A stretch of 64,000 nucleotides of DNA from contig CAZNOI010000005.1 in the NCBI GenBank assembly GCA_964574685.1, forward strand, positions 69,875 to 133,874, written 5' to 3'. Source of the DNA: an uncultured Dehalococcoidia bacterium. Its GTDB lineage: Bacteria; Chloroflexota; Dehalococcoidia; SZUA-161. The translations under genes and the position numbers were made by a program. Positions 1 to 64,000 of the stretch are shown here, piece by piece (the stretch's first letter is position 1; each line of letters begins with the position of its first letter). Under the pieces are notes generated by a model. The model saw only the letters and a program-made list of their open reading frames with translations. It was not told the DNA's origin and searched no databases.

Positions 1-1059
1 TAGCGTTCCACGGGGTATTCGTCCGACAGCCCCATCGCACCGTGGATCTGAATGGCCCTGGATGTCGTCCTGATAGCTGCTTCGGTAGCGTAGGCCTTGG
101 CCATTGAGGATTGCATGCGCGATTTCTGCTCCCTGTCCAGTAGGTCGAGGGCCCGATAGGAGAGGAGACGGCCGGCCTCCGTCTCGGTCACCATATCGAC
201 GAGCATCTTCTGGACAAGCTGGAAACTCCCTATCGGCTTGCCGAACTGCGTCCGTTCCTGCGCGTACTTGATGGAAGCGTCGATTGATGCCCGAGCTATG
301 CCGGTACACATCGCTCCCACCATTGCGCGGGACACATCGAAGAAGCGCATTGTCCTCTTGAACCCGGAGCCGGGGTCCAGGGCAGCCTCCGCCGGCACTG
401 GGCAGTCGTCGAAGGACAGCTCTGCTGTGGGAAAGGCCCGCAGGCCGAGCTTGTGCAACTCCCTGGCCGAGAAGGGGGACTTGTCCCTTTCTACCAGCAG
501 GAATGACATTCCCAGAGCCCCCAATTCCCTGTCGGTTGTGGCCAGGACGAAGGCCGCGTCGGCTATGCTGCCGTTGGAAATCCAGGTCTTGGTCCCGTTG
601 AGGATGAAGCCGTTGCCGTGGGGCCTGGCCAGTGTCTGGATTGCCGCGACGTCGGACCCCACATTGGGCTCCGTAATCGCGATGCAGCCTATGTAGTCGG
701 CAGAGGCGGCCCTGGGTAGCAGCCGCTCCTTCTGCTCCGGCGTGCCGGCCTCGGTCAGAAGCCACCAGAAACCGGCGGCTATGAAGAGTGTTCCTGTGAG
801 GCCTGCCCAGGCCCTTCCCAGCTCCTCCACCAGAATGCCGTTGGTCTTGCTATCGAGTCCGGAGCCTCCGTATTCCTCGGGCAGGAACCCCGTCAGGTAG
901 CCGAACGGCATGAGCTTCCGGATGAGCGCGACCGCGGTCTCCTTGTCCAGCGGCCCCTTCTTCTCCTGCTCGTCGACGAGCGGCACGATCTCCTTGTCCA
1001 GGAAGTTGCGGACATTTGACTTGAGCATCTGCTGCTCTTCTGTCAACTCGAAGTCCATG
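1..1059 (-). CDS. acyl-CoA dehydrogenase (partial; C-terminus runs off the left edge of the window)
   Basis: Start ATG at 1059..1057. The reverse-strand translation begins MDFELTEEQQMLKSNVRNFLDKEIVPL and continues to ...AIQIHGAMGLSDEYPVER at the window edge. That is the classic ACAD N-terminal helix and the C-terminal 'IQIHGG.G...EYPVER' signature. It is not in the ORF track because it is open-ended. Confidence 0.8.
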
Positions 1060-1094
1060 CTCCCTCCTGCTTGCTCAGAAACCGCTGAGCATCG

Positions 1095-2291
1095 CTACTG
1101 TCCCACGATGCAGATGCTGACTACGTTCAGCGGGGGAATGCCGCCCATGTTGTGTGTCAGGCCAAGCTTCGGGTCCTTGATCTGCCTCGGCCCCGCCTTG
1201 CCTTGAAGCTGCTTGTACATCTCGTACATCATCCTCAGTCCTGACGCCCCGATCGGGTGGCCGAAGCATTTCAGTCCACCGTCGGGCTGACACGGGATCT
1301 TGCCGTCGAGGTCGTAGAAGCCTGCCTCTATGTCGTCCTTGGCGCGTCCTCTGGGTGATATACCCAGGTCCTCATATATCGTGAGTTCGGTGATGGAGAA
1401 GCAGTCGTGCACCTCCATCATGCTCAGTTCTTCCCTCGGGTTCTTGATTCCCGCTTCACCGTAGGCGCGCTCGGCTGCCCTGACGGTGGACTCCACGTGA
1501 GCGAAGTCCCATTCGTTGCACATCATCTCCTCGCCTGAGCTTGCGGCGATCTGCAGGGACTTGACGTAGACCGGGTCAGGCCGGAACTTCGTCGCCAGCT
1601 CCGCACGGGTTACGATGGCAGCCGCCGCCCCGTCACTGACGCCGCAGCAATCGAAGAGCCCCAGCGGCCATGCCACTATCGGCGCATTGACGACCTCGTC
1701 GATTGTCACTTCCCGATGGAGATGGGCCTTCGGGTTCATCGCGCCATTGTGGTGGCTCTTGACGGTTATGTGTGCGAGTAGTCGCTTGCCGTCCTGAGGA
1801 CTGAGCCCGTACTGGGAGAAGTAGCGGGTTCCCATCATGGCGAACATACCGGGGGGCGTGTAGTTCGGGAAGGCGAACCTGAGGCCGGTGCCCACCTGCG
1901 TATCCGTCTGAGGAAGACCGCCGTATCCCGTATCCTTGAGCTTCTCCACCCCCAGAGCCAGGCAGATGTCGTATGCTCCCGACGCGACCGCGTAGCAAGC
2001 GCCTCTGAGAGCCTCCGAGCCGGTGGCGCAGAAGTTCTCGACGCGGGTTGCTGGGACGAACGGCAGCTTGAGCGTCACCGCCAGGGGTATGGCGGACTTG
2101 CCGATGGACACCTCCTCGTAGCAGGTGCCCGACCAGCAGGCGTCGATCTCCTTCTTCTCGATACCGGCGTCCTCCATGGCTTCGGCGTAGGCCTCGACCA
2201 TGAGCTTCTGGGCACTCATGTCCCAGCGCTCGCCGAACCTCGTACACCCCATTCCGATTATGGCTACTTTGTCCTTGATTCCCTCTGCCAT
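1095..2291 (-). CDS. thiolase, SCP-x / archaeal acetoacetyl-CoA thiolase type (propanoyl-CoA C-acyltransferase-like)
   Basis: 398 aa. It starts MAEGIKDKVAIIGMGCTRFGE with the active-site Cys in GMGCT. C-terminal motifs are CFGHPIGASGLRM and NMGG. This is the typical thiolase-II / SCP-x family. Confidence 0.85.
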   Translation of the reverse strand: MAEGIKDKVAIIGMGCTRFGERWDMSAQKLMVEAYAEAMEDAGIEKKEIDACWSGTCYEEVSIGKSAIPLAVTLKLPFVPATRVENFCATGSEALRGACYAVASGAYDICLALGVEKLKDTGYGGLPQTDTQVGTGLRFAFPNYTPPGMFAMMGTRYFSQYGLSPQDGKRLLAHITVKSHHNGAMNPKAHLHREVTIDEVVNAPIVAWPLGLFDCCGVSDGAAAAIVTRAELATKFRPDPVYVKSLQIAASSGEEMMCNEWDFAHVESTVRAAERAYGEAGIKNPREELSMMEVHDCFSITELTIYEDLGISPRGRAKDDIEAGFYDLDGKIPCQPDGGLKCFGHPIGASGLRMMYEMYKQLQGKAGPRQIKDPKLGLTHNMGGIPPLNVVSICIVGQ

Positions 2292-2303
2292 GTTTCCTCC
2301 AAG

Positions 2304-3761
2304 CTAGGCTGAGTCCTGGGCCCGCACGGGCGTCGCCTTCCAGAAGTAGGCGTGGATGCCCCGTTGCGCGTCGTGGTACTTGCGCCTGAAGCTCATCTCC
2401 ACAGGCATCCCGACCTCCAGGGATTCCAGCTCGCAGTCGGTTAGATCGAAGAGCCATCTGCCGCCGCCCTCGAAGTCGACTGTCCCGTAGATGGCCGGCG
2501 GGTTGGGGCTGAATGCGAGGACGTCTCCCGTGTAGGTGAACAGGTGTCCCGGCCTGTCGGAGAAGCGATAGTCCTCATAGCTGCCAATGGCGCCGCACTT
2601 CGGGTTAGCGCATATCTCCTGTGGAGGATACTGCGGGGTGCCGCACGTGCCGCATCTGGAGCCGACGAGTCCCATGATCCATCTCCGTTCTCGCCACAGG
2701 ATGGTCATCTGCGTCGGGGCTACCTCCTCACCGCGGCCGCCTGTATCAATACTCAGCACCTCCCGGAAGGTGCTGTACTTCTCATAGCTTCCGATGTCCT
2801 TCTTCGAGGCCAGATGGGCCTTCATGCCCCTTCGCCGTCGCCTCTTCTCTATCTCCGGCGTGACCTGCAGAAGAACGGCGTCGCTGCCGTTCCCGTGGCT
2901 TGCCACTATGATCCTGTCGCCCGGCTTGGCATCCTCGAGCGCCGCAACCAGCACCTGAAGGGGGTAGGCGGTGCCCGTGTGGCCTATTGTCGCGAACATG
3001 TGGTCCTGAATCTGGCCGGGTTCGAAGCCCAGCTTCTTGCCTATGTCGGCGTGGGCCCGGACATACTGACAGGGATAGGCGACCTTGGCTATGTCCTTCG
3101 GCTGAAGGTTGAGCTTGCTCATGAGGCCGGATATGGCCTCGGGAATGAACCGGCTGTAGCCCTCGTCCCTTATCCACCTGTCTTCCCAGTAGCGGTTGTA
3201 CGTGTCCGTATCGGAGCGCCAGGTGTCCACGAAGTCGTAAGAGACGGAGTAGGTGCCCTCGACGCTGGCAATCACGCTGTCGCGACCCATGAGCAAGGCG
3301 GCGGCCCCGTCCCCGAACATCTCTTCGTAATAGCCGCCCGGTTTCCCGAGCCGACAGTCGGCGGCGCAGACCACTATGCTCTCGGCGGTTCCCGAAGTCA
3401 CCGCATCGTAGGCCGAGATAAGGGCGCCGGTGCCCGCCTTCACCGACGTGGTGAAATCGCTCGTCCTTATGTTCGGAGGAAGGTCTAGCGCGGTGGCGAT
3501 CATGGTAGCGTTCTGCCGTTCTCTGTAGGGAGTGGTCGTGGTGGCGAAGAAGACACCGTCCACCTTCCCACGGTCTATGTCCCTGAGGCAGTCGGCCCCC
3601 GCCGCCGCCGCCATGGTGAGGCTGTCCTCATCGTAGTTGGCGACGCCCTTTTCCCCTGGAAGCAGCGAGGCCGGATTCAGCCACCCCAGCGCGGAGTAGA
3701 TGGTCATACGGTTGATGCGGTACAGTGGCACGTAGGCCCCGTACGAAGTGATTCCTACCAT
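2304..3761 (-). CDS. HMG-CoA synthase-like (archaeal type) fused to a C-terminal DUF35 OB-fold/zinc-ribbon domain
   Basis: 485 aa. The N-terminus MVGITSYGAYVPLYRI matches archaeal HMGCS and the FabH-like fold covers about 350 aa. The C-terminal 130 aa carry CGTCGTPQYPPQEICANPKCG (a rubredoxin-like zinc ribbon) plus an OB fold, which is DUF35. There is a 12-nt gap to the thiolase. Confidence 0.75.
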   Translation of the reverse strand: MVGITSYGAYVPLYRINRMTIYSALGWLNPASLLPGEKGVANYDEDSLTMAAAAGADCLRDIDRGKVDGVFFATTTTPYRERQNATMIATALDLPPNIRTSDFTTSVKAGTGALISAYDAVTSGTAESIVVCAADCRLGKPGGYYEEMFGDGAAALLMGRDSVIASVEGTYSVSYDFVDTWRSDTDTYNRYWEDRWIRDEGYSRFIPEAISGLMSKLNLQPKDIAKVAYPCQYVRAHADIGKKLGFEPGQIQDHMFATIGHTGTAYPLQVLVAALEDAKPGDRIIVASHGNGSDAVLLQVTPEIEKRRRRRGMKAHLASKKDIGSYEKYSTFREVLSIDTGGRGEEVAPTQMTILWRERRWIMGLVGSRCGTCGTPQYPPQEICANPKCGAIGSYEDYRFSDRPGHLFTYTGDVLAFSPNPPAIYGTVDFEGGGRWLFDLTDCELESLEVGMPVEMSFRRKYHDAQRGIHAYFWKATPVRAQDSA

Positions 3762-3824
3762 GTCGAACTCCTTCTGACAGGCAATGCGATGTAAGGCGGG
3801 CCTAGGCGGCCCGCCGCTGCCTGG

Positions 3825-5471
3825 TTAGTATCTCAGCGATGAACCGTACTTCTCCTTGAGAACGCGCTTGAGCACCTTGCCGGCTGCGTTCCGAGGAAGA
3901 GCTTCCATGAAGTCGACGGATCTGGGCTTCTTGTAGCTGCCCAGGTGCTTCTTGCAGTATTCAATGACCTCCTCGTCGGTCATTGTCTCGCCCGGCTTGC
4001 AGACAACACAGGCTTTCACCGCCTCGCCCCACTCCTCGTCGAACACGCCGATGACCGCGCATTCGAGCACCTTTGCGTTCTTGTACAGCGCCTCTTCGAT
4101 CTCCGCCGGGTAGATATTCTCTCCCCCGCTGATTATCATGTCCTTCTTGCGGTCGACGATGTAGATATAGCCTTCCTCGTCCTGGCGCACCATGTCCGTC
4201 GAGTGGAACCAGCCGCCCCGCATGGCCTCTGCGGTCGCCTCGGGTTCCTTGTAGTACTCCTTCATCACATTCGGACCACGGTAGACCGCCTCACCGACCT
4301 GCCCGAGCGGTACGTCTCGTCCGTCGTCATCCAATACACGGACCTCAATGAATGACAGCGGCTTCCCCACCGATGTCTCTCTGCCTTCGGCTTCGGAGTG
4401 CCGAAGCCCGCAGACCACGGGGCTCATCTCGGTTTGGCCGAAGACATCGAATATTCGCACGTTGGGGAAGTGCTTGACTATCTGCTGCCGGGTAGCCGTG
4501 GGGAGAATGGCCGCACCCGACACCCATACCTTGAGCGAGCTGGTGTCGTACTTGTCCAGATCGGGCAGTTGGAGGAGGAAGTTGGCCATTGCTGGTATCA
4601 GCAGGATCGCGCTAACCTCCTCGCGTTCGATGGTCTGCATGATATCGGTGGGGTCGAATACCTGAGGAGAGAGGATAACCGTAGCACCCGCGAAGAAAGC
4701 GAGCTGTGCGATCCCGAAGCCTGCGAGGTGGAATATCGGTGGCGGTACAAAGCACCTGTAGCTGGAGAGGTCTCCGATTCCCGGTTCCGACATCGCGAAC
4801 ATGCTCACGAGCATCCACATCGTGATCTCGTTCTTGTGGGTGAGCACAGCGCCTTTGGGTCGGCCGGTGGTCCCTGCGGTGTACATGATGAACAGCGGGT
4901 CGTCATCATCGACGAGTACGAGAGGTTCGTCATCCGGGTAACCGGCTATCCAGGTCTCGTAGTGCTTCATGCCTTCGATCGGCTCACCGGTGATCGATAT
5001 GTAATCCCGGACATTCACGAAGTCCTTGCGCATGGGTTCGACCATAGGTAGCAGGGGCTCGCCTACCACAAAGGCCTGCGCATCCGAATGGTTGACAATG
5101 TACACAAGCTCTTCGCCGTGCAGCCTGAAGTTCAGGGGAACAGTAACGCCGCCAATCTTGCCGAGGGCGAAGTATATCTCCAGGAACTCACTGCAGTTGA
5201 ATGACATGACAGCGACCTTGGAGCCTCTCTCGATGCCGAGGTCGAGGAAGGCCTGCGCCAGTTTGTTGACGCGGGAGTTGAATTCCCCGAAGGTCAGGCG
5301 CTGGTCACCGTATACCAGGGCTTCCTTGTCGGGGAACTTGCGAGCGTTGCGGGCGGCGACTTCGCCGAGAAGCAGCCTTCTGCCCAACTCGGACTCGATA
5401 GTATGCCTGTCGTCCATGAACCACCTCCCGGGGCGGCTGCTGGCTGAGAACGCGGGCGTCGCAGGATCCAA
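3825..5471 (-). CDS. AMP-dependent acyl-CoA synthetase/ligase
   Basis: 548 aa. AMP-binding motif YTAGTTGRPKGAVLTHKN. Overall a fatty-acid--CoA ligase architecture. Confidence 0.85.
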   Translation of the reverse strand: MDPATPAFSASSRPGRWFMDDRHTIESELGRRLLLGEVAARNARKFPDKEALVYGDQRLTFGEFNSRVNKLAQAFLDLGIERGSKVAVMSFNCSEFLEIYFALGKIGGVTVPLNFRLHGEELVYIVNHSDAQAFVVGEPLLPMVEPMRKDFVNVRDYISITGEPIEGMKHYETWIAGYPDDEPLVLVDDDDPLFIMYTAGTTGRPKGAVLTHKNEITMWMLVSMFAMSEPGIGDLSSYRCFVPPPIFHLAGFGIAQLAFFAGATVILSPQVFDPTDIMQTIEREEVSAILLIPAMANFLLQLPDLDKYDTSSLKVWVSGAAILPTATRQQIVKHFPNVRIFDVFGQTEMSPVVCGLRHSEAEGRETSVGKPLSFIEVRVLDDDGRDVPLGQVGEAVYRGPNVMKEYYKEPEATAEAMRGGWFHSTDMVRQDEEGYIYIVDRKKDMIISGGENIYPAEIEEALYKNAKVLECAVIGVFDEEWGEAVKACVVCKPGETMTDEEVIEYCKKHLGSYKKPRSVDFMEALPRNAAGKVLKRVLKEKYGSSLRY

Positions 5472-5656
5472 CTACTGATGTGCGGTCCGAATCTGTCGAC
5501 GAAGCCTCCGAGGTCTCGCGCCGCAGCGGGCGGGCTGTGGACAGGCGAGGCATACTCTGGCGGCCTTCCTCGGAGTGGCCTAATTTCTAGCACAGCGCGA
5601 GTTGGATGTCAAGGTAAGGAAGCAGCAGAAGACGCGATGAGTGCTTCGGTGAGAGA

Positions 5657-7906
5657 CTACCGGACGTCTCGGCTCAGTCTCTTCCTTGCAGCGAAGAGCA
5701 GGACCGCAAGTGGGGCCAGGCCCACGAAGGCAACCGCAGCCGATCCGAGAGGCATGCCGGCGCTCTCGGCGGTCTCACTCACGGCCACGGCGGGCAGGAG
5801 CGCGGCTCTGACTGCCGGTCTGAGTGATGGGTGTTCGTCGATGAAGTGCGCAACGGCGGGGGTCATGCTGTAGTACGTGGTGACGAAGGCGCGCCCGACC
5901 GGGTCGGCTGTCAGGCCGCGGTCGCGGTACAGGCGAAGGGCTTTGACGCTGTCGTCCAGATACGATCCGTAGGCGGATGAAGCTATGAAGCAACCGCCGC
6001 CGCCGCCACCCGATACGTAGGCCGTGGCTTCGTTCGAAGGCGGGGAGTACGTCTCCACCGGGCCAAACCCTTCATCAACATAGTTCCACGCCTTGACCCG
6101 GTAGGTGTATTCAGTGCCCACAACGATGGCGGTATCGTCGTAGCTGATGACATCGGTCCCCACGCGGCCAATCTCGTGGAAGTACCCGGCGCCCCTGTAC
6201 TTGCGTTCGATGGTGAAGCCAAGCTCGTTCTGCGAGTTGTCCACCCATGTCAGCCGTATCTGAGGTTGCGAGAGCCCCGTGGCATTCAGTCCGCTGGGTG
6301 CATCCGGCGGGCTGTCCGAGACCACAATGGCGATGGTTATGTTCGCGCCCTCGGACCAGTCTGAGAGCACGCTGGTATGGGTCGCGCACCTGGCCCTCGC
6401 TCGGACCATATACTCGCCGTCCAGGTTCCACGCATGTGAAGCGGTCCCCGTTGCGGACCAGCCCGAGTAGCTCCCGTCATCCCAATCGAGCTGATACTCG
6501 ACGGAATGCCCGAGGTTCGATTCGGCTCCACCGGTGGAGAAGCTCACCACCTCGCCTATGGAGGCTGTGTCCGGTCCTGTGGGGGCGTCCGGCGTACTGA
6601 CTGTCTCCGTCGGGAGGTCGCGTTCCGCGAAGCCTACGCGCTCCGGGTTGTTGTCCGGGTCATTGAGCATGTCCAGACCCTCCGGATCGGTCTGCGGGAC
6701 GCCGTCATCGATCATCGACTGCCTTATGAGGTAAACGTCATTCTCGTCGATTGTGCCGTCTCCCGTGAAGTCGCGAGTACCTGCCGAGGCTATGTAGAGC
6801 GCAGCAAGGCCCGACGCATGAGCCGACGCCATGCTGGTCCCGTACCTGGTGGAGTAGGTGCCGTTGCGGTCCGTTGAGTATATGCCGATGCCGGGCATCA
6901 TGAGGTCGATGGCCGCGCCGGGCGAAGTCACCGGGTTTCCTGCGACAACGCTGGTGCTGTAGTTGCTGAGCGAGGCGAACGAGTCATCAGGGCCGTGGCT
7001 GGTTGACCCGCCCAGCCCCCCCGGCTGCCCGTCGGAATCGGCCAGGGCGGAGATGGCGGCAACCTCGGGATAGGCGGCGGGCAAGAAATCGTCGCTGGTG
7101 CCGAACGTGCCGTCCGACCCGTATATGTTTGTGTAGTCGTTGCCGGCCGCGGCGAAGTAGACCACCCCGGCGGCAACGCTGTTCTGGAGCGCCTGGCGGA
7201 GCGCCGCGGACGTCCCCTGTCCCTGCAGGCTCATGTTGGCGACTTCTATCGTGTCTGCTCTTGCCGTGATCCAGTCGATCCCGGCTATGAGGTCCGACAC
7301 CATGCCGTCGCCGCTGGAGTCGAGCACGCGTACTGCCCAAAGCCGGGCGCCGGGCGCGACGCCGACGACGCCGATGTCGTTGTCGATAGCGCCTACTATG
7401 CCGGCGACGTGCGTGCCGTGACCGTGCTCGTCGTCGTACCGGTCGTCCTGAGAGCCGTTACTGTAGAAGCGTACGCCTCCAACCACGTTGAGGTCCATGT
7501 GGTCGACGTCAATCCCCGTGTCTACTACCGCGACATCGATGTCAACGCGCTCGTCGACGCCGTCGATGTCGGCGATGACATTCAATTCCGTGTCAATGCG
7601 ATCGATACCGGTGGGAAGGGTCTGGTCCGCGGCCTGCAGCTCGAAGTCCGGCTCGATGAGACGCACGCGCTTGTGGGCTCTGAGCAGTTCAAGGGTGTCC
7701 GGCGTCAACTCCGCCGAGAATCCGCGCACCGCGTGCTTGTAGACATGGGTGACGTCCTTGTTTAGCGCGTAGGCAAGGTCGCAGGCGGCGCGCAGCGAGT
7801 CGGGCTCGTTGTCCAGAATCACGATGTAGCGCTGGGCACCTGCAGGCGGCCCGGAGTCGTACTGTGCATAGGCCGACACAGCCAGGAGGAGTGTGGCCAC
7901 GAGCAC
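5657..7906 (-). CDS. secreted subtilisin-like serine protease (peptidase S8) with an FN3-like domain and a C-terminal Cys-motif/TM anchor module
   Basis: 749 aa. Signal peptide MLVATLLLAVSAYA. I9 propeptide. Catalytic D (DTGID), H (HGTHVAG) and S (GTSMASAHASG). An FN3-like segment (LTWVDNSQNELGFTIERK...YRVKAWN). The C-terminus is GGGGGGCFIASSAYGS...VAFVGLAPLAVLLFAARKRLSRDVR. Confidence 0.85.
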   Translation of the reverse strand: MLVATLLLAVSAYAQYDSGPPAGAQRYIVILDNEPDSLRAACDLAYALNKDVTHVYKHAVRGFSAELTPDTLELLRAHKRVRLIEPDFELQAADQTLPTGIDRIDTELNVIADIDGVDERVDIDVAVVDTGIDVDHMDLNVVGGVRFYSNGSQDDRYDDEHGHGTHVAGIVGAIDNDIGVVGVAPGARLWAVRVLDSSGDGMVSDLIAGIDWITARADTIEVANMSLQGQGTSAALRQALQNSVAAGVVYFAAAGNDYTNIYGSDGTFGTSDDFLPAAYPEVAAISALADSDGQPGGLGGSTSHGPDDSFASLSNYSTSVVAGNPVTSPGAAIDLMMPGIGIYSTDRNGTYSTRYGTSMASAHASGLAALYIASAGTRDFTGDGTIDENDVYLIRQSMIDDGVPQTDPEGLDMLNDPDNNPERVGFAERDLPTETVSTPDAPTGPDTASIGEVVSFSTGGAESNLGHSVEYQLDWDDGSYSGWSATGTASHAWNLDGEYMVRARARCATHTSVLSDWSEGANITIAIVVSDSPPDAPSGLNATGLSQPQIRLTWVDNSQNELGFTIERKYRGAGYFHEIGRVGTDVISYDDTAIVVGTEYTYRVKAWNYVDEGFGPVETYSPPSNEATAYVSGGGGGGCFIASSAYGSYLDDSVKALRLYRDRGLTADPVGRAFVTTYYSMTPAVAHFIDEHPSLRPAVRAALLPAVAVSETAESAGMPLGSAAVAFVGLAPLAVLLFAARKRLSRDVR

Positions 7907-8317
7907 CGCACACGCTGTCAGGGAGAGGGTCCTTGTAGTGATTACGACACCTCACCTGGGAGAAGTCACACGGAAGACAGGCGCAGTCCGGACGCGGTAC
8001 TGTGTGTCAGCATGGTAAGTAGCGAAGCCGTCACTGTCAAGGGAGAGCAGTTACTCAATCTTACCTCTTTTCGCGGCGGTAAGGCTGGCTGGAGTCTCGA
8101 CCTACCGTACTATTTTCCCATTCGCTTCGACCTGAAAGGGTCATGCTAGGCTGACGATGGTTATGGTACTGTTCCACTGGGTTAAGCTGGCTGCCGGGGT
8201 ACTATCGTCCCCGGCATGCGCCGGTTTGTCGGCACTACGGAAGGTGAGCAGCGTCGCGAGGCAGGACGCCCCGGACTCACCGGAAGGGCAGCCGTTCCGG
8301 CGGCCTAGGAATCGCAA

Positions 8318-11300
8318 ATGTCGCAGGATAGCTTCAGCGAAGCACTGTTGGAGGGCCGACAGCTTCTCAATGAGGAGAGGCATGAGGAGGCCCTCAATGC
8401 TTTCAACCGGGCCATCGAGGTCTACGCCGACAACCCCGGGAATGCCATTGCATGGCGGGGTAAAGGCGCGGCGCTCCTGCGTATGGACAGGTACGAGGAA
8501 GCTTTGGAGGCCCTTAATTGCGCCACAGCACTGAACTCCAAGGATGCCGCAGCCTGGCATGGGACCGCCGTAGCCCTGCAGCAATTGGACCGGCATGAGG
8601 AGGCGCTGGACGCGTTCGACAGGACTATCAGCCTCAATCCTTCCAACGCAGTGGCCTGGACAAGAAAGGGCTCGTCGTTGCTTGCGCTGGAGAGGCACGC
8701 CGATGCGCTGCAGGCAATCGACAAAGCCCTCAAGTCCGATCCGGATAACCCATCTGCGTGGCGAAGCAGGGCAACCGTGCTCTCCGAACTCAACAAGACA
8801 GAAGAGGCCCTGCGGGCCTTCGACCGGGCGATAGAGCTGGCAGCCGAGAGCGCCGCCTCCTGGCAGGGAAAGGGCGAGGTCCTTCTGCGCCAAGGCAGGT
8901 ACGACGAAGCCCTGGATCATATCGGAAAGGCGCTTGAACTCGATTCGCAGAGCGCCGAGTCATGGAAGAGTGGCAGTATCTGCCTGACTGCCCTCGGAAG
9001 GCTGGATGAGGCGCTAACGGCGGTTGACAAGGCGATCCATTTGAAGCCGGATGATGCCGGTATCTGGAGGCAGAAGGGCGCCGTACTGCTCGGCCTCAAT
9101 CGATACGCTGACGCGCTGACCGCCCTGGACAGGGCGCTGCAGGCCGACCGCCTGCTTGAGGGCGCATGGCGCATGAAGGGAGAGGCGCTCGTTGCGCTGG
9201 GGAGGTACAGTGAGTCGCTGCCAGTCCTGAGCCAGGCCGTGGACCTGGACGGCGAAGACTGGGAGGCGTGGCGCCTGATGGGGCACGCTCTCGCGGGACT
9301 CGGCAGCTACGAGCAGGGGCTCCAGGCCTATGAAAGGGCTATCGAGCTTTGTTCCAGCGATGCCGACGCGCGAGCGAGCAAGGGGTCCGTTTTGCTGCAT
9401 CTGGGGAGGCCCAAAGAGGCCCTCCAGGCGCTCAACAAGGCCCTGGACCTGCGTCAGGATGATGCTGCGGCATGGTGCGACAAGGGTGTTGCACTGTCCC
9501 AGGTGGGCCGGCACAAGGAGGCCCTGCAGGCGCTCGAGAAGGCCATTCAGCTCGAGCCGGATGAGGCATTCTGCTGGCACGCCAAAGGCATCGCTTGCAC
9601 GGCGCTCAACAAGCCGGTCGATGCTCTGGCTGCCTTCGACAAGTCTCTTGGGCTGGCGCCACGCGACCCGGATATCTGGAGCAACAAGGCCATGCTGCTG
9701 GCCCGCCTGGCTCGTCACGGTGAGGCCGTGGAGGCCTACGACGAATACATTGACCTGAAGCCGACCGACCCGGCCGGCTGGGCAGCCAAAGCTGAATGCC
9801 TGATCGCCCTGGAACGATATGAGGAAGCCTTGAGGGCGCTCGACCGCGCTCTGGACCTCGGTGAAGGCACATCGCCGTTATGGGCCGAGAAGGGCCGAGC
9901 CCTCATGGCGACCGGCGACGATTTGGGCGCAGCCGAGGCGTACGAGACAGCGGTCAGGATCGATCCGGGCAACGGCTCTGCCTGGTCCGAGCTCGGGCAG
10001 GCGCTTCTTCGTCTCGGCCGCTACGAAGAAGCCGCAACTGCGTTTGATAGAGCAACAGGTCTCGGGCACAGTGATGCGGCGACGTGGAGCGGCAGGGGTC
10101 GTGCTCTGGCGAACCTCGACAGATACTCAGAGGCCCTCGACAGCCTTGACAGGGCGGTCGATACGTATCCTGACGATGGCGGCGTCTGGTACGAGAAGAG
10201 CCTTGTGCTCATGCAGCTCAACAGGCGAAAGGATGCGTTGCACGCTCTTGACCGTGCGATCGAGCTTGGTCTCGAGTCGGCTGCGCCCTGGCGCGATAAG
10301 GGAGCGATCCTGTTGGAGATGGGCAGAGCGCAGGAGGCAGCCCGTGCGCTGGAGAGGGCAACCGAGCTTGATCCAGAGCACGCCGCCACCTGGGACAGGT
10401 TCGGTCACGCCCTGTACGAGATGGGAGACAACGAACGGGCGCTGGACGCCTTCGGCAGAGCGGCCGGCCTTAATCCGGGGGACCCCGAGACATGGCTCCA
10501 CATGGGACTCGCGCATTTCGCGACGGGCGGCCTGGAGGAGGCCCTCAAGGCCTTGGACCACGTTGCGGAACTGGATGATGAGAACACATCGGTGTGGAAG
10601 TGGAAGGGCCTCGCTCATCTCCAGGTTGGCAGGCCGGCGGAAGCGCTGGATGATCTCGAGAAGGCGGCTGAGCTGGATTCGGATGATACCGATATTTGGC
10701 TGGGGATCGGGGATGCCCTCGCCCGCCTGGGCAGGAACGAGGAAGCCCTCGAAGCCTTTGACAGGGTACTTGCGATAGACCCGGCCGAATCAGAGGCCAG
10801 GAGTCGCAAGGGATGTGTCCTGGTCGATATGGGCCGGTACGAACAGGCACTGAGCCTGCTTGGTGGGGATGCCGGTCTTGATGAGAGCAGTGCCCCGGTG
10901 ATGGAGTGCCGCGCGATTGCCCTGCACGAAATGGGCAACGCCGCCGAAGCCCTGACTGCGTTGGACGCCGCCCTGAGATTCGCAGCGGACAGCCCGTCTC
11001 TCTTGAGGCGCAAGGCCGAAGCCCTGCGTCAGCTTCACAGGCTTGATGAGGCACGTACGGTTTGCGACGAGGCCATTCGTCTCGACGATAATGATCCCGG
11101 CACCTGGTATTGCCTTGGGGCGATCCTTTCGGAGCAGGGGAGGAGCGAGGAAGCTGTCAAGGCCCTGGACAGAGCTGCCCAACTCGAACCGAACGCTACC
11201 GATACGTGGTCTTTGAAGGGGGCGGCTTTGCTCTCCCTGGGTCGCTGGCGCGAAGCCTTGCATGATCTCGAAGTGGCCGTACGCTTGAATCCTACCGATG

Positions 11301-13474
11301 CTCCATCCATGGTCGGCAAGGCTGCTGCGCTGTCGGAGCTTGGTAGAGCCGACGAGGCTCTCCAGGCGCTGGACGCGGCAATCCAGCTCGACCCGGGCTG
11401 TTTGTCAGCGTGGAGAGACAAGGGGTCAATCAAGCTCCGCATGGGGATGCATGAGAGCGCACTGGAGGCGTTCGGACGGGTGCTTCGCCTCGATGCCGGT
11501 GATTCTACCGCATGGTGTGGCAGAGGCACCGCCCTCACGGAGATGGGGCGCTATGAGGAGGCGTTGCAGGCGTTTGAAGAGGCAACCAGGCTGGAACCAG
11601 AAGACCCCGCAGTGTGGGCAAGCATGGGCTATGTCCTCCTTCGACTGGGACGGGCGGAGGGAGCGTTGCGGGCGCTGGAGAAAGCCGTCACGATGCGGTC
11701 CTCTGACCCTGCTACGCGAGTAAATATGGCCGCGGCATTTGGCAGTCTGGGCAGGCATCTGGAGGCAGCGAGGGCCCTTGATGCGGCCGCCGACCTCGAC
11801 GCTGCAGGGCTTGAGTGCGATCTCGGCAGGGCAGTTGCCTCTATGGCGCTGGGACGAATCGAGGATGCTCTGCGCGATTTCGAGAGGGTGATCAGCACTC
11901 AGCCGGAGAACGCGACAGCCTGGCAGGGGAAGGGATTGGCTACAACGATGCTCGGAAAGCACCAGCAGGCCGTCCAGGCTCTGGACAGGGCGATCGCACT
12001 GGAGCCGTCGAACGCAGACTCGCGACGCTGCCGCGGCATAGTACTGGGGATGCTGGGAAGACACCGACAGGCCCTGCAGGACCTGGACGAAGCGCTGCGA
12101 TTTGATGGAAGCGATGCCCGTGCATGGACCGCGAGGGGTGTGATCCTTCTGGAGGCAGGTCGTGGCGTGGAAGCCATGGACGCGTTCGAGAAGGCTGTCG
12201 AGTTGGAGCCGGACGACCCTGTGAACTGGCGCAATCTCGGCCACGGGCTTGCTCATCTGAGCAAGTGGCGGGAGTCGCTGCAGGCGTTTGACAGGGCGAC
12301 CACACTCGGCCCCGATGACCCGTCCGCCTGGAGCGGAAAGGCCTTCGTTCTGTTCTGCCTGGACCGGCCGGCGGAAGCCCTGCAGTCGTTCGACTCGGCG
12401 CTGTCCTTGAGGCCGAACAGCGCTGTTGCTCTCTATGGCAAGGGTGAGGCACTCCTCAAGCTGGGTGCGTGGGAGGAGTCCCTGGATTGCCTCGACAGGT
12501 CTCTGGAGATCAACGACCGAAGGCCGGCCGCTCACAGGGGCAAGGGCCTTTGCCACTTGAACCTCGGCCGGTACGAGCAAGCCCTGCTCGAGTTCGAGAA
12601 GGCTATCGAGTTGGACCCGGATGATGTATCCTCGCTGGAGGGTAAGGCTCAGGCGTGCTACCACTTGAGCCGCATCTGCGAGAGCGCCGAGAGGATGCTG
12701 GAGGATGCCTTCCGGAAGAGCGGCGGCCAGCACGCGCTGACCGGCAGGTTCGGAGTCCAGATGCTGCGGAGGAACACGGCACTGCCTGCAGGACGCGCGG
12801 GTTGCCTGGATTTCGTAATGGACGCAATCGGAAGGCAGCGGGCAACCCAGGACAGCCGCGGGACAGAAGCCGACGAGCCATACTACATCTCATTTGTCCG
12901 GGAAGGCGAGTCGGCGATCGACATGGCGCTGTCCCTTGAAGGCGCGAACGCCGCTCTCCTGAACAGCAAGGGGGCGATCCATCTGAGACTTGGCCGCCAC
13001 AAGGAGGCTGTCGCCCTCTTCGAAGAGGCCTTCCGCAGGCGGAATGAGCACAGATTCCTCTTTAACAAGGCTGTCGCGCTGGCTGGCAACGCGCTCTCGA
13101 TGAGAAAGGAGGCCGAGGAGGCCATTTCCCGCGCTATTGAGGCGGCACGCAGCACAGGCGGAGACACAGGAAGCCGTGGCGACTCGGTCTATGAGCGGTA
13201 CGAGGAAATCCTTCGAAGGGAATGGGCGCCTTCCGCTTCAGCCGGGTGCGAAGTCGAAAAGCTGGGTCCCCTCAGAGCCGCCCTGGCACTGGTGGCCGGA
13301 CGGCGCAGAGAACCGGAGACGCGGGATGTCAGCCCGGACCTGACAGCACTGGTGGAAATCAACCCACTGCTACTGGCACCTGAGTACGACATCGCGCTGC
13401 CGGTCGATGAGTTGAGGCCAATGCTTGACCCTCCCAGAGCCCCCTCCGTAGACAGCTACCCCGTCTGTAGGTAG
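8318..13474 (+). CDS. giant tetratricopeptide-repeat (TPR) protein
   Basis: 1718 aa. About 38 consecutive 34-residue TPR units follow the (W/A)xxxGxAL...Y.EAL.A.D.A..L.P pattern through about residue 1290. The C-terminal ~430 aa are not TPR. Confidence 0.85.
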   Translation: MSQDSFSEALLEGRQLLNEERHEEALNAFNRAIEVYADNPGNAIAWRGKGAALLRMDRYEEALEALNCATALNSKDAAAWHGTAVALQQLDRHEEALDAFDRTISLNPSNAVAWTRKGSSLLALERHADALQAIDKALKSDPDNPSAWRSRATVLSELNKTEEALRAFDRAIELAAESAASWQGKGEVLLRQGRYDEALDHIGKALELDSQSAESWKSGSICLTALGRLDEALTAVDKAIHLKPDDAGIWRQKGAVLLGLNRYADALTALDRALQADRLLEGAWRMKGEALVALGRYSESLPVLSQAVDLDGEDWEAWRLMGHALAGLGSYEQGLQAYERAIELCSSDADARASKGSVLLHLGRPKEALQALNKALDLRQDDAAAWCDKGVALSQVGRHKEALQALEKAIQLEPDEAFCWHAKGIACTALNKPVDALAAFDKSLGLAPRDPDIWSNKAMLLARLARHGEAVEAYDEYIDLKPTDPAGWAAKAECLIALERYEEALRALDRALDLGEGTSPLWAEKGRALMATGDDLGAAEAYETAVRIDPGNGSAWSELGQALLRLGRYEEAATAFDRATGLGHSDAATWSGRGRALANLDRYSEALDSLDRAVDTYPDDGGVWYEKSLVLMQLNRRKDALHALDRAIELGLESAAPWRDKGAILLEMGRAQEAARALERATELDPEHAATWDRFGHALYEMGDNERALDAFGRAAGLNPGDPETWLHMGLAHFATGGLEEALKALDHVAELDDENTSVWKWKGLAHLQVGRPAEALDDLEKAAELDSDDTDIWLGIGDALARLGRNEEALEAFDRVLAIDPAESEARSRKGCVLVDMGRYEQALSLLGGDAGLDESSAPVMECRAIALHEMGNAAEALTALDAALRFAADSPSLLRRKAEALRQLHRLDEARTVCDEAIRLDDNDPGTWYCLGAILSEQGRSEEAVKALDRAAQLEPNATDTWSLKGAALLSLGRWREALHDLEVAVRLNPTDAPSMVGKAAALSELGRADEALQALDAAIQLDPGCLSAWRDKGSIKLRMGMHESALEAFGRVLRLDAGDSTAWCGRGTALTEMGRYEEALQAFEEATRLEPEDPAVWASMGYVLLRLGRAEGALRALEKAVTMRSSDPATRVNMAAAFGSLGRHLEAARALDAAADLDAAGLECDLGRAVASMALGRIEDALRDFERVISTQPENATAWQGKGLATTMLGKHQQAVQALDRAIALEPSNADSRRCRGIVLGMLGRHRQALQDLDEALRFDGSDARAWTARGVILLEAGRGVEAMDAFEKAVELEPDDPVNWRNLGHGLAHLSKWRESLQAFDRATTLGPDDPSAWSGKAFVLFCLDRPAEALQSFDSALSLRPNSAVALYGKGEALLKLGAWEESLDCLDRSLEINDRRPAAHRGKGLCHLNLGRYEQALLEFEKAIELDPDDVSSLEGKAQACYHLSRICESAERMLEDAFRKSGGQHALTGRFGVQMLRRNTALPAGRAGCLDFVMDAIGRQRATQDSRGTEADEPYYISFVREGESAIDMALSLEGANAALLNSKGAIHLRLGRHKEAVALFEEAFRRRNEHRFLFNKAVALAGNALSMRKEAEEAISRAIEAARSTGGDTGSRGDSVYERYEEILRREWAPSASAGCEVEKLGPLRAALALVAGRRREPETRDVSPDLTALVEINPLLLAPEYDIALPVDELRPMLDPPRAPSVDSYPVCR
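8330..12190 (+). repeat. tandem 102-nt (34-codon) TPR coding repeats inside the TPR gene
   Basis: The periodic motif AL..LDRA(L/I)ELDP recurs every 34 aa in the translation. This is repetition at the protein level with degenerate DNA. Confidence 0.6.
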
Positions 13475-13493
13475 ACATAATGAAGAGGGCCTC

Positions 13494-13517
13494 CACGGAG
13501 GCCCTCTCTTGGTGCTC
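13494..13517. terminator. GC-rich hairpin between convergent genes (candidate bidirectional intrinsic terminator)
   Basis: AGAGGGCCTCC-ac-GGAGGCCCTCT is a perfect 11-bp inverted repeat, 20 nt after the TPR stop. It is followed by CTCTTGGTGCTCTTT. Confidence 0.5.
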
Positions 13518-13635
13518 TTTGAAACCCTCGCAGATGGTCTAATCAGCTCAACGGTGCCGACCGGTGCCGTCCATACTGCGCTTGCAGGGGTCCCGGTGCG
13601 GCATTGATGTCTCGATTGACTGTCCGCGGTTTCGA

Positions 13636-13941
13636 CTAGCCCTTGATGTTCAGGGTCTGGGTAATCGCCTGAATCAGTTCCTGCTTCTCCTTCTTCAGTT
13701 CGGAGATCAGCCTCTCGGCCTCGAAAGCCCTCTCCTTCCAGGAGTTCCTGTCCTGGACAAGGGCCTCGCACTGACTCAGGAGATACTGAACGTCCTCGGT
13801 GCCGTCAGAAGACTGGTCAACCTGGTACTCCGCCGTGGAGCTCTTGGACTTCTTGCCCGTGCTCTTCGTCTGGGTCTTCTCTACCGTCGTGTCCTGGTTC
13901 TCCATCATGCTCTTCCTCCAGTGGCCTGATTTCCGTTGCAT
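13636..13941 (-). CDS. small coiled-coil protein, paralog A (function unknown; ZapB-like architecture)
   Basis: 101 aa. A Ser/Thr/Gln-rich N-terminus is followed by the conserved C-terminus DVQYLLSQCEALVQDRNSWKERAFEAERLISELKKEKQELIQAI. The paralog differs from it mainly by synonymous changes in this frame, which indicates purifying selection. Confidence 0.6.
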   Translation of the reverse strand: MQRKSGHWRKSMMENQDTTVEKTQTKSTGKKSKSSTAEYQVDQSSDGTEDVQYLLSQCEALVQDRNSWKERAFEAERLISELKKEKQELIQAITQTLNIKG

Positions 13942-14056
13942 CTTAAAGGATTGTCAGTTCCGAGTATATCCCTCAAAAGTACCAAGCTGAGTCCCAAATA
14001 AGTCCCAATCATGAACGTGCGAATGGCTGTGTGTCCGCGCCCTCGGTGGAAGTGAG

Positions 14057-14082
14057 AAGCGCTGCTCAAGGAGGCAGCGCTT
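14057..14082. terminator. hairpin downstream of paralog B (candidate terminator)
   Basis: AAGCGCTGC-tcaaggag-GCAGCGCTT is a 9-bp perfect stem about 50 nt 3' of the paralog B stop on the minus strand. There is no clear U-tract. Confidence 0.3.
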
Positions 14083-14129
14083 GACTTCACGGCGGCAGTC
14101 TACACGGCAAGAGCCGTGCAGGTGCTTCC

Positions 14130-14408
14130 CTAGCTCCGATTAAGGGCGCCTGCGATTGCGCGGATGAGTTCCTGCTTTTCGCGCTTCAGATCGGATATGA
14201 TCCTCTCAGCCTCGAAGGAGCGCTCCTTCCACGAATCGCGGTCCTGGACCAGAGCTTCGCACTGACTCAGCAGGTAGCTGACATCGTCACTGGAATCCAT
14301 CGGCATCTCCGCCTGGTGCATCCGCGAGGCCGACTCCGATGACGAGTCAGTCTGCCTTCTCGTCTGGGGTGTCTCGTTTGTCATATCCATCTTCTCCATC
14401 ACGCTCAC
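14130..14408 (-). CDS. small coiled-coil protein, paralog B
   Basis: 92 aa. C-terminus DVSYLLSQCEALVQDRDSWKERSFEAERIISDLKREKQELIRAI. It has its own conserved upstream leader block. Confidence 0.6.
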   Translation of the reverse strand: MSVMEKMDMTNETPQTRRQTDSSSESASRMHQAEMPMDSSDDVSYLLSQCEALVQDRDSWKERSFEAERIISDLKREKQELIRAIAGALNRS

Positions 14409-14530
14409 CCTCCGTGCGGTACTACAATGCCATGCTAATGGATTGTGGTGGATAGCACCATCCCTCGAAAGTCCTGAAAGGGCGTCCCAATAAAGTCATA
14501 CGCTCGTTGGAGGGTCATGCTGGGCGTGGG

Positions 14531-15487
14531 CTATACGAGGTCTATTCGCATGAGGCCGTCGCGTGTCAGGGCCTTCTGGTAGAGCATCTTCGCCACAGCG
14601 ACGTCTTCGATAGCGAGGCCGGTCGAGTCGAATACGGTCACTGCATCCGGCCTGTCCCTCGGGGCCTTTCTGCCCGATACGATCTCTGAGAGAGTGGCGG
14701 CTATGCCATCACGTGAGAAAGCGCCGGCGCTTACCGGCACATTGATTTCGCCGCTGTGACAGGCCTGGGCCGCATCATCGACCACCACGCGGGACCGGCC
14801 GAGTATCTGCGGGTCAAGCTCCTGCTTCCCTCTCGCATCTGCACCTACAGCGTTGATGTGTGTACCCGGCTTGATCCAGCCGGCCATGACAATCGGTTGC
14901 CGAGATGGCGTGAGGGTGCAAAGGATATCAGAGTCGGCGGCCTCCTCCGGAGAGGCAGGCACGATTTCCAGGCCGAGACGCTCCCGTGCCAGCCCTTCAA
15001 CGGCCTCGGGGCACGCGTCGTGGACCTTGACCAGTTCCAGATCGAAGACCAGCCTGTGTGATTCGATGTGCATCCGGGCCTGGCATCCAGCGCCGACGAG
15101 ACCGAGCACCCGTGAGTCGCTCCGGGCCAGATACCGGGACGCGAGAGCAGAGGTAGCAGCCGTGCGGTAGGAGGTGATCTCGGTGGCGTCCATTACGGCC
15201 AGAGGATAACCGGTGGCCGGGTCGCTGTAGATGAGGACCCCCATTACGGTACGCAGTCCGCTCCTGTGATTCTTTGGGTGAACATTGACCCACTTGATGC
15301 CCGCCGCGCCGGGCACTGCCGCCGGCATCGCCCTGAAGTCTCCGTCTTCGAGGGTAATGTACGTCTTGGGCTGCATCTGGTTCTTGCCCTCGGCTTGGTC
15401 ACGAAAGGCCTGCTCGATGGCTGAGAGCGCATCGGACATCGAGAGAAGCTCAGAGACCTCTCTCCTGGTCAAGATGATAGTGCTCAT
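14531..15487 (-). CDS. ornithine cyclodeaminase / mu-crystallin family protein
   Basis: 318 aa. It starts MSTIILTRREVSELLSMSDALSAIEQAF and has a Rossmann motif GLVGAGCQARMH. These are typical of the OCD/AlaDH(archaeal)/ketimine reductase family. Confidence 0.8.
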   Translation of the reverse strand: MSTIILTRREVSELLSMSDALSAIEQAFRDQAEGKNQMQPKTYITLEDGDFRAMPAAVPGAAGIKWVNVHPKNHRSGLRTVMGVLIYSDPATGYPLAVMDATEITSYRTAATSALASRYLARSDSRVLGLVGAGCQARMHIESHRLVFDLELVKVHDACPEAVEGLARERLGLEIVPASPEEAADSDILCTLTPSRQPIVMAGWIKPGTHINAVGADARGKQELDPQILGRSRVVVDDAAQACHSGEINVPVSAGAFSRDGIAATLSEIVSGRKAPRDRPDAVTVFDSTGLAIEDVAVAKMLYQKALTRDGLMRIDLV

Positions 15488-15667
15488 ATCCTCGTCCGGT
15501 TTATGCCGCCTCTATCACGGTACCACGCGGCTCGGGCCGGCTACAATGACCTTTTACGGTGGTTGGCGGCAGTCAGATGGTACCGGAGGGGTCGCGCCCC
15601 GAGTGGCGGGACGGACGACTTCGTGACAGAGGATGGTCTTCTGGACAGTGTTGAGAAAGGGGGCGCC

Positions 15668-17515
15668 TCAGAGGTAGCCCAGGATCATGAGTTCGATGGT
15701 TGTCACGTCTCCCATGTTGACGGAGCCGTCCTGATTGGCGTCAGCTCCGCAGGTGATGTCCTGGAAACCGAGTATCATGAGCTCGACGCTGGTGACGTCC
15801 TGCATGTTGACGTTTCCATCGGCGTTCGCATCGCCGGGGGCCGTGGTCACGAAGACCATATCGTCGCCGTATGCAGTACCGTCCCCGGTTGCCGTGGCCC
15901 TGAAGTGATAAATCGTGCCCGGCTGGAGCCCGGTCAGTGAGCTGCAGAATGGTCCCGTCGAAGCCATGCACTCGGAGGCCGTCTCGTTGTTGTAGGTGTC
16001 CCCATGGCTGGTGAAGTAGTCATCGGTCGCCCACTCAAAGGCGACGTCCGTCGATGAGGCGGTACCCATGTCTCCAAGGTTGCCGTTGAGCATACAGCAG
16101 TCGCAGGCAATATCGGTTGCGGCGCTGGTATCGACGTCCGGAGGCACGAGCGGCATCCACGATACAGCGGCCGGCGCGTTCAGGAGACCCCACCCGAATT
16201 CGTTGTCCCTTCCCGCAGCGCCGAGGTCTGTCGCCGTTGACTCCAGGGCCTCTCGAATCATGTCAGGAGTCCAGGTGGGGTGTTCCGCCAGGATCAGCGC
16301 CGCCGCGCCCGCTACATGCGGCGAGGCCATCGATGTCCCCTGAACGAACCAGTACCCGAAGTCGGTAGGGTCCATCGTGGTGGGATTAAAGGTCTGCTGC
16401 AGGACACCATCCCCGTACCCGTCCCCGTTCTGATCGACGCTGACATTGCCGCCGGGGGCCACGATGTCTATGTACGACCCCGTATTCGAGTAGTAGGCCC
16501 GCGTCTGGTCGTACTGCGTAGCCCCGACAGCGATGCTGTAGACGTCATATGCCGCCGGGTACTGAGGAGCATTGCCCTCCTGGTACGCGTTACCTGCTGA
16601 GCATATGACCGTGACGCCGTTGTTGTACGCATAGGCCACCGCGTCCTCGAGTGTCTGGCTGGTACCGGGACCGCCGAGGCTCATGTTGATCACGTCCGCG
16701 CCGTTGTCGACCGCATAGTATATGCCGTCGGCCACCTGCTGGTCGGTCCCGCCGCTCGGCCCGAGCACCTTCACCGGCATGACAGTAACATTGAACGCTG
16801 TACCGGCAACGCCCGTGCCGTTGTTCGTCGTCTGGGCCACGGTACCGCACACGTGGGTGCCGTGGAACACATCATCATTGGGATGCGAGTCGCTGTTCAC
16901 GAAGTCATAGCCTGACGCGAAGCTGGTACCGGCAAGGTCAGGGGCCTGCAAATACGTCTCTCCGGGCGCCGGGCTGTAGTCCTCGTACGCTATGCCGGTG
17001 TCGAGGATCGCGACTACGACTGAGGGGTCGCCACCGTAGTCAGGGGAGGAGGCATCCATGTCCCAGGCGTCTTCCATGGCTATCTGGTCGAAATGCCATT
17101 GCAGCGGATACAGGGGATCGTCGGGACTCCAGAAGGCCTGACGAATGCGATTGGGCTCCGCGTACCGCACGATGGGCAACTCGGATAGCCTCTCGACCGT
17201 AGACTGAACGTCCACTGTGTCCGGGATGCTGAGCACCTCGAAAGCGGCGTGGGGGCTGACATAGGAGGTGTGCAGACTGAGCCTGTCCTTGGCTGATTCT
17301 ATAGCGGAGTCGACGACGCCGCGTTTGAATTTGACTATCAGTTGGCCCGGAACATAGCGCTCTGCAGGGGAGGAAGGCGAGTCGGCTACCCCAATCCTGA
17401 GGTCATCCGGGGCTTCGGCTTCGACCGGGGGCTGAGCGAGGGCTACGAACAGTGAGAGCGCGAGCAGCAGCGCTATCGCTGCAACTATCACGGGCCTCAG
17501 TTGTGCTGCTGACAT
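15668..17515 (-). CDS. secreted subtilisin-like protease (S8) with a C-terminal type-I dockerin
   Basis: 615 aa. Signal peptide MSAAQLRPVIVAAIALLLALSLFVALA. S8 motifs are HGTHVCGTV and GTSMASPHVAGAAALI. The last 59 aa carry two Ca-binding dockerin repeats, GDANADGNVNMQDVTSVELMILG and GADANQDGSVNMGDVTTIELMILG. Confidence 0.85.
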   Translation of the reverse strand: MSAAQLRPVIVAAIALLLALSLFVALAQPPVEAEAPDDLRIGVADSPSSPAERYVPGQLIVKFKRGVVDSAIESAKDRLSLHTSYVSPHAAFEVLSIPDTVDVQSTVERLSELPIVRYAEPNRIRQAFWSPDDPLYPLQWHFDQIAMEDAWDMDASSPDYGGDPSVVVAILDTGIAYEDYSPAPGETYLQAPDLAGTSFASGYDFVNSDSHPNDDVFHGTHVCGTVAQTTNNGTGVAGTAFNVTVMPVKVLGPSGGTDQQVADGIYYAVDNGADVINMSLGGPGTSQTLEDAVAYAYNNGVTVICSAGNAYQEGNAPQYPAAYDVYSIAVGATQYDQTRAYYSNTGSYIDIVAPGGNVSVDQNGDGYGDGVLQQTFNPTTMDPTDFGYWFVQGTSMASPHVAGAAALILAEHPTWTPDMIREALESTATDLGAAGRDNEFGWGLLNAPAAVSWMPLVPPDVDTSAATDIACDCCMLNGNLGDMGTASSTDVAFEWATDDYFTSHGDTYNNETASECMASTGPFCSSLTGLQPGTIYHFRATATGDGTAYGDDMVFVTTAPGDANADGNVNMQDVTSVELMILGFQDITCGADANQDGSVNMGDVTTIELMILGYL

Positions 17516-17649
17516 CCGGCTGCCTCCTGTCTATCCGGTTCCGGGCTCGTGGGCGGTGCAGGACTCGGTAGTCGCACGGCCAATGGTCGTCCGCGATTCT
17601 AGCAGGACGGCGCCAGGGTGTCAAAGCGTGTCGTTGGGTAGGCCTGGCG

Positions 17650-18480
17650 TTAGAACCGTCTTTCGGTGCCCTTGAAGAACACGCCGAGGTGTGCTCTCTC
17701 CAGGACCGGGTCTTCTGCCAGGCGGAGGGCCAGGGTTATATCTCTGGGATTGTGGACCCAGGGCTGCTCAGTCGACGAGTCCGGCAACGAAACAGGTTCT
17801 CCCTCGACCAGGTAGCTGGCGTTCTGCCTTATGGAATCGAGAAGCTCGGCGGTGTGGAACGTGGGACACGGCGTGAGAACGCTGATGAACGAGAAGCCTC
17901 TGTGGGAGATGGCCTCATTCAGCAGCCCTTCGAGGTGCGCTACATCTATCGAAAGCCCCTGGGCGATGAAGCTGGACTGGGTCGATGCGCTGTAGCTTAT
18001 CATATCCAGCATCGGGTCTACGGGCGGGTAGAAGTGCTCGTTGGGAAGAAGTTCCTTCTGTGTCTCGACATGTGGGGTCGTGGGACTCGTTTGGCCCTTC
18101 GTCATCGAGTACACGAAGTTGTTGACCATTACGCACGTGATATCCAGGTTCCGCCTGACCGCGTGCGGGAAATGGCCGGTGCCGATGCTGAAGAAGTCTC
18201 CGTCTCCGCCGATGACGACCACAGTCAGCTCAGGCCTTGCCAGCTTGGCCCCCTGCGCGACCACCACCGCGCGGCCGTGCAGAGTGTTGAATCCGTAGGT
18301 GTCTATGTAGGCGGGAATCCTCGATGAGCAACCGATGCCGGACACGATCAGTACCTTGTCCCTGGCAATGCCGAGACCCGGCAGCACCCGGCGTGTAAGC
18401 GCGTTGAGGAGGCCGAAGTTCCCGCAACCGGGGCACCAGATTGGTTTGACCTCAGTTCTGTATTCGTCTGTGCTTATCAT
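17650..18480 (-). CDS. 2-oxoacid:ferredoxin oxidoreductase, beta (TPP-binding) subunit
   Basis: 276 aa. The N-terminus PIWCPGCGNFG is the OFOR beta signature. It overlaps the alpha gene by 4 nt (ATGA). Confidence 0.85.
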   Translation of the reverse strand: MISTDEYRTEVKPIWCPGCGNFGLLNALTRRVLPGLGIARDKVLIVSGIGCSSRIPAYIDTYGFNTLHGRAVVVAQGAKLARPELTVVVIGGDGDFFSIGTGHFPHAVRRNLDITCVMVNNFVYSMTKGQTSPTTPHVETQKELLPNEHFYPPVDPMLDMISYSASTQSSFIAQGLSIDVAHLEGLLNEAISHRGFSFISVLTPCPTFHTAELLDSIRQNASYLVEGEPVSLPDSSTEQPWVHNPRDITLALRLAEDPVLERAHLGVFFKGTERRF

Positions 18481-20195
18481 CCCGCCAACTCCGATATGGG
18501 GTCGCTCAACTCCCGTATGCTGAAGGGTCGACCACCCACCCTGGCGAAGGACCGGGTGTCAGCAGGCAGGCCGATCTGGGAACGCAGCAGGTGGTAGTAT
18601 TGCCCCGTATGGTTCATCTCGATGATCAGTAGCTTCTCTGTCGACGCGACGAAGTCCCGGATTGCCTCGGGTATCGGATGGATGAGTTCCGGAACCGCGA
18701 TCCTGACCTCATCGAGCAGGTTGAGGCTTCGTGCCGTCTCCAGGACCACCTGCGCGCTGGAGCCCCACGTTAGAATGCCCTTCCGCGATTGCGAATTGCC
18801 CAGGACCGTCACGAGGGCCTTGTCTCGAACTAGAGAGGCCAGCTTGTCCCTCCTCTTGTCGTGCATGGTCTGGTTGGTCTGCAGATCGAAGGCCGGTCGA
18901 CCCCTCTCATCGTGCGACAGCCCGGATGTGCGGTACGCGAAACCCTCGTCTCCGGCGTCGGACATCGGCGAGATGCCGTCATCCGTCAGCTTGTATCTCC
19001 TGTAATCAGCAGCGTCATCGGGGTCGGGTTTCTTCCTGGTCCATATATCAGGTTCACTTTCAAGGAAATCTACTCCGGTGGCCACGAGGGTCTGCGCCAG
19101 CCACTGGTCCGAGAGCATGATCACCACAGTCTGATAGCGTTGCGCGATGTTGATGCTCGCTGCTGTGAGCCGATAACAGCCGTCGACATCATGGGGCGCG
19201 AGCACCACCCTCACGGAATCTCCGTGGCCGCCGTAGACCGCGTGATTGAGGTCCGACTGCTCGGTGCCGGACGGAATGCCGGTTGACGGGCCGCCGCGCT
19301 GGACATCTACAATGACCATCGGTGTCTCGGAGATGGTTGCCAGCCCCATCATCTCGGTCATCAGGTCCAGCCCCGGCCCGCTGGTGGCTGTGAAGGCCCT
19401 CGCTCCGGCCATCGAGGCGCCAATCGTCATTCCTGCGGCCGCTATTTCGTCCTCGGCCTGGACGAACACGCCTTCACCTTCCAGCAGGTCTCGGTATATC
19501 TCCTTCATGATCTCCGACGCCGGGGTGATCGGGTAGCCGAAAAATGCGTTGCCTCCGACTTTGACGGCCGCCTGTGCGACGGCAGCGTTGCCGTGCAGTA
19601 TCGGCCTGGGGCTTCGCTCGGCAGGCGGCGCCAGAGACAGGTCAGGCACGACAAACTGGGACAGGAGGTGCTCACCGGCTTCGATGGCCGGCAGGCTGTG
19701 CTTGAGCAGTACCAGCTCCTCGTCCTCGTCTATCGCCTTGCTGATTTCCTCGTCCGAGAGTCCCAGCAGCTTCACGAGGAACCCCAGAGCCACGAGGTTC
19801 TTGTCCCGAGTGGTCCCGGTGACACCCCGGCTGGCGTTCGTGAAGTCGACCCGAAGTGCATTACGAGGCAGCTCACCGGGCGGCTCCGACTGGCTGTCGT
19901 GGAGCACGAGGGTGTCGGGGCCAATCAACAGATCGTCCTTGACATCGACGTACGTCTCCCAGTTGAAGCAGACGAGGATGTCCACCCAGTCTCTGGGGAA
20001 CGCCGCGGACTCCGCATCGAGGCTCAGTTTCACCGCTGAGCCTCCACCACGTATCTGAGCCCCGTAGTAGCGGGGCATCTGGCCCGAGTAGCCCTGCAGC
20101 GCCGCCAGCTTCTGCAGGAAGCTGCCCATCACGACGACCCCATCGCCGCCGGCCCCGGATAACCCTATCGTGATATTCGTTCTCATAGTCGACAC
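18477..20195 (-). CDS. 2-oxoacid:ferredoxin oxidoreductase, fused gamma-alpha subunit
   Basis: 572 aa. The N-terminal gamma-like domain is ITIGLSGAGGDGVV. The alpha domain carries the GYPITPASEI motif. Confidence 0.85.
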   Translation of the reverse strand: MSTMRTNITIGLSGAGGDGVVVMGSFLQKLAALQGYSGQMPRYYGAQIRGGGSAVKLSLDAESAAFPRDWVDILVCFNWETYVDVKDDLLIGPDTLVLHDSQSEPPGELPRNALRVDFTNASRGVTGTTRDKNLVALGFLVKLLGLSDEEISKAIDEDEELVLLKHSLPAIEAGEHLLSQFVVPDLSLAPPAERSPRPILHGNAAVAQAAVKVGGNAFFGYPITPASEIMKEIYRDLLEGEGVFVQAEDEIAAAGMTIGASMAGARAFTATSGPGLDLMTEMMGLATISETPMVIVDVQRGGPSTGIPSGTEQSDLNHAVYGGHGDSVRVVLAPHDVDGCYRLTAASINIAQRYQTVVIMLSDQWLAQTLVATGVDFLESEPDIWTRKKPDPDDAADYRRYKLTDDGISPMSDAGDEGFAYRTSGLSHDERGRPAFDLQTNQTMHDKRRDKLASLVRDKALVTVLGNSQSRKGILTWGSSAQVVLETARSLNLLDEVRIAVPELIHPIPEAIRDFVASTEKLLIIEMNHTGQYYHLLRSQIGLPADTRSFARVGGRPFSIRELSDPISELAG

Positions 20196-22175
20196 TTACT
20201 GGTAAGCTGCGAGCTGTTTGGCCCAGTATACCTTGTCCTGGCTCTTCTGCAGGTTTTCCCTCGGGAAGTCTATGTTCTCCACGAAGTACTGATTGAAGTC
20301 CACGCGGGATGACAGCTCTATGTGCTCGATGAAGCCGGAGAGTTCGTTCGCGGTCCGCCAGTACTCCTTGGCCAGCAGCACCATGGACGCGCCCGTGCTT
20401 GCCGCGTTTCCGATCGAAGTTATGATCTCCGGATCGATCCCGCCGGGGATGAGACCGATGCGCACGGCGCTGTACGGGTTGACATAGTTGCCGAGAGCGC
20501 CCGCGAGGTACACGCGTCTTATGTCATGGGGTGTTATGCCCATTTCGTCAATCAGCGTCATGATTCCAGCGGCTATGGCGCCCTTCGCAAGCTGAAGCTC
20601 TCTGATATCCTTCTGCGTGAGTAACACGGGTCGCTGGTCGTAGGACTCATCGGGACTCGCGACCATGAAGTCATAGACCTGGTCATTGGGAATCAACCGT
20701 GGCTTGAGCCACGCGCCCTCCGTGCCTTCCGACGGGCGGAGGGTGCCTTCATAGTCGATCACGCCCAACTGCAGCAAGACCGCGATCATCTCGACAAGGC
20801 CGCTGCCGCATATTCCCTTCGGCCTGATGTTGCCGATGACGTGATAGAGCAGGGAGTTGTCCTCGAAGCTGACCGCCTCGATTGCACCGGCCCTGGCTAT
20901 CATACCGTGCGATATCCTTGCCCCCTCGAGAGCAGGCCCCGCAGCGGCCGAGCAGGTCATCAGTCTCCTTCGGTTGCCCAGGAAGACTTCTCCATTCGTG
21001 CCCAGGTCCAGCCCGAGTATGACTTCATCGTCCTGCTCCCAGACACCGGAGGCGAGTATCACACTTATCAGGTCTCCCCCTATGTAGCCGGCTTTCGTGG
21101 GCATCACGTACAGAAGACCTTCCGGATGGAGTTGCAGGTCGACGTCGGAGGCCTTCACGATCAGGCCGTCCGTAAGGACGGGCGAAAAGGGTGCCTCGGC
21201 GATGCCACTGGGGTCGAGACCCAGGAGAAGGTGCTGCATGGTCGTGTTGCCGGCGGCAACAGCTATGAAGATGTCGTCCGGCTTCAGTCCTGCGGCCCTG
21301 AGCAGGCGAGAGGTTATCTTGTTCAGGTCATTGGCAATCAGTCTGTGCATGGTGTCGAGGCCGTCTTCACGTTCCATAATGTACTGGAGGCGGCTGATCA
21401 AATTCGTGCCGTATTTGATCTGGCTGTTGAGGCCGGAGACCACGGCCTCCTCGCTTCCGTTGGAGAGATTGATGAGCTTGCCCACCACCGTGCTCGTGCC
21501 CAGGTCGAAGACGAGACCGTAGTAGCGGTCGACCTCTTCCCAGTTTTGCCAGTCCATCAGGAGGTCGCCGTGCAACACAGCGGCGCCACGGTACTGAGTC
21601 TGCCGAAGCTTCTCAGGCAGTGTGCGCAGGCTGTGGATCGAGGCCTTCAGGTCCCGATACTCGGGCACTAGGACGAGCTTGATCTTGTCGAGTTCCGATA
21701 TGCTCTCGTGTTGCAGGTAAGGCGGCAGCGTAATCAGTCTCTTCTGGACCAGTGGATCGGGATGCAGTATAGGCTGTACGCCGGTCTTGAGAATCTGGAA
21801 GTACTCTCCCTGGAAGCCGTTTTCGGCGGTGTTAATGACCAAATCCTTGTCAACCTTTGTCCGGCATGCCAGGCGGATTCCCCGCTCGAGTTCTTCGTCG
21901 TCGAGGAACTGCACTTCCTCTTCGGTCGGAGGACCTATCGAGGAAAGCACCTTTATCTTGCACTTGCCGCATTTGCCGATGCCTCCGCAGTCACCATTGA
22001 GGTCGACTTCGGTATCGTGGAGCGCTTCATAGACGGTCTCGCCCCTCCGCACCTTCAGCCAGAGGTCATCCGGCAGTACGTTCAGCCAGACATACTTCGT
22101 CCGCTGTTTGTCCGAGGCGGACGAAGCCACCGAGGGCTTTCTTCTGGCCAGCTTCTGGTTCTGCGCTCTTGTCAT
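20196..22175 (-). CDS. RACo-type reductive activator of corrinoid proteins ([2Fe-2S] ferredoxin fused to an ASKHA ATPase, DUF4445)
   Basis: 659 aa. The plant-type 2Fe-2S motif is CGGIGKCGKCKIKV...ACRT. A large ASKHA-like C-terminal domain follows. It sits immediately adjacent to the OFOR alpha gene. Confidence 0.8.
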   Translation of the reverse strand: MTRAQNQKLARRKPSVASSASDKQRTKYVWLNVLPDDLWLKVRRGETVYEALHDTEVDLNGDCGGIGKCGKCKIKVLSSIGPPTEEEVQFLDDEELERGIRLACRTKVDKDLVINTAENGFQGEYFQILKTGVQPILHPDPLVQKRLITLPPYLQHESISELDKIKLVLVPEYRDLKASIHSLRTLPEKLRQTQYRGAAVLHGDLLMDWQNWEEVDRYYGLVFDLGTSTVVGKLINLSNGSEEAVVSGLNSQIKYGTNLISRLQYIMEREDGLDTMHRLIANDLNKITSRLLRAAGLKPDDIFIAVAAGNTTMQHLLLGLDPSGIAEAPFSPVLTDGLIVKASDVDLQLHPEGLLYVMPTKAGYIGGDLISVILASGVWEQDDEVILGLDLGTNGEVFLGNRRRLMTCSAAAGPALEGARISHGMIARAGAIEAVSFEDNSLLYHVIGNIRPKGICGSGLVEMIAVLLQLGVIDYEGTLRPSEGTEGAWLKPRLIPNDQVYDFMVASPDESYDQRPVLLTQKDIRELQLAKGAIAAGIMTLIDEMGITPHDIRRVYLAGALGNYVNPYSAVRIGLIPGGIDPEIITSIGNAASTGASMVLLAKEYWRTANELSGFIEHIELSSRVDFNQYFVENIDFPRENLQKSQDKVYWAKQLAAYQ

Positions 22176-22786
22176 CTCTTGCCTATGAGTTCCATGAGTT
22201 CGGTTTCGAGGTGCGAGTAGTCGGCATCCCTGATCTCCAGGGAAAGGCCGAGGAAATCCGCCAGCCGTTGTGCCTGGGCCACGAGGTCGGGATCGTCGGG
22301 TTGCCTTACGTACAGAAGCTTCTGATAGTGCTCGAAGCAGTATTTGCGCATCTCCTCATCGTGCAGTTCCAGCGGCTTCGCGCAATACGACTCGAAATTG
22401 CGGATCAGGTCCTGTTCGAGGAAGTAGGTGCCCGCCGTCTCGTCAATCAGCTTCTTGAACTCGCCGCTGCCGAGGAGCATCTCGTAACAGTGAAACCCTG
22501 ATATTTTCTTCACGTCTTGCTTGTCGCAGAACTCCGAGATATCGGGAAAACACTCGCCGTAGAGGCAGACAACCCGTTCGCCGCGCTTCTTGGCAGCCGC
22601 GACTTCCTTGGACAGGAACCGCTTGAGCTTCAACGGTTTCACATGGAGGTTGGAGGGAAGATAGGTTGTGCGTAAGTTGGCCCGGGGGTTTCTGACCAGC
22701 AGGTAGTCCAGAGCGGGCCTGAATACAGAGCAGGCAATGATACGGGTGACCCGTTCCTGGTCGTTACCCCTTGTCCTGCTAGACAT
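22172..22786 (-). CDS. DUF1638 domain protein (commonly adjacent to MttB-family genes)
   Basis: 204 aa. It overlaps the RACo start by 4 nt. The Cys-containing segment is VVCLYGECFPDISEFCD. DUF1638 is a recalled family assignment, not a computed one. Confidence 0.6.
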   Translation of the reverse strand: MSSRTRGNDQERVTRIIACSVFRPALDYLLVRNPRANLRTTYLPSNLHVKPLKLKRFLSKEVAAAKKRGERVVCLYGECFPDISEFCDKQDVKKISGFHCYEMLLGSGEFKKLIDETAGTYFLEQDLIRNFESYCAKPLELHDEEMRKYCFEHYQKLLYVRQPDDPDLVAQAQRLADFLGLSLEIRDADYSHLETELMELIGKR

Positions 22787-24272
22787 TTCGTAGTCCCGGG
22801 AACGCCTGCTTGATTCTCCTGACGACTTCGGGGTCGATGCGCCCGTCTCTGCCGTCCAGCAGGGTCTGTTTTACGAACTGGTGAGCCCTGCTGAGCATGT
22901 CGGGCCGTCCTCTTTCCTCCCATACGTCGAAGTTGCACCGTACACTTAGTGAGGGGTAGAAGAATTCGTCGAACATGTGATCGATAGTGTGATCATGCGC
23001 CACGAAGTTGCCGCCCGGTCCCGCTTCCTCAATTACATCATACGCCAGGCTCTCCTCGTTGACCAGGATGCCCCGGAGTTCCCTCTTGACCATTCCAATC
23101 ATCTCATCGTCGATAACGAATTGCTCGTAGGATATGGAGTTGCCCGAATCCATAAGGCCGGCAGCCAGGTGAACGAGGTCAGCGCCGGCGGTCGCGACGG
23201 TCATGTTGGAGAACAGCTTCTCGAAACCTGCCTGTATGTCGGGACGCTTCGCCTCCGTCAGCCCGCCGGAAGCATAGATGGGCAGGTTGTAGAGCTTGGA
23301 GAGGCGAACGGCAGCGGCATTCATCATCGCCATCTCGACCGAGCCCATGGTGTACTCCATGGTTCTGAGGTCCATGGTCGCCGGGACAGCCCCGTAGAGC
23401 ACCTTCGCGCCGGGCGCTATGACCTGTGCTATCGCGACGCCGGCGAGGGCCTCGGCGTGCATTTGCGCGAGCGTTCCAGCGAGTGTTGCCGGCGCTGTCG
23501 CACCCGATATGGGGGCCGGAGCACAAGTAAGGGGTATGCCTCGATTGCCGAAGAAGTCGATAATCGCCAGGGCGTTGCCGTTCACGGTGAGCGGGCTGAC
23601 CACGTTGCTGATGATGGAAACAAAGGGCTTCTCGGCCAGTTCGTCCTCTCCACCCGCAACGATCTTGGCAATCTCCCAGACCAGACGGGCACCTTCGACG
23701 TCTTCACAGCCGCCCATTACATGCTTCGTGGTGTGCTGGAGCGCGCGGAAGAAGTCGTTGAGATGATAAGTGTCTACCTCCAGGTCGTGGGCCTGGCAGG
23801 CAATGATGTACATATCGAGGTTATCGAGATGGTCCACCAGTATGGCCGTGTTTGCAACATCCCTGAGCATCGTGCGCCGATATCCGCCTGTGCTCATGTC
23901 CAGGATGCGGAATACCCGGCCCCCGTTTGCGAAATGCACTATGCCTTCACCCAGGCGCACGTCATTCCTGCCGTCGCGGGAATGCAGGACGAACGTTGAG
24001 GGCGCACGGGACAGCATCTCATCCAGCCATTCCTGTGGGAAGCGGACCCTGTTGTTCGCCCGGTCCACGCGTGCGCCTGCGTCGGCAAGCCTGTCCACGT
24101 AGTGCTCGTCCGCAATCCTGACACCAACGTTCTGGAGAAGTCGGCGAGCCGTCTCGTCTATTCTCCGGAGGCCATCGGGCGCAAGAGGCTGATAGAGAGG
24201 GCAAGTGCCGTTCTCGTGCACTTCTCTAGCGGGCAGTGTCGAGGATTCCTTCAATTCCCTTGAGTACTTCAT
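22779..24272 (-). CDS. MttB-superfamily methyltransferase, non-pyrrolysine type (quaternary amine:corrinoid methyltransferase candidate), paralog 1
   Basis: 497 aa and uninterrupted, with no in-frame TAG. It matches the TIM-barrel MttB family (MtgB/MtcB/MtpB-like). Confidence 0.85.
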   Translation of the reverse strand: MKYSRELKESSTLPAREVHENGTCPLYQPLAPDGLRRIDETARRLLQNVGVRIADEHYVDRLADAGARVDRANNRVRFPQEWLDEMLSRAPSTFVLHSRDGRNDVRLGEGIVHFANGGRVFRILDMSTGGYRRTMLRDVANTAILVDHLDNLDMYIIACQAHDLEVDTYHLNDFFRALQHTTKHVMGGCEDVEGARLVWEIAKIVAGGEDELAEKPFVSIISNVVSPLTVNGNALAIIDFFGNRGIPLTCAPAPISGATAPATLAGTLAQMHAEALAGVAIAQVIAPGAKVLYGAVPATMDLRTMEYTMGSVEMAMMNAAAVRLSKLYNLPIYASGGLTEAKRPDIQAGFEKLFSNMTVATAGADLVHLAAGLMDSGNSISYEQFVIDDEMIGMVKRELRGILVNEESLAYDVIEEAGPGGNFVAHDHTIDHMFDEFFYPSLSVRCNFDVWEERGRPDMLSRAHQFVKQTLLDGRDGRIDPEVVRRIKQAFPGLRNV

Positions 24273-25677
24273 TTGACTTGGGTTCTACCTCGTGTTCCGC
24301 CAGGATCCTTCTGGCCTCGGCATTGCACCGCCTGTAGAGGTCCGGTGCGCCTGCCGCTTCCCAGGCATCGTGACGGGAGCGGTCTAGCAGAGTAGGGAGG
24401 AACTGCGCCTCCATGAAATGCTCGAATGTGTGGTCATCCATCAGGAAGATCGAGCCGGGTCCACCGCCTGACACCCTTCGAATGGCGTCGAGCGCCAGCG
24501 TGTCCTCAGTAACCGGGATTCCTCCCAGGAAGAAGCGGCTCATGGCCACGAGCTCGTTGTTCATGGTCACCATCTCCAGAGAGGAAGTGTTTCCGAACTC
24601 GAGATACCCGCCATCATGGACCAGATTGCAGCGGGACAGCATGGCCGTGATGATGGAGAACATGGCCTCGGCCCCGGCCTGCGCGTCCATGGTCTTGGAG
24701 TCGGTTGCACCGGCATATGCCCATACCGGGAGGCCGTACAGCTCGTCCCGCATGTCGGCCAGAGCCGACTGGGTCAGGCTCCATTCCGGGCACCCGTACG
24801 AGACTACAGTGGTCTTCATGTCGAGGACACTCACGTTCGGTCCGAACAGGAAGGGCGATCCCTTGCCGGCGAGTTGATGGAGGGTCAATCCCGCCAGGTT
24901 CTCGGCTATGCCGAGGGCCATCGCGCCGGCGAGGGTCACCGGCGCGCCTCCGCCGGCATTCGAGCCGGACGGCAGGCACATCGGTATGCCCTTCTCTGCG
25001 CAAAACAAGAGCCTCTCCATTACGTTCTGCGGGAAGCGGAGCGGGCTGATTGCCTCGGAGTAGTTGAGCAGAAAAGGCCTGTTCCTCAGTTCGTCTTCGC
25101 CGCCCGCGACGAGACTGGCTATCTGATGTATCTTGGCAAGGTCTCTGCCGCTGTCGGCAATGAAGACGAGCGGCTTGTTCGTGTTCTTGACCATCTCCGC
25201 GAATGCGTAGACGTAGATATCGTCTATAGGCGCGTCCTCGGGATTGCTCATAGACATGGCGAAGGAGATGTTGTCCAGGCCGTCGACCAGGCGGGCGAAG
25301 TTGGCCGTATCCTTTAGCAGCGTCCGGCGGCGCTTTCCGGTCTCCAGGTCGACTGTGAACGTTGTGTCGGAACCGGTGCCGTAGTAGGGCTTGCCATCGA
25401 CCAGCGACATGGCCTTGTTGCCCGTCTGGTCGTGGAGGCCGATCTCCCTGGGTGCCGAGCCAAGGGCCTGCTCTGCCATATAGGCCGGAAGTCGGACCCA
25501 GTCGCCATTGTAGACTCTGCCTCCGGCGCCCGAAAGCATCTCGAGACCTCGCGGATGCTCCATCTTGATCCCGGTCTTCTCCAGTATCTCGAGTGCCGCA
25601 GTATGGATCGCCAGCGCCTGCTCCCGGCTCAGCACCTTGAGCCTGGGTATGAAGGTAGGTATCTCTATTGGCTTCAA
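24226..25677 (-). CDS. MttB-superfamily methyltransferase, non-pyrrolysine type, paralog 2
   Basis: 483 aa. The N-terminus MKPIEIPTFIPRLKVLSREQALAIHTAALEILEKTGIKM is canonical for MttB. It overlaps paralog 1 by 47 nt. Confidence 0.85.
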   Translation of the reverse strand: MKPIEIPTFIPRLKVLSREQALAIHTAALEILEKTGIKMEHPRGLEMLSGAGGRVYNGDWVRLPAYMAEQALGSAPREIGLHDQTGNKAMSLVDGKPYYGTGSDTTFTVDLETGKRRRTLLKDTANFARLVDGLDNISFAMSMSNPEDAPIDDIYVYAFAEMVKNTNKPLVFIADSGRDLAKIHQIASLVAGGEDELRNRPFLLNYSEAISPLRFPQNVMERLLFCAEKGIPMCLPSGSNAGGGAPVTLAGAMALGIAENLAGLTLHQLAGKGSPFLFGPNVSVLDMKTTVVSYGCPEWSLTQSALADMRDELYGLPVWAYAGATDSKTMDAQAGAEAMFSIITAMLSRCNLVHDGGYLEFGNTSSLEMVTMNNELVAMSRFFLGGIPVTEDTLALDAIRRVSGGGPGSIFLMDDHTFEHFMEAQFLPTLLDRSRHDAWEAAGAPDLYRRCNAEARRILAEHEVEPKSNEVLKGIEGILDTAR

Positions 25678-25705
25678 TGTTCACCCCTTTCCATGGGGCA
25701 CCGAA

Positions 25706-26344
25706 TCACGATACGCCCAACAGCTCTTTCGCTTTGGCTACGGCTCCACCAGCGTCCGAAGCATATGCGTCAGCCTTTATCTGGCGCGCATAGTCATCGG
25801 TGACAGGCGCTCCGCCAATCATCACCTTCACCTTGCTTCTGACGCCCGCGTCGGTCAGGGCCTGTAACGTCTCGGGCATCGCCGGCATGGTTGTTGACAG
25901 GAGAGCGGACATTGCTACAATGTGTGGCTCGATCTCCTGCACCTTCTGCGCGAACTTCTCCGGCGGGACGTCGACGCCCAGGTCGGTAATCGTGAAACCC
26001 GCACCCTCCAGCATCATTGAGACAAGGTTCTTGCCGATGTCGTGCAGGTCGCCCTTGACAGTGCCTATGAGCACCTTGCCCTTGGTGGTGATTCCTCTTT
26101 CCTTGAACAACGGCTCCATGAGCCTCATGCATTCCTGCATTGTCTTGGCGGAACGAAGCATCTGGGGTACGAATATCACCCCCTTCGAGAACCTCTCGCC
26201 CACTTCATCCATAGCTGCGATGAGGCTGGTGTCTATTATCTCCTGTATCGGCGTTCCGTCATCGAGCGCCTTCTGGGTCTCTGCAACAGCGGTCTTGCTG
26301 TCGCCTTTGATCACTGATTCGGTAAGTGTCGCAAGATTGGCCAT
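25706..26344 (-). CDS. corrinoid (cobalamin-binding) protein of a methyltransferase system (MtbC/MttC/MtgC-like)
   Basis: 212 aa. The B12-binding DxHxxG motif is GDLHDIGKN. There is a helical cap domain and a Rossmann B12 domain. Confidence 0.85.
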   Translation of the reverse strand: MANLATLTESVIKGDSKTAVAETQKALDDGTPIQEIIDTSLIAAMDEVGERFSKGVIFVPQMLRSAKTMQECMRLMEPLFKERGITTKGKVLIGTVKGDLHDIGKNLVSMMLEGAGFTITDLGVDVPPEKFAQKVQEIEPHIVAMSALLSTTMPAMPETLQALTDAGVRSKVKVMIGGAPVTDDYARQIKADAYASDAGGAVAKAKELLGVS

Positions 26345-26413
26345 TTCGGACTCCTTCTCTCTTTCCGCGACGTCGAGCTGCTCCGGGTTGGCTCAAGACG
26401 CCCCGGATGCATT

Positions 26414-27211
26414 CTAACCTGACAGTCTGCCCTCCTGGTATGCATCAATGTAGTTTTCACAGAAGTCATCTCTGCCCAGGAGCATATCGATGGACAGCAT
26501 GGTTGACATGAGTTGTCTGTCGTTCGGGTCCAGGATCGCGGCCGATAGACCGTGGCACATCGCCAGGGCAAGGAAGTTGCGATTGACAAGGCGCCTCTCG
26601 GGCAGGCCGAAGGAGATGTTGGAGAGGCCGCAGATGGTATTGACTCCGGGGAAATCATCCATGATCTTCCTTATCGCCCCGAGCACGGCTGCCCCCATGT
26701 TCGTGTCCACCGAGACGGGTTGGACCAGCGGGTCGACGAATATCCTCTCGATGGGGACACCCGCGCCGGTCAGTCGGCTTATGAGTTCCGTTCCCACGGT
26801 CACGCGGTCCTCGACAGTGGTGGGCATCGATGTCTCAGCCATACAGAGCGCCACAACATGGCAAGGTTGCGACGTTACGACAGGAAAGAGAGCCTCGAAC
26901 CGGTCGCGCTCCAGAGATATAGAGTTGATCATTGGGGTGCCCTTGTGCAGTTTCATGGCCTCCGCTATCGCCGCTGGGTTCGGGCTGTCGAGGCAGAGAG
27001 GCAAGTCGATCTCCTTCTGGACAGTCTCGACGAGCCAGCACAGCTTCGCTGTCTCCTGATCGAGGAATGTACCGGCGTTGACGTCTACGAAGTCGGCGCC
27101 CGCTTCGGCCTGCTCGCGGGCCACCTTCACGATGAAGCCTGCGTCCGCCTTGGTTGCAGCCTCGTGGATGCTCTTCCGGCTGGTGTTGATCTTCTCGCCT
27201 ACTACGATCAT
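26414..27211 (-). CDS. methylcorrinoid:tetrahydrofolate methyltransferase (pterin-binding domain; MtrH/AcsE/MtgA-like)
   Basis: 265 aa. It starts MIVVGEKINTS and continues FVDVNAG...CLDSPNP...INSISLE. This is the pterin-binding DHPS-like TIM barrel. Confidence 0.8.
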   Translation of the reverse strand: MIVVGEKINTSRKSIHEAATKADAGFIVKVAREQAEAGADFVDVNAGTFLDQETAKLCWLVETVQKEIDLPLCLDSPNPAAIAEAMKLHKGTPMINSISLERDRFEALFPVVTSQPCHVVALCMAETSMPTTVEDRVTVGTELISRLTGAGVPIERIFVDPLVQPVSVDTNMGAAVLGAIRKIMDDFPGVNTICGLSNISFGLPERRLVNRNFLALAMCHGLSAAILDPNDRQLMSTMLSIDMLLGRDDFCENYIDAYQEGRLSG

Positions 27212-27428
27212 TCTCAGAGCCTCTCCAATGTATCCTCACCAATTATGTCGAGGCCAATAGTAGAGCACTACCTGTACTCCGTCAATGCCTTTTGCTGCAA
27301 AGTATGCTTTACCGCGACTTACCTAACAACCCCGCGTATGTACTACGTTTTGCTGGTACTTTCATCCCAGCGGATCGCCGGTGTCGTAGCTGAGTACCCC
27401 AAGCTGTGCCGTGTCAGTCCATAGCTGC

Positions 27429-27434
27429 TATAAT
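27429..27434 (+). promoter_or_regulatory. TATAAT -10-like hexamer in an AT-rich divergent intergenic region upstream of hypF
   Basis: GCTGCTATAATGG lies 55 nt upstream of the hypF ATG. The region is locally AT-rich. No convincing -35 was found. Confidence 0.25.
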
Positions 27435-27488
27435 GGAAAGGTGGAATGCTGACAGCCTGACTGCTGCCCGAACTGCAGAGGGGTACCG

Positions 27489-29825
27489 ATGACTGAGGGG
27501 ATTGATGCGGGACGCGGTCGCGTCTCAAGAGCGGTAGCCGAGGCCGGCGACGGCCTGCTGCGAGTAAGTGTGCGCGGCGTCGTTCAGGGGGTCGGCTTCA
27601 GGCCGTTCGTCTACCAGTTGGCCGGTGAGCACGGCCTCCGGGGATGGGTGTGCAACACCTCGGGTGACGTCAAGATCGAGGCGGAAGGAGCCCGGGAATC
27701 GCTGCAGCGCTTCCTTGAGGAGCTGACCAACAGGGCGCCGCCGATGGCACGGATAGAGGACGTTGCCTTCACCTGGGACTCGCCCTCGGGCTACACGTCA
27801 TTCGAGATTCGACAGAGTGTGGCCGAATCAGAGAAATACCAGCTCGTATCGCCGGATATCGCCACCTGTGATCAATGTCTGGCAGAGGTCCTGTCCCCGC
27901 AGGACAGGCGCTATCGCTATCCCTTCACTAACTGCACGAACTGCGGCCCTCGCTTCACGATAATCGAGGATATTCCCTACGACCGCCCCAAGACGACGAT
28001 GCGCGTCTTTACCATGTGTCCCGAGTGCCAACGTGAATACGAGGACCCGATGGACCGGCGCTTCCACGCTCAGCCGAACGCTTGTCCCGTGTGCGGACCG
28101 GAACTGAGCCTGCTTGACCCCGCAGGCCGACCGCTTCCCTGCGACGATACGCTGGCTGAGGCGGCGCGACTGCTGAGGAACGGCAACGTGCTGGCTGTCA
28201 AGGGGCTGGGAGGCTTCCTTCTGGCCTGCGACGCGACCAGCGAGACCGCAGTCCACACACTGAGAGAGCGCAAGAGGAGACCGCACAAACCCTTCGCCGT
28301 GATGCTGGCAGACCTGGACGAGGTCAGGCATCATTGCGAAGTATCTGAGCAGGAGGAAGAGCTTCTTCGTTCTCCGGCGAGTCCCATTGTCCTCCTCAGA
28401 TGGAGACATGGCTCGAACATCGCGAAGAGGGTAGCGCCCGGACTGGACTACATGGGAGTGATGATTCCGTACACGCCCATGCACCACCTGCTTCTTCGAG
28501 AGGCGCATTTGCCCCTGGTAATGACCAGCGGCAATCTGAGCGAGGAGCCTATAGCGAAGGATAACGACGAGGCGCTTGTCCGGCTTGGTGGAATCGCCGA
28601 CTGCTTCCTGGTGCACAATCGTGGCATTCACTCACGATATGACGACAGCGTCGCGCTGGTGGAGTTCGGGAAGGCGAGGGTGATTAGGCGGGCGCGAGGC
28701 TATGCTCCGTACCCGATCCATCTCCCTTTCTCGCTGAGACAAGTGCTCGCCTGCGGGCCTGAACTCAAGAACACTTTCTGTCTGATCAGAGACAATCATG
28801 CTTTCGTGAGCCAGCATATCGGGGACATGGAGAACCTCGAAACCATGAACCACTTCGAGAGCACGATTGAACTGTACAGGCAACTGTTCAGGATCGATCC
28901 CGAGATCGTGGCGTACGACATGCACCCCGAGTACCTGTCCACCAAGTATGCGCTGTCGCTGGCAGAAACAAGGAAGGACCTGGAGTTCGTGGCCGTCCAG
29001 CATCATCATGCCCACATCGTGAGCTGCATGGTGGAAAACGAGGTAAAGGAACCGGTAATCGGCGTTTCGTTCGACGGCACGGGTTACGGCACCGATGGCT
29101 GCATCTGGGGCGGCGAGTTCATGGTCGCCGATTTGAATGGTTTCCAGCGGCTGGGCCATTTCGAGTATGTACCCATGCCCGGAGGCGCGGTCTCGATCCA
29201 CCGCCCGTACCGCATGGCGGCAAGCTATGTGCTCACGTTGCTTGGGGGAGAGGCGTTGACCGCCGAGCTTCCGGCGTGCGCGGAAATGCAGGAGGGGGAA
29301 CTCGACATAATCCGCAGACAGCTTGCCAGCGGCATCAACTCACCCCTGACATCCAGCGCGGGCAGGCTATTTGACGCCGTGTCGGCGCTGATAGGTGTTC
29401 GCGGCGTGGCCGGCTACGATGCCCAGGCTGCCATTGAACTGGAGATGGTAGCGGCGGATGGGCAGTGGCCCTGCTACGACTACGTACTGGATGAACAGGA
29501 CGGCGTCTCGATCATGAGGCTGAGTGCTCTGTTCGCCGGGGTGCTCGGTGACCTTCGCGGCGGCGTGCCCCCGTCGGGGATATCGGCGAAGTTCCATGAG
29601 ACGATGGCGAGACTGATAGCGGACGTCTGCGACGGGATCAAGGCGAAGACAGGGATCTCCCGCGTGGCACTTAGCGGCGGTGTGTTCCAGAATCGGCTCT
29701 TGCTCAGGCTGGCAGTGTCTTCTCTGCAGAGCGCCGGTTTCGATGTCATAACGCATGAGAGAGTACCGACCAACGACGGCGGAGTTTCCCTGGGGCAGGC
29801 TGTTATCGCCGGCGTCGCTGGATGA
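27489..29825 (+). CDS. hypF: carbamoyltransferase HypF ([NiFe]-hydrogenase maturation)
   Basis: 778 aa. It has an acylphosphatase domain, two CxxC zinc fingers (NCTNCGPRF...CPECQREY), a YrdC domain and a Kae1-like domain. Confidence 0.9.
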   Translation: MTEGIDAGRGRVSRAVAEAGDGLLRVSVRGVVQGVGFRPFVYQLAGEHGLRGWVCNTSGDVKIEAEGARESLQRFLEELTNRAPPMARIEDVAFTWDSPSGYTSFEIRQSVAESEKYQLVSPDIATCDQCLAEVLSPQDRRYRYPFTNCTNCGPRFTIIEDIPYDRPKTTMRVFTMCPECQREYEDPMDRRFHAQPNACPVCGPELSLLDPAGRPLPCDDTLAEAARLLRNGNVLAVKGLGGFLLACDATSETAVHTLRERKRRPHKPFAVMLADLDEVRHHCEVSEQEEELLRSPASPIVLLRWRHGSNIAKRVAPGLDYMGVMIPYTPMHHLLLREAHLPLVMTSGNLSEEPIAKDNDEALVRLGGIADCFLVHNRGIHSRYDDSVALVEFGKARVIRRARGYAPYPIHLPFSLRQVLACGPELKNTFCLIRDNHAFVSQHIGDMENLETMNHFESTIELYRQLFRIDPEIVAYDMHPEYLSTKYALSLAETRKDLEFVAVQHHHAHIVSCMVENEVKEPVIGVSFDGTGYGTDGCIWGGEFMVADLNGFQRLGHFEYVPMPGGAVSIHRPYRMAASYVLTLLGGEALTAELPACAEMQEGELDIIRRQLASGINSPLTSSAGRLFDAVSALIGVRGVAGYDAQAAIELEMVAADGQWPCYDYVLDEQDGVSIMRLSALFAGVLGDLRGGVPPSGISAKFHETMARLIADVCDGIKAKTGISRVALSGGVFQNRLLLRLAVSSLQSAGFDVITHERVPTNDGGVSLGQAVIAGVAG

Positions 29826-29842
29826 ATTGAGGAGACTGAAGG

Positions 29843-30067
29843 ATGTGTCTGGCAATACCCGCACTTGTGAAATCGATAGAAGGCATGGAGGCGGACGTTG
29901 AGATTGGAGGAGTGAGCCGCAGGGCCAGTGTCATGCTCACGCCGGAAGTGAAGGTCGGCGACTACGTCCTGCTACATACCGGGTATGCCATAAGCGTGAT
30001 AGACGAAGAAGAGGCCCGGGAAACCCTCGACCTGCTATCGGAGATGGTGGAGGCCGCGGAAGACTGA
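29843..30067 (+). CDS. hypC: hydrogenase assembly chaperone HypC/HupF
   Basis: 74 aa. N-terminal MCLAIP signature. Confidence 0.85.
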   Translation: MCLAIPALVKSIEGMEADVEIGGVSRRASVMLTPEVKVGDYVLLHTGYAISVIDEEEARETLDLLSEMVEAAED

Positions 30068-30100
30068 TACGGCGCTGGAAGCCGGGCCCTCTATGCATTC

Positions 30101-31195
30101 ATGAAGTTCATCGACGAGTACCGCGACCCCGAACTGGCCAGGAAGCTGGTCGAGCGTATCCGCGAGAAGTCTACCAGGCCTGCACGGCTGATGGAGTTCT
30201 GCGGCGGGCACACGGTCGCCATCGCGAGGCACGGGATTCGCCAGCTCCTGCCTCCCACGGTCGAGATGCTTTCCGGCCCGGGCTGTCCCGTGTGCGTGAC
30301 TGCCAACGCTGACCTGGACAAGGCAATTGCGCTTGCTGGCGCGCCCGATTTGATACTGACGACATTCGGGGACATGATTAAGGTCCCGGCGAGCCGAAGC
30401 AGCCTGCAGCAGGCGAAGGCGGAAGGCGCAGATGTCAGGATTGTCTATTCGACTCAGGATGCCCTAGAGATCGCCGCGGCGAACCCTTCGAAGTCAGTTG
30501 TATTCATCGGGATCGGCTTTGAGACCACAGCCCCGACAGTGGCCGCTTCTGTGGTCCAGGCCGAGCAGAGACGATTGACGAACTACTATGTTCTGTCCCA
30601 GCACAAGATCTGCCCTCCCATAATCAAGGCTGTGCTCGACTCGGGAGAGGTGAAGCTGGACGGCATAGTATGCCCGGGTCACGTGAGTGCGATTATCGGG
30701 TCGGTGCCTTACGAGTTCATTCCCAGGGATTACGGAATAGGCTGCGTGGTGTCCGGGTTCGAACCCCTTGACATCCTGCAATGTGTTGAGATGCTGGTCG
30801 ACCAGGTGGAGTCGGGACAGCCCATAGTAGAAATCGCGTACCAGCGTGGTGTCAGGGAGACAGGCAACAGCACCGCACTGGAGCTACTGTATCGCGTGTT
30901 CGAGCTGTGCGAAGGGAACTGGAGGGGGGTCGGGACGGTGCCCGGCAGCGGGCTGAAGCTGCGACCCGAATACGAAAGCTTTGACGCGGAGAGGGCTTTT
31001 GACATCTCGCCGGGCGAGCCCGTGGAGCCGCAGGGATGCATTTGCGGCGATATCCTTCGAGGTGTAAGCACACCTCTGGAGTGCAGTCTCTTCAGGAGCG
31101 TATGCAACCCCGAGCATCCCGTGGGCCCTTGTATGGTGTCATCCGAGGGTAGCTGCGCTGCGTACTACCGGTACGAGGACGGCTATGGAAGATAG
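30101..31195 (+). CDS. hypD: hydrogenase maturation factor HypD
   Basis: 364 aa. Motifs CGGHT, GPGCPVC and the C-terminal CxxC cluster. Confidence 0.9.
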   Translation: MKFIDEYRDPELARKLVERIREKSTRPARLMEFCGGHTVAIARHGIRQLLPPTVEMLSGPGCPVCVTANADLDKAIALAGAPDLILTTFGDMIKVPASRSSLQQAKAEGADVRIVYSTQDALEIAAANPSKSVVFIGIGFETTAPTVAASVVQAEQRRLTNYYVLSQHKICPPIIKAVLDSGEVKLDGIVCPGHVSAIIGSVPYEFIPRDYGIGCVVSGFEPLDILQCVEMLVDQVESGQPIVEIAYQRGVRETGNSTALELLYRVFELCEGNWRGVGTVPGSGLKLRPEYESFDAERAFDISPGEPVEPQGCICGDILRGVSTPLECSLFRSVCNPEHPVGPCMVSSEGSCAAYYRYEDGYGR

Positions 31196-32189
31196 GGTGC
31201 TGCTTGCGCACGGCAGCGGCGGCAAGCTGAGCCATGATCTCATCTCTGACAACCTTCTCCCGGCTTTCGGCAATGTCTACCTGGACAAGCTCGACGATTC
31301 AGCGGTGTTCGATCTCAGCGGACGCCTAGCAATGACCACCGACAGCTACGTCGTGAACCCGATCTTCTTCCCCGGAGGCGACATCGGGAGGCTGGCGGTC
31401 TGTGGGACTGTCAACGACCTGGCGATGTGCGGCGCAGCACCGAAGTACCTCAGCATATCGCTGATCATCGAGGAAGGCCTGCGCATGGCCGACCTGCGCC
31501 TGGTGGTGGAATCCATCCGCGATGCGGCGAGCGAGGCAGGAGTCATGATCGTTACCGGCGACACCAAGGTGGTCGACAACGGCAGCGCCGACATGCTGTT
31601 CATTAACAGCACCGGGGTAGGGGTTGTGCCGGATGGTCTCAGTATCTCCGGTTCGAGCGCCAAGCCGGGAGATGCGGTCATTCTCAGCGGCCCCATCGGC
31701 GATCACGGAATAGCGGTCATGAGCAAGAGAGAGGGCCTGGAATTCGGCACGCCGGTTGAGAGCGACTGTGCGCCCCTCAACGGGCTCGTGGCCGACATGC
31801 TGTCGACCGGGGCCGAGATCCATTGCATGCGTGACCCCACCAGGGGCGGTCTCGCGAGCACACTCAATGAGTTCGCCGGCAGCTCCGGCGTAGGCATACG
31901 CATTGAAGAGACGGCGATACCTGTGCGAGAGGCAGTGCGCGGCGCCTGCGAGCTGCTGGGCTTTGACCCGCTCTATGTCGCCAACGAAGGGAAGCTCGTC
32001 GCGGTGGTTGCACCAGAGTCTTCGAGCAAGCTGGTCGACATAATGCGCTGGCACAAGTACGGGACCGACGCCGCCGTCATCGGAGAGGTGGTATCGGACC
32101 ACCCCGGCCGTGTTGTAATGAAGACGGCGATGGGAGCTTTGCGCATTGTGGACATGCTGGTGGGGGAGCAGCTTCCCAGAATCTGCTGA
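31185..32189 (+). CDS. hypE: hydrogenase maturation factor HypE
   Basis: 334 aa. PurM-like fold. It overlaps hypD by 11 nt. Confidence 0.9.
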   Translation: MEDRVLLAHGSGGKLSHDLISDNLLPAFGNVYLDKLDDSAVFDLSGRLAMTTDSYVVNPIFFPGGDIGRLAVCGTVNDLAMCGAAPKYLSISLIIEEGLRMADLRLVVESIRDAASEAGVMIVTGDTKVVDNGSADMLFINSTGVGVVPDGLSISGSSAKPGDAVILSGPIGDHGIAVMSKREGLEFGTPVESDCAPLNGLVADMLSTGAEIHCMRDPTRGGLASTLNEFAGSSGVGIRIEETAIPVREAVRGACELLGFDPLYVANEGKLVAVVAPESSSKLVDIMRWHKYGTDAAVIGEVVSDHPGRVVMKTAMGALRIVDMLVGEQLPRIC

Positions 32190-32217
32190 TACGCGGCCCT
32201 CTGCGTCTGAAGGTGTA

Positions 32218-32475
32218 GTGAGCGGACTCGGGCAGTCAACCGGAGAGAGCCGTGCCTACTGTGCCAGGCACCGTCGCTACTATCTGGCGGCTTCAAGTTG
32301 CGAGCTGTGCACGTATGAGGAGAGGGTGAAGACAAGGGGCGAGACTGTACTGTCCAGGCTTCTCCAGTGCCCGGCGTGCGATCAGATGTCGCTCCTGTGG
32401 TATCCGTGCCGCAACATGTGCGAATGCCTCAACCTGGAGTGCAAGCTCCAGCTTGCGGACGAGAAGGACTACTAG
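32218..32475 (+). CDS. small Cys-rich zinc-ribbon protein (85 aa; hypothetical)
   Basis: GTG start at 32218, right after the hypE stop. Translation VSGLGQSTGESRAYCARHRRYYLAASSCELCTYEERVKTRGETVLSRLLQCPACDQMS...CRNMCECLNLECK. It has paired CxxC motifs 19 aa apart plus 4 further Cys. The track ORF 32146..32475 is the same frame with an earlier start inside hypE. Confidence 0.4.
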   Translation: MSGLGQSTGESRAYCARHRRYYLAASSCELCTYEERVKTRGETVLSRLLQCPACDQMSLLWYPCRNMCECLNLECKLQLADEKDY

Positions 32476-32484
32476 TCGGCTGCC

Positions 32485-32829
32485 CTAGTCCTCCAGTTCA
32501 AGACTCTCCAGGTAGACCTCCTCACCGGAGAAGAGCTCCACGTTCGTGCTGCCGCAATTGGGGCACTGCGAATGCTCTGCGTCCGCCGGGAACACCTGGG
32601 CGCAATCCCCGCACCTGTAGACGTCCGAGAAGACATCAATCTCGATTGTGGCACCCTCGGCGATAGTGTCTTTGGCCGAGGCCTGGATGCAGGTAGTCAT
32701 CGCTTCCGGCGTGATATGCGTCTTGCCGCCGAGCCTCACCTTGATCAGGCTGATTCGCTTGGCTTTGTGCTTTTCGGCTTCCTGCAAAGCGTGTTTCACC
32801 ACGCCGTCCGCTATGTGGAATTCGTGCAT
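32485..32829 (-). CDS. hypA: hydrogenase nickel-incorporation protein HypA
   Basis: Start chosen at the internal Met (MHEFHIADGVV...), which matches the HypA N-terminus MHE(L/F)S. The C-terminal zinc site is CGDC...CPNCGS. Confidence 0.8.
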   Translation of the reverse strand: MHEFHIADGVVKHALQEAEKHKAKRISLIKVRLGGKTHITPEAMTTCIQASAKDTIAEGATIEIDVFSDVYRCGDCAQVFPADAEHSQCPNCGSTNVELFSGEEVYLESLELED

Positions 32830-33287
32830 GAGTTCCTCCGTAGCCTTTCCATAATCATGTTCACGCAGATGGGTACAGCCTCCCGGACCTCGGGTGTGCA
32901 TTCTTCACCGAACGTGCCCGCATCCTCAATGGCGATACCGAAGATGACCATCTCGCGGGGGAGGTCCATCTCAAGCCTGCGGCCGAGGTCGAGCGCCGTT
33001 GCGAAGTTGACGTCGTGAACCGAAGATAGGTGCCTGGCCTCGTCGAAGGCCTCGGGTGAGAGTTGAAGCACCTCCCCCGGTCGGTAGCCTGCCATCTCTA
33101 CTGCGTCGACTATGAACGCTCTGTCATAGCCAGAGAGTATGTCCAGCAGCCTGAGACCAGCGAGACTGGTCTCTTCCACAGTGACGTCGCTGTTGTCGAT
33201 TCTGGACTTCAGTTCGGACGCCACCAGCAGTCCCACGCTGTCATCGCTTAGTATGGGATTACCCAGCCCCAGTATAAGTGTTCTCAA
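32811..33287 (-). CDS. hydrogenase maturation endopeptidase (HycI/HyaD/HoxM family)
   Basis: 158 aa. It starts MRTLILGLGNPILSDDSVG and has a conserved Asp/His metal site. It overlaps hypA. Confidence 0.8.
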   Translation of the reverse strand: MRTLILGLGNPILSDDSVGLLVASELKSRIDNSDVTVEETSLAGLRLLDILSGYDRAFIVDAVEMAGYRPGEVLQLSPEAFDEARHLSSVHDVNFATALDLGRRLEMDLPREMVIFGIAIEDAGTFGEECTPEVREAVPICVNMIMERLRRNSCTNST

Positions 33288-33398
33288 CAGACCACTCTCG
33301 CCGTCGATTATACCTGAGGGATACCCCCCGGAACAACGCGTTAATCCGATGCTGGTTTCGAGGCGTACCCCCCGACTGAGCCAGTTATGATTGCTGCG

Positions 33399-33427
33399 CT
33401 GGACATACCGTTATGGAAAACGTATAA
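33399..33427 (+). promoter_or_regulatory. sigma70-like promoter candidate (TGGACA-N17-TATAAT) for the hydrogenase operon
   Basis: TGGACA at 33399..33404, a 17-nt spacer, then TATAAT at 33422..33427. It sits in the 390-nt divergent intergenic region and implies a roughly 240-nt leader before 33678. Confidence 0.35.
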
Positions 33428-33677
33428 TCTCAGGAGGGAGCGGCAATTCCGCGCAAGGCGTGCTTCGCAATGCCACCGGGCGGCTCAACCACAGGAGTTC
33501 AATGGGGACGGGGACCCCTGGCAGACAGCAGGACAGGCGCTTCCGTTCAGGTCAGCCTCGACCGATATCCGTTCCTATCCCAATCCAGTTTCGCCCGGAA
33601 CCCGGTTGGGCGGGCTACCTGACAGTATCCCCATTCCGGGCTACCATCCGAAGTAACTAGCGACAGGAGGCCTCAGT

Positions 33678-35465
33678 ATGTGGAAGACAGACAGCACGGG
33701 AAAGGGGCGTGCGGAAGACGCGGTGATGCAGTTCCTTCCGCCATGCCAGATTCGATGTCCCATCAACGAGGATATCCAGCGTACCAACGTGCTCATATCT
33801 CTCCTGCCAGAAGACCCGAACCAGGCCAAAGAAGGTATCATCCAGATAGGTGACTACCTCTACGACAAGAACCCTTTCTTCACGGTCTGCGGCTACATCT
33901 GCGGCCTCTGTGAGAACGACTGCAACTACCGGACGAGGGGCGGCTCTATCAAGAGGCGCCTGCTCAAGCGCTTCCTCTCGGATACCTATACGCCGTATCT
34001 ATCTCAGAAGAAGCCGCTCGAAGTGAAGAAGGACAAGGACAAGGTGGCGGTCATCGGCGGCGGGCCCGGCGGCCTTATGTGCGCATATGAACTGAGCAAG
34101 AGGGGCTACAGGGTAACACTCTTTGACGACGCCGACAAGCTCGGGGGCGCCGTGAGGTACATTCCCGAGTACCGCCTTCCCGAAGAGGTTATGGACGCGG
34201 TAGTTGACAACCTGGTCCGGATAGCTGGCATAGAAGTCAAGCTGAAGACCAAGGTCGGCGAGGGCGGAGTCACGCTTCAGAAGCTGCGGGATGAAGGCTA
34301 CAAGGCGTTCTTCATTGCCACCGGAACTCCCTACCCTCGGCCACTGACCTTCGAAGGCGCCAAGGTCGAGGGCCAGGAGCAGGAGGGCGTCATGTACGGC
34401 CTCAAGCTCCTCTGGGATGCCAACAGGGGAGAAGTGCCGTCCGACCGCTTCAAGGGTAAGGATGTTATCGTAGTCGGTGGCGGCAACGTGGCCTTCGACG
34501 TCGCTCGGACCGCCAGGCGGCTTGGCGGCGACGTCACGCTGGTGGCTCTGGAGGTGCTGGACAAGGCATCGAAGGATGCGATCCCGGCGGATGTCGAGGA
34601 GATCGAAGGAGCGCGCGAAGAGGGAATACGAATCATCCCGTCGCGCGGAGTGCGAGGAATAGCGAAGTCGGACGGCAAGCTGAAGCTCGATTGCCCGCTC
34701 TGTGTCAGCGTGTTCGACGAGAAGGGATTCAATCCACAGTTCGAGTGTGCGGACTGCATTCCGCTGGAGGCCGACAACGTTCTGATTACCATTGGCCAGA
34801 TGGGGGACCGAGCGTTCCTTCAGAACGAGGGCCTCTTCAACGAAGCGGGCAGACTGCAGGTCGATCCGGTCGATCTGCGGGGGCGGGTTCCCGATGTGTT
34901 CATAGGCGGCGATGTGCGGCGAATCGGTTTCCTCGCTGACGCCATGCAGGAGGGCGTTGAGGCGGCTGAGTCCATCGATCGCTATCTGAGCGGGGTTGAC
35001 CTGAAACGGGACAGGGTACGCGAGTACAGCCCGTACGATGCGCCTTACCGCAGCAGGTATGAGGAAGAGCCGAAGCACAAGTGGATGCCCGCTGACAGCC
35101 GGATGAACTTCAATATGTTCGAGCAGGGATTCACCCTGCCGGAGGCGATCGAGGAGGCGAGGAGGTGCATTACCTGCGGGCCGTGCGTGTCCTGCAAAGC
35201 ATGCGTCTCAGTCGGCATCCAGGACGAGCTGACCCCGGCGCAGGTGGATGAGGACCTGTGTTGCGGCTGCAAGATGTGCTTTTATGCCTGCAACTACGAT
35301 GCCGCGGGACTCAAGGAGGTCGACGGCAGGCTCGTCTCCTACACGGACGAGCTGAAGTGCAAGTCGTGCGGCATGTGTGTGGCGGCCTGTCCGTCGGGTG
35401 CGAGGTCGCTCTCCGGTGACAGGACACCCGCCCGAATCCAGGAGGTCTACAGTGCTCTCCGGTAG
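33678..35465 (+). CDS. GltD/NfnB/SudA-like FAD- and NAD(P)H-binding oxidoreductase with a C-terminal 2x[4Fe-4S] ferredoxin domain (hydrogenase-associated)
   Basis: 595 aa. The N-terminal Cys cluster is CQIRCPINEDI...CGYICGLCENDCNY (the GltD-type helical ferredoxin). FAD motif VAVIGGGPGGLMCAYEL. NAD(P) motif VIVVGGGNVAFDVART. C-terminal cluster motifs are CITCGPCVSCKAC and CKSCGMCVAACP. Confidence 0.75.
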   Translation: MWKTDSTGKGRAEDAVMQFLPPCQIRCPINEDIQRTNVLISLLPEDPNQAKEGIIQIGDYLYDKNPFFTVCGYICGLCENDCNYRTRGGSIKRRLLKRFLSDTYTPYLSQKKPLEVKKDKDKVAVIGGGPGGLMCAYELSKRGYRVTLFDDADKLGGAVRYIPEYRLPEEVMDAVVDNLVRIAGIEVKLKTKVGEGGVTLQKLRDEGYKAFFIATGTPYPRPLTFEGAKVEGQEQEGVMYGLKLLWDANRGEVPSDRFKGKDVIVVGGGNVAFDVARTARRLGGDVTLVALEVLDKASKDAIPADVEEIEGAREEGIRIIPSRGVRGIAKSDGKLKLDCPLCVSVFDEKGFNPQFECADCIPLEADNVLITIGQMGDRAFLQNEGLFNEAGRLQVDPVDLRGRVPDVFIGGDVRRIGFLADAMQEGVEAAESIDRYLSGVDLKRDRVREYSPYDAPYRSRYEEEPKHKWMPADSRMNFNMFEQGFTLPEAIEEARRCITCGPCVSCKACVSVGIQDELTPAQVDEDLCCGCKMCFYACNYDAAGLKEVDGRLVSYTDELKCKSCGMCVAACPSGARSLSGDRTPARIQEVYSALR

Positions 35466-35499
35466 GCTGGGGAAGCTACTCTCTAGGAGGTCGACGAAA

Positions 35500-35916
35500 A
35501 TGTCCGATGGCGAACCGAAAGTCGTTTGTTTCTCCTGCAATTTCAGTTGGGGCTACCTGGCCGACAGAGATGCCCTTGCGTCGCAGGTCAAGAACTGGGT
35601 CCCGGTCGTGTGCACAGGCAAGATCGATATTACGCACATACTTGATGCCTTTCGGGCGGGCGCCGACGGGGTGCTGATCCTTGGGTGCCCCGAAGGTGAC
35701 TGCCACTTCCAGGACGGCAACATCGAGTGCAAGAAGAGGGTCTTCCTGCTAGGGAAGCTGCTGGAGGACTACGGGATCGAGAAGGACAGGCTTCGGATCG
35801 AGCTTGCAAGCGACCCCGATGGCAGCAAGCTCCCGCAGATGGTCAAGCAGATGAGCGAGAGCATTGCCCGGCTGGGCCCCGTCAAGAAAGTCGAGGCGCC
35901 AAGCAAGGTGGCATAG
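35500..35916 (+). CDS. mvhD: MvhD-like hydrogenase delta subunit ([2Fe-2S])
   Basis: Start at the internal ATG 35500, preceded by AGGAGG. Translation MSDGEPKVVCFSCNFSWGY...VVCTGKIDITHILDAFRAGADGVLILGCPEGDCHFQDG is the MvhD signature. Confidence 0.8.
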   Translation: MSDGEPKVVCFSCNFSWGYLADRDALASQVKNWVPVVCTGKIDITHILDAFRAGADGVLILGCPEGDCHFQDGNIECKKRVFLLGKLLEDYGIEKDRLRIELASDPDGSKLPQMVKQMSESIARLGPVKKVEAPSKVA

Positions 35917-35959
35917 ACGCCTGCAGGGAGAATCGACTGAATGGAGAGAGGAGTTCATT

Positions 35960-36925
35960 ATGGCTGACAAACCGAAGGTTGCGATTTGCTGGCTCGGGTC
36001 CTGCGGTGGCTGCGATGAAGCAGTGGTCGACATAAACGAAGCGGTCCTCACTGTGGCCGATGCCACGGATATCATTCTGTGGCCGGTGGCGCTGGACTAC
36101 AAGTACCACCACATAGAGGCCATGCAGGACGGTGAGATCACACTGAGTATCATCAATGGTCATATCAGGAACTCGGAGCAGGAAGAGGTGGCTAGGCTGC
36201 TCAGGAAGAAGTCCAAGCTCGTCCTGGCGTTCGGCGCATGTGCCTGCTTCGGAGGCACGCCGGGCATGGCCAACTTCAGAACCAAGGACGACATTTTCAA
36301 CTGGGTGTACCGGGATGCGCCCACGGTGGTCAACCCGAATGACAACAGGCCGCAGCCGAAGTCTACTGTCAACGGCAAGGAGCTAACCCTGCCTGAGTTC
36401 TACGAGCAGGTCTACGCTCTGAACCAGAGCATCGACGTGGACTACTATCTCCCCGGTTGTCCGCCTCCTCCGGACCTGATTGTAAACGCGGTGATGGCGG
36501 TGCTCGAGGGACGCCTCCCCGAAAAGGGCTCGACGCTGGCGCCGGCCCGGGCGCTTTGTGATACCTGCCCGCGCAACAAGACCAAGCCGGACAAGATATC
36601 GGTCAAGGAGTTCAAGCGGATACACGAGGTGGAGGCCGACCCCGATACATGCTTCCTGGCTCAGGGTATCGTGTGCCTGGGACCGGCTATTCGCTCCGGT
36701 TGCGGCGAGGCTTGCATGAATATCAACATCCCGTGCAGAGGCTGCTTCGGCCCTGTCGAGGGAGTGGGCGACGCTGGAGCCAGGCTGCTGTGCTCGCTGG
36801 CGTCGATTGTCGAGGCGGAGAGCGACAGTGAGCTGGAACAGGTGATGAGCACACTGGCCGATCCGGCCGGATACGCATACAGGTTCTCGGCGCCGATCTC
36901 GACACTGGTCAAGAAGCGGGTCTAG
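35960..36925 (+). CDS. mvhG: [NiFe]-hydrogenase small subunit (MvhG-like)
   Basis: Start at the internal ATG 35960. MADKPKVAICWLGSCGGCDEAVVD is the proximal-cluster motif. The C-terminus has additional Cys clusters. Confidence 0.85.
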   Translation: MADKPKVAICWLGSCGGCDEAVVDINEAVLTVADATDIILWPVALDYKYHHIEAMQDGEITLSIINGHIRNSEQEEVARLLRKKSKLVLAFGACACFGGTPGMANFRTKDDIFNWVYRDAPTVVNPNDNRPQPKSTVNGKELTLPEFYEQVYALNQSIDVDYYLPGCPPPPDLIVNAVMAVLEGRLPEKGSTLAPARALCDTCPRNKTKPDKISVKEFKRIHEVEADPDTCFLAQGIVCLGPAIRSGCGEACMNINIPCRGCFGPVEGVGDAGARLLCSLASIVEAESDSELEQVMSTLADPAGYAYRFSAPISTLVKKRV

Positions 36926-36945
36926 GAAGTCAAGGAGGAGCGACA

Positions 36946-38409
36946 ATGGGCAAGAGAATCACCATCAATCCGATAACGAGGCTCGAGGGCCACGGCAAGA
37001 TCGAGGTCTTTCTCGACGACACCGGCAACGTGGAGGATGCGTACTGGCAGGTCGTCGAGCTGAGGGGTTTTGAGAGGTTCTGCGTCGGCAGACCGGCGGA
37101 GGAAATGCCACGGATAACGCCGAACATATGCGGTGTCTGTCCGACGCCGCATAACATGGCGTCGACCAAGGCGCTTGATGACCTCTACAGCGTCGAGCCG
37201 ACACCCGCGGCGAAGCTGGTGCGCAAGCTCCACTACGATGCCTTCTACATCGAGGACCACTACATCCACTTCTTCTTCCTCTCGGCTCCTGACTTCGTTT
37301 TGGGCCCGGACGCCGACCCTGCCGAGCGAAACATCCTCGGCGTCATCGGAAAGGTAGGGCTGGATATCGGCAAGAAGGTAATCGATATCCGGAAGAGGAA
37401 CAGGGACGTCATCAAGCTGATCGGGAGCAAGCCCCCGCATCCCGAAGGTGGTCTTCCCGGCGGCGTCCCGAGGGGCGTCACCGAGGAAGAGCGGAAATGG
37501 ATCAAGCAACTGGCCGATGACAACGTCGAGTTCGCCCAGTTCGCCCTCAAGCTGTTCAAGGACACCGTCGTTGCGAACAAGCAGTACCTCGACCTCGTAC
37601 TCAGCGATGCCTACAACCTCAAGACCTACTACATGGGGCTGGTCGACGACAGCAAGAAGTGGGCGATCTACGAGGGCAAGATCAGGGTCATCGATCCCCA
37701 GGGCAAGGAGTATGCCCTCTTCGACCCGCGCGAATACACCGACTACATCGGCGAGTGGGTCGAGCCCTGGACCTACATCCGGCTGACCCATCTCAGGAAG
37801 CTTGGCTGGCAGGGGCTGGTCGAGGGCGACGGCACGTCGATATACCGCGTGGCGCCACTAGCCAGGCTGAACGTCTGTGAGTCAATGCCCACGCCGCTGG
37901 CCCAGAAGGCGCATGACGAGATGTACGAGGCGCTGGGCGGGAAGCCCGCGCACAATACCCTCGCCTTCCACTGGGCGAGGCTGATAGAGTGTCTGGCCTG
38001 CGCGGAGGAGATGCAGCAGATAGCGGCTGACCCCATGCTGACGAGCAAGGACATCCGCAACATGGATTTGAAGCTGAAGAACGTCGGCATCGGATGTGTG
38101 GAAGCGGCTAGGGGCACGCTGATACACCACTACGAGACCGATGACAGGGGCCTCATCACAAAGGCTAACCTGATCGTCGCCACCCAGCATAATGCGGCGC
38201 CCATCTGCATGTCGGTGAAGAAGGCTGCGATGGGGTTCGTCAAGGGCCCCGAGGTCAAGGAAGGCCTCCTCAACATGGTGGAGATGGCTTTCCGGGCCTA
38301 TGACCCGTGTCTCGCCTGCGCGACGCACTCCCTGCCCGGCAAGATGCCCCTTGAGATCAATATCAGGGACAAGAGCGGGCAGGTCATAACGAGCGTCGAG
38401 CGACACTAG
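36946..38409 (+). CDS. mvhA: [NiFe]-hydrogenase large subunit (MvhA-like, group 3)
   Basis: 487 aa. N-terminal RLEGHG...NICGVCPTPH. C-terminal DPCLACATH, followed by a cleavable extension. Confidence 0.9.
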   Translation: MGKRITINPITRLEGHGKIEVFLDDTGNVEDAYWQVVELRGFERFCVGRPAEEMPRITPNICGVCPTPHNMASTKALDDLYSVEPTPAAKLVRKLHYDAFYIEDHYIHFFFLSAPDFVLGPDADPAERNILGVIGKVGLDIGKKVIDIRKRNRDVIKLIGSKPPHPEGGLPGGVPRGVTEEERKWIKQLADDNVEFAQFALKLFKDTVVANKQYLDLVLSDAYNLKTYYMGLVDDSKKWAIYEGKIRVIDPQGKEYALFDPREYTDYIGEWVEPWTYIRLTHLRKLGWQGLVEGDGTSIYRVAPLARLNVCESMPTPLAQKAHDEMYEALGGKPAHNTLAFHWARLIECLACAEEMQQIAADPMLTSKDIRNMDLKLKNVGIGCVEAARGTLIHHYETDDRGLITKANLIVATQHNAAPICMSVKKAAMGFVKGPEVKEGLLNMVEMAFRAYDPCLACATHSLPGKMPLEINIRDKSGQVITSVERH

Positions 38410-38433
38410 GGCCTGTTCGATAGCGGACAAGAG

Positions 38434-38457
38434 AAGGCGGGCCGAGAGGCCCGCCTT
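38434..38457. terminator. perfect GC hairpin between convergent mvhA and the PP2C gene (bidirectional terminator candidate)
   Basis: AAGGCGGGCC-gaga-GGCCCGCCTT is a 10-bp stem, 25 nt after the mvhA stop. Confidence 0.55.
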
Positions 38458-38481
38458 TGCATTCCTGGACGTAGCGGCTTC

Positions 38482-39237
38482 CTAGCCCGACTGCACCCGC
38501 CTCGCCAGTATGACCGTGATGTTGTCGGGCCCGCCCTTTTCGTTAGCCATATCGACCAGCTTCGAGCACGCTGATTCCAGACTCTCAGCGCCGACTACCG
38601 CCTCGAAGATCTCGCTGTCTCTGAGGGCGTCGGTCAGCCCGTCGGAGCATAGAAGCAGCGTGTTCTCCCCGATGTCGACATCGTAGATGTCGGCTGAGAC
38701 CGATTCCTCCAGCCCCAGCGTGCGAGTCACGATGTTCTTCTGTGGATGGTCGAACGCCTGCTCTGTGGTTATGGCGCCACTGTCCACATACTCCTGCACC
38801 AGGGAGTGGTCACGGGTCAACTGAGTGATGTCCCTGCCGATCAGATACGCTCTGCTGTCGCCAACGTTGGCGACAAGGGCATCCCTGCCGTCGCACAGCA
38901 GGGCTGCCACGAGCGTACTGCCCATGCCGAAGTAAGAAGGGTTCTCACTTGAGAGAAGTAGTATCTCCCTGTTGGCCCTGCACGTCGCGTCTGTGAGTAC
39001 CTGACGCTCTCGCTTCGACGTGATGTTCGCTTTGACGTATTGCTCGAGTTCGGTAGTGGCGAGCCTGCTGGCAACCTCACCGGCCGCGTGACCACCCAGC
39101 CCGTCGGCCACCGCCAGCAACTCGCACCCTTTGACCGTCGTCACAAGCAGGCTGTCCTCGTTGCGGGACCTCATCCTGCCAACGTCGGTGCGCGAGCATA
39201 TCTCGAAAGCCATCCCGGAAGCGCCTCGCTGCGTCAC
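38482..39237 (-). CDS. PP2C-family Ser/Thr protein phosphatase
   Basis: 251 aa. Motifs RTDVGRMRSRNEDS and LLAVADGLGGHAAGEVAS, with the C-terminal Asp metal ligands. The true start may be the internal MAFEI. Confidence 0.8.
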   Translation of the reverse strand: MTQRGASGMAFEICSRTDVGRMRSRNEDSLLVTTVKGCELLAVADGLGGHAAGEVASRLATTELEQYVKANITSKRERQVLTDATCRANREILLLSSENPSYFGMGSTLVAALLCDGRDALVANVGDSRAYLIGRDITQLTRDHSLVQEYVDSGAITTEQAFDHPQKNIVTRTLGLEESVSADIYDVDIGENTLLLCSDGLTDALRDSEIFEAVVGAESLESACSKLVDMANEKGGPDNITVILARRVQSG

Positions 39238-39317
39238 AAATCTGCAGTCACTGGAGTGGTGTTGACCGGCCAGGCGGAGCTGTGCGAGACCGGAACCGTG
39301 GAGAGCGAGTCAGCATA

Positions 39318-40148
39318 TCACCCACGTTGACTGAGCAGGCTGTTCATGGCGGTGACGAGTTTCTCGCTGTCCTCCTGGCTTATCATCAGGTTGCTCTCCA
39401 ATCGTTGCACGCTCTCCCTCAGGTCCGGTGCATTGGCCAGGAACTGCTCTATGCGCTCGTTCTGCGTTCTGGCCTGTGCATCGAGGTCGGAGAGGTCGAT
39501 GTCGAGTTCGAATCTGCTGTTCAGGAACTCCAGGGCCTTCTTCCAGGCGCTCGGGTCCTCACTGCCCACCATGTAGAAAGGTACCGGCACCCAGAGCCCC
39601 GCTGCGGCCAGGCCGCGCGCCTTGGCCAGCCAGAGCAGGAATGAGTTGAGGGTGGGCCTCTGGCCGTCCGGCGTCTCGTAGTCGATATCCCGTGTGATGC
39701 CGTATTGCTCCAGCATCTCCTTGGCCTCGTCGGAAGCCGCTACAGCGAGAAGCTGCCTGGGTGTGGTGTGCGCGGTCATGGAGACCATGCCGCCCATCGT
39801 ATAGAGCTCCCGGGCGCGAAATTGCCCCGTTAACGCGTCGAGGACTGCGTTCAGGAACTCGTACCAGTTGGAGGCGGGGGCGTCGCTCGTGAAGACCACC
39901 ACTCCCATGTCCGCCGCATAGTAGAACTTGCTTTCGGGGAACTCGGCCACGTCGTCTTCAACGCTGACGCCGCCCAGAGGAAAGAAATCGACCAGCTCGA
40001 TCTCGCCGGCCTCCCTGGCGTCGAGCTTGCCGATAAGCTGGTCGGCGATGCGGCGGCCCATCTTACCGGCGTCGTCAGCCCAGCATGCCACCGCGCATCG
40101 CGCCCCCCCGGGCGCTTCACCTTTCATACGAAGATGCCCGGTGTTCAT
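39318..40148 (-). CDS. PAC2-family protein (proteasome-assembly-chaperone-2-like, PbaA/PbaB-like), paralog 1
   Basis: 276 aa. A paralog of the next gene. It has a glycine-rich N-terminal region and the FP...FYYAA block. The start is uncertain. Confidence 0.55.
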   Translation of the reverse strand: MNTGHLRMKGEAPGGARCAVACWADDAGKMGRRIADQLIGKLDAREAGEIELVDFFPLGGVSVEDDVAEFPESKFYYAADMGVVVFTSDAPASNWYEFLNAVLDALTGQFRARELYTMGGMVSMTAHTTPRQLLAVAASDEAKEMLEQYGITRDIDYETPDGQRPTLNSFLLWLAKARGLAAAGLWVPVPFYMVGSEDPSAWKKALEFLNSRFELDIDLSDLDAQARTQNERIEQFLANAPDLRESVQRLESNLMISQEDSEKLVTAMNSLLSQRG

Positions 40149-40151
40149 CGA

Positions 40152-41069
40152 CTAGTCTTCCCTGTCCTCTCTCCTGAACATCTTGTCGATATCGTCCATG
40201 ATCCGCTTCTTGTCTTCCTCGGTAATCGGCCCCGGCTCGGGAGTCTCAGCCTCGCGGAGCTTCTCGATCTGCTCCTTTATCTGGTCCGGGAACACGTTGT
40301 ACAGCTTCTCGATCTCCATCTCGCTGGCCTCGACGATAGTCGATATGCCGGACATGTCAATGTCCAGCGACAGTATCCGGGACAGCGCCTCGACGACCGA
40401 TCTGGACGCCTTGGGGTATGGGAAAGGCAGGCCCTGCAGGTATATCGGTATCTCGCCCATAAGGCATACGGCATCCATGGATCGCTTCCTTGCCACGCCG
40501 AGGAGGAGGCCGTTAAGTCCGGTGATGCTTCCCTGACCGTCCCTGCCTTCGATATCGGACATGAGGATGGTGTTCTCCCAAGCCTTCACCTCCTCCACCA
40601 GCGATTCGCTGTTCGGCACGGCCCATATCTTGGGCGTCGCCGTGTGATGGATGGCGGCTACCGCCGCTCCGGAGGTGTAAATCCTGCGGCATCCGAAGCG
40701 TTCGGCCACATCCAGCACCAGATTGGCCATTATGTACGCCTTCTCCCCGGCGGCATAGTGCCTGCCGCCGGCGCTGGGCTGCTCCTCGCCCAGGAACATA
40801 ATCAGGTCCCTGTTGTTGAGCTTCTTGTAGTAGAACCTGCTGGAAGGGAAGTCGAGGTGATCGAGCACGCCCTGCCTGATGTAGACCTTGCTGGGATAGA
40901 AGAAGCCCTTTGGATCGATCTCGCCCAGCTCCTCGGCGTCGAGGGCCGACCTGAGCGTGTCGACCGCGATAGTGCCGATGCTGCCTATGCCGGGCCAACT
41001 CGCGATGAGCACCGGCTCCCGGAGTTCCGGCGATGCGTACAGCGTTACCCCTGTCAGTTCTTCCTGCAT
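40152..41069 (-). CDS. PAC2-family protein, paralog 2
   Basis: 305 aa. VLIASWPGIGSIGTIAVDTL...FFYPSKVY...SSRFYY matches the archaeal PbaB-type N-terminus L.G.PGIG.VG. It ends in an acidic tail. Confidence 0.65.
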   Translation of the reverse strand: MQEELTGVTLYASPELREPVLIASWPGIGSIGTIAVDTLRSALDAEELGEIDPKGFFYPSKVYIRQGVLDHLDFPSSRFYYKKLNNRDLIMFLGEEQPSAGGRHYAAGEKAYIMANLVLDVAERFGCRRIYTSGAAVAAIHHTATPKIWAVPNSESLVEEVKAWENTILMSDIEGRDGQGSITGLNGLLLGVARKRSMDAVCLMGEIPIYLQGLPFPYPKASRSVVEALSRILSLDIDMSGISTIVEASEMEIEKLYNVFPDQIKEQIEKLREAETPEPGPITEEDKKRIMDDIDKMFRREDRED

Positions 41070-41128
41070 AAGCGAGACTCTTCCGGTGGGGGATATGCCG
41101 GAGATCGCCTATATTCTAAGCGCATGGG

Positions 41129-41151
41129 GTAGCGGATGTCTAATCCGCTAC
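41129..41151. terminator. hairpin 3' of the response-regulator gene
   Basis: GTAGCGGAT-gtcta-ATCCGCTAC is a 9-bp perfect stem, 40 nt downstream of the RR stop in the minus sense. Confidence 0.35.
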
Positions 41152-41191
41152 GAGTGTGGCGACGGAGACATACAGCCTAATCCGGCAGGTT

Positions 41192-41890
41192 CTAAGGTAG
41201 CTCCTTGAACCGGTATCCCAGACCACGTTCGCTGAGGATGTACTCGGGGTTCCTGGGGTCCTTCTCGATCTTCTGCCTCAGGTAGGTGACGTACAGTCGC
41301 ACGTAGTGGTCCTCGTCCCTGTACTCGGGCCCCCACACCTTGGATAGCAGGGTACCGTGCGTGAGCAGCTTCCCGGCGTTGGACACAAGATGCTTCAGCA
41401 GCCTGTACTCGGTCGGCCTCAGCTTGAACTCCCGGCCTCCGGCCATCACTTTGCGCTGCTCGAAGTCAATGTGCAGGTAGTCATCGACGTCGATAACCGA
41501 CCGCTCCGCCGGCACCGACACTCTTGCCCGCCTAAGCACGGCCTTGATTCTGGAGACCAGCTCCCTCGGGCTGAACGGCTTGGTCAGGTAGTCGTCGGCG
41601 CCGAGGTCAAGTCCCTTGACGCGGTCCTCCTCCTCGCTCTTCACGCTAAGGAAGATGACCGGCACCGGCGATGACTGACGTATCTTCTCCAGCGTCTCGT
41701 AGCCGTCCATTTCGGGCATCATGATGTCCAGCACGACCAAGTCGGGTGATTCCTTCACCACGGTCTCCACCGCTTCCTGCCCGCTCGAAGCTTCGAGGAC
41801 GCGGAAGCCCTCCAGCTCCAGATTCATGGCGATGAAGCGCACCATTCTCGGCTCGTCATCGACCACCAGTACTGTTGTGTCGGGAGCCAT
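41192..41890 (-). CDS. OmpR/PhoB-family response regulator
   Basis: 232 aa. Receiver domain (VLVVDDEP...D at LVVLDIMMP) plus a winged-helix domain. Confidence 0.85.
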   Translation of the reverse strand: MAPDTTVLVVDDEPRMVRFIAMNLELEGFRVLEASSGQEAVETVVKESPDLVVLDIMMPEMDGYETLEKIRQSSPVPVIFLSVKSEEEDRVKGLDLGADDYLTKPFSPRELVSRIKAVLRRARVSVPAERSVIDVDDYLHIDFEQRKVMAGGREFKLRPTEYRLLKHLVSNAGKLLTHGTLLSKVWGPEYRDEDHYVRLYVTYLRQKIEKDPRNPEYILSERGLGYRFKELP

Positions 41891-41898
41891 TTCTCCGC

Positions 41899-43539
41899 CT
41901 ATTCCTCTGTCTCTTCGTCGGCTGCAGGCTTCCCGATCGGCAGCGTGAAGGTGAACTGGGAGCCCTTGCCCAGCTCGCTCTCAACCCAGATATCGCCGCC
42001 GTGGGCCTCGATAATGTACTTGCATATGAACAGCCCCAGCCCGATTCCCCTGACAGCCTGGACGGTGTCGCTGTCCACGCGATGGAACCGCTCGAATATG
42101 CTGTCGAGTTCCCTCCTTGGTATCCCGATGCCGGTGTCCGCTACGCCTACGGCGACGGCGCCGTCCCGCGGTGCAGCGATCACGGTTATGACGCCTCCAT
42201 CCGGCGAGTACTTGACGGCGTTGTCGATGAGATTCCCCAGCACCTCCTCCATGAGGTCGGCATCCGCGTTGACGACGGGCGTGTTCCTCTCCACCTGTAC
42301 TGCCAGTTCGTGGCGGTCGCTCAAGCCCTGGAACCGCCGTGCCACCTTGTTCAGCAGGCTCCTGACGTTCAGCGGCTCCCTGTTCGGCGACAGAGTACCG
42401 GACTCGATTCGTGAAGCGAGCAGGAGCCTCTTGACGATCCTGCTTAGCCGGTCGCACTCGTCCTCTATGACCTGCAGGCCCTGCCGCATGGTGGCCTCGT
42501 CCCACTTCCCGTCGCTCCTGGACAGGGTGCTGGTGTAGCCCTTCATGATCGAGATGGGCGTTTGAAGCTGATGACCGAGCATTGACAGGAAGGTGGACCT
42601 CAGGTTCTCGACCTCGCGCTGCCTCGTGATATCGCGGACGTTCACCACCGCGTTGAGAGGCCGTCCGTCAGGGGCCCGCATGATGGAGTAGACCATCTCA
42701 ACATCCACCTGCTGGCCGTCCTTCGTTGCGATAGTGCCCTGAAGATGGACTGTCGGCTGAGGCCTGGCGGGTATCACGCGCATCGGGCAACGCTCGCCGC
42801 ACACCTCGTTCCCGCTCCAATCCCGGAAGTCGAGCACCCTTGAGCAGACTCTGCCTGTCACCTCTTCCCTGGAGTAGCCGGCGAGCTGCTCCATAGCGGA
42901 GTTGAAGCCCGTGATCCGCCGTTCCGAGTCGATGGCCATAATGCCGTCGGCGCTGCCCTCCAGTATGGATTCCAGCCTCTCCTTCTCGGCGGTCATTATG
43001 CCGGCAAGGCGTGCGTTGTGGACCGCTATGGCGGCCTGCTCGGCGAAGACATTCAGAATGGTCTGGTCACCCCTTGCGAAATCGCCGGCGTGAGGAGGGC
43101 GAAGGATGCAGATCAGCCCGACGGAGGTGCTGCCTACGCGGAGGGGGACGGCAATGATGGCATCCTGCGTATCTCCGGACTCCGAGGTCGGCAGAGGTGC
43201 CCCGGCTTGGAGACGGGACAGCGAGTCAAAGCTCTCGCTGCTGGCCGCGAGGTCGGGAATGGCCTCCTGCAGCAGGGGCCTGATGCGTTCCAGGGATTCC
43301 TCGCTGAGGTCGTAAGTCGCAGTTATCTCGAAGCTGCGCTTCAGGTTCTCCCAGGTCGCGACTATACCTGTGGTACCGCTTGTCGCACGTGCCGCGTTCC
43401 TCAGTATGAGGTCCAGGGCTACGCGCAGGTCGTAGCGCTCGAAGGATGGCTCGCCTTTACTCAACTCGCTTCGCTGGCTCCGTGTCGTCGAACCGATTTC
43501 TAATGCAATTCTAGCATTTCTCAAGTGTTCTTCTAACAC
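41899..43539 (-). CDS. sensor histidine kinase (GAF + PAS + HisKA + HATPase_c)
   Basis: H-box [16 protein letters not shown]1 and G2 boxes (DNAVKYS, GIGLGL). The 5' end is uncertain. The track start is a GTG inside an AT-rich stretch only 57 nt from groES. Confidence 0.8.
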
Positions 43540-43596
43540 AAGGTTGCGTACATTTCAATCTGGGATAGTTGCCCGAAGAAACTCAGGAGGAGCCAG

Positions 43597-43902
43597 ATGG
43601 CAAAGGCCAAAGCCGCCGTGAAGCTGCAACCGCTCGGTGACCGGATAGTGGTCCGGGCCATCGAGAAGGAGGAGGTCACCAAGGGGGGCATAGTGCTGCC
43701 GGATACGGCCAAGGAGAAGCCGCAGGAGGGCGAGGTGCTGGCCGTGGGGCCGGGCAAGCTCACCGACGAGGGGAAGAGGCTCGAGATGGAAGTCAAGGTG
43801 GGCGATAAGGTCATATATGCGAAGTACGCCGGTACAGAAGTCAAGATCGATGATGAGGAGTATCTGATTCTGAGAGAGAGCGACATCCTGGCCAAGAGCT
43901 AG
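43597..43902 (+). CDS. groES: co-chaperonin GroES
   Basis: 101 aa. [10 protein letters not shown]...[23 protein letters not shown]. Confidence 0.95.
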
Positions 43903-43927
43903 GCTCAGATATCAGTACAGGAGGTAA

Positions 43928-45553
<1,626 letters not shown>

Positions 45554-45562
45554 GGGGCAAAG

Positions 45563-45742
45563 GTGGACCGCAAGCGCTGCCCCAGGTGCGGGGGAAGGGT
45601 TCTGTTGAACAGGGACTACCACGGATGGTATGAGGAGTGTCTCCAGTGTGGTCACATGCACGACCTGAAGGTGCTGGCAAGACCTCGGCATAGTGCCGTA
45701 GAGAGGAAGAGAGAAGTCCGTAGCGCCGGCATCGGGAGCTAG
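45563..45742 (+). CDS. small zinc-ribbon protein (59 aa; below the track's length cutoff)
   Basis: GTG start 9 nt after the groEL stop, preceded by AGGGGG. Translation VDRKRCPRCGGRVLLNRDYHGWYEECLQCGHMHDLKVLARPRH... carries two CxxC pairs. Confidence 0.4.
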   Translation: MDRKRCPRCGGRVLLNRDYHGWYEECLQCGHMHDLKVLARPRHSAVERKREVRSAGIGS

Positions 45743-45772
45743 GCTCTCAAAAACCGTGACAGGAGGTGCGAG

Positions 45773-46240
45773 ATGACAATGATGCGCTGGGAACCGTTCA
45801 GGGACATGATGAGCCTCAGGAACGCGATGGACAGGCTGTTTGACGAGAGCTACGTGAGGCCTGCAAGGGTCTGGGGCGAGGAGGGAGCCGCGCCGCTGCC
45901 TCTCGATGTCTACCAGACGGACGGAGAGATAGTGGTGAAGGCAACCGTTCCGGGAGTCAAGCCAGACGAGGTGGATATCACGATTACCGGTGATACCCTG
46001 ACCATCAAGGGAGAGCACAAGGAAGAGCAGGAAGTGAAGGAAGAGAACTACATCCGCAAGGAGCGGCGCTACGGGACCTTTGCGCGGAGCATGATCATAC
46101 CCGTCTCCGTGCAGAGCGACAAGGCCGAAGCCGCCTTCGAGAACGGCGTCCTGACCCTCACGCTGCCGAAGGCCGAGGAGATCAAGCCCAAGCAGATAAA
46201 GGTCCAGCCCAAGGCTCAAATCGAAGGCCAGAAGAAGTGA
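45773..46240 (+). CDS. Hsp20/alpha-crystallin small heat-shock protein
   Basis: 155 aa. Alpha-crystallin domain (DVYQTDGEIVVKATVPGVKPDEVDITI...GVLTLTLPK). Confidence 0.9.
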   Translation: MTMMRWEPFRDMMSLRNAMDRLFDESYVRPARVWGEEGAAPLPLDVYQTDGEIVVKATVPGVKPDEVDITITGDTLTIKGEHKEEQEVKEENYIRKERRYGTFARSMIIPVSVQSDKAEAAFENGVLTLTLPKAEEIKPKQIKVQPKAQIEGQKK

Positions 46241-46258
46241 GCACGTAGAGGTCTGCAC

Positions 46259-46312
46259 GGCGGTCGGGGGCGACGATGAGGGGGGAGGCATGTGGGTCGC
46301 CCGCCGACCGCC
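46259..46312. terminator. long imperfect GC hairpin downstream of hsp20
   Basis: GGCGGTCGGGGGCGAC, about 20 nt of loop, then GTCGCCCGCCGACCGCC. This is a 15-16-bp stem. Confidence 0.4.
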
Positions 46313-46560
46313 CGCCAGCTCTTTGGGGCGGGGCTTCGGATCGAGATGCTGCGGGATGACAATGGAGGGACAGGGGAAGAGGAGATGCGTTCCGGGACCA
46401 CAGGACGACCGGTGGGAAGGGTGCACAAGCTGTCGTATGTGCTTCCCTCAGGTCGTCTGCTAAAGGTCCACCTGGGAGAGGACGACGGGATCAGATGCAT
46501 GTCCGCGTTGTGTCACCTGGGGCTCGATCTCTACGCTGCCGGAGCGGAAGACAGGAGTGA

Positions 46561-46842
46561 GTGATGCCGCTGTATGATTATGAGTGTGTGAAGTGTGGCC
46601 ATGGGTTCGAGCTGCGAAAGAGCTTCGATGAGAGCCCGGAGGCCGCCTGTCCCAGATGCGAGGGTGAGACCAGGCGCCTCTTCTCGCCGGTGCCCATAGT
46701 CTTCAAGGGCTCGGGCTTCTATGTAACTGACTCGCGACGCAATGGGAATGGCAAGGGCCGGGGCGAGAGCATCCCCGGGGAGGACTCGGGCACGCAGAAG
46801 GAGACGTCCTCGGCTTCGGAGAAGGAGTCCACGGCGGCCTGA
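46561..46842 (+). CDS. FmdB-family zinc-ribbon protein
   Basis: 93 aa. MPLYDYECVKCGHGFE...CPRCEG is the FmdB/TIGR02605 type, with a Gly/Ser-rich tail. Confidence 0.75.
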   Translation: MMPLYDYECVKCGHGFELRKSFDESPEAACPRCEGETRRLFSPVPIVFKGSGFYVTDSRRNGNGKGRGESIPGEDSGTQKETSSASEKESTAA

Positions 46843-46973
46843 GCCGCTAAGTGAGAGGCACCCATGATGCCCGGCAGGCGGGCCCTAACAGCCTGCAAAC
46901 GATGGAAGGGGCAGGTTGAACTGCCCCTCTTGCTGTCCGGCGGTCGAGCCCCTTAGACTAGTCAGGAACGGAG

Positions 46974-48077
46974 ATGGCGAAGAGAGATTACTACGAGGTC
47001 CTCCAGGTCGAGCGGAGCGTTGATGCTGCCGCAATCAAGCGTGCTTACCGCAACCTCGCGATGCAGTACCATCCGGACCGCAATCCGGATGACGCTGAGG
47101 CTGCTGAGAAGATGAAGGAGGTCAACGAGGCCTACGCTGTGCTTAGCGACCCGAAGAAGCGGAGGCTCTACGACACGTACGGACATGCCGGACTGGAGGG
47201 GTTATCTCAGGAGGACATCTTTGGGGGTGTGGATTTCGCCGGCATCTTTCGCGAGTTCGGCCTTGGGGACATCTTCGGGTTCGGTAGCGGAGGTGGCGGC
47301 ATATTCGACGGCCTCTTCGGGCGACGCGGTGGCGCGAGACGCGGTCCCACGAAGGGGGCTGATCTCAGGTATAACCTGTCGCTGACGCTGGAGGAGGCGG
47401 CCTCCGGCGTCGAGAGGACCATCGAACTGCCCAGAGCGGCGGCCTGTCTGGCCTGCGGCGGCAAGGGTGCAACGGCGGATAACCTTGAGACCTGCGCGAC
47501 GTGCGGCGGGTCCGGACAGATCGTCAGGGAGCAGCGCTCGGGCAACACGGTGATGCGCCAGATTACCGTATGCGGCGACTGCCGGGGCAGGGGTCAGACA
47601 GTCAAGGAGCCCTGTCCCGAATGCGAGGGCGAGGGATACGTCGAGCACGTCGAGGAGATGAAGGTCACGGTCCCGCCCGGTGCCGATACCGGGTTCCATG
47701 TGAGGATCGAGGGCGCGGGTGAGAAGCAGGGAGACCTTCCCGGCGATCTCTACGTGGTGGTGAATGTGGAGAGGCACCCCGTCTTCGAGAGGCACGGCGA
47801 CGACCTGTACCTGCAGCACGATATCGAGTTAACCACGGCGGCGCTCGGCGGTGAGATCGAGGTGCCCGGCCTCGACGGCGGCCTGACGCTGGAGATACCG
47901 GAGGGCACCCAGACGGGGAGCGTGTTAAGGATCGCGGAGGAGGGAATGCCGCGTCTCAACGGCTACGGCAGGGGCGACGAGTACGTCGTGGTCAGGGTGA
48001 CCACGCCTACGAACCTCAACCGCAAGGAGAAGCAGCTACTCAAGGAGTTCGAGAAGCTGCGCCGCAAGGAGCCGTAG
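46974..48077 (+). CDS. dnaJ: molecular chaperone DnaJ
   Basis: 367 aa. J-domain with HPD. G/F-rich region. Four CxxCxGxG repeats. Confidence 0.9.
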
Positions 48078-48527
48078 GGCGGCCGGGGAGCACGGGGGCA
48101 TCCGCTCCCGCGTCGCTGCAGCCGGCAGGGTGCATGGATCGCAGCGGGATGCACCACGGCCCAAGCGGGGCAGTCAGCCTCGAATGATTGACGTTGGGGT
48201 AGGGCACATGTAGGGGCGCATGGCACTGCCGCGTTCGGCTTCATATCGAAACGCAAGGATACCCTGTGCTAACATGTCTCAGCGCGCCGTCGGACAACGG
48301 GACTGTGGTCAAGCTCACCCGCAAGTATCAGGAGGAAGATCTCCCTAGGGCTGGGCCAGACAGTGAGAAGCAAGGAGGAGATCCTGAGTTGGTGAGCGCC
48401 AAAGACGAGTGCGACCGTGAAAGCGGCATTTCTGTATTGTGTGACTGCACGGCTGATAGGTACTATGTCCTGCTCTCCCTAGAACCTGACTGGAGAGACA
48501 GGCTCACTCCTTGGTAGGGAGGAGTCC

Positions 48528-51242
48528 GTGACAGACGGCAGAGAGTGGTACCAGCTATCGATACACGACGTCTTCGAGACACTGCAGACAGGGGGGGCAG
48601 GTCTCTCAACGGCCCACGCCAAGGCTCGGCTGAGTGATTACGGGTACAACGAACTGGAGGTGCGCAAGCGAGGGCCGATTATCCGCTTCTTGTCGCAGTT
48701 CAACAACGGCCTGCTCTACGTGCTCATGGCTGCCGCTGTTCTTACCGCAGTGTTGGGCCATTTCATCGATATGTACGTGATCATCGGTGTAGTGCTCGCC
48801 ACGGTGATAATAGGCTTCATACAGGAGGGCAAGGCCGAGGCATCGCTGGAAGCGCTCAAGGGGATGCTGGTGCCCGAGTGCATAGCGATGAGGGATGGCG
48901 AAAAGCAGACTGTACCCACACGCGAGTTGGTGCCCGGTGACGTCGTGGTGTTGGAAGCGGGAGACAGGGTCCCAGCAGACCTGCGGTTGTTCTCGATAAG
49001 GCAGCTTTCGATCGACGAGGCGACGCTCACAGGCGAATCCAAACCTGTTGCGAAGGTAACCGAACCCTTGGACAGGCCCAATCTAACGCCCGGAGAGCAG
49101 CGGTGCATGGCATTCAGCGGAACCTTTGTTGCCAGAGGCCGTGCTGAGGGCGTGGTCGTGGAGACAGGGGCTCGGACTGAGATGGGAAGAATCGCGGGGA
49201 TGATGACTGAGACCAGGAGAGTTGTTCCCCCAATTGTCAAGAAGATTAGCCAGTTCACCAAGTTCATCATAATCGCGTGCGTTGGCTTTGGGTTCATAAC
49301 GCTGGGTATCGGCGTGGGCCTCGGCTACGACGTGGGATACATGCTGCTCGCCACGGCGGGAGTGATCGTTGCCCTAATCCCAGAGGGGCTGCCGGCGGCT
49401 ATCATAACCGCATTCGCCGTCGGAAGCATGGCTATGGCGCGCAGGAACGCGCTCATCCGGAGACTCCCTGCGGCGGAGACACTCGGAGCGACAACTGTCA
49501 TATGCTCCGATAAGACCGGCACTCTCACCAGGAACGAGATGACCGTGGTGAAAGTATACGCGGGAGGGCGCCTCTATGGAGTCACCGGGGTCGGCTACGA
49601 GCCGACCGGGGATTTCTTCCATGATGACGAGCTGCATAGTCCTGCGGAAGATGAGACCTTGATGAGGACACTTATGGCGGGTTTCCTGTGCAACAACTCC
49701 GAACTGGTCAAAGGAGAGAAAGGCTATGGTATGAAGGGGGACCCCACTGAGGGTGCGCTGATAGTCTCTGCCGCGAAGGCGGGGATCAAGACCGAGGTGC
49801 CTAGACTGGATGAAATACCCTTCGAATCCGAGAACCAGTACATGGCCACACTCCACAGATGTGAGGACAGGAACATTATCTACGTCAAGGGCTCGCCCGA
49901 GCGCGTGCTGAGCATGTGCTCCACCCAGCTCGGTGGTACGGACCCGATGCCGCTGGACCCTGAAGCCATCATGAACTACGTCCATGCGATGGCCGCCGAC
50001 GCACTTCGTGTCCTGGCGATGGCGTACAAAGACGTGCCCGTCAGTACGGTGTCTCTTGACCCTGCGGACATGGAGGGGCTGACGCTTCTGGGTATACAGG
50101 GCATGATCGACCCGCCAAGACAAGAGTCAATCGATGCAATCAGGAAAGCCAAGAAGGCGGGCATCAGGCCCATCATGATAACCGGTGACCACGCTGCCAC
50201 GGCACGAGCCGTAGCGAGGCAACTCGGTATTGGCGACGGCAGTAATGAGGTCCTTACTGGTGAGCAACTGTCAGCCATGAGCGACGATGGACTATACGAG
50301 GCGTTGGAGCGCGTGTCGGTCTATGCCCGGACAGCCCCGGAGCACAAGTACAGGATCACGCATCAATTACAGCGGCGAGGACACATCGTCGCGATGACCG
50401 GAGACGGCGTCAACGACGCACCTGCTTTGAAGGCGGCGGACATAGGGGTGGCCATGGGCATAACGGGCACTGAGGTGAGCAAGGAAGCGGCGGACATGGT
50501 GCTTACGGACGACAATTTCGCTTCGATCGTGGCGGCCGTCGAGGAGGGGAGACACGTCTTCAATAACATCTGGAAGGTCATTCTGTACCTGCTTCCCACG
50601 AACGGCGGCCAGGGCCTGGTAGTTGTGGCCGCGATTCTACTTTCACCGTTCATACATGTCTTCGCTGAACGGCTACCTATGGAGCCGGTGCAGATTCTCT
50701 GGGTGAATCTCGTAGTCGCCATAGGCTTCGGGATCCCGCTCATATGGGAACCGAAAGAAGAGGGGCTTCTCGATAGGCCGCCGCGCAGTCCCGATGAGAA
50801 GCTGCATAATGCCCTGTTCATCCGCCGAGTGGGCCTCGTCTCCTTAATCTCGGCAGCGGGTGCTGCCGGCATGTTCCTGATCTATGTGGAAAGAATGGGC
50901 GACACCGACCTGCTATTGTCACAGGCACAAACGGTAGCCTTCACTACCCTGATCTTCGTCCAACTCTTCTACCTCTTCACAGCGCGTGCGATCTTCAAGT
51001 CGGCCTTCACGTTTAGCCCGTTCGGGAACAGACTGCTGCTCGTTGGTGCAGGCGCGACGGTGGGCCTGCAGCTTCTGATAGTCTACTCCGAGTCCTTGTT
51101 TGGCGTGAGTCCACTGAGAACCGTGCCCTTCCCTGCTTTCTGGTGGGGCCCGATTGTGGGGGTCAGTTTCCTCGGGTTTCTGGCTGTCGAGCTTGAGAAG
51201 CTCGTAGAGAGGCGCACGGGCAAGGACAAGTTCGGAGAGTAG
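48528..51242 (+). CDS. cation-transporting P-type ATPase (P2-type, Ca2+/Mg2+-like)
   Basis: 904 aa with a GTG start. Motifs DKTGTLT and TGDGVNDAPALK, with 10 TM helices. Confidence 0.9.
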   Translation: MTDGREWYQLSIHDVFETLQTGGAGLSTAHAKARLSDYGYNELEVRKRGPIIRFLSQFNNGLLYVLMAAAVLTAVLGHFIDMYVIIGVVLATVIIGFIQEGKAEASLEALKGMLVPECIAMRDGEKQTVPTRELVPGDVVVLEAGDRVPADLRLFSIRQLSIDEATLTGESKPVAKVTEPLDRPNLTPGEQRCMAFSGTFVARGRAEGVVVETGARTEMGRIAGMMTETRRVVPPIVKKISQFTKFIIIACVGFGFITLGIGVGLGYDVGYMLLATAGVIVALIPEGLPAAIITAFAVGSMAMARRNALIRRLPAAETLGATTVICSDKTGTLTRNEMTVVKVYAGGRLYGVTGVGYEPTGDFFHDDELHSPAEDETLMRTLMAGFLCNNSELVKGEKGYGMKGDPTEGALIVSAAKAGIKTEVPRLDEIPFESENQYMATLHRCEDRNIIYVKGSPERVLSMCSTQLGGTDPMPLDPEAIMNYVHAMAADALRVLAMAYKDVPVSTVSLDPADMEGLTLLGIQGMIDPPRQESIDAIRKAKKAGIRPIMITGDHAATARAVARQLGIGDGSNEVLTGEQLSAMSDDGLYEALERVSVYARTAPEHKYRITHQLQRRGHIVAMTGDGVNDAPALKAADIGVAMGITGTEVSKEAADMVLTDDNFASIVAAVEEGRHVFNNIWKVILYLLPTNGGQGLVVVAAILLSPFIHVFAERLPMEPVQILWVNLVVAIGFGIPLIWEPKEEGLLDRPPRSPDEKLHNALFIRRVGLVSLISAAGAAGMFLIYVERMGDTDLLLSQAQTVAFTTLIFVQLFYLFTARAIFKSAFTFSPFGNRLLLVGAGATVGLQLLIVYSESLFGVSPLRTVPFPAFWWGPIVGVSFLGFLAVELEKLVERRTGKDKFGE

Positions 51243-51801
51243 TCCATCCAGAAAGTGATAGCGGCATCGGACTGCCTTTTTCTCACGTCAGGCGGATCCA
51301 ATCGCACTCATCTTGTGACTGCCAAAGGCTCTCTCATACATGTTCATAGTGTGGTGGCTACCCCCGATCCCCCTGGAAGACTCCGGTAGATATGATATCC
51401 CAGGAATCGGGCAACGGTCTCCTCATCGGCAACACTTCCTATTGGGCGCAACACGTTGCCTATCGCCGGGGCACGCGACTGCACCATGGGCATTGGCTCC
51501 TTTCTGGGTTCTTCGCCTTTCTGAAGGGATCCGAACCCTCTCGCGTATCCCTGACGCTAGTCCGTAGGGTGCATGCAATGAAGGAAATGCACCAGCACCC
51601 AACGCCTGACGGCAGGCAGCCGCGAATGACTGAGGTTCGTATAAGGGACTGTAGGGGTTCATAGCCATGCGCCCTTACTCCCATTGACTACCCCACCGCC
51701 GCTCGCGCCTCCCTCCGAAATGCACCACCAGCGGCTCAGAACGGCTCGGAAGGGGCGCGAAGCGGGTGTGTCGCAGAGCCTGGCGTTCTGGTCGGCTCTG
51801 G

Positions 51802-52977
51802 CTAGTCTCGCGGAAGCCCGAGGCCTCTGGTGGCGATAATGGCCCTCTGGATCTCCGACGTACCTCCGGCGATCTTGTAATGCGGGGACTCCTGGTACAT
51901 GTGCGCGAACCAGCCGTGGACCTTGGCGTACTTCGAGTCGGACTCGAGCTCGCCGTAGGGTCCCAGAACCTGGATGCCTGTGTGGGCCAGGTCGTAGACT
52001 ACCTCGGTGCTGATCAGCTTGCCCATGGCGATCTCCTTGAGGGCGAACATCTTGAGCTCCTGCATCCAGGCAACCCGCCGCGACAGCACGCCCGTCACGG
52101 CGAACCTCATCTCGATCTCGGCCAGCTTTCGTCGCACGCCGGGGTCTTCGGAGAGGGGCTTCCCGCAAAGCTCCGTAGACTTGACGTACTCGATCAGTTC
52201 CTCCAGGGGGCGATGGAAACCGCTGATCGTGAAGGCTCTCTCGAACAGCAGCGCTGCTCCTATAATGTAGAAGCCCTGGTTCAGGTCGCCGACCAGGTTC
52301 TCCTTAGGGACTCTAACGTCGTCATAGAAGACCTCGTTCGAATGGTAGCCCGCCATGTCGCGTATGGGGCGTACGGTAATGCCGGGGGTATTCTTCAGGT
52401 CCACTATGAGCAGCGATATTCCCTTGTGTTTCTTAGGATTATCGGGATCTGTCCTTACCGCCAGCCATCCATAGTCCGCGAAATCGGCCTTGGTACTGAA
52501 CATCTTCTGTCCGTTGACGAGATAGTGGTCGCCCTTGTCCTCCGCCCGCAGGCTGATGGAAGCAAGGTCCGACCCGGCTCCAGGCTCCGTGTAGCCCATG
52601 GAGAACTCGACCTGGCCGCTCGATATCAGAGGCAGATACTTGCGCCTTTGCTCCTCGTTTCCATAAGCCAGTAGCGTGGGCCCGACTACCATGGCCCCGA
52701 TCACCGCGAAGGGGGCTGGTGCGAAGGCGTACGCGAGCTCCTCCTGGATAACGTAGTTGGTCAGGGCTGAGGCCTCCATGCCGCCCCACTCCTCGGGCCA
52801 GGTCGGGCACAGCCAACGCCGCTCGCCTAGCTTGCGCAACAGCCGCCACGTTGCGGCGCTGTACGGCTGGTCGAACATGAAGTCCGTGCGGCACTCTTCG
52901 TCGACTTCTTCACGCAGGAAAGCGCGAATCTCCTGCCGCAGCCGCTCCTGTTCGGGGGTGAAATGGAAATCCAACAT
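51802..52977 (-). CDS. acyl-CoA dehydrogenase (BbsG/CaiA-like position in the cluster)
   Basis: 391 aa. Four-domain ACAD with the C-terminal block IAGGTSEIQRAII. Confidence 0.85.
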   Translation of the reverse strand: MLDFHFTPEQERLRQEIRAFLREEVDEECRTDFMFDQPYSAATWRLLRKLGERRWLCPTWPEEWGGMEASALTNYVIQEELAYAFAPAPFAVIGAMVVGPTLLAYGNEEQRRKYLPLISSGQVEFSMGYTEPGAGSDLASISLRAEDKGDHYLVNGQKMFSTKADFADYGWLAVRTDPDNPKKHKGISLLIVDLKNTPGITVRPIRDMAGYHSNEVFYDDVRVPKENLVGDLNQGFYIIGAALLFERAFTISGFHRPLEELIEYVKSTELCGKPLSEDPGVRRKLAEIEMRFAVTGVLSRRVAWMQELKMFALKEIAMGKLISTEVVYDLAHTGIQVLGPYGELESDSKYAKVHGWFAHMYQESPHYKIAGGTSEIQRAIIATRGLGLPRD

Positions 52978-53029
52978 GCCTCCTTTGGCAGCAGTCTTGT
53001 CTGATTGGGTACGAACCGCGCCTGCCTGG

Positions 53030-54307
53030 CTAGGCCAGCACTCCCTCGCTCTTGAGGCTGTCTATCTGGTCTTGCGGCATGCCCAGCAGCTTGCCGTAGA
53101 CATAGTCGTTGTCCTGGCCGATCCTGGGCATGGGTTCGAAGCGACAGGGGGTCTCCGAGAAATGGATGGGCTCGGTGATACACATCACAGGCTTGCCCTC
53201 GGGCCACTCCGACCCGGACTTGCCGAACTCCGGCACGATGTACCGTGTCTCCTTGTAGTAGCCTCGGCGGTTCAGGTGCTCGCTCTGTGACAGGTCCTGC
53301 CCCTGCGCGACAATGCCGGCTGGTACCCCTACCGCCTGCATCATCTCCATGACTTCGACCGCATCCTGATCAGCAGTCCACTCGGTCACCAGCCGATCGA
53401 GTTCGACTACGTTGTCGAGCCTATCTGCGAGAGTAACGAACCGGGGCTCCGCTGTCCAGGCGGGATTGCCGATGACCTTGCGGAAGGACTGCCACTCCTC
53501 TTCCGTGAACACCGCGATAAGACACCATCTATCGTAGCCTCTGCAGGGGTACGCGCCATGAGGCGCGGCATAAGGGTCCCTGTTCTCCATTCGGGCGGGC
53601 AGGACGCCGTTGGCCTGGTAGTCAAGCAGTGCGGGGCCCGCTGTGACCACGCCGGTGTCGTTCAGTGAGCACTCGATGAGCGTGCCCTTGCCGGTTCTGC
53701 GGCGCCTGTCGAGGGCGGCAACGACGCTCAACGCGCTGAACATGGCCGCGTGGAGGTCGGAGTAGGGCGGATCGGTGGAAGCCGGCGCCTCCGTCGAACC
53801 CGTCATCAGCGAAACGCCGGAGCTGTACTGCGTGAGCATACCGTAGGCCTTGTATGAGCTGTACGGCCCGCTCGCCCCAAAAGCGTTCTGCCAGAGCATA
53901 ATGATGTTGTCTTTCACCTCACGAAGACGATCGTAGCCGAGGCCCCAGCGCTCAAGGGTCGGCATGGTGAAGTTGGTGGCGAAGATGTCGCTGATACCGA
54001 TCAACTCTCTCATGATCTCCTGAGCTTTGGGCTCGCGCACATTCAAACTCGCGCTCCGCTTGTTCACCAGGCGGTTGCGTATGATCAGGCCCGAGCCCCA
54101 CGGGGGAGGAAGCCAACCCTCGTCGATCGCGGTATCGCTCTGCACAGTGATGACTTCTGCGCCGAGCGAGGCAAGCACCCTGGTGGTGGTCGGGACGGCT
54201 GCATAGAAGGCGAGTTCGATGACCCGCAGCCCCTCGAATATGCTCCCTTTGCCTCCCGCCTGCGTAGTATCTCCAACGATACTCATGTGTCCCTCGCTAC
54301 ACAACAC
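53030..54307 (-). CDS. family III CoA-transferase (CaiB/BaiF/BbsE-F family), subunit 2
   Basis: 425 aa. N-terminus LRVIELAFYAAVPTTTRVLASLGAEVITVQ. Confidence 0.8.
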   Translation of the reverse strand: MLCSEGHMSIVGDTTQAGGKGSIFEGLRVIELAFYAAVPTTTRVLASLGAEVITVQSDTAIDEGWLPPPWGSGLIIRNRLVNKRSASLNVREPKAQEIMRELIGISDIFATNFTMPTLERWGLGYDRLREVKDNIIMLWQNAFGASGPYSSYKAYGMLTQYSSGVSLMTGSTEAPASTDPPYSDLHAAMFSALSVVAALDRRRRTGKGTLIECSLNDTGVVTAGPALLDYQANGVLPARMENRDPYAAPHGAYPCRGYDRWCLIAVFTEEEWQSFRKVIGNPAWTAEPRFVTLADRLDNVVELDRLVTEWTADQDAVEVMEMMQAVGVPAGIVAQGQDLSQSEHLNRRGYYKETRYIVPEFGKSGSEWPEGKPVMCITEPIHFSETPCRFEPMPRIGQDNDYVYGKLLGMPQDQIDSLKSEGVLA

Positions 54308-55532
54308 CAGCGGCTTTCAACGCTATCAGTTGGTTCGTGGCGTAGCCCAACTCGCCGCAGTATACCCGCTCATTGTCCTGGCCCAGGAGGGGTGCGGCCT
54401 TGCGCGGCGGTGGGATGTCGTCGCAGTAAACTCCGTCTCGCGGATACTTCATCGGACCCACCACCGGATGATCGAGCTCCACCCAGAAGCCACGGCTGGC
54501 CAGTTGCTTGTCGTCTATGAGGTCGGCTACGCTGTTCACCGGCAGCACGGGAATCCCGCGTCTCTGGCCCTCCAGGAAGATCTCCTGGGCAGTGAAGTTG
54601 CCGGTGAAGTCCAGAAACCTCGCCTCCAGCTCGTCCATGTAGTCGTAACGCGCCAGAACGCCTCCCTTGTACTTGTCATCGAGGATCTCCTCGTCTCCTG
54701 TCACCTCATACATCCATTGGGCCAGCGCATCCCATTCCTTGGCTCGTACGACGTACATGCCGATCCAGCCGTCCTTGCATGAGTAGAGACCGCCTGGGAA
54801 GTTATACCTGCTCGTCGGCCCCTGCCTGATGATGTTCTCGCCGATCATGGCCCAGCCGGCCTCCTGCGTCGCCTCAGAGCAGTAGACGTTGAGGGTCTCC
54901 TGCATGGACACATCGATGTACTGGCCGCGTCCGGTCACAGCGTCGCGATAATACAGTGCCGCCACGGTCGCCACCGCTGCGTACTGTGATGGGGCGAAGT
55001 GCGACTGCTCGTCCCCAAACCGCAAGGGCAGGCCGTAGGGATCTCCCGTCACCTGCATGAAACCGCTCATCCCCATGACTATGAGGTCGGAGGACTTGTA
55101 GTCTCTTAGAGGGCCCGTCTGCCCGAACGGCGTGATGGAGGTCATTACGAGCTTGGGGTTAAGTTCTCTCAGCGCGGGGTAGTCAAGCCCGATGGCGGAG
55201 AGATGACGGACCGGGAAGGTCTCGATCACTGCGTCGGCTGTAGACGCCAGTCTCTTGAAGATGGCCCGGCCGTCGGGGTGTTCCAGGTCGAGCGTAACGG
55301 AGCCCTTGCTCGTGTTGTAGTAGAGGAAGTACAGGCTCTTCTCGGGGTGGGCGTCGTTCTGGAAGAACGGTGGACGAGACCTCGACTTGTCTCCACCAGG
55401 GGGTTCGACCTTGAGGACGTCCGCGCCGAGGTCGGCGAGCAGCTTGCCGCAGTAGACGCCCTTCTCGTCGGCCAGGTCCAGAACCCTGTAAGGTGGCAGG
55501 AACCCAGCCTCGCCATGTGGTGCCTTCGGCAT
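54297..55532 (-). CDS. family III CoA-transferase, subunit 1
   Basis: 411 aa. YRVLDLADEKGVYCGKLLADLGADVLKVEPPGG. It overlaps the next transferase by 11 nt. Confidence 0.85.
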   Translation of the reverse strand: MPKAPHGEAGFLPPYRVLDLADEKGVYCGKLLADLGADVLKVEPPGGDKSRSRPPFFQNDAHPEKSLYFLYYNTSKGSVTLDLEHPDGRAIFKRLASTADAVIETFPVRHLSAIGLDYPALRELNPKLVMTSITPFGQTGPLRDYKSSDLIVMGMSGFMQVTGDPYGLPLRFGDEQSHFAPSQYAAVATVAALYYRDAVTGRGQYIDVSMQETLNVYCSEATQEAGWAMIGENIIRQGPTSRYNFPGGLYSCKDGWIGMYVVRAKEWDALAQWMYEVTGDEEILDDKYKGGVLARYDYMDELEARFLDFTGNFTAQEIFLEGQRRGIPVLPVNSVADLIDDKQLASRGFWVELDHPVVGPMKYPRDGVYCDDIPPPRKAAPLLGQDNERVYCGELGYATNQLIALKAAGVV

Positions 55533-55562
55533 CCTGTGTGTACCTGTATCCCGACCCCTGGG

Positions 55563-58019
55563 CTATCGCTTCGAGAGCTTGTGTCTTGTCCTGGATATGA
55601 TCTGGTTCTGGACTTCCTCGTGCATATCGACGAAATAGGCGCTGAAGCCTGCAACTCTCACTATCAGGTCCTGATGATGAGCCGGGCGCTTCTGCGCGTC
55701 CCTCAGAACCTCATTGTCTATCACGTTGAACTGGATGTGGTGTATGCCAAGATCGACGAACGTCCTGAGATAGGCAACGAAGCGTGACCGGTTGTCTCCC
55801 TCCAGGAACTCAGGTGCAATCCTCTGATTGAACAGGTGGTTGAATGTGAGCATGGGGTCTATCTTGGCCACGGACCTCAGGACTGCGGTCGGCCCGTTCT
55901 TGTCGGTGCCGATCTCCGGCGATACGGTGCCGTCGTTGAACGTCTCGCGGTCCTTCCTGCCGTCAGGTGTGGCCCCTGTGAGGCCGGCGAAGTGGAAGTA
56001 GCTGGCCGATCCGCTGCCATCGCAGGTGACGTTATGGCCGTATATGGTCTTGAAATCCTGCATTGTCTGAGCGGTCCTGATGTGGACATCACGTGCGAAC
56101 AGATCAACGTCGTCATCGTCATTGCCGAACCTTGGTGCATCGAGGAACATCTGACGTAGCTGCTCGTGACCCTCCCAGTTGTCCTTCAGGGCCCGGAGGA
56201 GCTCGTCCATGGTCACGGTCTTTTCGTCGAATATGAGCTTCTTCATCGCAAAGAGGGCGTTGACCACCGTCGTGTGACCGACGGGCTGGATGTTGGTCTT
56301 GTGCCAGTAGTGGAGGTCTCTGACGTCGGCCGCGTGCTCGATGCACCCGTCGAGGAGGGCGGAGTTGAATGGTTGGGGCAACCACTGCTCCTCAATAGCA
56401 TCCGTCAGGTTCGCAAAGATGACAATCTTCTCAGTGAAGAACCTGAGTTGCTCCAGGTATGCCTGGATAACATCCTCAATCGATGTGAACGCAAGCGGGT
56501 CCGGGGTCCTGACGCCGGTCTGTTTGCCACTGAAGAACTTGTCATCAACTCCCCGGGTAAGCGCCAGCTCCAGGCATTTCAGCACCACAAACCCTATTCC
56601 GGCGATGGCACGGTGTCCCATAGGTTTGCCCACCACCGTATGCCTCATGCAGTCCTCGACGGCCCAATTCCTCGCGTCCTCAACCGAGAAACCCTTGCTC
56701 ATGAGGTACGGGACCATGAACTCGTCGTTGAAGATGCCGTAGTGCCCTGCGTCCTCCCTCAGGATGTCCGTAAGGCGATAGAGAAACTCGTCCGGGGTGT
56801 TGCGATGCAGTCTGACCACCATCATGGGCTCAACCAGCTTGAGCGACTTGACGCTCTCCATGATGATGGAAGACAATTCGTTGCTCGCGTCCCGCCCCAG
56901 GCTGTCCTGGCCTCCGATCGTCACGTAGCGCGGTGTGGTGTGGCCGCCGCTCGCCATGATGGGGGCGTTGAAGTCAGTAAGCTCGGTGATCTTGAGCCAG
57001 ATGTGCTCGATCAGGTCCTGCGCTTCCTCAGGTGTGATCCGACCCTCTTCCTTGTCCTTCCTGTAGGCGGGGTACCAGATGTAGTCGACCCTGTCGCCGA
57101 TGCCAACGGTTTGTATGTCAATGACCCGCACCAGGAGCATCACGAGGAACCAGGCCTGCAGCGTTTCGCGGAATGTCCGAGGCGGATTCGCTGGCGCCCA
57201 GTCGCAGGCTTGGGCAATCTCCTCCAGGTCGGCTCGTCTCTTGGGGTCACTCTCGTCGGCAGCCATGGCCCTGGCCAGTGCGGCGTACCTTCTCGCCCAC
57301 CTGATGACCGCTTCTACACTGATGATAGCGGCCTCCAGGAATGCCTTCTTCTTCAAGAACTCGGTCGGGTTGTCGCGGATGTATTCCCTGTCGGAAGTGA
57401 TCTCGCGCAGCTTCGCGCGAGTCTCATCAAGTATGCCGTTCAACCCCACCTTGAACATCTTCTCGTAGTTCGGCATCTGCCCGGAGTGGGCCCCGTGTAC
57501 CCATACGAAGACCCCGTGATTCATGAAGGACCAGTACGGTTTGTCCTCCTCGGCGAGGTGGAAACGCTCTGCGCCGTGTATGGACTTGTTCATCCAGTAC
57601 CGGTTGATCTCGTGCATCTCCTCCCGCTCTTCGTCGCTCAGCATATTCTTGTACCCCGCCTCGATGGCCTTGTCCACCCAGCGGCAGTAGAGCTCGGGGT
57701 AGCTGATCGTGTGATCGGGAGTCCTTGCCGTGTTGCCCACAAATCGGTCGTGCTCGGTGATGTAGATCGTCATGTTGTCTAGGTAGTTGGCCATAGCCCT
57801 GGCCCTCTTGATAACCATCGGCTCGCCGTCGTTCTCTATGTAGGCCTGGGTCACGTAGCGGGCTCGCTCGATGTCCAGCTTCAACGTATGTCGAATATGG
57901 CTCTTCTTGCCGAGCTTCTCCTCTTCGTCAACCCGGTAGTCACGCTGGCCCATCATCGTCCTGTATCGGAACTCGTCCGCCAGCATCTGTGTTCTCGTCT
58001 TCCTCGCTTCGACTACCAT
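55563..58019 (-). CDS. glycyl radical enzyme (PFL2/glycerol-dehydratase-like class) with a non-canonical Cys loop
   Basis: 818 aa. Gly-radical motif RVAGFSAYFVDMHEEVQNQIISRT (Gly at about 788). GRE N-terminal helices. The central Cys is at about 457 in NWAVEDCMRH. There is no Glu at C+2 and no CC. Confidence 0.9.
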   Translation of the reverse strand: MVVEARKTRTQMLADEFRYRTMMGQRDYRVDEEEKLGKKSHIRHTLKLDIERARYVTQAYIENDGEPMVIKRARAMANYLDNMTIYITEHDRFVGNTARTPDHTISYPELYCRWVDKAIEAGYKNMLSDEEREEMHEINRYWMNKSIHGAERFHLAEEDKPYWSFMNHGVFVWVHGAHSGQMPNYEKMFKVGLNGILDETRAKLREITSDREYIRDNPTEFLKKKAFLEAAIISVEAVIRWARRYAALARAMAADESDPKRRADLEEIAQACDWAPANPPRTFRETLQAWFLVMLLVRVIDIQTVGIGDRVDYIWYPAYRKDKEEGRITPEEAQDLIEHIWLKITELTDFNAPIMASGGHTTPRYVTIGGQDSLGRDASNELSSIIMESVKSLKLVEPMMVVRLHRNTPDEFLYRLTDILREDAGHYGIFNDEFMVPYLMSKGFSVEDARNWAVEDCMRHTVVGKPMGHRAIAGIGFVVLKCLELALTRGVDDKFFSGKQTGVRTPDPLAFTSIEDVIQAYLEQLRFFTEKIVIFANLTDAIEEQWLPQPFNSALLDGCIEHAADVRDLHYWHKTNIQPVGHTTVVNALFAMKKLIFDEKTVTMDELLRALKDNWEGHEQLRQMFLDAPRFGNDDDDVDLFARDVHIRTAQTMQDFKTIYGHNVTCDGSGSASYFHFAGLTGATPDGRKDRETFNDGTVSPEIGTDKNGPTAVLRSVAKIDPMLTFNHLFNQRIAPEFLEGDNRSRFVAYLRTFVDLGIHHIQFNVIDNEVLRDAQKRPAHHQDLIVRVAGFSAYFVDMHEEVQNQIISRTRHKLSKR

Positions 58020-58345
58020 CTTTCTACCTCCCGCGATGCCTGGAAAACATCAAGCCTTCGATTCTTCGCTTGCTTTCTCTTCTCCAGGATGAGACGAGGC
58101 ATTCGCTCATACCCAAGGCCACCAACTGACACCATTCTAGTGTTCAATTCCGCATGGGGCAAATGTCTGCGGCAATGCCTGATTGGGAGTGGAAACAAGC
58201 TGCGACCTGGGTGTGTACTCACATTTGGCCATGATTCCAAAGTCGCCAGAACCCTACGCGTTCCTGTGGCCGGTCTACTTGGCCAGGCCCCGGGTGGACG
58301 CGGCACGGGCCGGTCAATATGGTAGTCGCTCACCGGTAGTTGGAA

Positions 58346-58990
58346 CTAGACTGGTGCAACGGGCTCCGGGGGCTGGATGGCCTCAGGAGTGCTCGTATTC
58401 TCCCGGTGATGATCATAGCTCGGAACAGACAGGGAAGTGTCGTGCGCCGGGATTGGAAGCAGCCTCCGAAGCAGTCGGCCGACCCTCCGGAAAGCCGAGC
58501 GCAGGGCGCTGCGGGGACTCCAACTGCCGTCCACCCAGCCTCTCTTCAGCGTGTTGGACGCAGCCATAGCGGCGAAGTTGATGGCCTTCTGAGGCCCGAA
58601 CCAGCTCGCCAGGTTGATGGCCAGTAGAGGCTCCATTCCCGCCGGGCCGATGAGGGCACCCTGGGTCAGTGCGAGCGCTGCAACCGTACCGACGTTTGGA
58701 AGCTGCTCGACCAGTTGCAGTCTCATCACGTCCAGGGACATGTGGCGGCCCGACCTCCGATAGTCTTTCCTGAAGACAAACCAGTAGCCGGCCACCCACA
58801 GCGAGACATAGCCGACGAAGCTCCCTGCCATGCTCGCGGGGACGATAACGGTAGCTCCCATGTCATCGGTTGCGTAGGCTATTAGAGACCGACCCGCGAA
58901 CGCGCCGAATCCGGCGACGATCTGGACAATTGCCAGCCTGCCGCTGAAGTACTGTCTGACCCTGGCCTTCAACCGCGATATTACCTTCAT
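58346..58990 (-). CDS. hypothetical membrane protein
   Basis: 214 aa with several hydrophobic helices. It lies between the Cys-motif paralogs and the GRE on the same strand. Confidence 0.4.
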   Translation of the reverse strand: MKVISRLKARVRQYFSGRLAIVQIVAGFGAFAGRSLIAYATDDMGATVIVPASMAGSFVGYVSLWVAGYWFVFRKDYRRSGRHMSLDVMRLQLVEQLPNVGTVAALALTQGALIGPAGMEPLLAINLASWFGPQKAINFAAMAASNTLKRGWVDGSWSPRSALRSAFRRVGRLLRRLLPIPAHDTSLSVPSYDHHRENTSTPEAIQPPEPVAPV

Positions 58991-59096
58991 CGCACCACTA
59001 CCTCTATTGTAGCACGGTGCGCCTACGTCACCGGATACAACTCCACTTCCACCGCCTGAACTCGCGGCTGTGCACCTTTTCTCCCGTGGTGAGTGC

Positions 59097-59597
59097 TCAG
59101 GTTGTTATGGCGGGGGGCCTGAGGTGGACCAGCCTGCGACAGGTCTTCGAGCCGGTCGTCAGGGGGCTGTCAAGCAGCTCTATCTGGACCGGGTGCTTGA
59201 CCACTGCCTCGAACATCACCTTGTTGAAGTAGTTGCCGCAGATGCACCAGTCCGGGTTCGGCTCGAGGTGGTTGAGGGCAATCATTGGACACATGCACTC
59301 GCCCTCCACTTCTGGGAAGAAGTCGTAGTGAATGACGTCGCCCTTGCGCTCCAGCTTCCTGGCGCCGGGAAAGGCGTTCATGAGGTCTGTCATGAAGGTG
59401 TCCAGGTCCACGTCGGTGTTCAGGTTCCCGTAGGGCAGGAACAGCGAGTTGCACATCCTGCCTGTGCACTCGACGCACAGCTCCCTCATCGCAGGGTCGA
59501 AGTCCTCCTGGAATACCCGTTTGAGCACCTCGCTCTTCAGCAACCCGACGAAGAACTCCCGCTGCGCGATTTCCTCCTCGGTCAGCTCTTGCGGCAT
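59097..59597 (-). CDS. Cys-motif protein, paralog 1 (uncharacterised family)
   Basis: 166 aa. Motifs shared with the next two genes are GD.(I/V)H, C.CP.I, C.C..N and (C)CR..VHL. Confidence 0.55.
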   Translation of the reverse strand: MPQELTEEEIAQREFFVGLLKSEVLKRVFQEDFDPAMRELCVECTGRMCNSLFLPYGNLNTDVDLDTFMTDLMNAFPGARKLERKGDVIHYDFFPEVEGECMCPMIALNHLEPNPDWCICGNYFNKVMFEAVVKHPVQIELLDSPLTTGSKTCRRLVHLRPPAITT

Positions 59598-59679
59598 TGT
59601 GACCTCCCGTTGCGACCGCAGGCGCTTCTCGTCACCCGCGGTCTTGTCAGGACCTGCCTATTCCTCAGATGGCTGGTCC

Positions 59680-60210
59680 TTACTTCTTGTCCTGCGGCGT
59701 GATGAACTCCGCGTCCTTGAGGTACATGACGTAGCGGCAACAGGGAGCACCCGTTGTCAGCGCGCTGTCTGTGAGCTCGGTCTTGGCAACCGGCATGCCA
59801 ATCGTCTCCAGGTACTGCGCGGCCATGTTCGCTCCGCAGGAGCACAGCTCGGGAAAGGGTTCCATTATGCCCATCTTGATGACTGGGCACTCGCATATGG
59901 GATTACCCTCCTCGTCTGTACTGCAGTGGTACCAGCTGTGCACGACGTCGCCCACCCTCTGTATGGTCCTGGGCCCCAGCGGGGGTTCGAGTTCACTAAG
60001 GTGCTTCACCAGCTCGTCGTACGTCATCTCGGGCCGTATCCCGAGCGCCCATACTGCAAGCGGTGCGCAGGCCTTGGCCATACGCATCATGACGAAGTCC
60101 CTGTGCTCGGGTGGCAGCTCTCTGGCGGCTTGAAGAACGGCGGCCAGCATGCGGGGTACCCAGGTAGTGTAAATCAGTCCCTTGATCTCCTCCGACCACT
60201 CGTGTGGCAT
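59680..60210 (-). CDS. Cys-motif protein, paralog 2
   Basis: 176 aa. PICECPVIKMG...CSCGANMAAQYLE...CCRYVMYLK. Confidence 0.55.
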   Translation of the reverse strand: MPHEWSEEIKGLIYTTWVPRMLAAVLQAARELPPEHRDFVMMRMAKACAPLAVWALGIRPEMTYDELVKHLSELEPPLGPRTIQRVGDVVHSWYHCSTDEEGNPICECPVIKMGIMEPFPELCSCGANMAAQYLETIGMPVAKTELTDSALTTGAPCCRYVMYLKDAEFITPQDKK

Positions 60211-60240
60211 GGCTTGTCCCTCCTTAGTCGGGCTGCTGTC

Positions 60241-60816
60241 CTATCTCTCGTGCTTGACAGAGGTGAACGGGGACGGCTTGAGGTGCACCAGGAACCGGCA
60301 TTTCTCCTCGCCGTTCACCATGGGGCTGCCCAGCGTCTCGACGGTCTCCACTTCCCTGCCCGTGTATTCCTCGATGTAGCTGGCCACGCTGTTGGCCGAA
60401 CAGGCGCAGACCTCGCCTCTGGGCTCAATCCACCCGAACATGATGAGCGGGCACTGGCATATGGGCCGGCCCTTCTCGTCCTTCGGGGGAACGTATGTCC
60501 AGTGAACGATGTCGCCTATCTGGGTAACCTCCCTGGGCCCGAACGGAGGCGCCAGCTCCGCCATATGCTTCTTGTAGGCCTCCCACTCCATGCCCGGCTC
60601 ACAGCCCAGCACGAGCTTGGCCTGGTCACTGCAGGCCTTCGACATCATCATCAGGATGCGGTCCCGGTGCTGGGGCGGCAGTTCGCTTATCCCCTGGTAG
60701 GCTGCATCCATGATCTTGTAGAGCCAGCCATGGAGCAGGTCCTTGATATCGGGGCTATGCTCAAGGTATGCGGTGTCGATAGAGTCCTTCACTTCCGCTG
60801 GTAGTTCGTCCGGCAT
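60241..60816 (-). CDS. Cys-motif protein, paralog 3
   Basis: 191 aa. PICQCPLIMFG...CACSANSVASYIE...CRFLVHLK. Confidence 0.55.
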   Translation of the reverse strand: MPDELPAEVKDSIDTAYLEHSPDIKDLLHGWLYKIMDAAYQGISELPPQHRDRILMMMSKACSDQAKLVLGCEPGMEWEAYKKHMAELAPPFGPREVTQIGDIVHWTYVPPKDEKGRPICQCPLIMFGWIEPRGEVCACSANSVASYIEEYTGREVETVETLGSPMVNGEEKCRFLVHLKPSPFTSVKHER

Positions 60817-60858
60817 TTGTGTCTCCTTTCCGTGATTGACAACGCTGCTACGGGCGGC

Positions 60859-61602
60859 CTATTCCTTGCCCCACTCCACTTCGGGCATGGCCACGGTCCT
60901 GACCTCCTCGGTCTTCGACTCCTCCAGGAACAGGGTCCGGAGCGGAGAGTAGGGGACCAGCCCGTAGAGGAACCTGTAGATGACCTTTGGACGCCACTTC
61001 GCTGCCTCGATCTCCCAGCTCTTGTAGTCGGGGTCTTTCAGCGCGTTCTCGCGTATGGTCACCCAGTCACTGTGGATGTTGCCCGCTGTCCAGATGTTTA
61101 TCACTTCGCCACTGCCTGCGAGGCCGGCCACGGACTTGTAGCAGCCCACGAGCTTCATTCCCCAGTTCCCGGCCATCGGCGCCAGCTTGCTGCCCACGGC
61201 GTGTATGTACTCGTCCTCCTTGCCGGGGGGCGTCTTCGCCAGGGTGTGCAGGTAGATGGTGGCCCTGTATGAGCTGTCGCTCTTGATGTCCGCCAGAGCG
61301 GGCGAGAAGGGGGCCGGCTCCAGCACCTTGCCCGTCCAGTCGCTCACGTAGTCCGGAGCCTCGCGCGACCACACTCTGGCAAGATGGTGGTTGTCCCAGT
61401 AGTCCTGGACCCGGTCGAATGTAGACCAGTCGTCGGTCTCCCACAGGGCCAGGTTCTCGTTGTAGTGTATGCCCACCATGAACATGCCGGTGAGCCTCAG
61501 GCTGTGCTCCTCAGCCTCGGGCAGGTAGTCGGTCTGGAGCACCTTCCAGTATTCCTCCTGGAAACGGGAGACTATCGTTATGCTCTCGTACAGATACAGC
61601 AT
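60859..61602 (-). CDS. NIPSNAP-family protein (two dimeric alpha/beta-barrel halves), paralog 1
   Basis: Start at the internal Met (MLYLYESITIVSRFQEEY). The second half carries KLVGCYKSVAGLAGSGEVINIW. Confidence 0.6.
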   Translation of the reverse strand: MLYLYESITIVSRFQEEYWKVLQTDYLPEAEEHSLRLTGMFMVGIHYNENLALWETDDWSTFDRVQDYWDNHHLARVWSREAPDYVSDWTGKVLEPAPFSPALADIKSDSSYRATIYLHTLAKTPPGKEDEYIHAVGSKLAPMAGNWGMKLVGCYKSVAGLAGSGEVINIWTAGNIHSDWVTIRENALKDPDYKSWEIEAAKWRPKVIYRFLYGLVPYSPLRTLFLEESKTEEVRTVAMPEVEWGKE

Positions 61603-61633
61603 TCTGCTTCCTCCATTCGGCGCCGGTGAACGG

Positions 61634-62308
61634 CTAGTGGAGTACCGAGTAGGGGGCCGGCAGCAGGAACTTGTAGTTCCACTCGCTGCACAGGCCGGCA
61701 AGTCCCTGAACGGTTGATCTCAGCTTCGAGTCCTTCTTCTGCTCCTCCCGGACCCGGCCGAAGTGCGTCCAGTCCTTCAGCGACCAGATGCTGATGATCT
61801 CGCCAGACTCACCGCACGCGCCGAACCAGCGGTAGCAGCCCGCCAGCTTTGAGCCCGTCTGGTCCATGGCAGGCATGAGGCCGTTCTCCATGAGGGCCAG
61901 GAACTCGTCCGTCTTGCCGGGATGGACGCTGAAGGCCCAGCGGCAGTAAAGGCTGTTGCCGGTGAAGTCGCCCTTGTCCTTGCGGGCCTTTATGTCGGCG
62001 GCGGTCGGCGCGAACGGCAGCCCTTCGATCAGGCTGTCGAACCACTCGTCACGGTACCGGAATGCGACGCGGTGCCAGGACAGTCCGTCGCGCTCGTGGA
62101 TGACGTAGTTGGAGAGGCCTTCGAGCGAAGCGACACCTTCCGGCAACTCGGAAAGGAAGAAGGTCTCTCGGTGCCTGAAGGCGACCCGGAAGACGCCGAG
62201 GACGGTCATGTGCCTGTTCAATCCGGGGATAAGGTCGGTCTCCATAACCCTGACGTATTCGTCAATCACGCCGGTGAAGGGATAGGTTGTCTCGTGCAGG
62301 TAGAGCAT
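61634..62308 (-). CDS. NIPSNAP-family protein, paralog 2
   Basis: 224 aa. MLYLHETTYPFTGVIDEY...KLAGCYRWFGACGESGEIISIW. Confidence 0.6.
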   Translation of the reverse strand: MLYLHETTYPFTGVIDEYVRVMETDLIPGLNRHMTVLGVFRVAFRHRETFFLSELPEGVASLEGLSNYVIHERDGLSWHRVAFRYRDEWFDSLIEGLPFAPTAADIKARKDKGDFTGNSLYCRWAFSVHPGKTDEFLALMENGLMPAMDQTGSKLAGCYRWFGACGESGEIISIWSLKDWTHFGRVREEQKKDSKLRSTVQGLAGLCSEWNYKFLLPAPYSVLH

Positions 62309-62636
62309 GGAGGATGTCTCCTTTCTGGAGTCTCGCCCTTCAATGTGGATAGCAGGTCAGGGAACCAAAGGGTGAGCAGGGTCGGTCTCTTGAGGGGCGG
62401 CTTCTGTTCGATCCGGGCGGTCACAGCCTGCCGCACACACCTCACCCTCCGCACGGGCAGAGTCTGGAGGAAATCGGTGCGTCGTCTCGTCGCTGTTGGG
62501 TGAGGAAGATTGTGGATGAATGATTTCGGTTTGTCAAGCCCGCGTTCGCAGTTCGTCCAAGGGTTGCCATTGGGCGTTGGGTGGTACCGCGGGCGGACAG
62601 GCGGGTAGCCTGGGAGCGCTGCAGAGTAGAAAAGGT

Positions 62637-63878
62637 CTACCGCGCTAAGAACGCGTTTTCGGGCCGGAATCCATCAAACAGGTCAGCCAGCAGTCCTCGG
62701 TAAGCCGTCCTGTAGCATGACCACAAGTCCTCGAAAGGGTTCACAACAACCGCAATGACATTCGCGTAATGCGGGGTGTTCATTCGGCTCTCGATAGCTT
62801 CGGTGGCTGTATGCAGCTTGGCCCTGTTGAGCAGTAGAATACCCGGGCACGCGTCGGGCAGTTGGCGTCTTGCCTCTCTTAGGCTCTTTGCGAGAGTTGA
62901 CCTCTGTCGCCTTGACAAGTCTGCTGAACTGACGACTATCTCACCACCGAACGCACCGCTTTCAGGATCAAACAGCCCGCGTGCCCTGGTGCCGACGGTC
63001 ATGCGTCCGACCTTGGTCGACTTCATGGGGAAGTAGTCTGGCTTGTTCTGAGGGACGATGACGTACTCAATGTTGTTGCCTACTTGTTGGACAGGAGTTT
63101 CGCGGATGCCTTCAGCTTCGTCACTAAGCTTGCTCACAAGTGTCGCGAGGTGATCCAAGTCTGATTGAGACGGAACTGTCTTGAAGTTGATCTCCAAGCG
63201 AAGGCCTGCGCTATGCAAGAGTTCCAGAAGGTCATCAGGGAGTTTGGATTGCACATCCTTGACCTGCTCCGAGAAGTGGAGTGAACCTCTGTCTTGGCCG
63301 GTTCTTGACTGTTTGCATTCGCAAAAGAGTTCGATATCATCTTTCATAAGCCGAAAGTCCGGGTTCTTCACTCCTGTTCGCGCGTCAACCTCGGGCTCGT
63401 ACTCGAATGAGAACCCGTTTTCGGAGAAGCGCGACAAGCACTCAAGTTCGAAGAGCGTATCATGGAACTGCCTCATATTGGTCAGCTTGGTTTCCACTTT
63501 CTTCATGAATGCCTGATTGTGACTGTGGTTACGCAGGAACCTCATCGCAGGCAGTATCTGGTCAAGGAAGTTGTAGTGTTGGGCGTGCTTGGGGTGCAAG
63601 TACATGAGCGTTGAGCCCCATTGGATAGTGAAGGCTGAGTCGGGGAAGAACCTCCTGCTGAACGCAATCAGCTCGCTTAGGTCATCCTGATCTGCGAAGG
63701 GCAGAAACCGACCCGATCCCTCCAATTCCTGCACGAATGTTGCTGCGTCGCTCCGAAGGAGAAGATTAAGGTTACGCGAAAAGGCGAACATGAGCTTGAT
63801 GCTGCTATTGTAGGCATTGTTGGGGACACTCGCAATCTTCTGCAATCTGACTTGGAGTAGCGGTAGTACGGCGGCCAA
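62637..63878 (-). CDS. hypothetical protein with a PD-(D/E)xK-like motif, in a lower-GC segment
   Basis: 413 aa. NPDFRLMKDDIELFCECK fits the PD-x13-ExK nuclease core. The local GC is visibly lower than the rest of the window. Confidence 0.45.
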   Translation of the reverse strand: MAAVLPLLQVRLQKIASVPNNAYNSSIKLMFAFSRNLNLLLRSDAATFVQELEGSGRFLPFADQDDLSELIAFSRRFFPDSAFTIQWGSTLMYLHPKHAQHYNFLDQILPAMRFLRNHSHNQAFMKKVETKLTNMRQFHDTLFELECLSRFSENGFSFEYEPEVDARTGVKNPDFRLMKDDIELFCECKQSRTGQDRGSLHFSEQVKDVQSKLPDDLLELLHSAGLRLEINFKTVPSQSDLDHLATLVSKLSDEAEGIRETPVQQVGNNIEYVIVPQNKPDYFPMKSTKVGRMTVGTRARGLFDPESGAFGGEIVVSSADLSRRQRSTLAKSLREARRQLPDACPGILLLNRAKLHTATEAIESRMNTPHYANVIAVVVNPFEDLWSCYRTAYRGLLADLFDGFRPENAFLAR

Positions 63879-63952
63879 TCCTGGCTCTCTTGTTTGACAG
63901 GGCCGTGGCTCACATATAGACTTGCGTTCACAAACCTGACCGGAGGCCCAAC

Positions 63953-64000
63953 ATGGAGGAATTGCAGGACTACAGCGGACCCTACAAGCCCGACCTGAAG
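63953..64000 (+). CDS. 5' end of an unknown ORF (truncated at the window edge)
   Basis: ATG at 63953 gives MEELQDYSGPYKPDLK and runs off the end. Too short to classify. Confidence 0.15.
   Translation, partial: MEELQDYSGPYKPDLK

Follow-up and report, generated by a model that had tools for sequence, protein, structure and literature searches.

Comparison of gene neighborhoods indicates that three tandem genes for small six-Cys proteins (p1, p2, and p3) belong, together with two NIPSNAP-type genes (NIP1 and NIP2), to an autonomous conserved Dehalococcoidia operon with the order NIP1, NIP2, p3, p2, p1, to which a putative membrane protein gene is added in the lineage analyzed here. The genes lie in a stretch of 64,000 nucleotides from an uncultured Dehalococcoidia bacterium (hereafter, the window). 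Based on structural models and profile searches, p1, p2, and p3 very probably represent the DUF6144 branch of the V4R/TRAPPC3(Bet3)/H-NOX small-ligand-binding fold. The best reading of the data as a whole, plausible but still tentative, is that p1-p3 constitute a metal-Cys ligand-binding hetero-oligomer that acts in thiocarboxylate-linked sulfur chemistry. The features of the window on which this reading draws, including the boundary with the neighboring glycyl radical enzyme (GRE) block, are as follows.

58134..58162, minus strand: sigma-70-like promoter match within the 326 bp that separate the 214-aa gene from the GRE (consensus only, 9/12 positions)
58346..58990, minus strand: 214-aa hydrophobic membrane-like protein, encoded after p1; lineage-specific sixth gene (ORF, dN/dS 0.109)
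59097..59597, minus strand: p1, six-Cys protein of 166 aa, DUF6144-proper subfamily (ORF, AF2 model, dN/dS)
59449..60804, plus strand: 451-aa antisense shadow ORF, no gene (dN/dS, GC3)
59680..60210, minus strand: p2, 176-aa six-Cys paralog (ORF, AF2 model, Foldseek, dN/dS)
60241..60816, minus strand: p3, 191-aa six-Cys paralog (ORF, orthologs, dN/dS)
60859..61602, minus strand: NIP2, NIPSNAP-like protein of ~247 aa (paralogy to NIP1, ortholog lengths, dN/dS 0.123)
61634..62308, minus strand: NIP1, 224-aa NIPSNAP-domain protein, first gene of the cassette (Pfam, related loci, dN/dS 0.164)
62509..62537, minus strand: sigma-70-like promoter match TTGACA-17-CACAAT, ~200 bp upstream of NIP1 (consensus only, 10/12 positions)

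ORF analysis confirmed exactly the three minus-strand genes of 166, 176, and 191 aa reported in the preliminary description, and the view that they are real genes of an uncharacterized Cys-motif family was supported. Comparison with the L001 orthologs revealed strong purifying selection (dN/dS of 0.060 for p1, 0.083 for p2, and 0.053 for p3), with values (0.05 to 0.08) below those of both NIPSNAPs, and GC3 was 0.78 to 0.87 in the minus-strand frames. For the same DNA, the reading frame of the 451-aa plus-strand ORF gave dN/dS values of 1.8 to 3.2. Because of these values and of a GC3 pattern that favors the minus frames, this ORF was recognized as a shadow, which bears out its earlier dismissal as junk. 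The ORF listed for NIP2 (280 aa) uses an upstream TTG, which takes it to position 61701 and into an overlap with NIP1; NIP2 orthologs in related loci are 247 to 248 aa long, and the probable start is the methionine of MLYLYE. The product of the 214-aa gene appears membrane-like, as judged from sequence only. Family searches (including Pfam) gave no match for this gene; only in L001-4 and L016 is p1 followed by a counterpart, which is 217 aa long and 72% conserved. The site at 62509..62537 is a candidate cassette promoter, and that at 58134..58162 suggests separate transcription of the GRE block, outside the cassette, whose boundary it would mark.

The three proteins align end to end, with ~39 to 40% identity between p2 and p3 and 24 to 30% between p1 and either of the others. 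The shared Cys pattern originally described was correct, but the number of invariant Cys is six rather than four to five: C49, C101, C103, C118, C120, and C153 in p1, equivalent to C48, C106, C108, C123, C125, and C158 in p2. The signature, present in all three proteins, consists of one Cys on helix 2, two successive CxC motifs, and one Cys on strand 4. Among 132 relatives (~20% identity), the only columns conserved in at least 90% of sequences were the six Cys and one Gly (G154, p2 numbering), and by this comparison the conservation of the six Cys is far beyond chance. Conserved Arg, Glu, and Ser residues are present within the cassette family. The N-termini had been described as divergent; this holds between paralogs (12 to 38% identity) but not within orthologous groups, where the helices are ~70% conserved. 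Sequence comparison assigns p1, p2, and p3 to separate old orthologous groups, each 60 to 90% conserved across lineages (p3 orthologs are 70 to 91% identical, and p2 is identical to P0001), indicating an old triplication and contradicting the suggestion of a family that has simply expanded. Two further candidates were rejected: DUF6125, which adjoins the cassette in L001 and the GRE in L053, as a hidden fourth paralog (hhalign probability of 0.6%), and an HTH_3 "fusion" in P0105, which diverges abruptly after about residue 98 and was treated as a probable chimera.

Homology of the cassette family to DUF6144 is demonstrable by profile search. p1 matched the Pfam DUF6144 model (PF19641) with 26.2 bits (E value of 8.8e-6), slightly under the gathering threshold of 28.8 bits, and p2 and p3 gave no match to it at E ≤ 1; many p1 orthologs bear a precomputed PF19641 annotation. 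A cassette-family profile (A2) retrieved 555 representative clusters and recovered canonical DUF6144 proteins at E values of 1e-10 to 1e-40, and a broad family profile returned mostly PF19641 proteins at E values of 1e-30 to 1e-42. By Pfam, the 132 distant relatives included 83 DUF6144, 17 MetOD1, 8 V4R, and 2 Cellsynth_D (CesD) proteins. The genomic contexts of canonical DUF6144 genes were discarded as a functional clue, their neighbors being uninformative. The relation to ATC hydrolase that had been tentatively suggested pointed to the right superfamily, since published work unites ATC hydrolase with V4R, HNOB, and MetOD1 on the basis of a common Cys cluster (PMC5847659), but direct membership in PF14196 was found for none of 65 cassette-family members (E ≤ 1) and none of the 132 distant relatives (E ≤ 0.01). 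Our literature search found no paper mentioning DUF6144 or the cassette, and none on NIPSNAP together with Dehalococcoidia.

AF2 models of p1 and p2 (pLDDT of 90.1 and 92.3, respectively) had identical topology, with secondary-structure elements in the order H-H-H-E-E-(h)-H-E-E. The top Foldseek match of p1 in the PDB was Thor-TRAPPC3 (7yh3; probability of 1.0, E value of 4.9e-4, TM score of 0.51 to 0.57), and further matches of the p1 and p2 models with a probability of 1.0 were TRAPP Bet3/TRAPPC3, BcsD/CesD, PoxR/MopR, and H-NOX. The structural likeness is moderate (TM scores of 0.45 to 0.57, E values of 5e-4 to 3e-3), and searches with profiles A1, A2, and A4 and with an Asgard relative gave no meaningful sequence-level link to any solved structure, solved Zn sites included. 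In the p2 model, the loop between strand 2 and helix D carries CxCP, the N-terminus of helix D carries CxC, and C158 is found where strand 4 begins. By topology, these motifs would fall in the region of the Zn-Cys site of Thor-TRAPPC3 and PoxR. The crystal structure of Thor-TRAPPC3 shows a Zn(Cys)4 site by which the sheet is tied to helix D, and PoxR likewise binds Zn via Cys with the same tethering effect (PMC10933270). Because the closest solved folds, Thor-TRAPPC3 and PoxR/MopR, carry Zn-Cys in the same region, a metal site is plausible, which upholds the metal part of the "metal or Fe-S site" initially envisaged; by this analogy, p1-p3 probably have a metal-Cys site.

The gene order NIPSNAP, NIPSNAP-like, p3, (p2), (p1) was found in ~17 distinct Dehalococcoidia/Chloroflexota lineages and recurs in loci L001 to L032 across many MAGs; the search for related loci was also run with a p3-subfamily alignment as the query. 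p3 is the only paralog present in every cassette among all loci compared, and p2 is missing from L022-L025, L027, and L012-13. NIP1, which in related loci is always 224 aa long and always the first gene, scored 31.1 bits against Pfam NIPSNAP (PF07978), passing the gathering threshold of 22.3 bits. NIP2 is a paralog of NIP1 (29% identity, E value of 1e-26) with a sub-threshold score of 18.7 bits. Apart from the ~6 lineages with a ThiS link (see below), the cassette is flanked by a TPP enzyme and a Zn-ADH (~5 of the ~17 lineages), by a DmsA-like Mo enzyme and AFOR (~4), or by unrelated genes. Against NCBIfam, the TPP-enzyme and Zn-ADH neighbors gave generic acetolactate-synthase-like and MDR matches only, all of them sub-cutoff.

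Of all the links found, that of p1 to ThiS is the most informative. Fusions of p1 to a ThiS domain ending in GG were present in P0062, P0073, P0089, L023, L030, and L031, and a separate ThiS gene directly follows p1 in L009, L015, L022, and L032. Genes for ThiF and for an Aminotran_5 protein (NifS-like desulfurase) then follow in L009, L015, L022, and L031. In L022, p3 and p1 lie inside a Thi4-DUF6775-ThiS...ThiS-ThiF-NifS cluster with no NIPSNAPs. The link is restricted to ~6 of the ~17 distinct cassette lineages, and the 64-kb window has no ThiS, ThiF, or NifS gene. The ThiS of L009 and L015 could belong to a downstream set encoding Rrf2, sulfite reductase, PALP, ThiF, and NifS, which corresponds to a thiocarboxylate-type Cys/Met pathway. 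A connection to thiamin or thiazole, suggested by Thi4 in L022 and by the TPP-enzyme neighbors, was rejected: Thi4 and DUF6775 occurred only in L022, and no TPP or other riboswitch was found in the window between 57 and 64 kb or in nine loci.

A possible mechanism for p1-p3 can be outlined from these data. On the model of the homologous structures, a metal, most likely Zn, would be coordinated by the CxCP loop together with the CxC from which helix D begins, with the strand 4 Cys as a possible further ligand. The metal would tie the sheet to helix D and shape an internal cavity, and the remaining conserved Cys (helix 2) and the Arg, Glu, and Ser residues would face the ligand site. Since the N-terminal helices are group-specific yet conserved, they point to a defined hetero-oligomer as in TRAPPC3/C6; p1-p3 would associate via N-terminal helix pairs and would be joined in the assembly by the two NIPSNAPs. 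Formation of such a hetero-oligomer is quite possible by this analogy. Within it, a thiocarboxylate carrier of the ThiS Gly-Gly type would dock on p1; fusion and adjacency are observed, and the chemistry is conjectural. A ThiF-like E1, together with a cysteine desulfurase of the NifS kind, would charge the carrier, and the module would perform or aid either the transfer of sulfur to a small metabolite in the cavity or C-S chemistry on that metabolite. This scheme would be formally analogous to MoaD-MoaE and ThiS-ThiG and would fit with the ATC hydrolase branch of the superfamily, which cleaves C-S bonds. Sulfur-transfer chemistry by the p1-p3 module is somewhat doubtful. More speculative, and in our estimate unlikely, is the general proposal that six-Cys DUF6144-type proteins of the V4R/TRAPPC3 fold are a previously unrecognized partner or acceptor class for ThiS-type carriers, and with NIPSNAPs a new sulfur-insertion or relay machine in anaerobic Chloroflexota.

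Alternatively, p1-p3 could be noncatalytic proteins that bind, carry, or sense hydrophobic or aromatic substrates and in which the metal is purely structural. With the NIPSNAP and SRPBCC small-ligand folds, they would sequester a poorly soluble substrate or pass it to nearby catabolic enzymes. Relatives of the fold do bind phenols (PoxR/MopR), palmitate (TRAPPC3), and heme (H-NOX) (PMC10933270), and some relatives of the cassette family carry the JGI name "predicted hydrocarbon binding protein." An SRPBCC gene is often found directly upstream of the cassette, up to three NIPSNAP paralogs accompany it, and genes for CoA-transferases, acyl-CoA dehydrogenases, enoyl-CoA hydratases, thiolase/DUF35, AFOR, and Mo enzymes abound in the flanks. 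These flanking enzymes are, however, too varied for one common substrate. Binding of this kind leaves the p1-ThiS(GG) fusions and the ThiF-NifS genes unexplained, six conserved Cys exceed the need of a structural Zn site, and the conserved Arg, Glu, and Ser hint at catalysis or at a ligand that is polar. We regard this explanation as rather unlikely.

ThiS, ThiF, and NifS also correspond to the roles of MoaD, MoeB, and IscS, which is compatible with a function of p1-p3 as chaperones for sulfuration or insertion of the Mo/W-pterin cofactor of AFOR and DmsA-like enzymes, comparable to FdhD and XdhC. The p proteins, rich in Cys, would bind this cofactor and join MoaD-like ThiS, MoeB-like ThiF, and NifS in the delivery of sulfur or cofactor. 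In L001-3 and L016, the cassette immediately adjoins AFOR, genes for a DmsA-like Mo enzyme, Fer4, and AFOR are directly downstream in L010/11, L026, and L031, and extra tandem p1-like genes stand just before the Mo enzyme in L010 and L031. We consider this function improbable, given that neither AFOR nor a Mo enzyme is present in the window or in the loci of the TPP/ADH type or the ThiS/sulfite-reductase type, that neither MoaE nor any other Moco gene was observed, and that the p1-p3 fold is unrelated to those of FdhD, XdhC, and TorD.

Slightly less probable again is a role as Fe-S or thiol redox proteins, either as an electron carrier or as a redox sensor for neighboring oxidoreductases, with an Fe-S cluster or a redox-active dithiol formed by the six Cys. 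V4R cysteines of MsvR are reported to modulate redox-sensitive DNA binding (PMC3729527). The hosts are strict anaerobes, the six Cys are invariant, and oxidoreductases are frequent neighbors. Against such a role, the CxC...CxC spacing is atypical for ferredoxin-type clusters, the solved relatives bind Zn and not Fe-S (PMC10933270), and no DNA-binding or signaling domain is attached; three nonredundant paralogs with NIPSNAPs would also be unexpected for a simple electron carrier.

The position of p1-p3 "immediately upstream" of the GRE, from which a function as its accessory or carrier proteins had been suggested, was accurate in that the genes are co-directional with the GRE and ~1.1 kb away from it, but the membrane-protein gene, the 326-bp intergenic region, and the promoter-like site intervene. 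Some GREs, including HPA decarboxylase and benzylsuccinate synthase, have small Cys-rich Fe-S subunits; the p1-p3 fold is unlike that of known GRE small subunits, and p1-p3 do not behave in their genomic distribution like subunits of the HpdC or BssB/BssC type. A check for co-occurrence of homologs with GREs elsewhere showed no conserved association in either direction: none of the other cassette loci (~30) has a GRE, so that adjacency is seen only in this window, and the cassette is absent from ~30 of ~30 loci with orthologs of this GRE. In the syntenic locus L001, the GRE block is replaced by the Zn-ADH and the TPP enzyme. Because the forward and reciprocal neighborhood tests gave no support to p1-p3 as accessory, small-subunit, or substrate-carrier proteins of the GRE, this hypothesis, the least probable of all, was rejected. 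The cassette is very likely autonomous and a neighbor of the GRE island by happenstance in this genome, and an attractive but wrong call of guilt by association is thereby corrected.

The interpretation of p1-p3 as a hetero-oligomer in thiocarboxylate-linked sulfur chemistry would, if true, provide the first biochemical function for DUF6144 and mean that a fold ancestral to eukaryotic TRAPP subunits is capable of sulfur chemistry. If the ThiS link is biochemical, thiocarboxylate sulfur transfer would gain a new acceptor fold, and the V4R/TRAPPC3/H-NOX superfamily would extend from ligand sensing to sulfur chemistry. DUF6144 and bacterial NIPSNAP, both functionally uncharacterized, are joined here in a tightly conserved and strongly constrained operon that is widespread in uncultured sediment Dehalococcoidia, and the repeated ThiS fusions of one paralog, with ThiF and NifS nearby, make its function directly testable.

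Among known systems, Thor-TRAPPC3 (7yh3/7yh2) and TRAPPC3/Bet3 are the best structural match to p1-p3, having in common with them a pair of N-terminal helices, an antiparallel sheet of four strands, and helix D. Thor-TRAPPC3 itself has a Cys-ligated Zn, an internal ligand cavity, and a dimer formed via the N-terminal helices, and eukaryotic TRAPPC3-family paralogs form defined heterodimers (PMC10933270). Sequence similarity of p1-p3 to TRAPPC3 is undetectable and the TM score only ~0.5. In place of four conserved Cys, p1-p3 have six (CxCP...CxC...C plus one on helix 2); they are bacterial and occur in an operon with NIPSNAP and ThiS genes, without a longin, roadblock, or GTPase context. The V4R domains of PoxR/MopR (5frw, 5kbh) and the Pfam families V4R and MetOD1 have the same fold class as p1-p3; for them, Zn bound via Cys and a pocket for small ligands are described (PMC5847659, PMC10933270). 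Distant relatives of the cassette family are matched by the HMMs of V4R and MetOD1, but these do not reach p1-p3 of the window, which, unlike PoxR/MopR, are stand-alone proteins with no sigma-54 activator or receiver domain. The Cys spacing of the window proteins is also unlike that of the Cys/Glu/Cys/Cys Zn motif of MopR.

DUF6144 is the sequence family nearest to p1-p3 and has the same six Cys, but canonical DUF6144 genes are solitary, encode proteins of ~193 aa, are often archaeal, and have no NIPSNAP or ThiS partners, whereas the cassette genes form an operon. ATC hydrolase (PF14196) is placed in the same superfamily on account of a reported common Cys cluster and is linked to the cassette family through the literature only; it acts on a C-S heterocycle, which fits the sulfur-chemistry reading of the cassette family (PMC5847659). 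The partners in the established thiocarboxylate systems, MoaE, ThiG, TtuA, and CysM, are unrelated to the V4R/TRAPPC3-like fold, the only fold class matched by the p1 and p2 models, and Pfam and NCBIfam gave no match of p1-p3 or the cassette family to any of them; the ThiS link is seen in a minority of cassette lineages, that of the window not included. In MoaD-MoaE, ThiS-ThiG, TtuB-TtuA, and CysO-CysM, as in p1 orthologs, a Gly-Gly beta-grasp protein of the ThiS type is fused or adjacent to its presumed partner, and in a subset of the cassette lineages a ThiF-type E1 and a cysteine desulfurase are found alongside p1-ThiS, as in the thiocarboxylate pairs.

Each of three consecutive minus-strand ORFs encoding the Cys-rich paralogues p1, p2, and p3 was found exactly where the preliminary description had placed it.

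59097-59597, minus strand: p1, 166-aa ORF
59680-60210, minus strand: p2, 176-aa ORF
60241-60816, minus strand: p3, 191-aa ORF

The same DNA carries a 451-aa plus-strand ORF that had been dismissed as junk, a judgment upheld by dN/dS and GC3. Relative to the orthologues in L001, a related locus from another genome, dN/dS was 0.060 for p1, 0.083 for p2, and 0.053 for p3, versus 1.8-3.2 for the frame of the 451-aa ORF, and GC3 in the minus frames was 0.78-0.87. p1-p3 are therefore real genes, and the plus-strand ORF is their shadow. In public records p1-p3 are unnamed, and members of their clusters are at most labeled "hypothetical protein." The three proteins can be aligned end to end, with ~40% identity between p2 and p3 and 24-30% between p1 and either. 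The Cys motif quoted earlier had the correct sequence pattern, but the invariant Cys number six, not four to five: C48 in the ACA segment of helix 2, C106 and C108 (CxCP), C123 and C125 (CxC), and C158 of the CR motif (p2 numbering).

Family membership was analyzed by profile searches. p1 matched Pfam DUF6144 below threshold (26.2 bits versus a cutoff of 28.8), p2 and p3 had no Pfam match, and none of the three matched NCBIfam. Searching a database with the three-paralogue alignment recovered 106 proteins, each either lacking a name or originating from a Dehalococcoidia MAG, which split cleanly into three specialized orthologous groups, plus a few intermediates: p3-like (~70-91% identity to p3), p2-like (66-88% to p2), and p1-like (58-91% to p1). 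The triplication is therefore old, with each copy retained. The family grew to 555 clusters at E ≤ 1e-3, with just 15 at E ≤ 1e-30, when 1.84 billion representatives were searched exhaustively with HMMER. Six Cys and one Gly, and nothing else, were at least 90% conserved in an alignment of 132 distant relatives (~20% identity). A Pfam census of these relatives gave DUF6144 (83), MetOD1 (17), V4R (8), and Cellsynth_D (2). MetOD1, V4R, HNOB, and ATC hydrolase have been described as related and as having a common Cys cluster (PMC5847659). A possible relation of p1-p3 to ATC hydrolase (PF14196) had been suggested; direct membership found no support, with no ATC_hydrolase match for p1-p3 in Pfam, among the 132 relatives, or among 65 members of the cassette family. 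For none of p1-p3 could membership in ATC_hydrolase, V4R, or MetOD1 be demonstrated. Judged by sequence, they are DUF6144 homologues, with p1 borderline and p2 and p3 sister subfamilies outside every Pfam model. The literature searched held no mention of DUF6144, nor of NIPSNAP together with Dehalococcoidia.

AlphaFold2 models were confident (pLDDT 92.3 for p2 and 90.1 for p1) and had one topology in common: a long N-terminal helix pair, a short helix, a beta hairpin, the CxCP loop, helix D starting with CxC, and two further strands. Foldseek against the PDB assigned both models to the V4R/TRAPPC3(Bet3)/H-NOX fold class (prob 1.0) with moderate TM-scores. The top match of p1 was Thorarchaeota TRAPPC3 (7yh3; E 4.9e-4, TM 0.51-0.57), followed by eukaryotic Bet3-family subunits, BcsD/CesD, the phenol-sensor domains of MopR/PoxR, YslB, and H-NOX. 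No sequence-level link from the six-Cys family to any solved chain was found; the independent HMM census of distant relatives was consistent with the fold call. p1-p3 all fall within this fold class. In Thor-TRAPPC3, a Zn held by four Cys, "similarly to PoxR," ties the sheet to helix D and forms a ligand cavity; dimers form through the N-terminal helix pair (PMC10933270). By topology, CxCP and CxC of p1-p3 fall in the very region of the fold that holds this Zn.

Homologue look-ups on long contigs and a scan of GTDB species genomes yielded 32 cassette loci. By tblastn census, nearly all contained the same core, a conserved operon of a 224-aa NIPSNAP gene (NIP1), an ~247-aa NIPSNAP-like gene (NIP2), p3, p2, and p1. 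p2 was absent from L022-L025 and L027, L010 had a second p1-like gene at the p2 position, only p3 was present in L012-13, and L022 kept p3 and p1 without NIPSNAP genes. Many loci had a third NIPSNAP-like paralogue, and an SRPBCC gene was often upstream of the core. The flanks differed by lineage: ~5 distinct lineages had genes for a TPP enzyme and Zn-ADH, ~6 had one for a ThiS-type carrier, and ~4 had those for a DmsA-like Mo enzyme, Fer4, AFOR, and two CoA-transferases; the remaining lineages were flanked by unrelated genes.

Several further genes accompany these loci. The third NIPSNAP-like gene (242 aa; many loci have it upstream of the cassette) had weak BLAST similarity to NIP1/NIP2 and no Pfam match. 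A second NIP1'-NIP2' pair (46-51% identity) adjoins a CoA-transferase without six-Cys genes. Tandem p1-like pairs precede the DmsA-like Mo enzyme in L010, where one copy is at the cassette's p2 position, and in L031, where an extra DUF6144-type pair lies directly upstream of the molybdopterin oxidoreductase, Fer4, AFOR, and two CoA-transferases. In L001-3 and L016, both AFOR and DUF6125 adjoin the cassette; L053 has a copy of DUF6125, 58% identical, immediately upstream of its GRE orthologue. By hhalign, DUF6125 is unrelated to the six-Cys family.

L030 970-2360, L031 968-2358, L010 5412-6140, L026 7767-8495: additional NIPSNAP paralogues
L010 9474-10513, L031 14482-15528: p1-like tandem pairs near the Mo enzyme
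L001 6836-7396 (minus strand), L053 9251-9808: DUF6125
L022 316-6154: compact cluster including DUF6775, a probable metallopeptidase

In some lineages, p1 is fused to or adjoins a Gly-Gly carrier, in several of them with ThiF and NifS genes. Fusions occurred in three database clusters (P0062, P0073, and P0089) and three GTDB genomes (L023, L030, and L031). All of them had a p1-like domain, an ~25-residue linker, and a ThiS-family beta-grasp domain with a free terminal Gly-Gly; Pfam identified DUF6144 and ThiS in the L031 fusion. The partner was always p1, never p2 or p3. In L009, L015, L022, and L032, ThiS is a gene of its own, immediately after p1. In L031 and L022, a ThiF-family E1 (241 bits) and a class-V aminotransferase of cysteine-desulfurase type (325 bits) come next; in L009 and L015 they come after Rrf2, a sulfite-reductase-like gene, PALP, and DUF2061. 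These relay genes are 68-72% identical between loci. The L022 order is Thi4, DUF6775, ThiS, p3, p1, ThiS, ThiF, and cysteine-desulfurase-like NifS, without NIPSNAPs, and Thi4 and DUF6775 were found in this locus only. No ThiS, ThiF, or NifS gene was found within the 64-kb window. Riboswitch searches gave no support for a thiamin-specific reading.

We propose that CxCP and CxC, possibly with C158, would coordinate a metal that shapes a ligand cavity; judging from solved relatives, this is probably Zn. The paralogues would assemble into a defined complex through their N-terminal helices (~70% conserved within groups versus 12-38% between groups), and the NIPSNAP pair would be their partner. p1 would dock ThiS-thiocarboxylate, and the module would itself carry out, or would aid, sulfur transfer to a small metabolite or C-S chemistry on it. 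A rival is a non-catalytic carrier or sensor of a hydrophobic ligand; the Arg, Glu, and Ser residues conserved in the cassette family are more in keeping with a polar ligand or with catalysis than with purely hydrophobic cargo. The recurrent AFOR and Mo-enzyme neighbors would also fit a chaperone for Mo/W-cofactor sulfuration or insertion, and the six-Cys proteins could instead be Fe-S or thiol redox proteins.

A role as accessories of the glycyl radical enzyme (GRE), suggested by proximity, is very unlikely, as the GRE adjoins the cassette in this window only among cassette loci (tblastn census), and ~30 metagenomic loci with GRE orthologues (68-85% identity; ten with the full 10 kb upstream) contained no cassette genes. 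L001 and the window share synteny on either side (cassette and 217-aa membrane protein; DnaJ, HSP20, Cpn60, and histidine kinase), and L001 has Zn-ADH and a TPP enzyme where the window has GRE, two CoA-transferases, ACAD, and a P-type ATPase. The GRE-to-ATPase block, between the cassette and the DnaJ/Cpn60 region, is a metabolic island of variable content. The closest GRE-orthologue loci retain the GRE, CoA-transferase, CoA-transferase, ACAD unit. Between p1 and the GRE, the window has a 214-aa membrane-like gene and a gap of 326 bp in which one promoter-like site lies; a second such site is found upstream of NIP1 (both consensus matches only). Forward, reciprocal, synteny, and transcription-unit evidence therefore identifies the adjacency as a lineage-specific juxtaposition, and the cassette is autonomous, independent of GRE. 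The GRE itself (818 aa, PFL2/glycerol-dehydratase type) best matched the HpsG-like sulfopropanediol dehydratase in NCBIfam at 525 bits, far under the 1000-bit cutoff, and the window ORFs that were scanned included no radical-SAM activase. Its unit layout is similar to bbs-type CoA activation and beta-oxidation. Other features of the window are as follows.

5657-7906 and 15668-17515: subtilases flanking the TPR protein
8318-13474, plus strand: giant 1718-aa protein, almost all TPR repeats
20196-27211, minus strand: methyltransferase system with two MttB-family proteins, B12-binding corrinoid protein, pterin-binding methyltransferase, DUF1638, and RACo-type reductive activator
27489-38409: hydrogenase maturation genes HypF, HypD, HypE, and HycI, and NiFe-hydrogenase subunit genes
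48528-58019: GRE to P-type ATPase, same position as Zn-ADH and TPP enzyme at L001 11864-14822
51802-58019, minus strand: GRE unit, including two family-III CoA-transferases and acyl-CoA dehydrogenase, kept in the closest orthologue loci (L037-L040)
62637-63878, minus strand: 413-aa ORF upstream of the cassette (local GC 0.52-0.54 versus ~0.60), with no family match and beside the cassette in no related locus

In p1-p3, a fold already known occurs in a conserved operon that had not been described, and the fusion to a sulfur carrier was unexpected. The ThiS link renders the function of a DUF testable, with the mechanism a proposal. p1-p3 may work like an acceptor enzyme for a thiocarboxylate carrier, though they are unrelated to those known.
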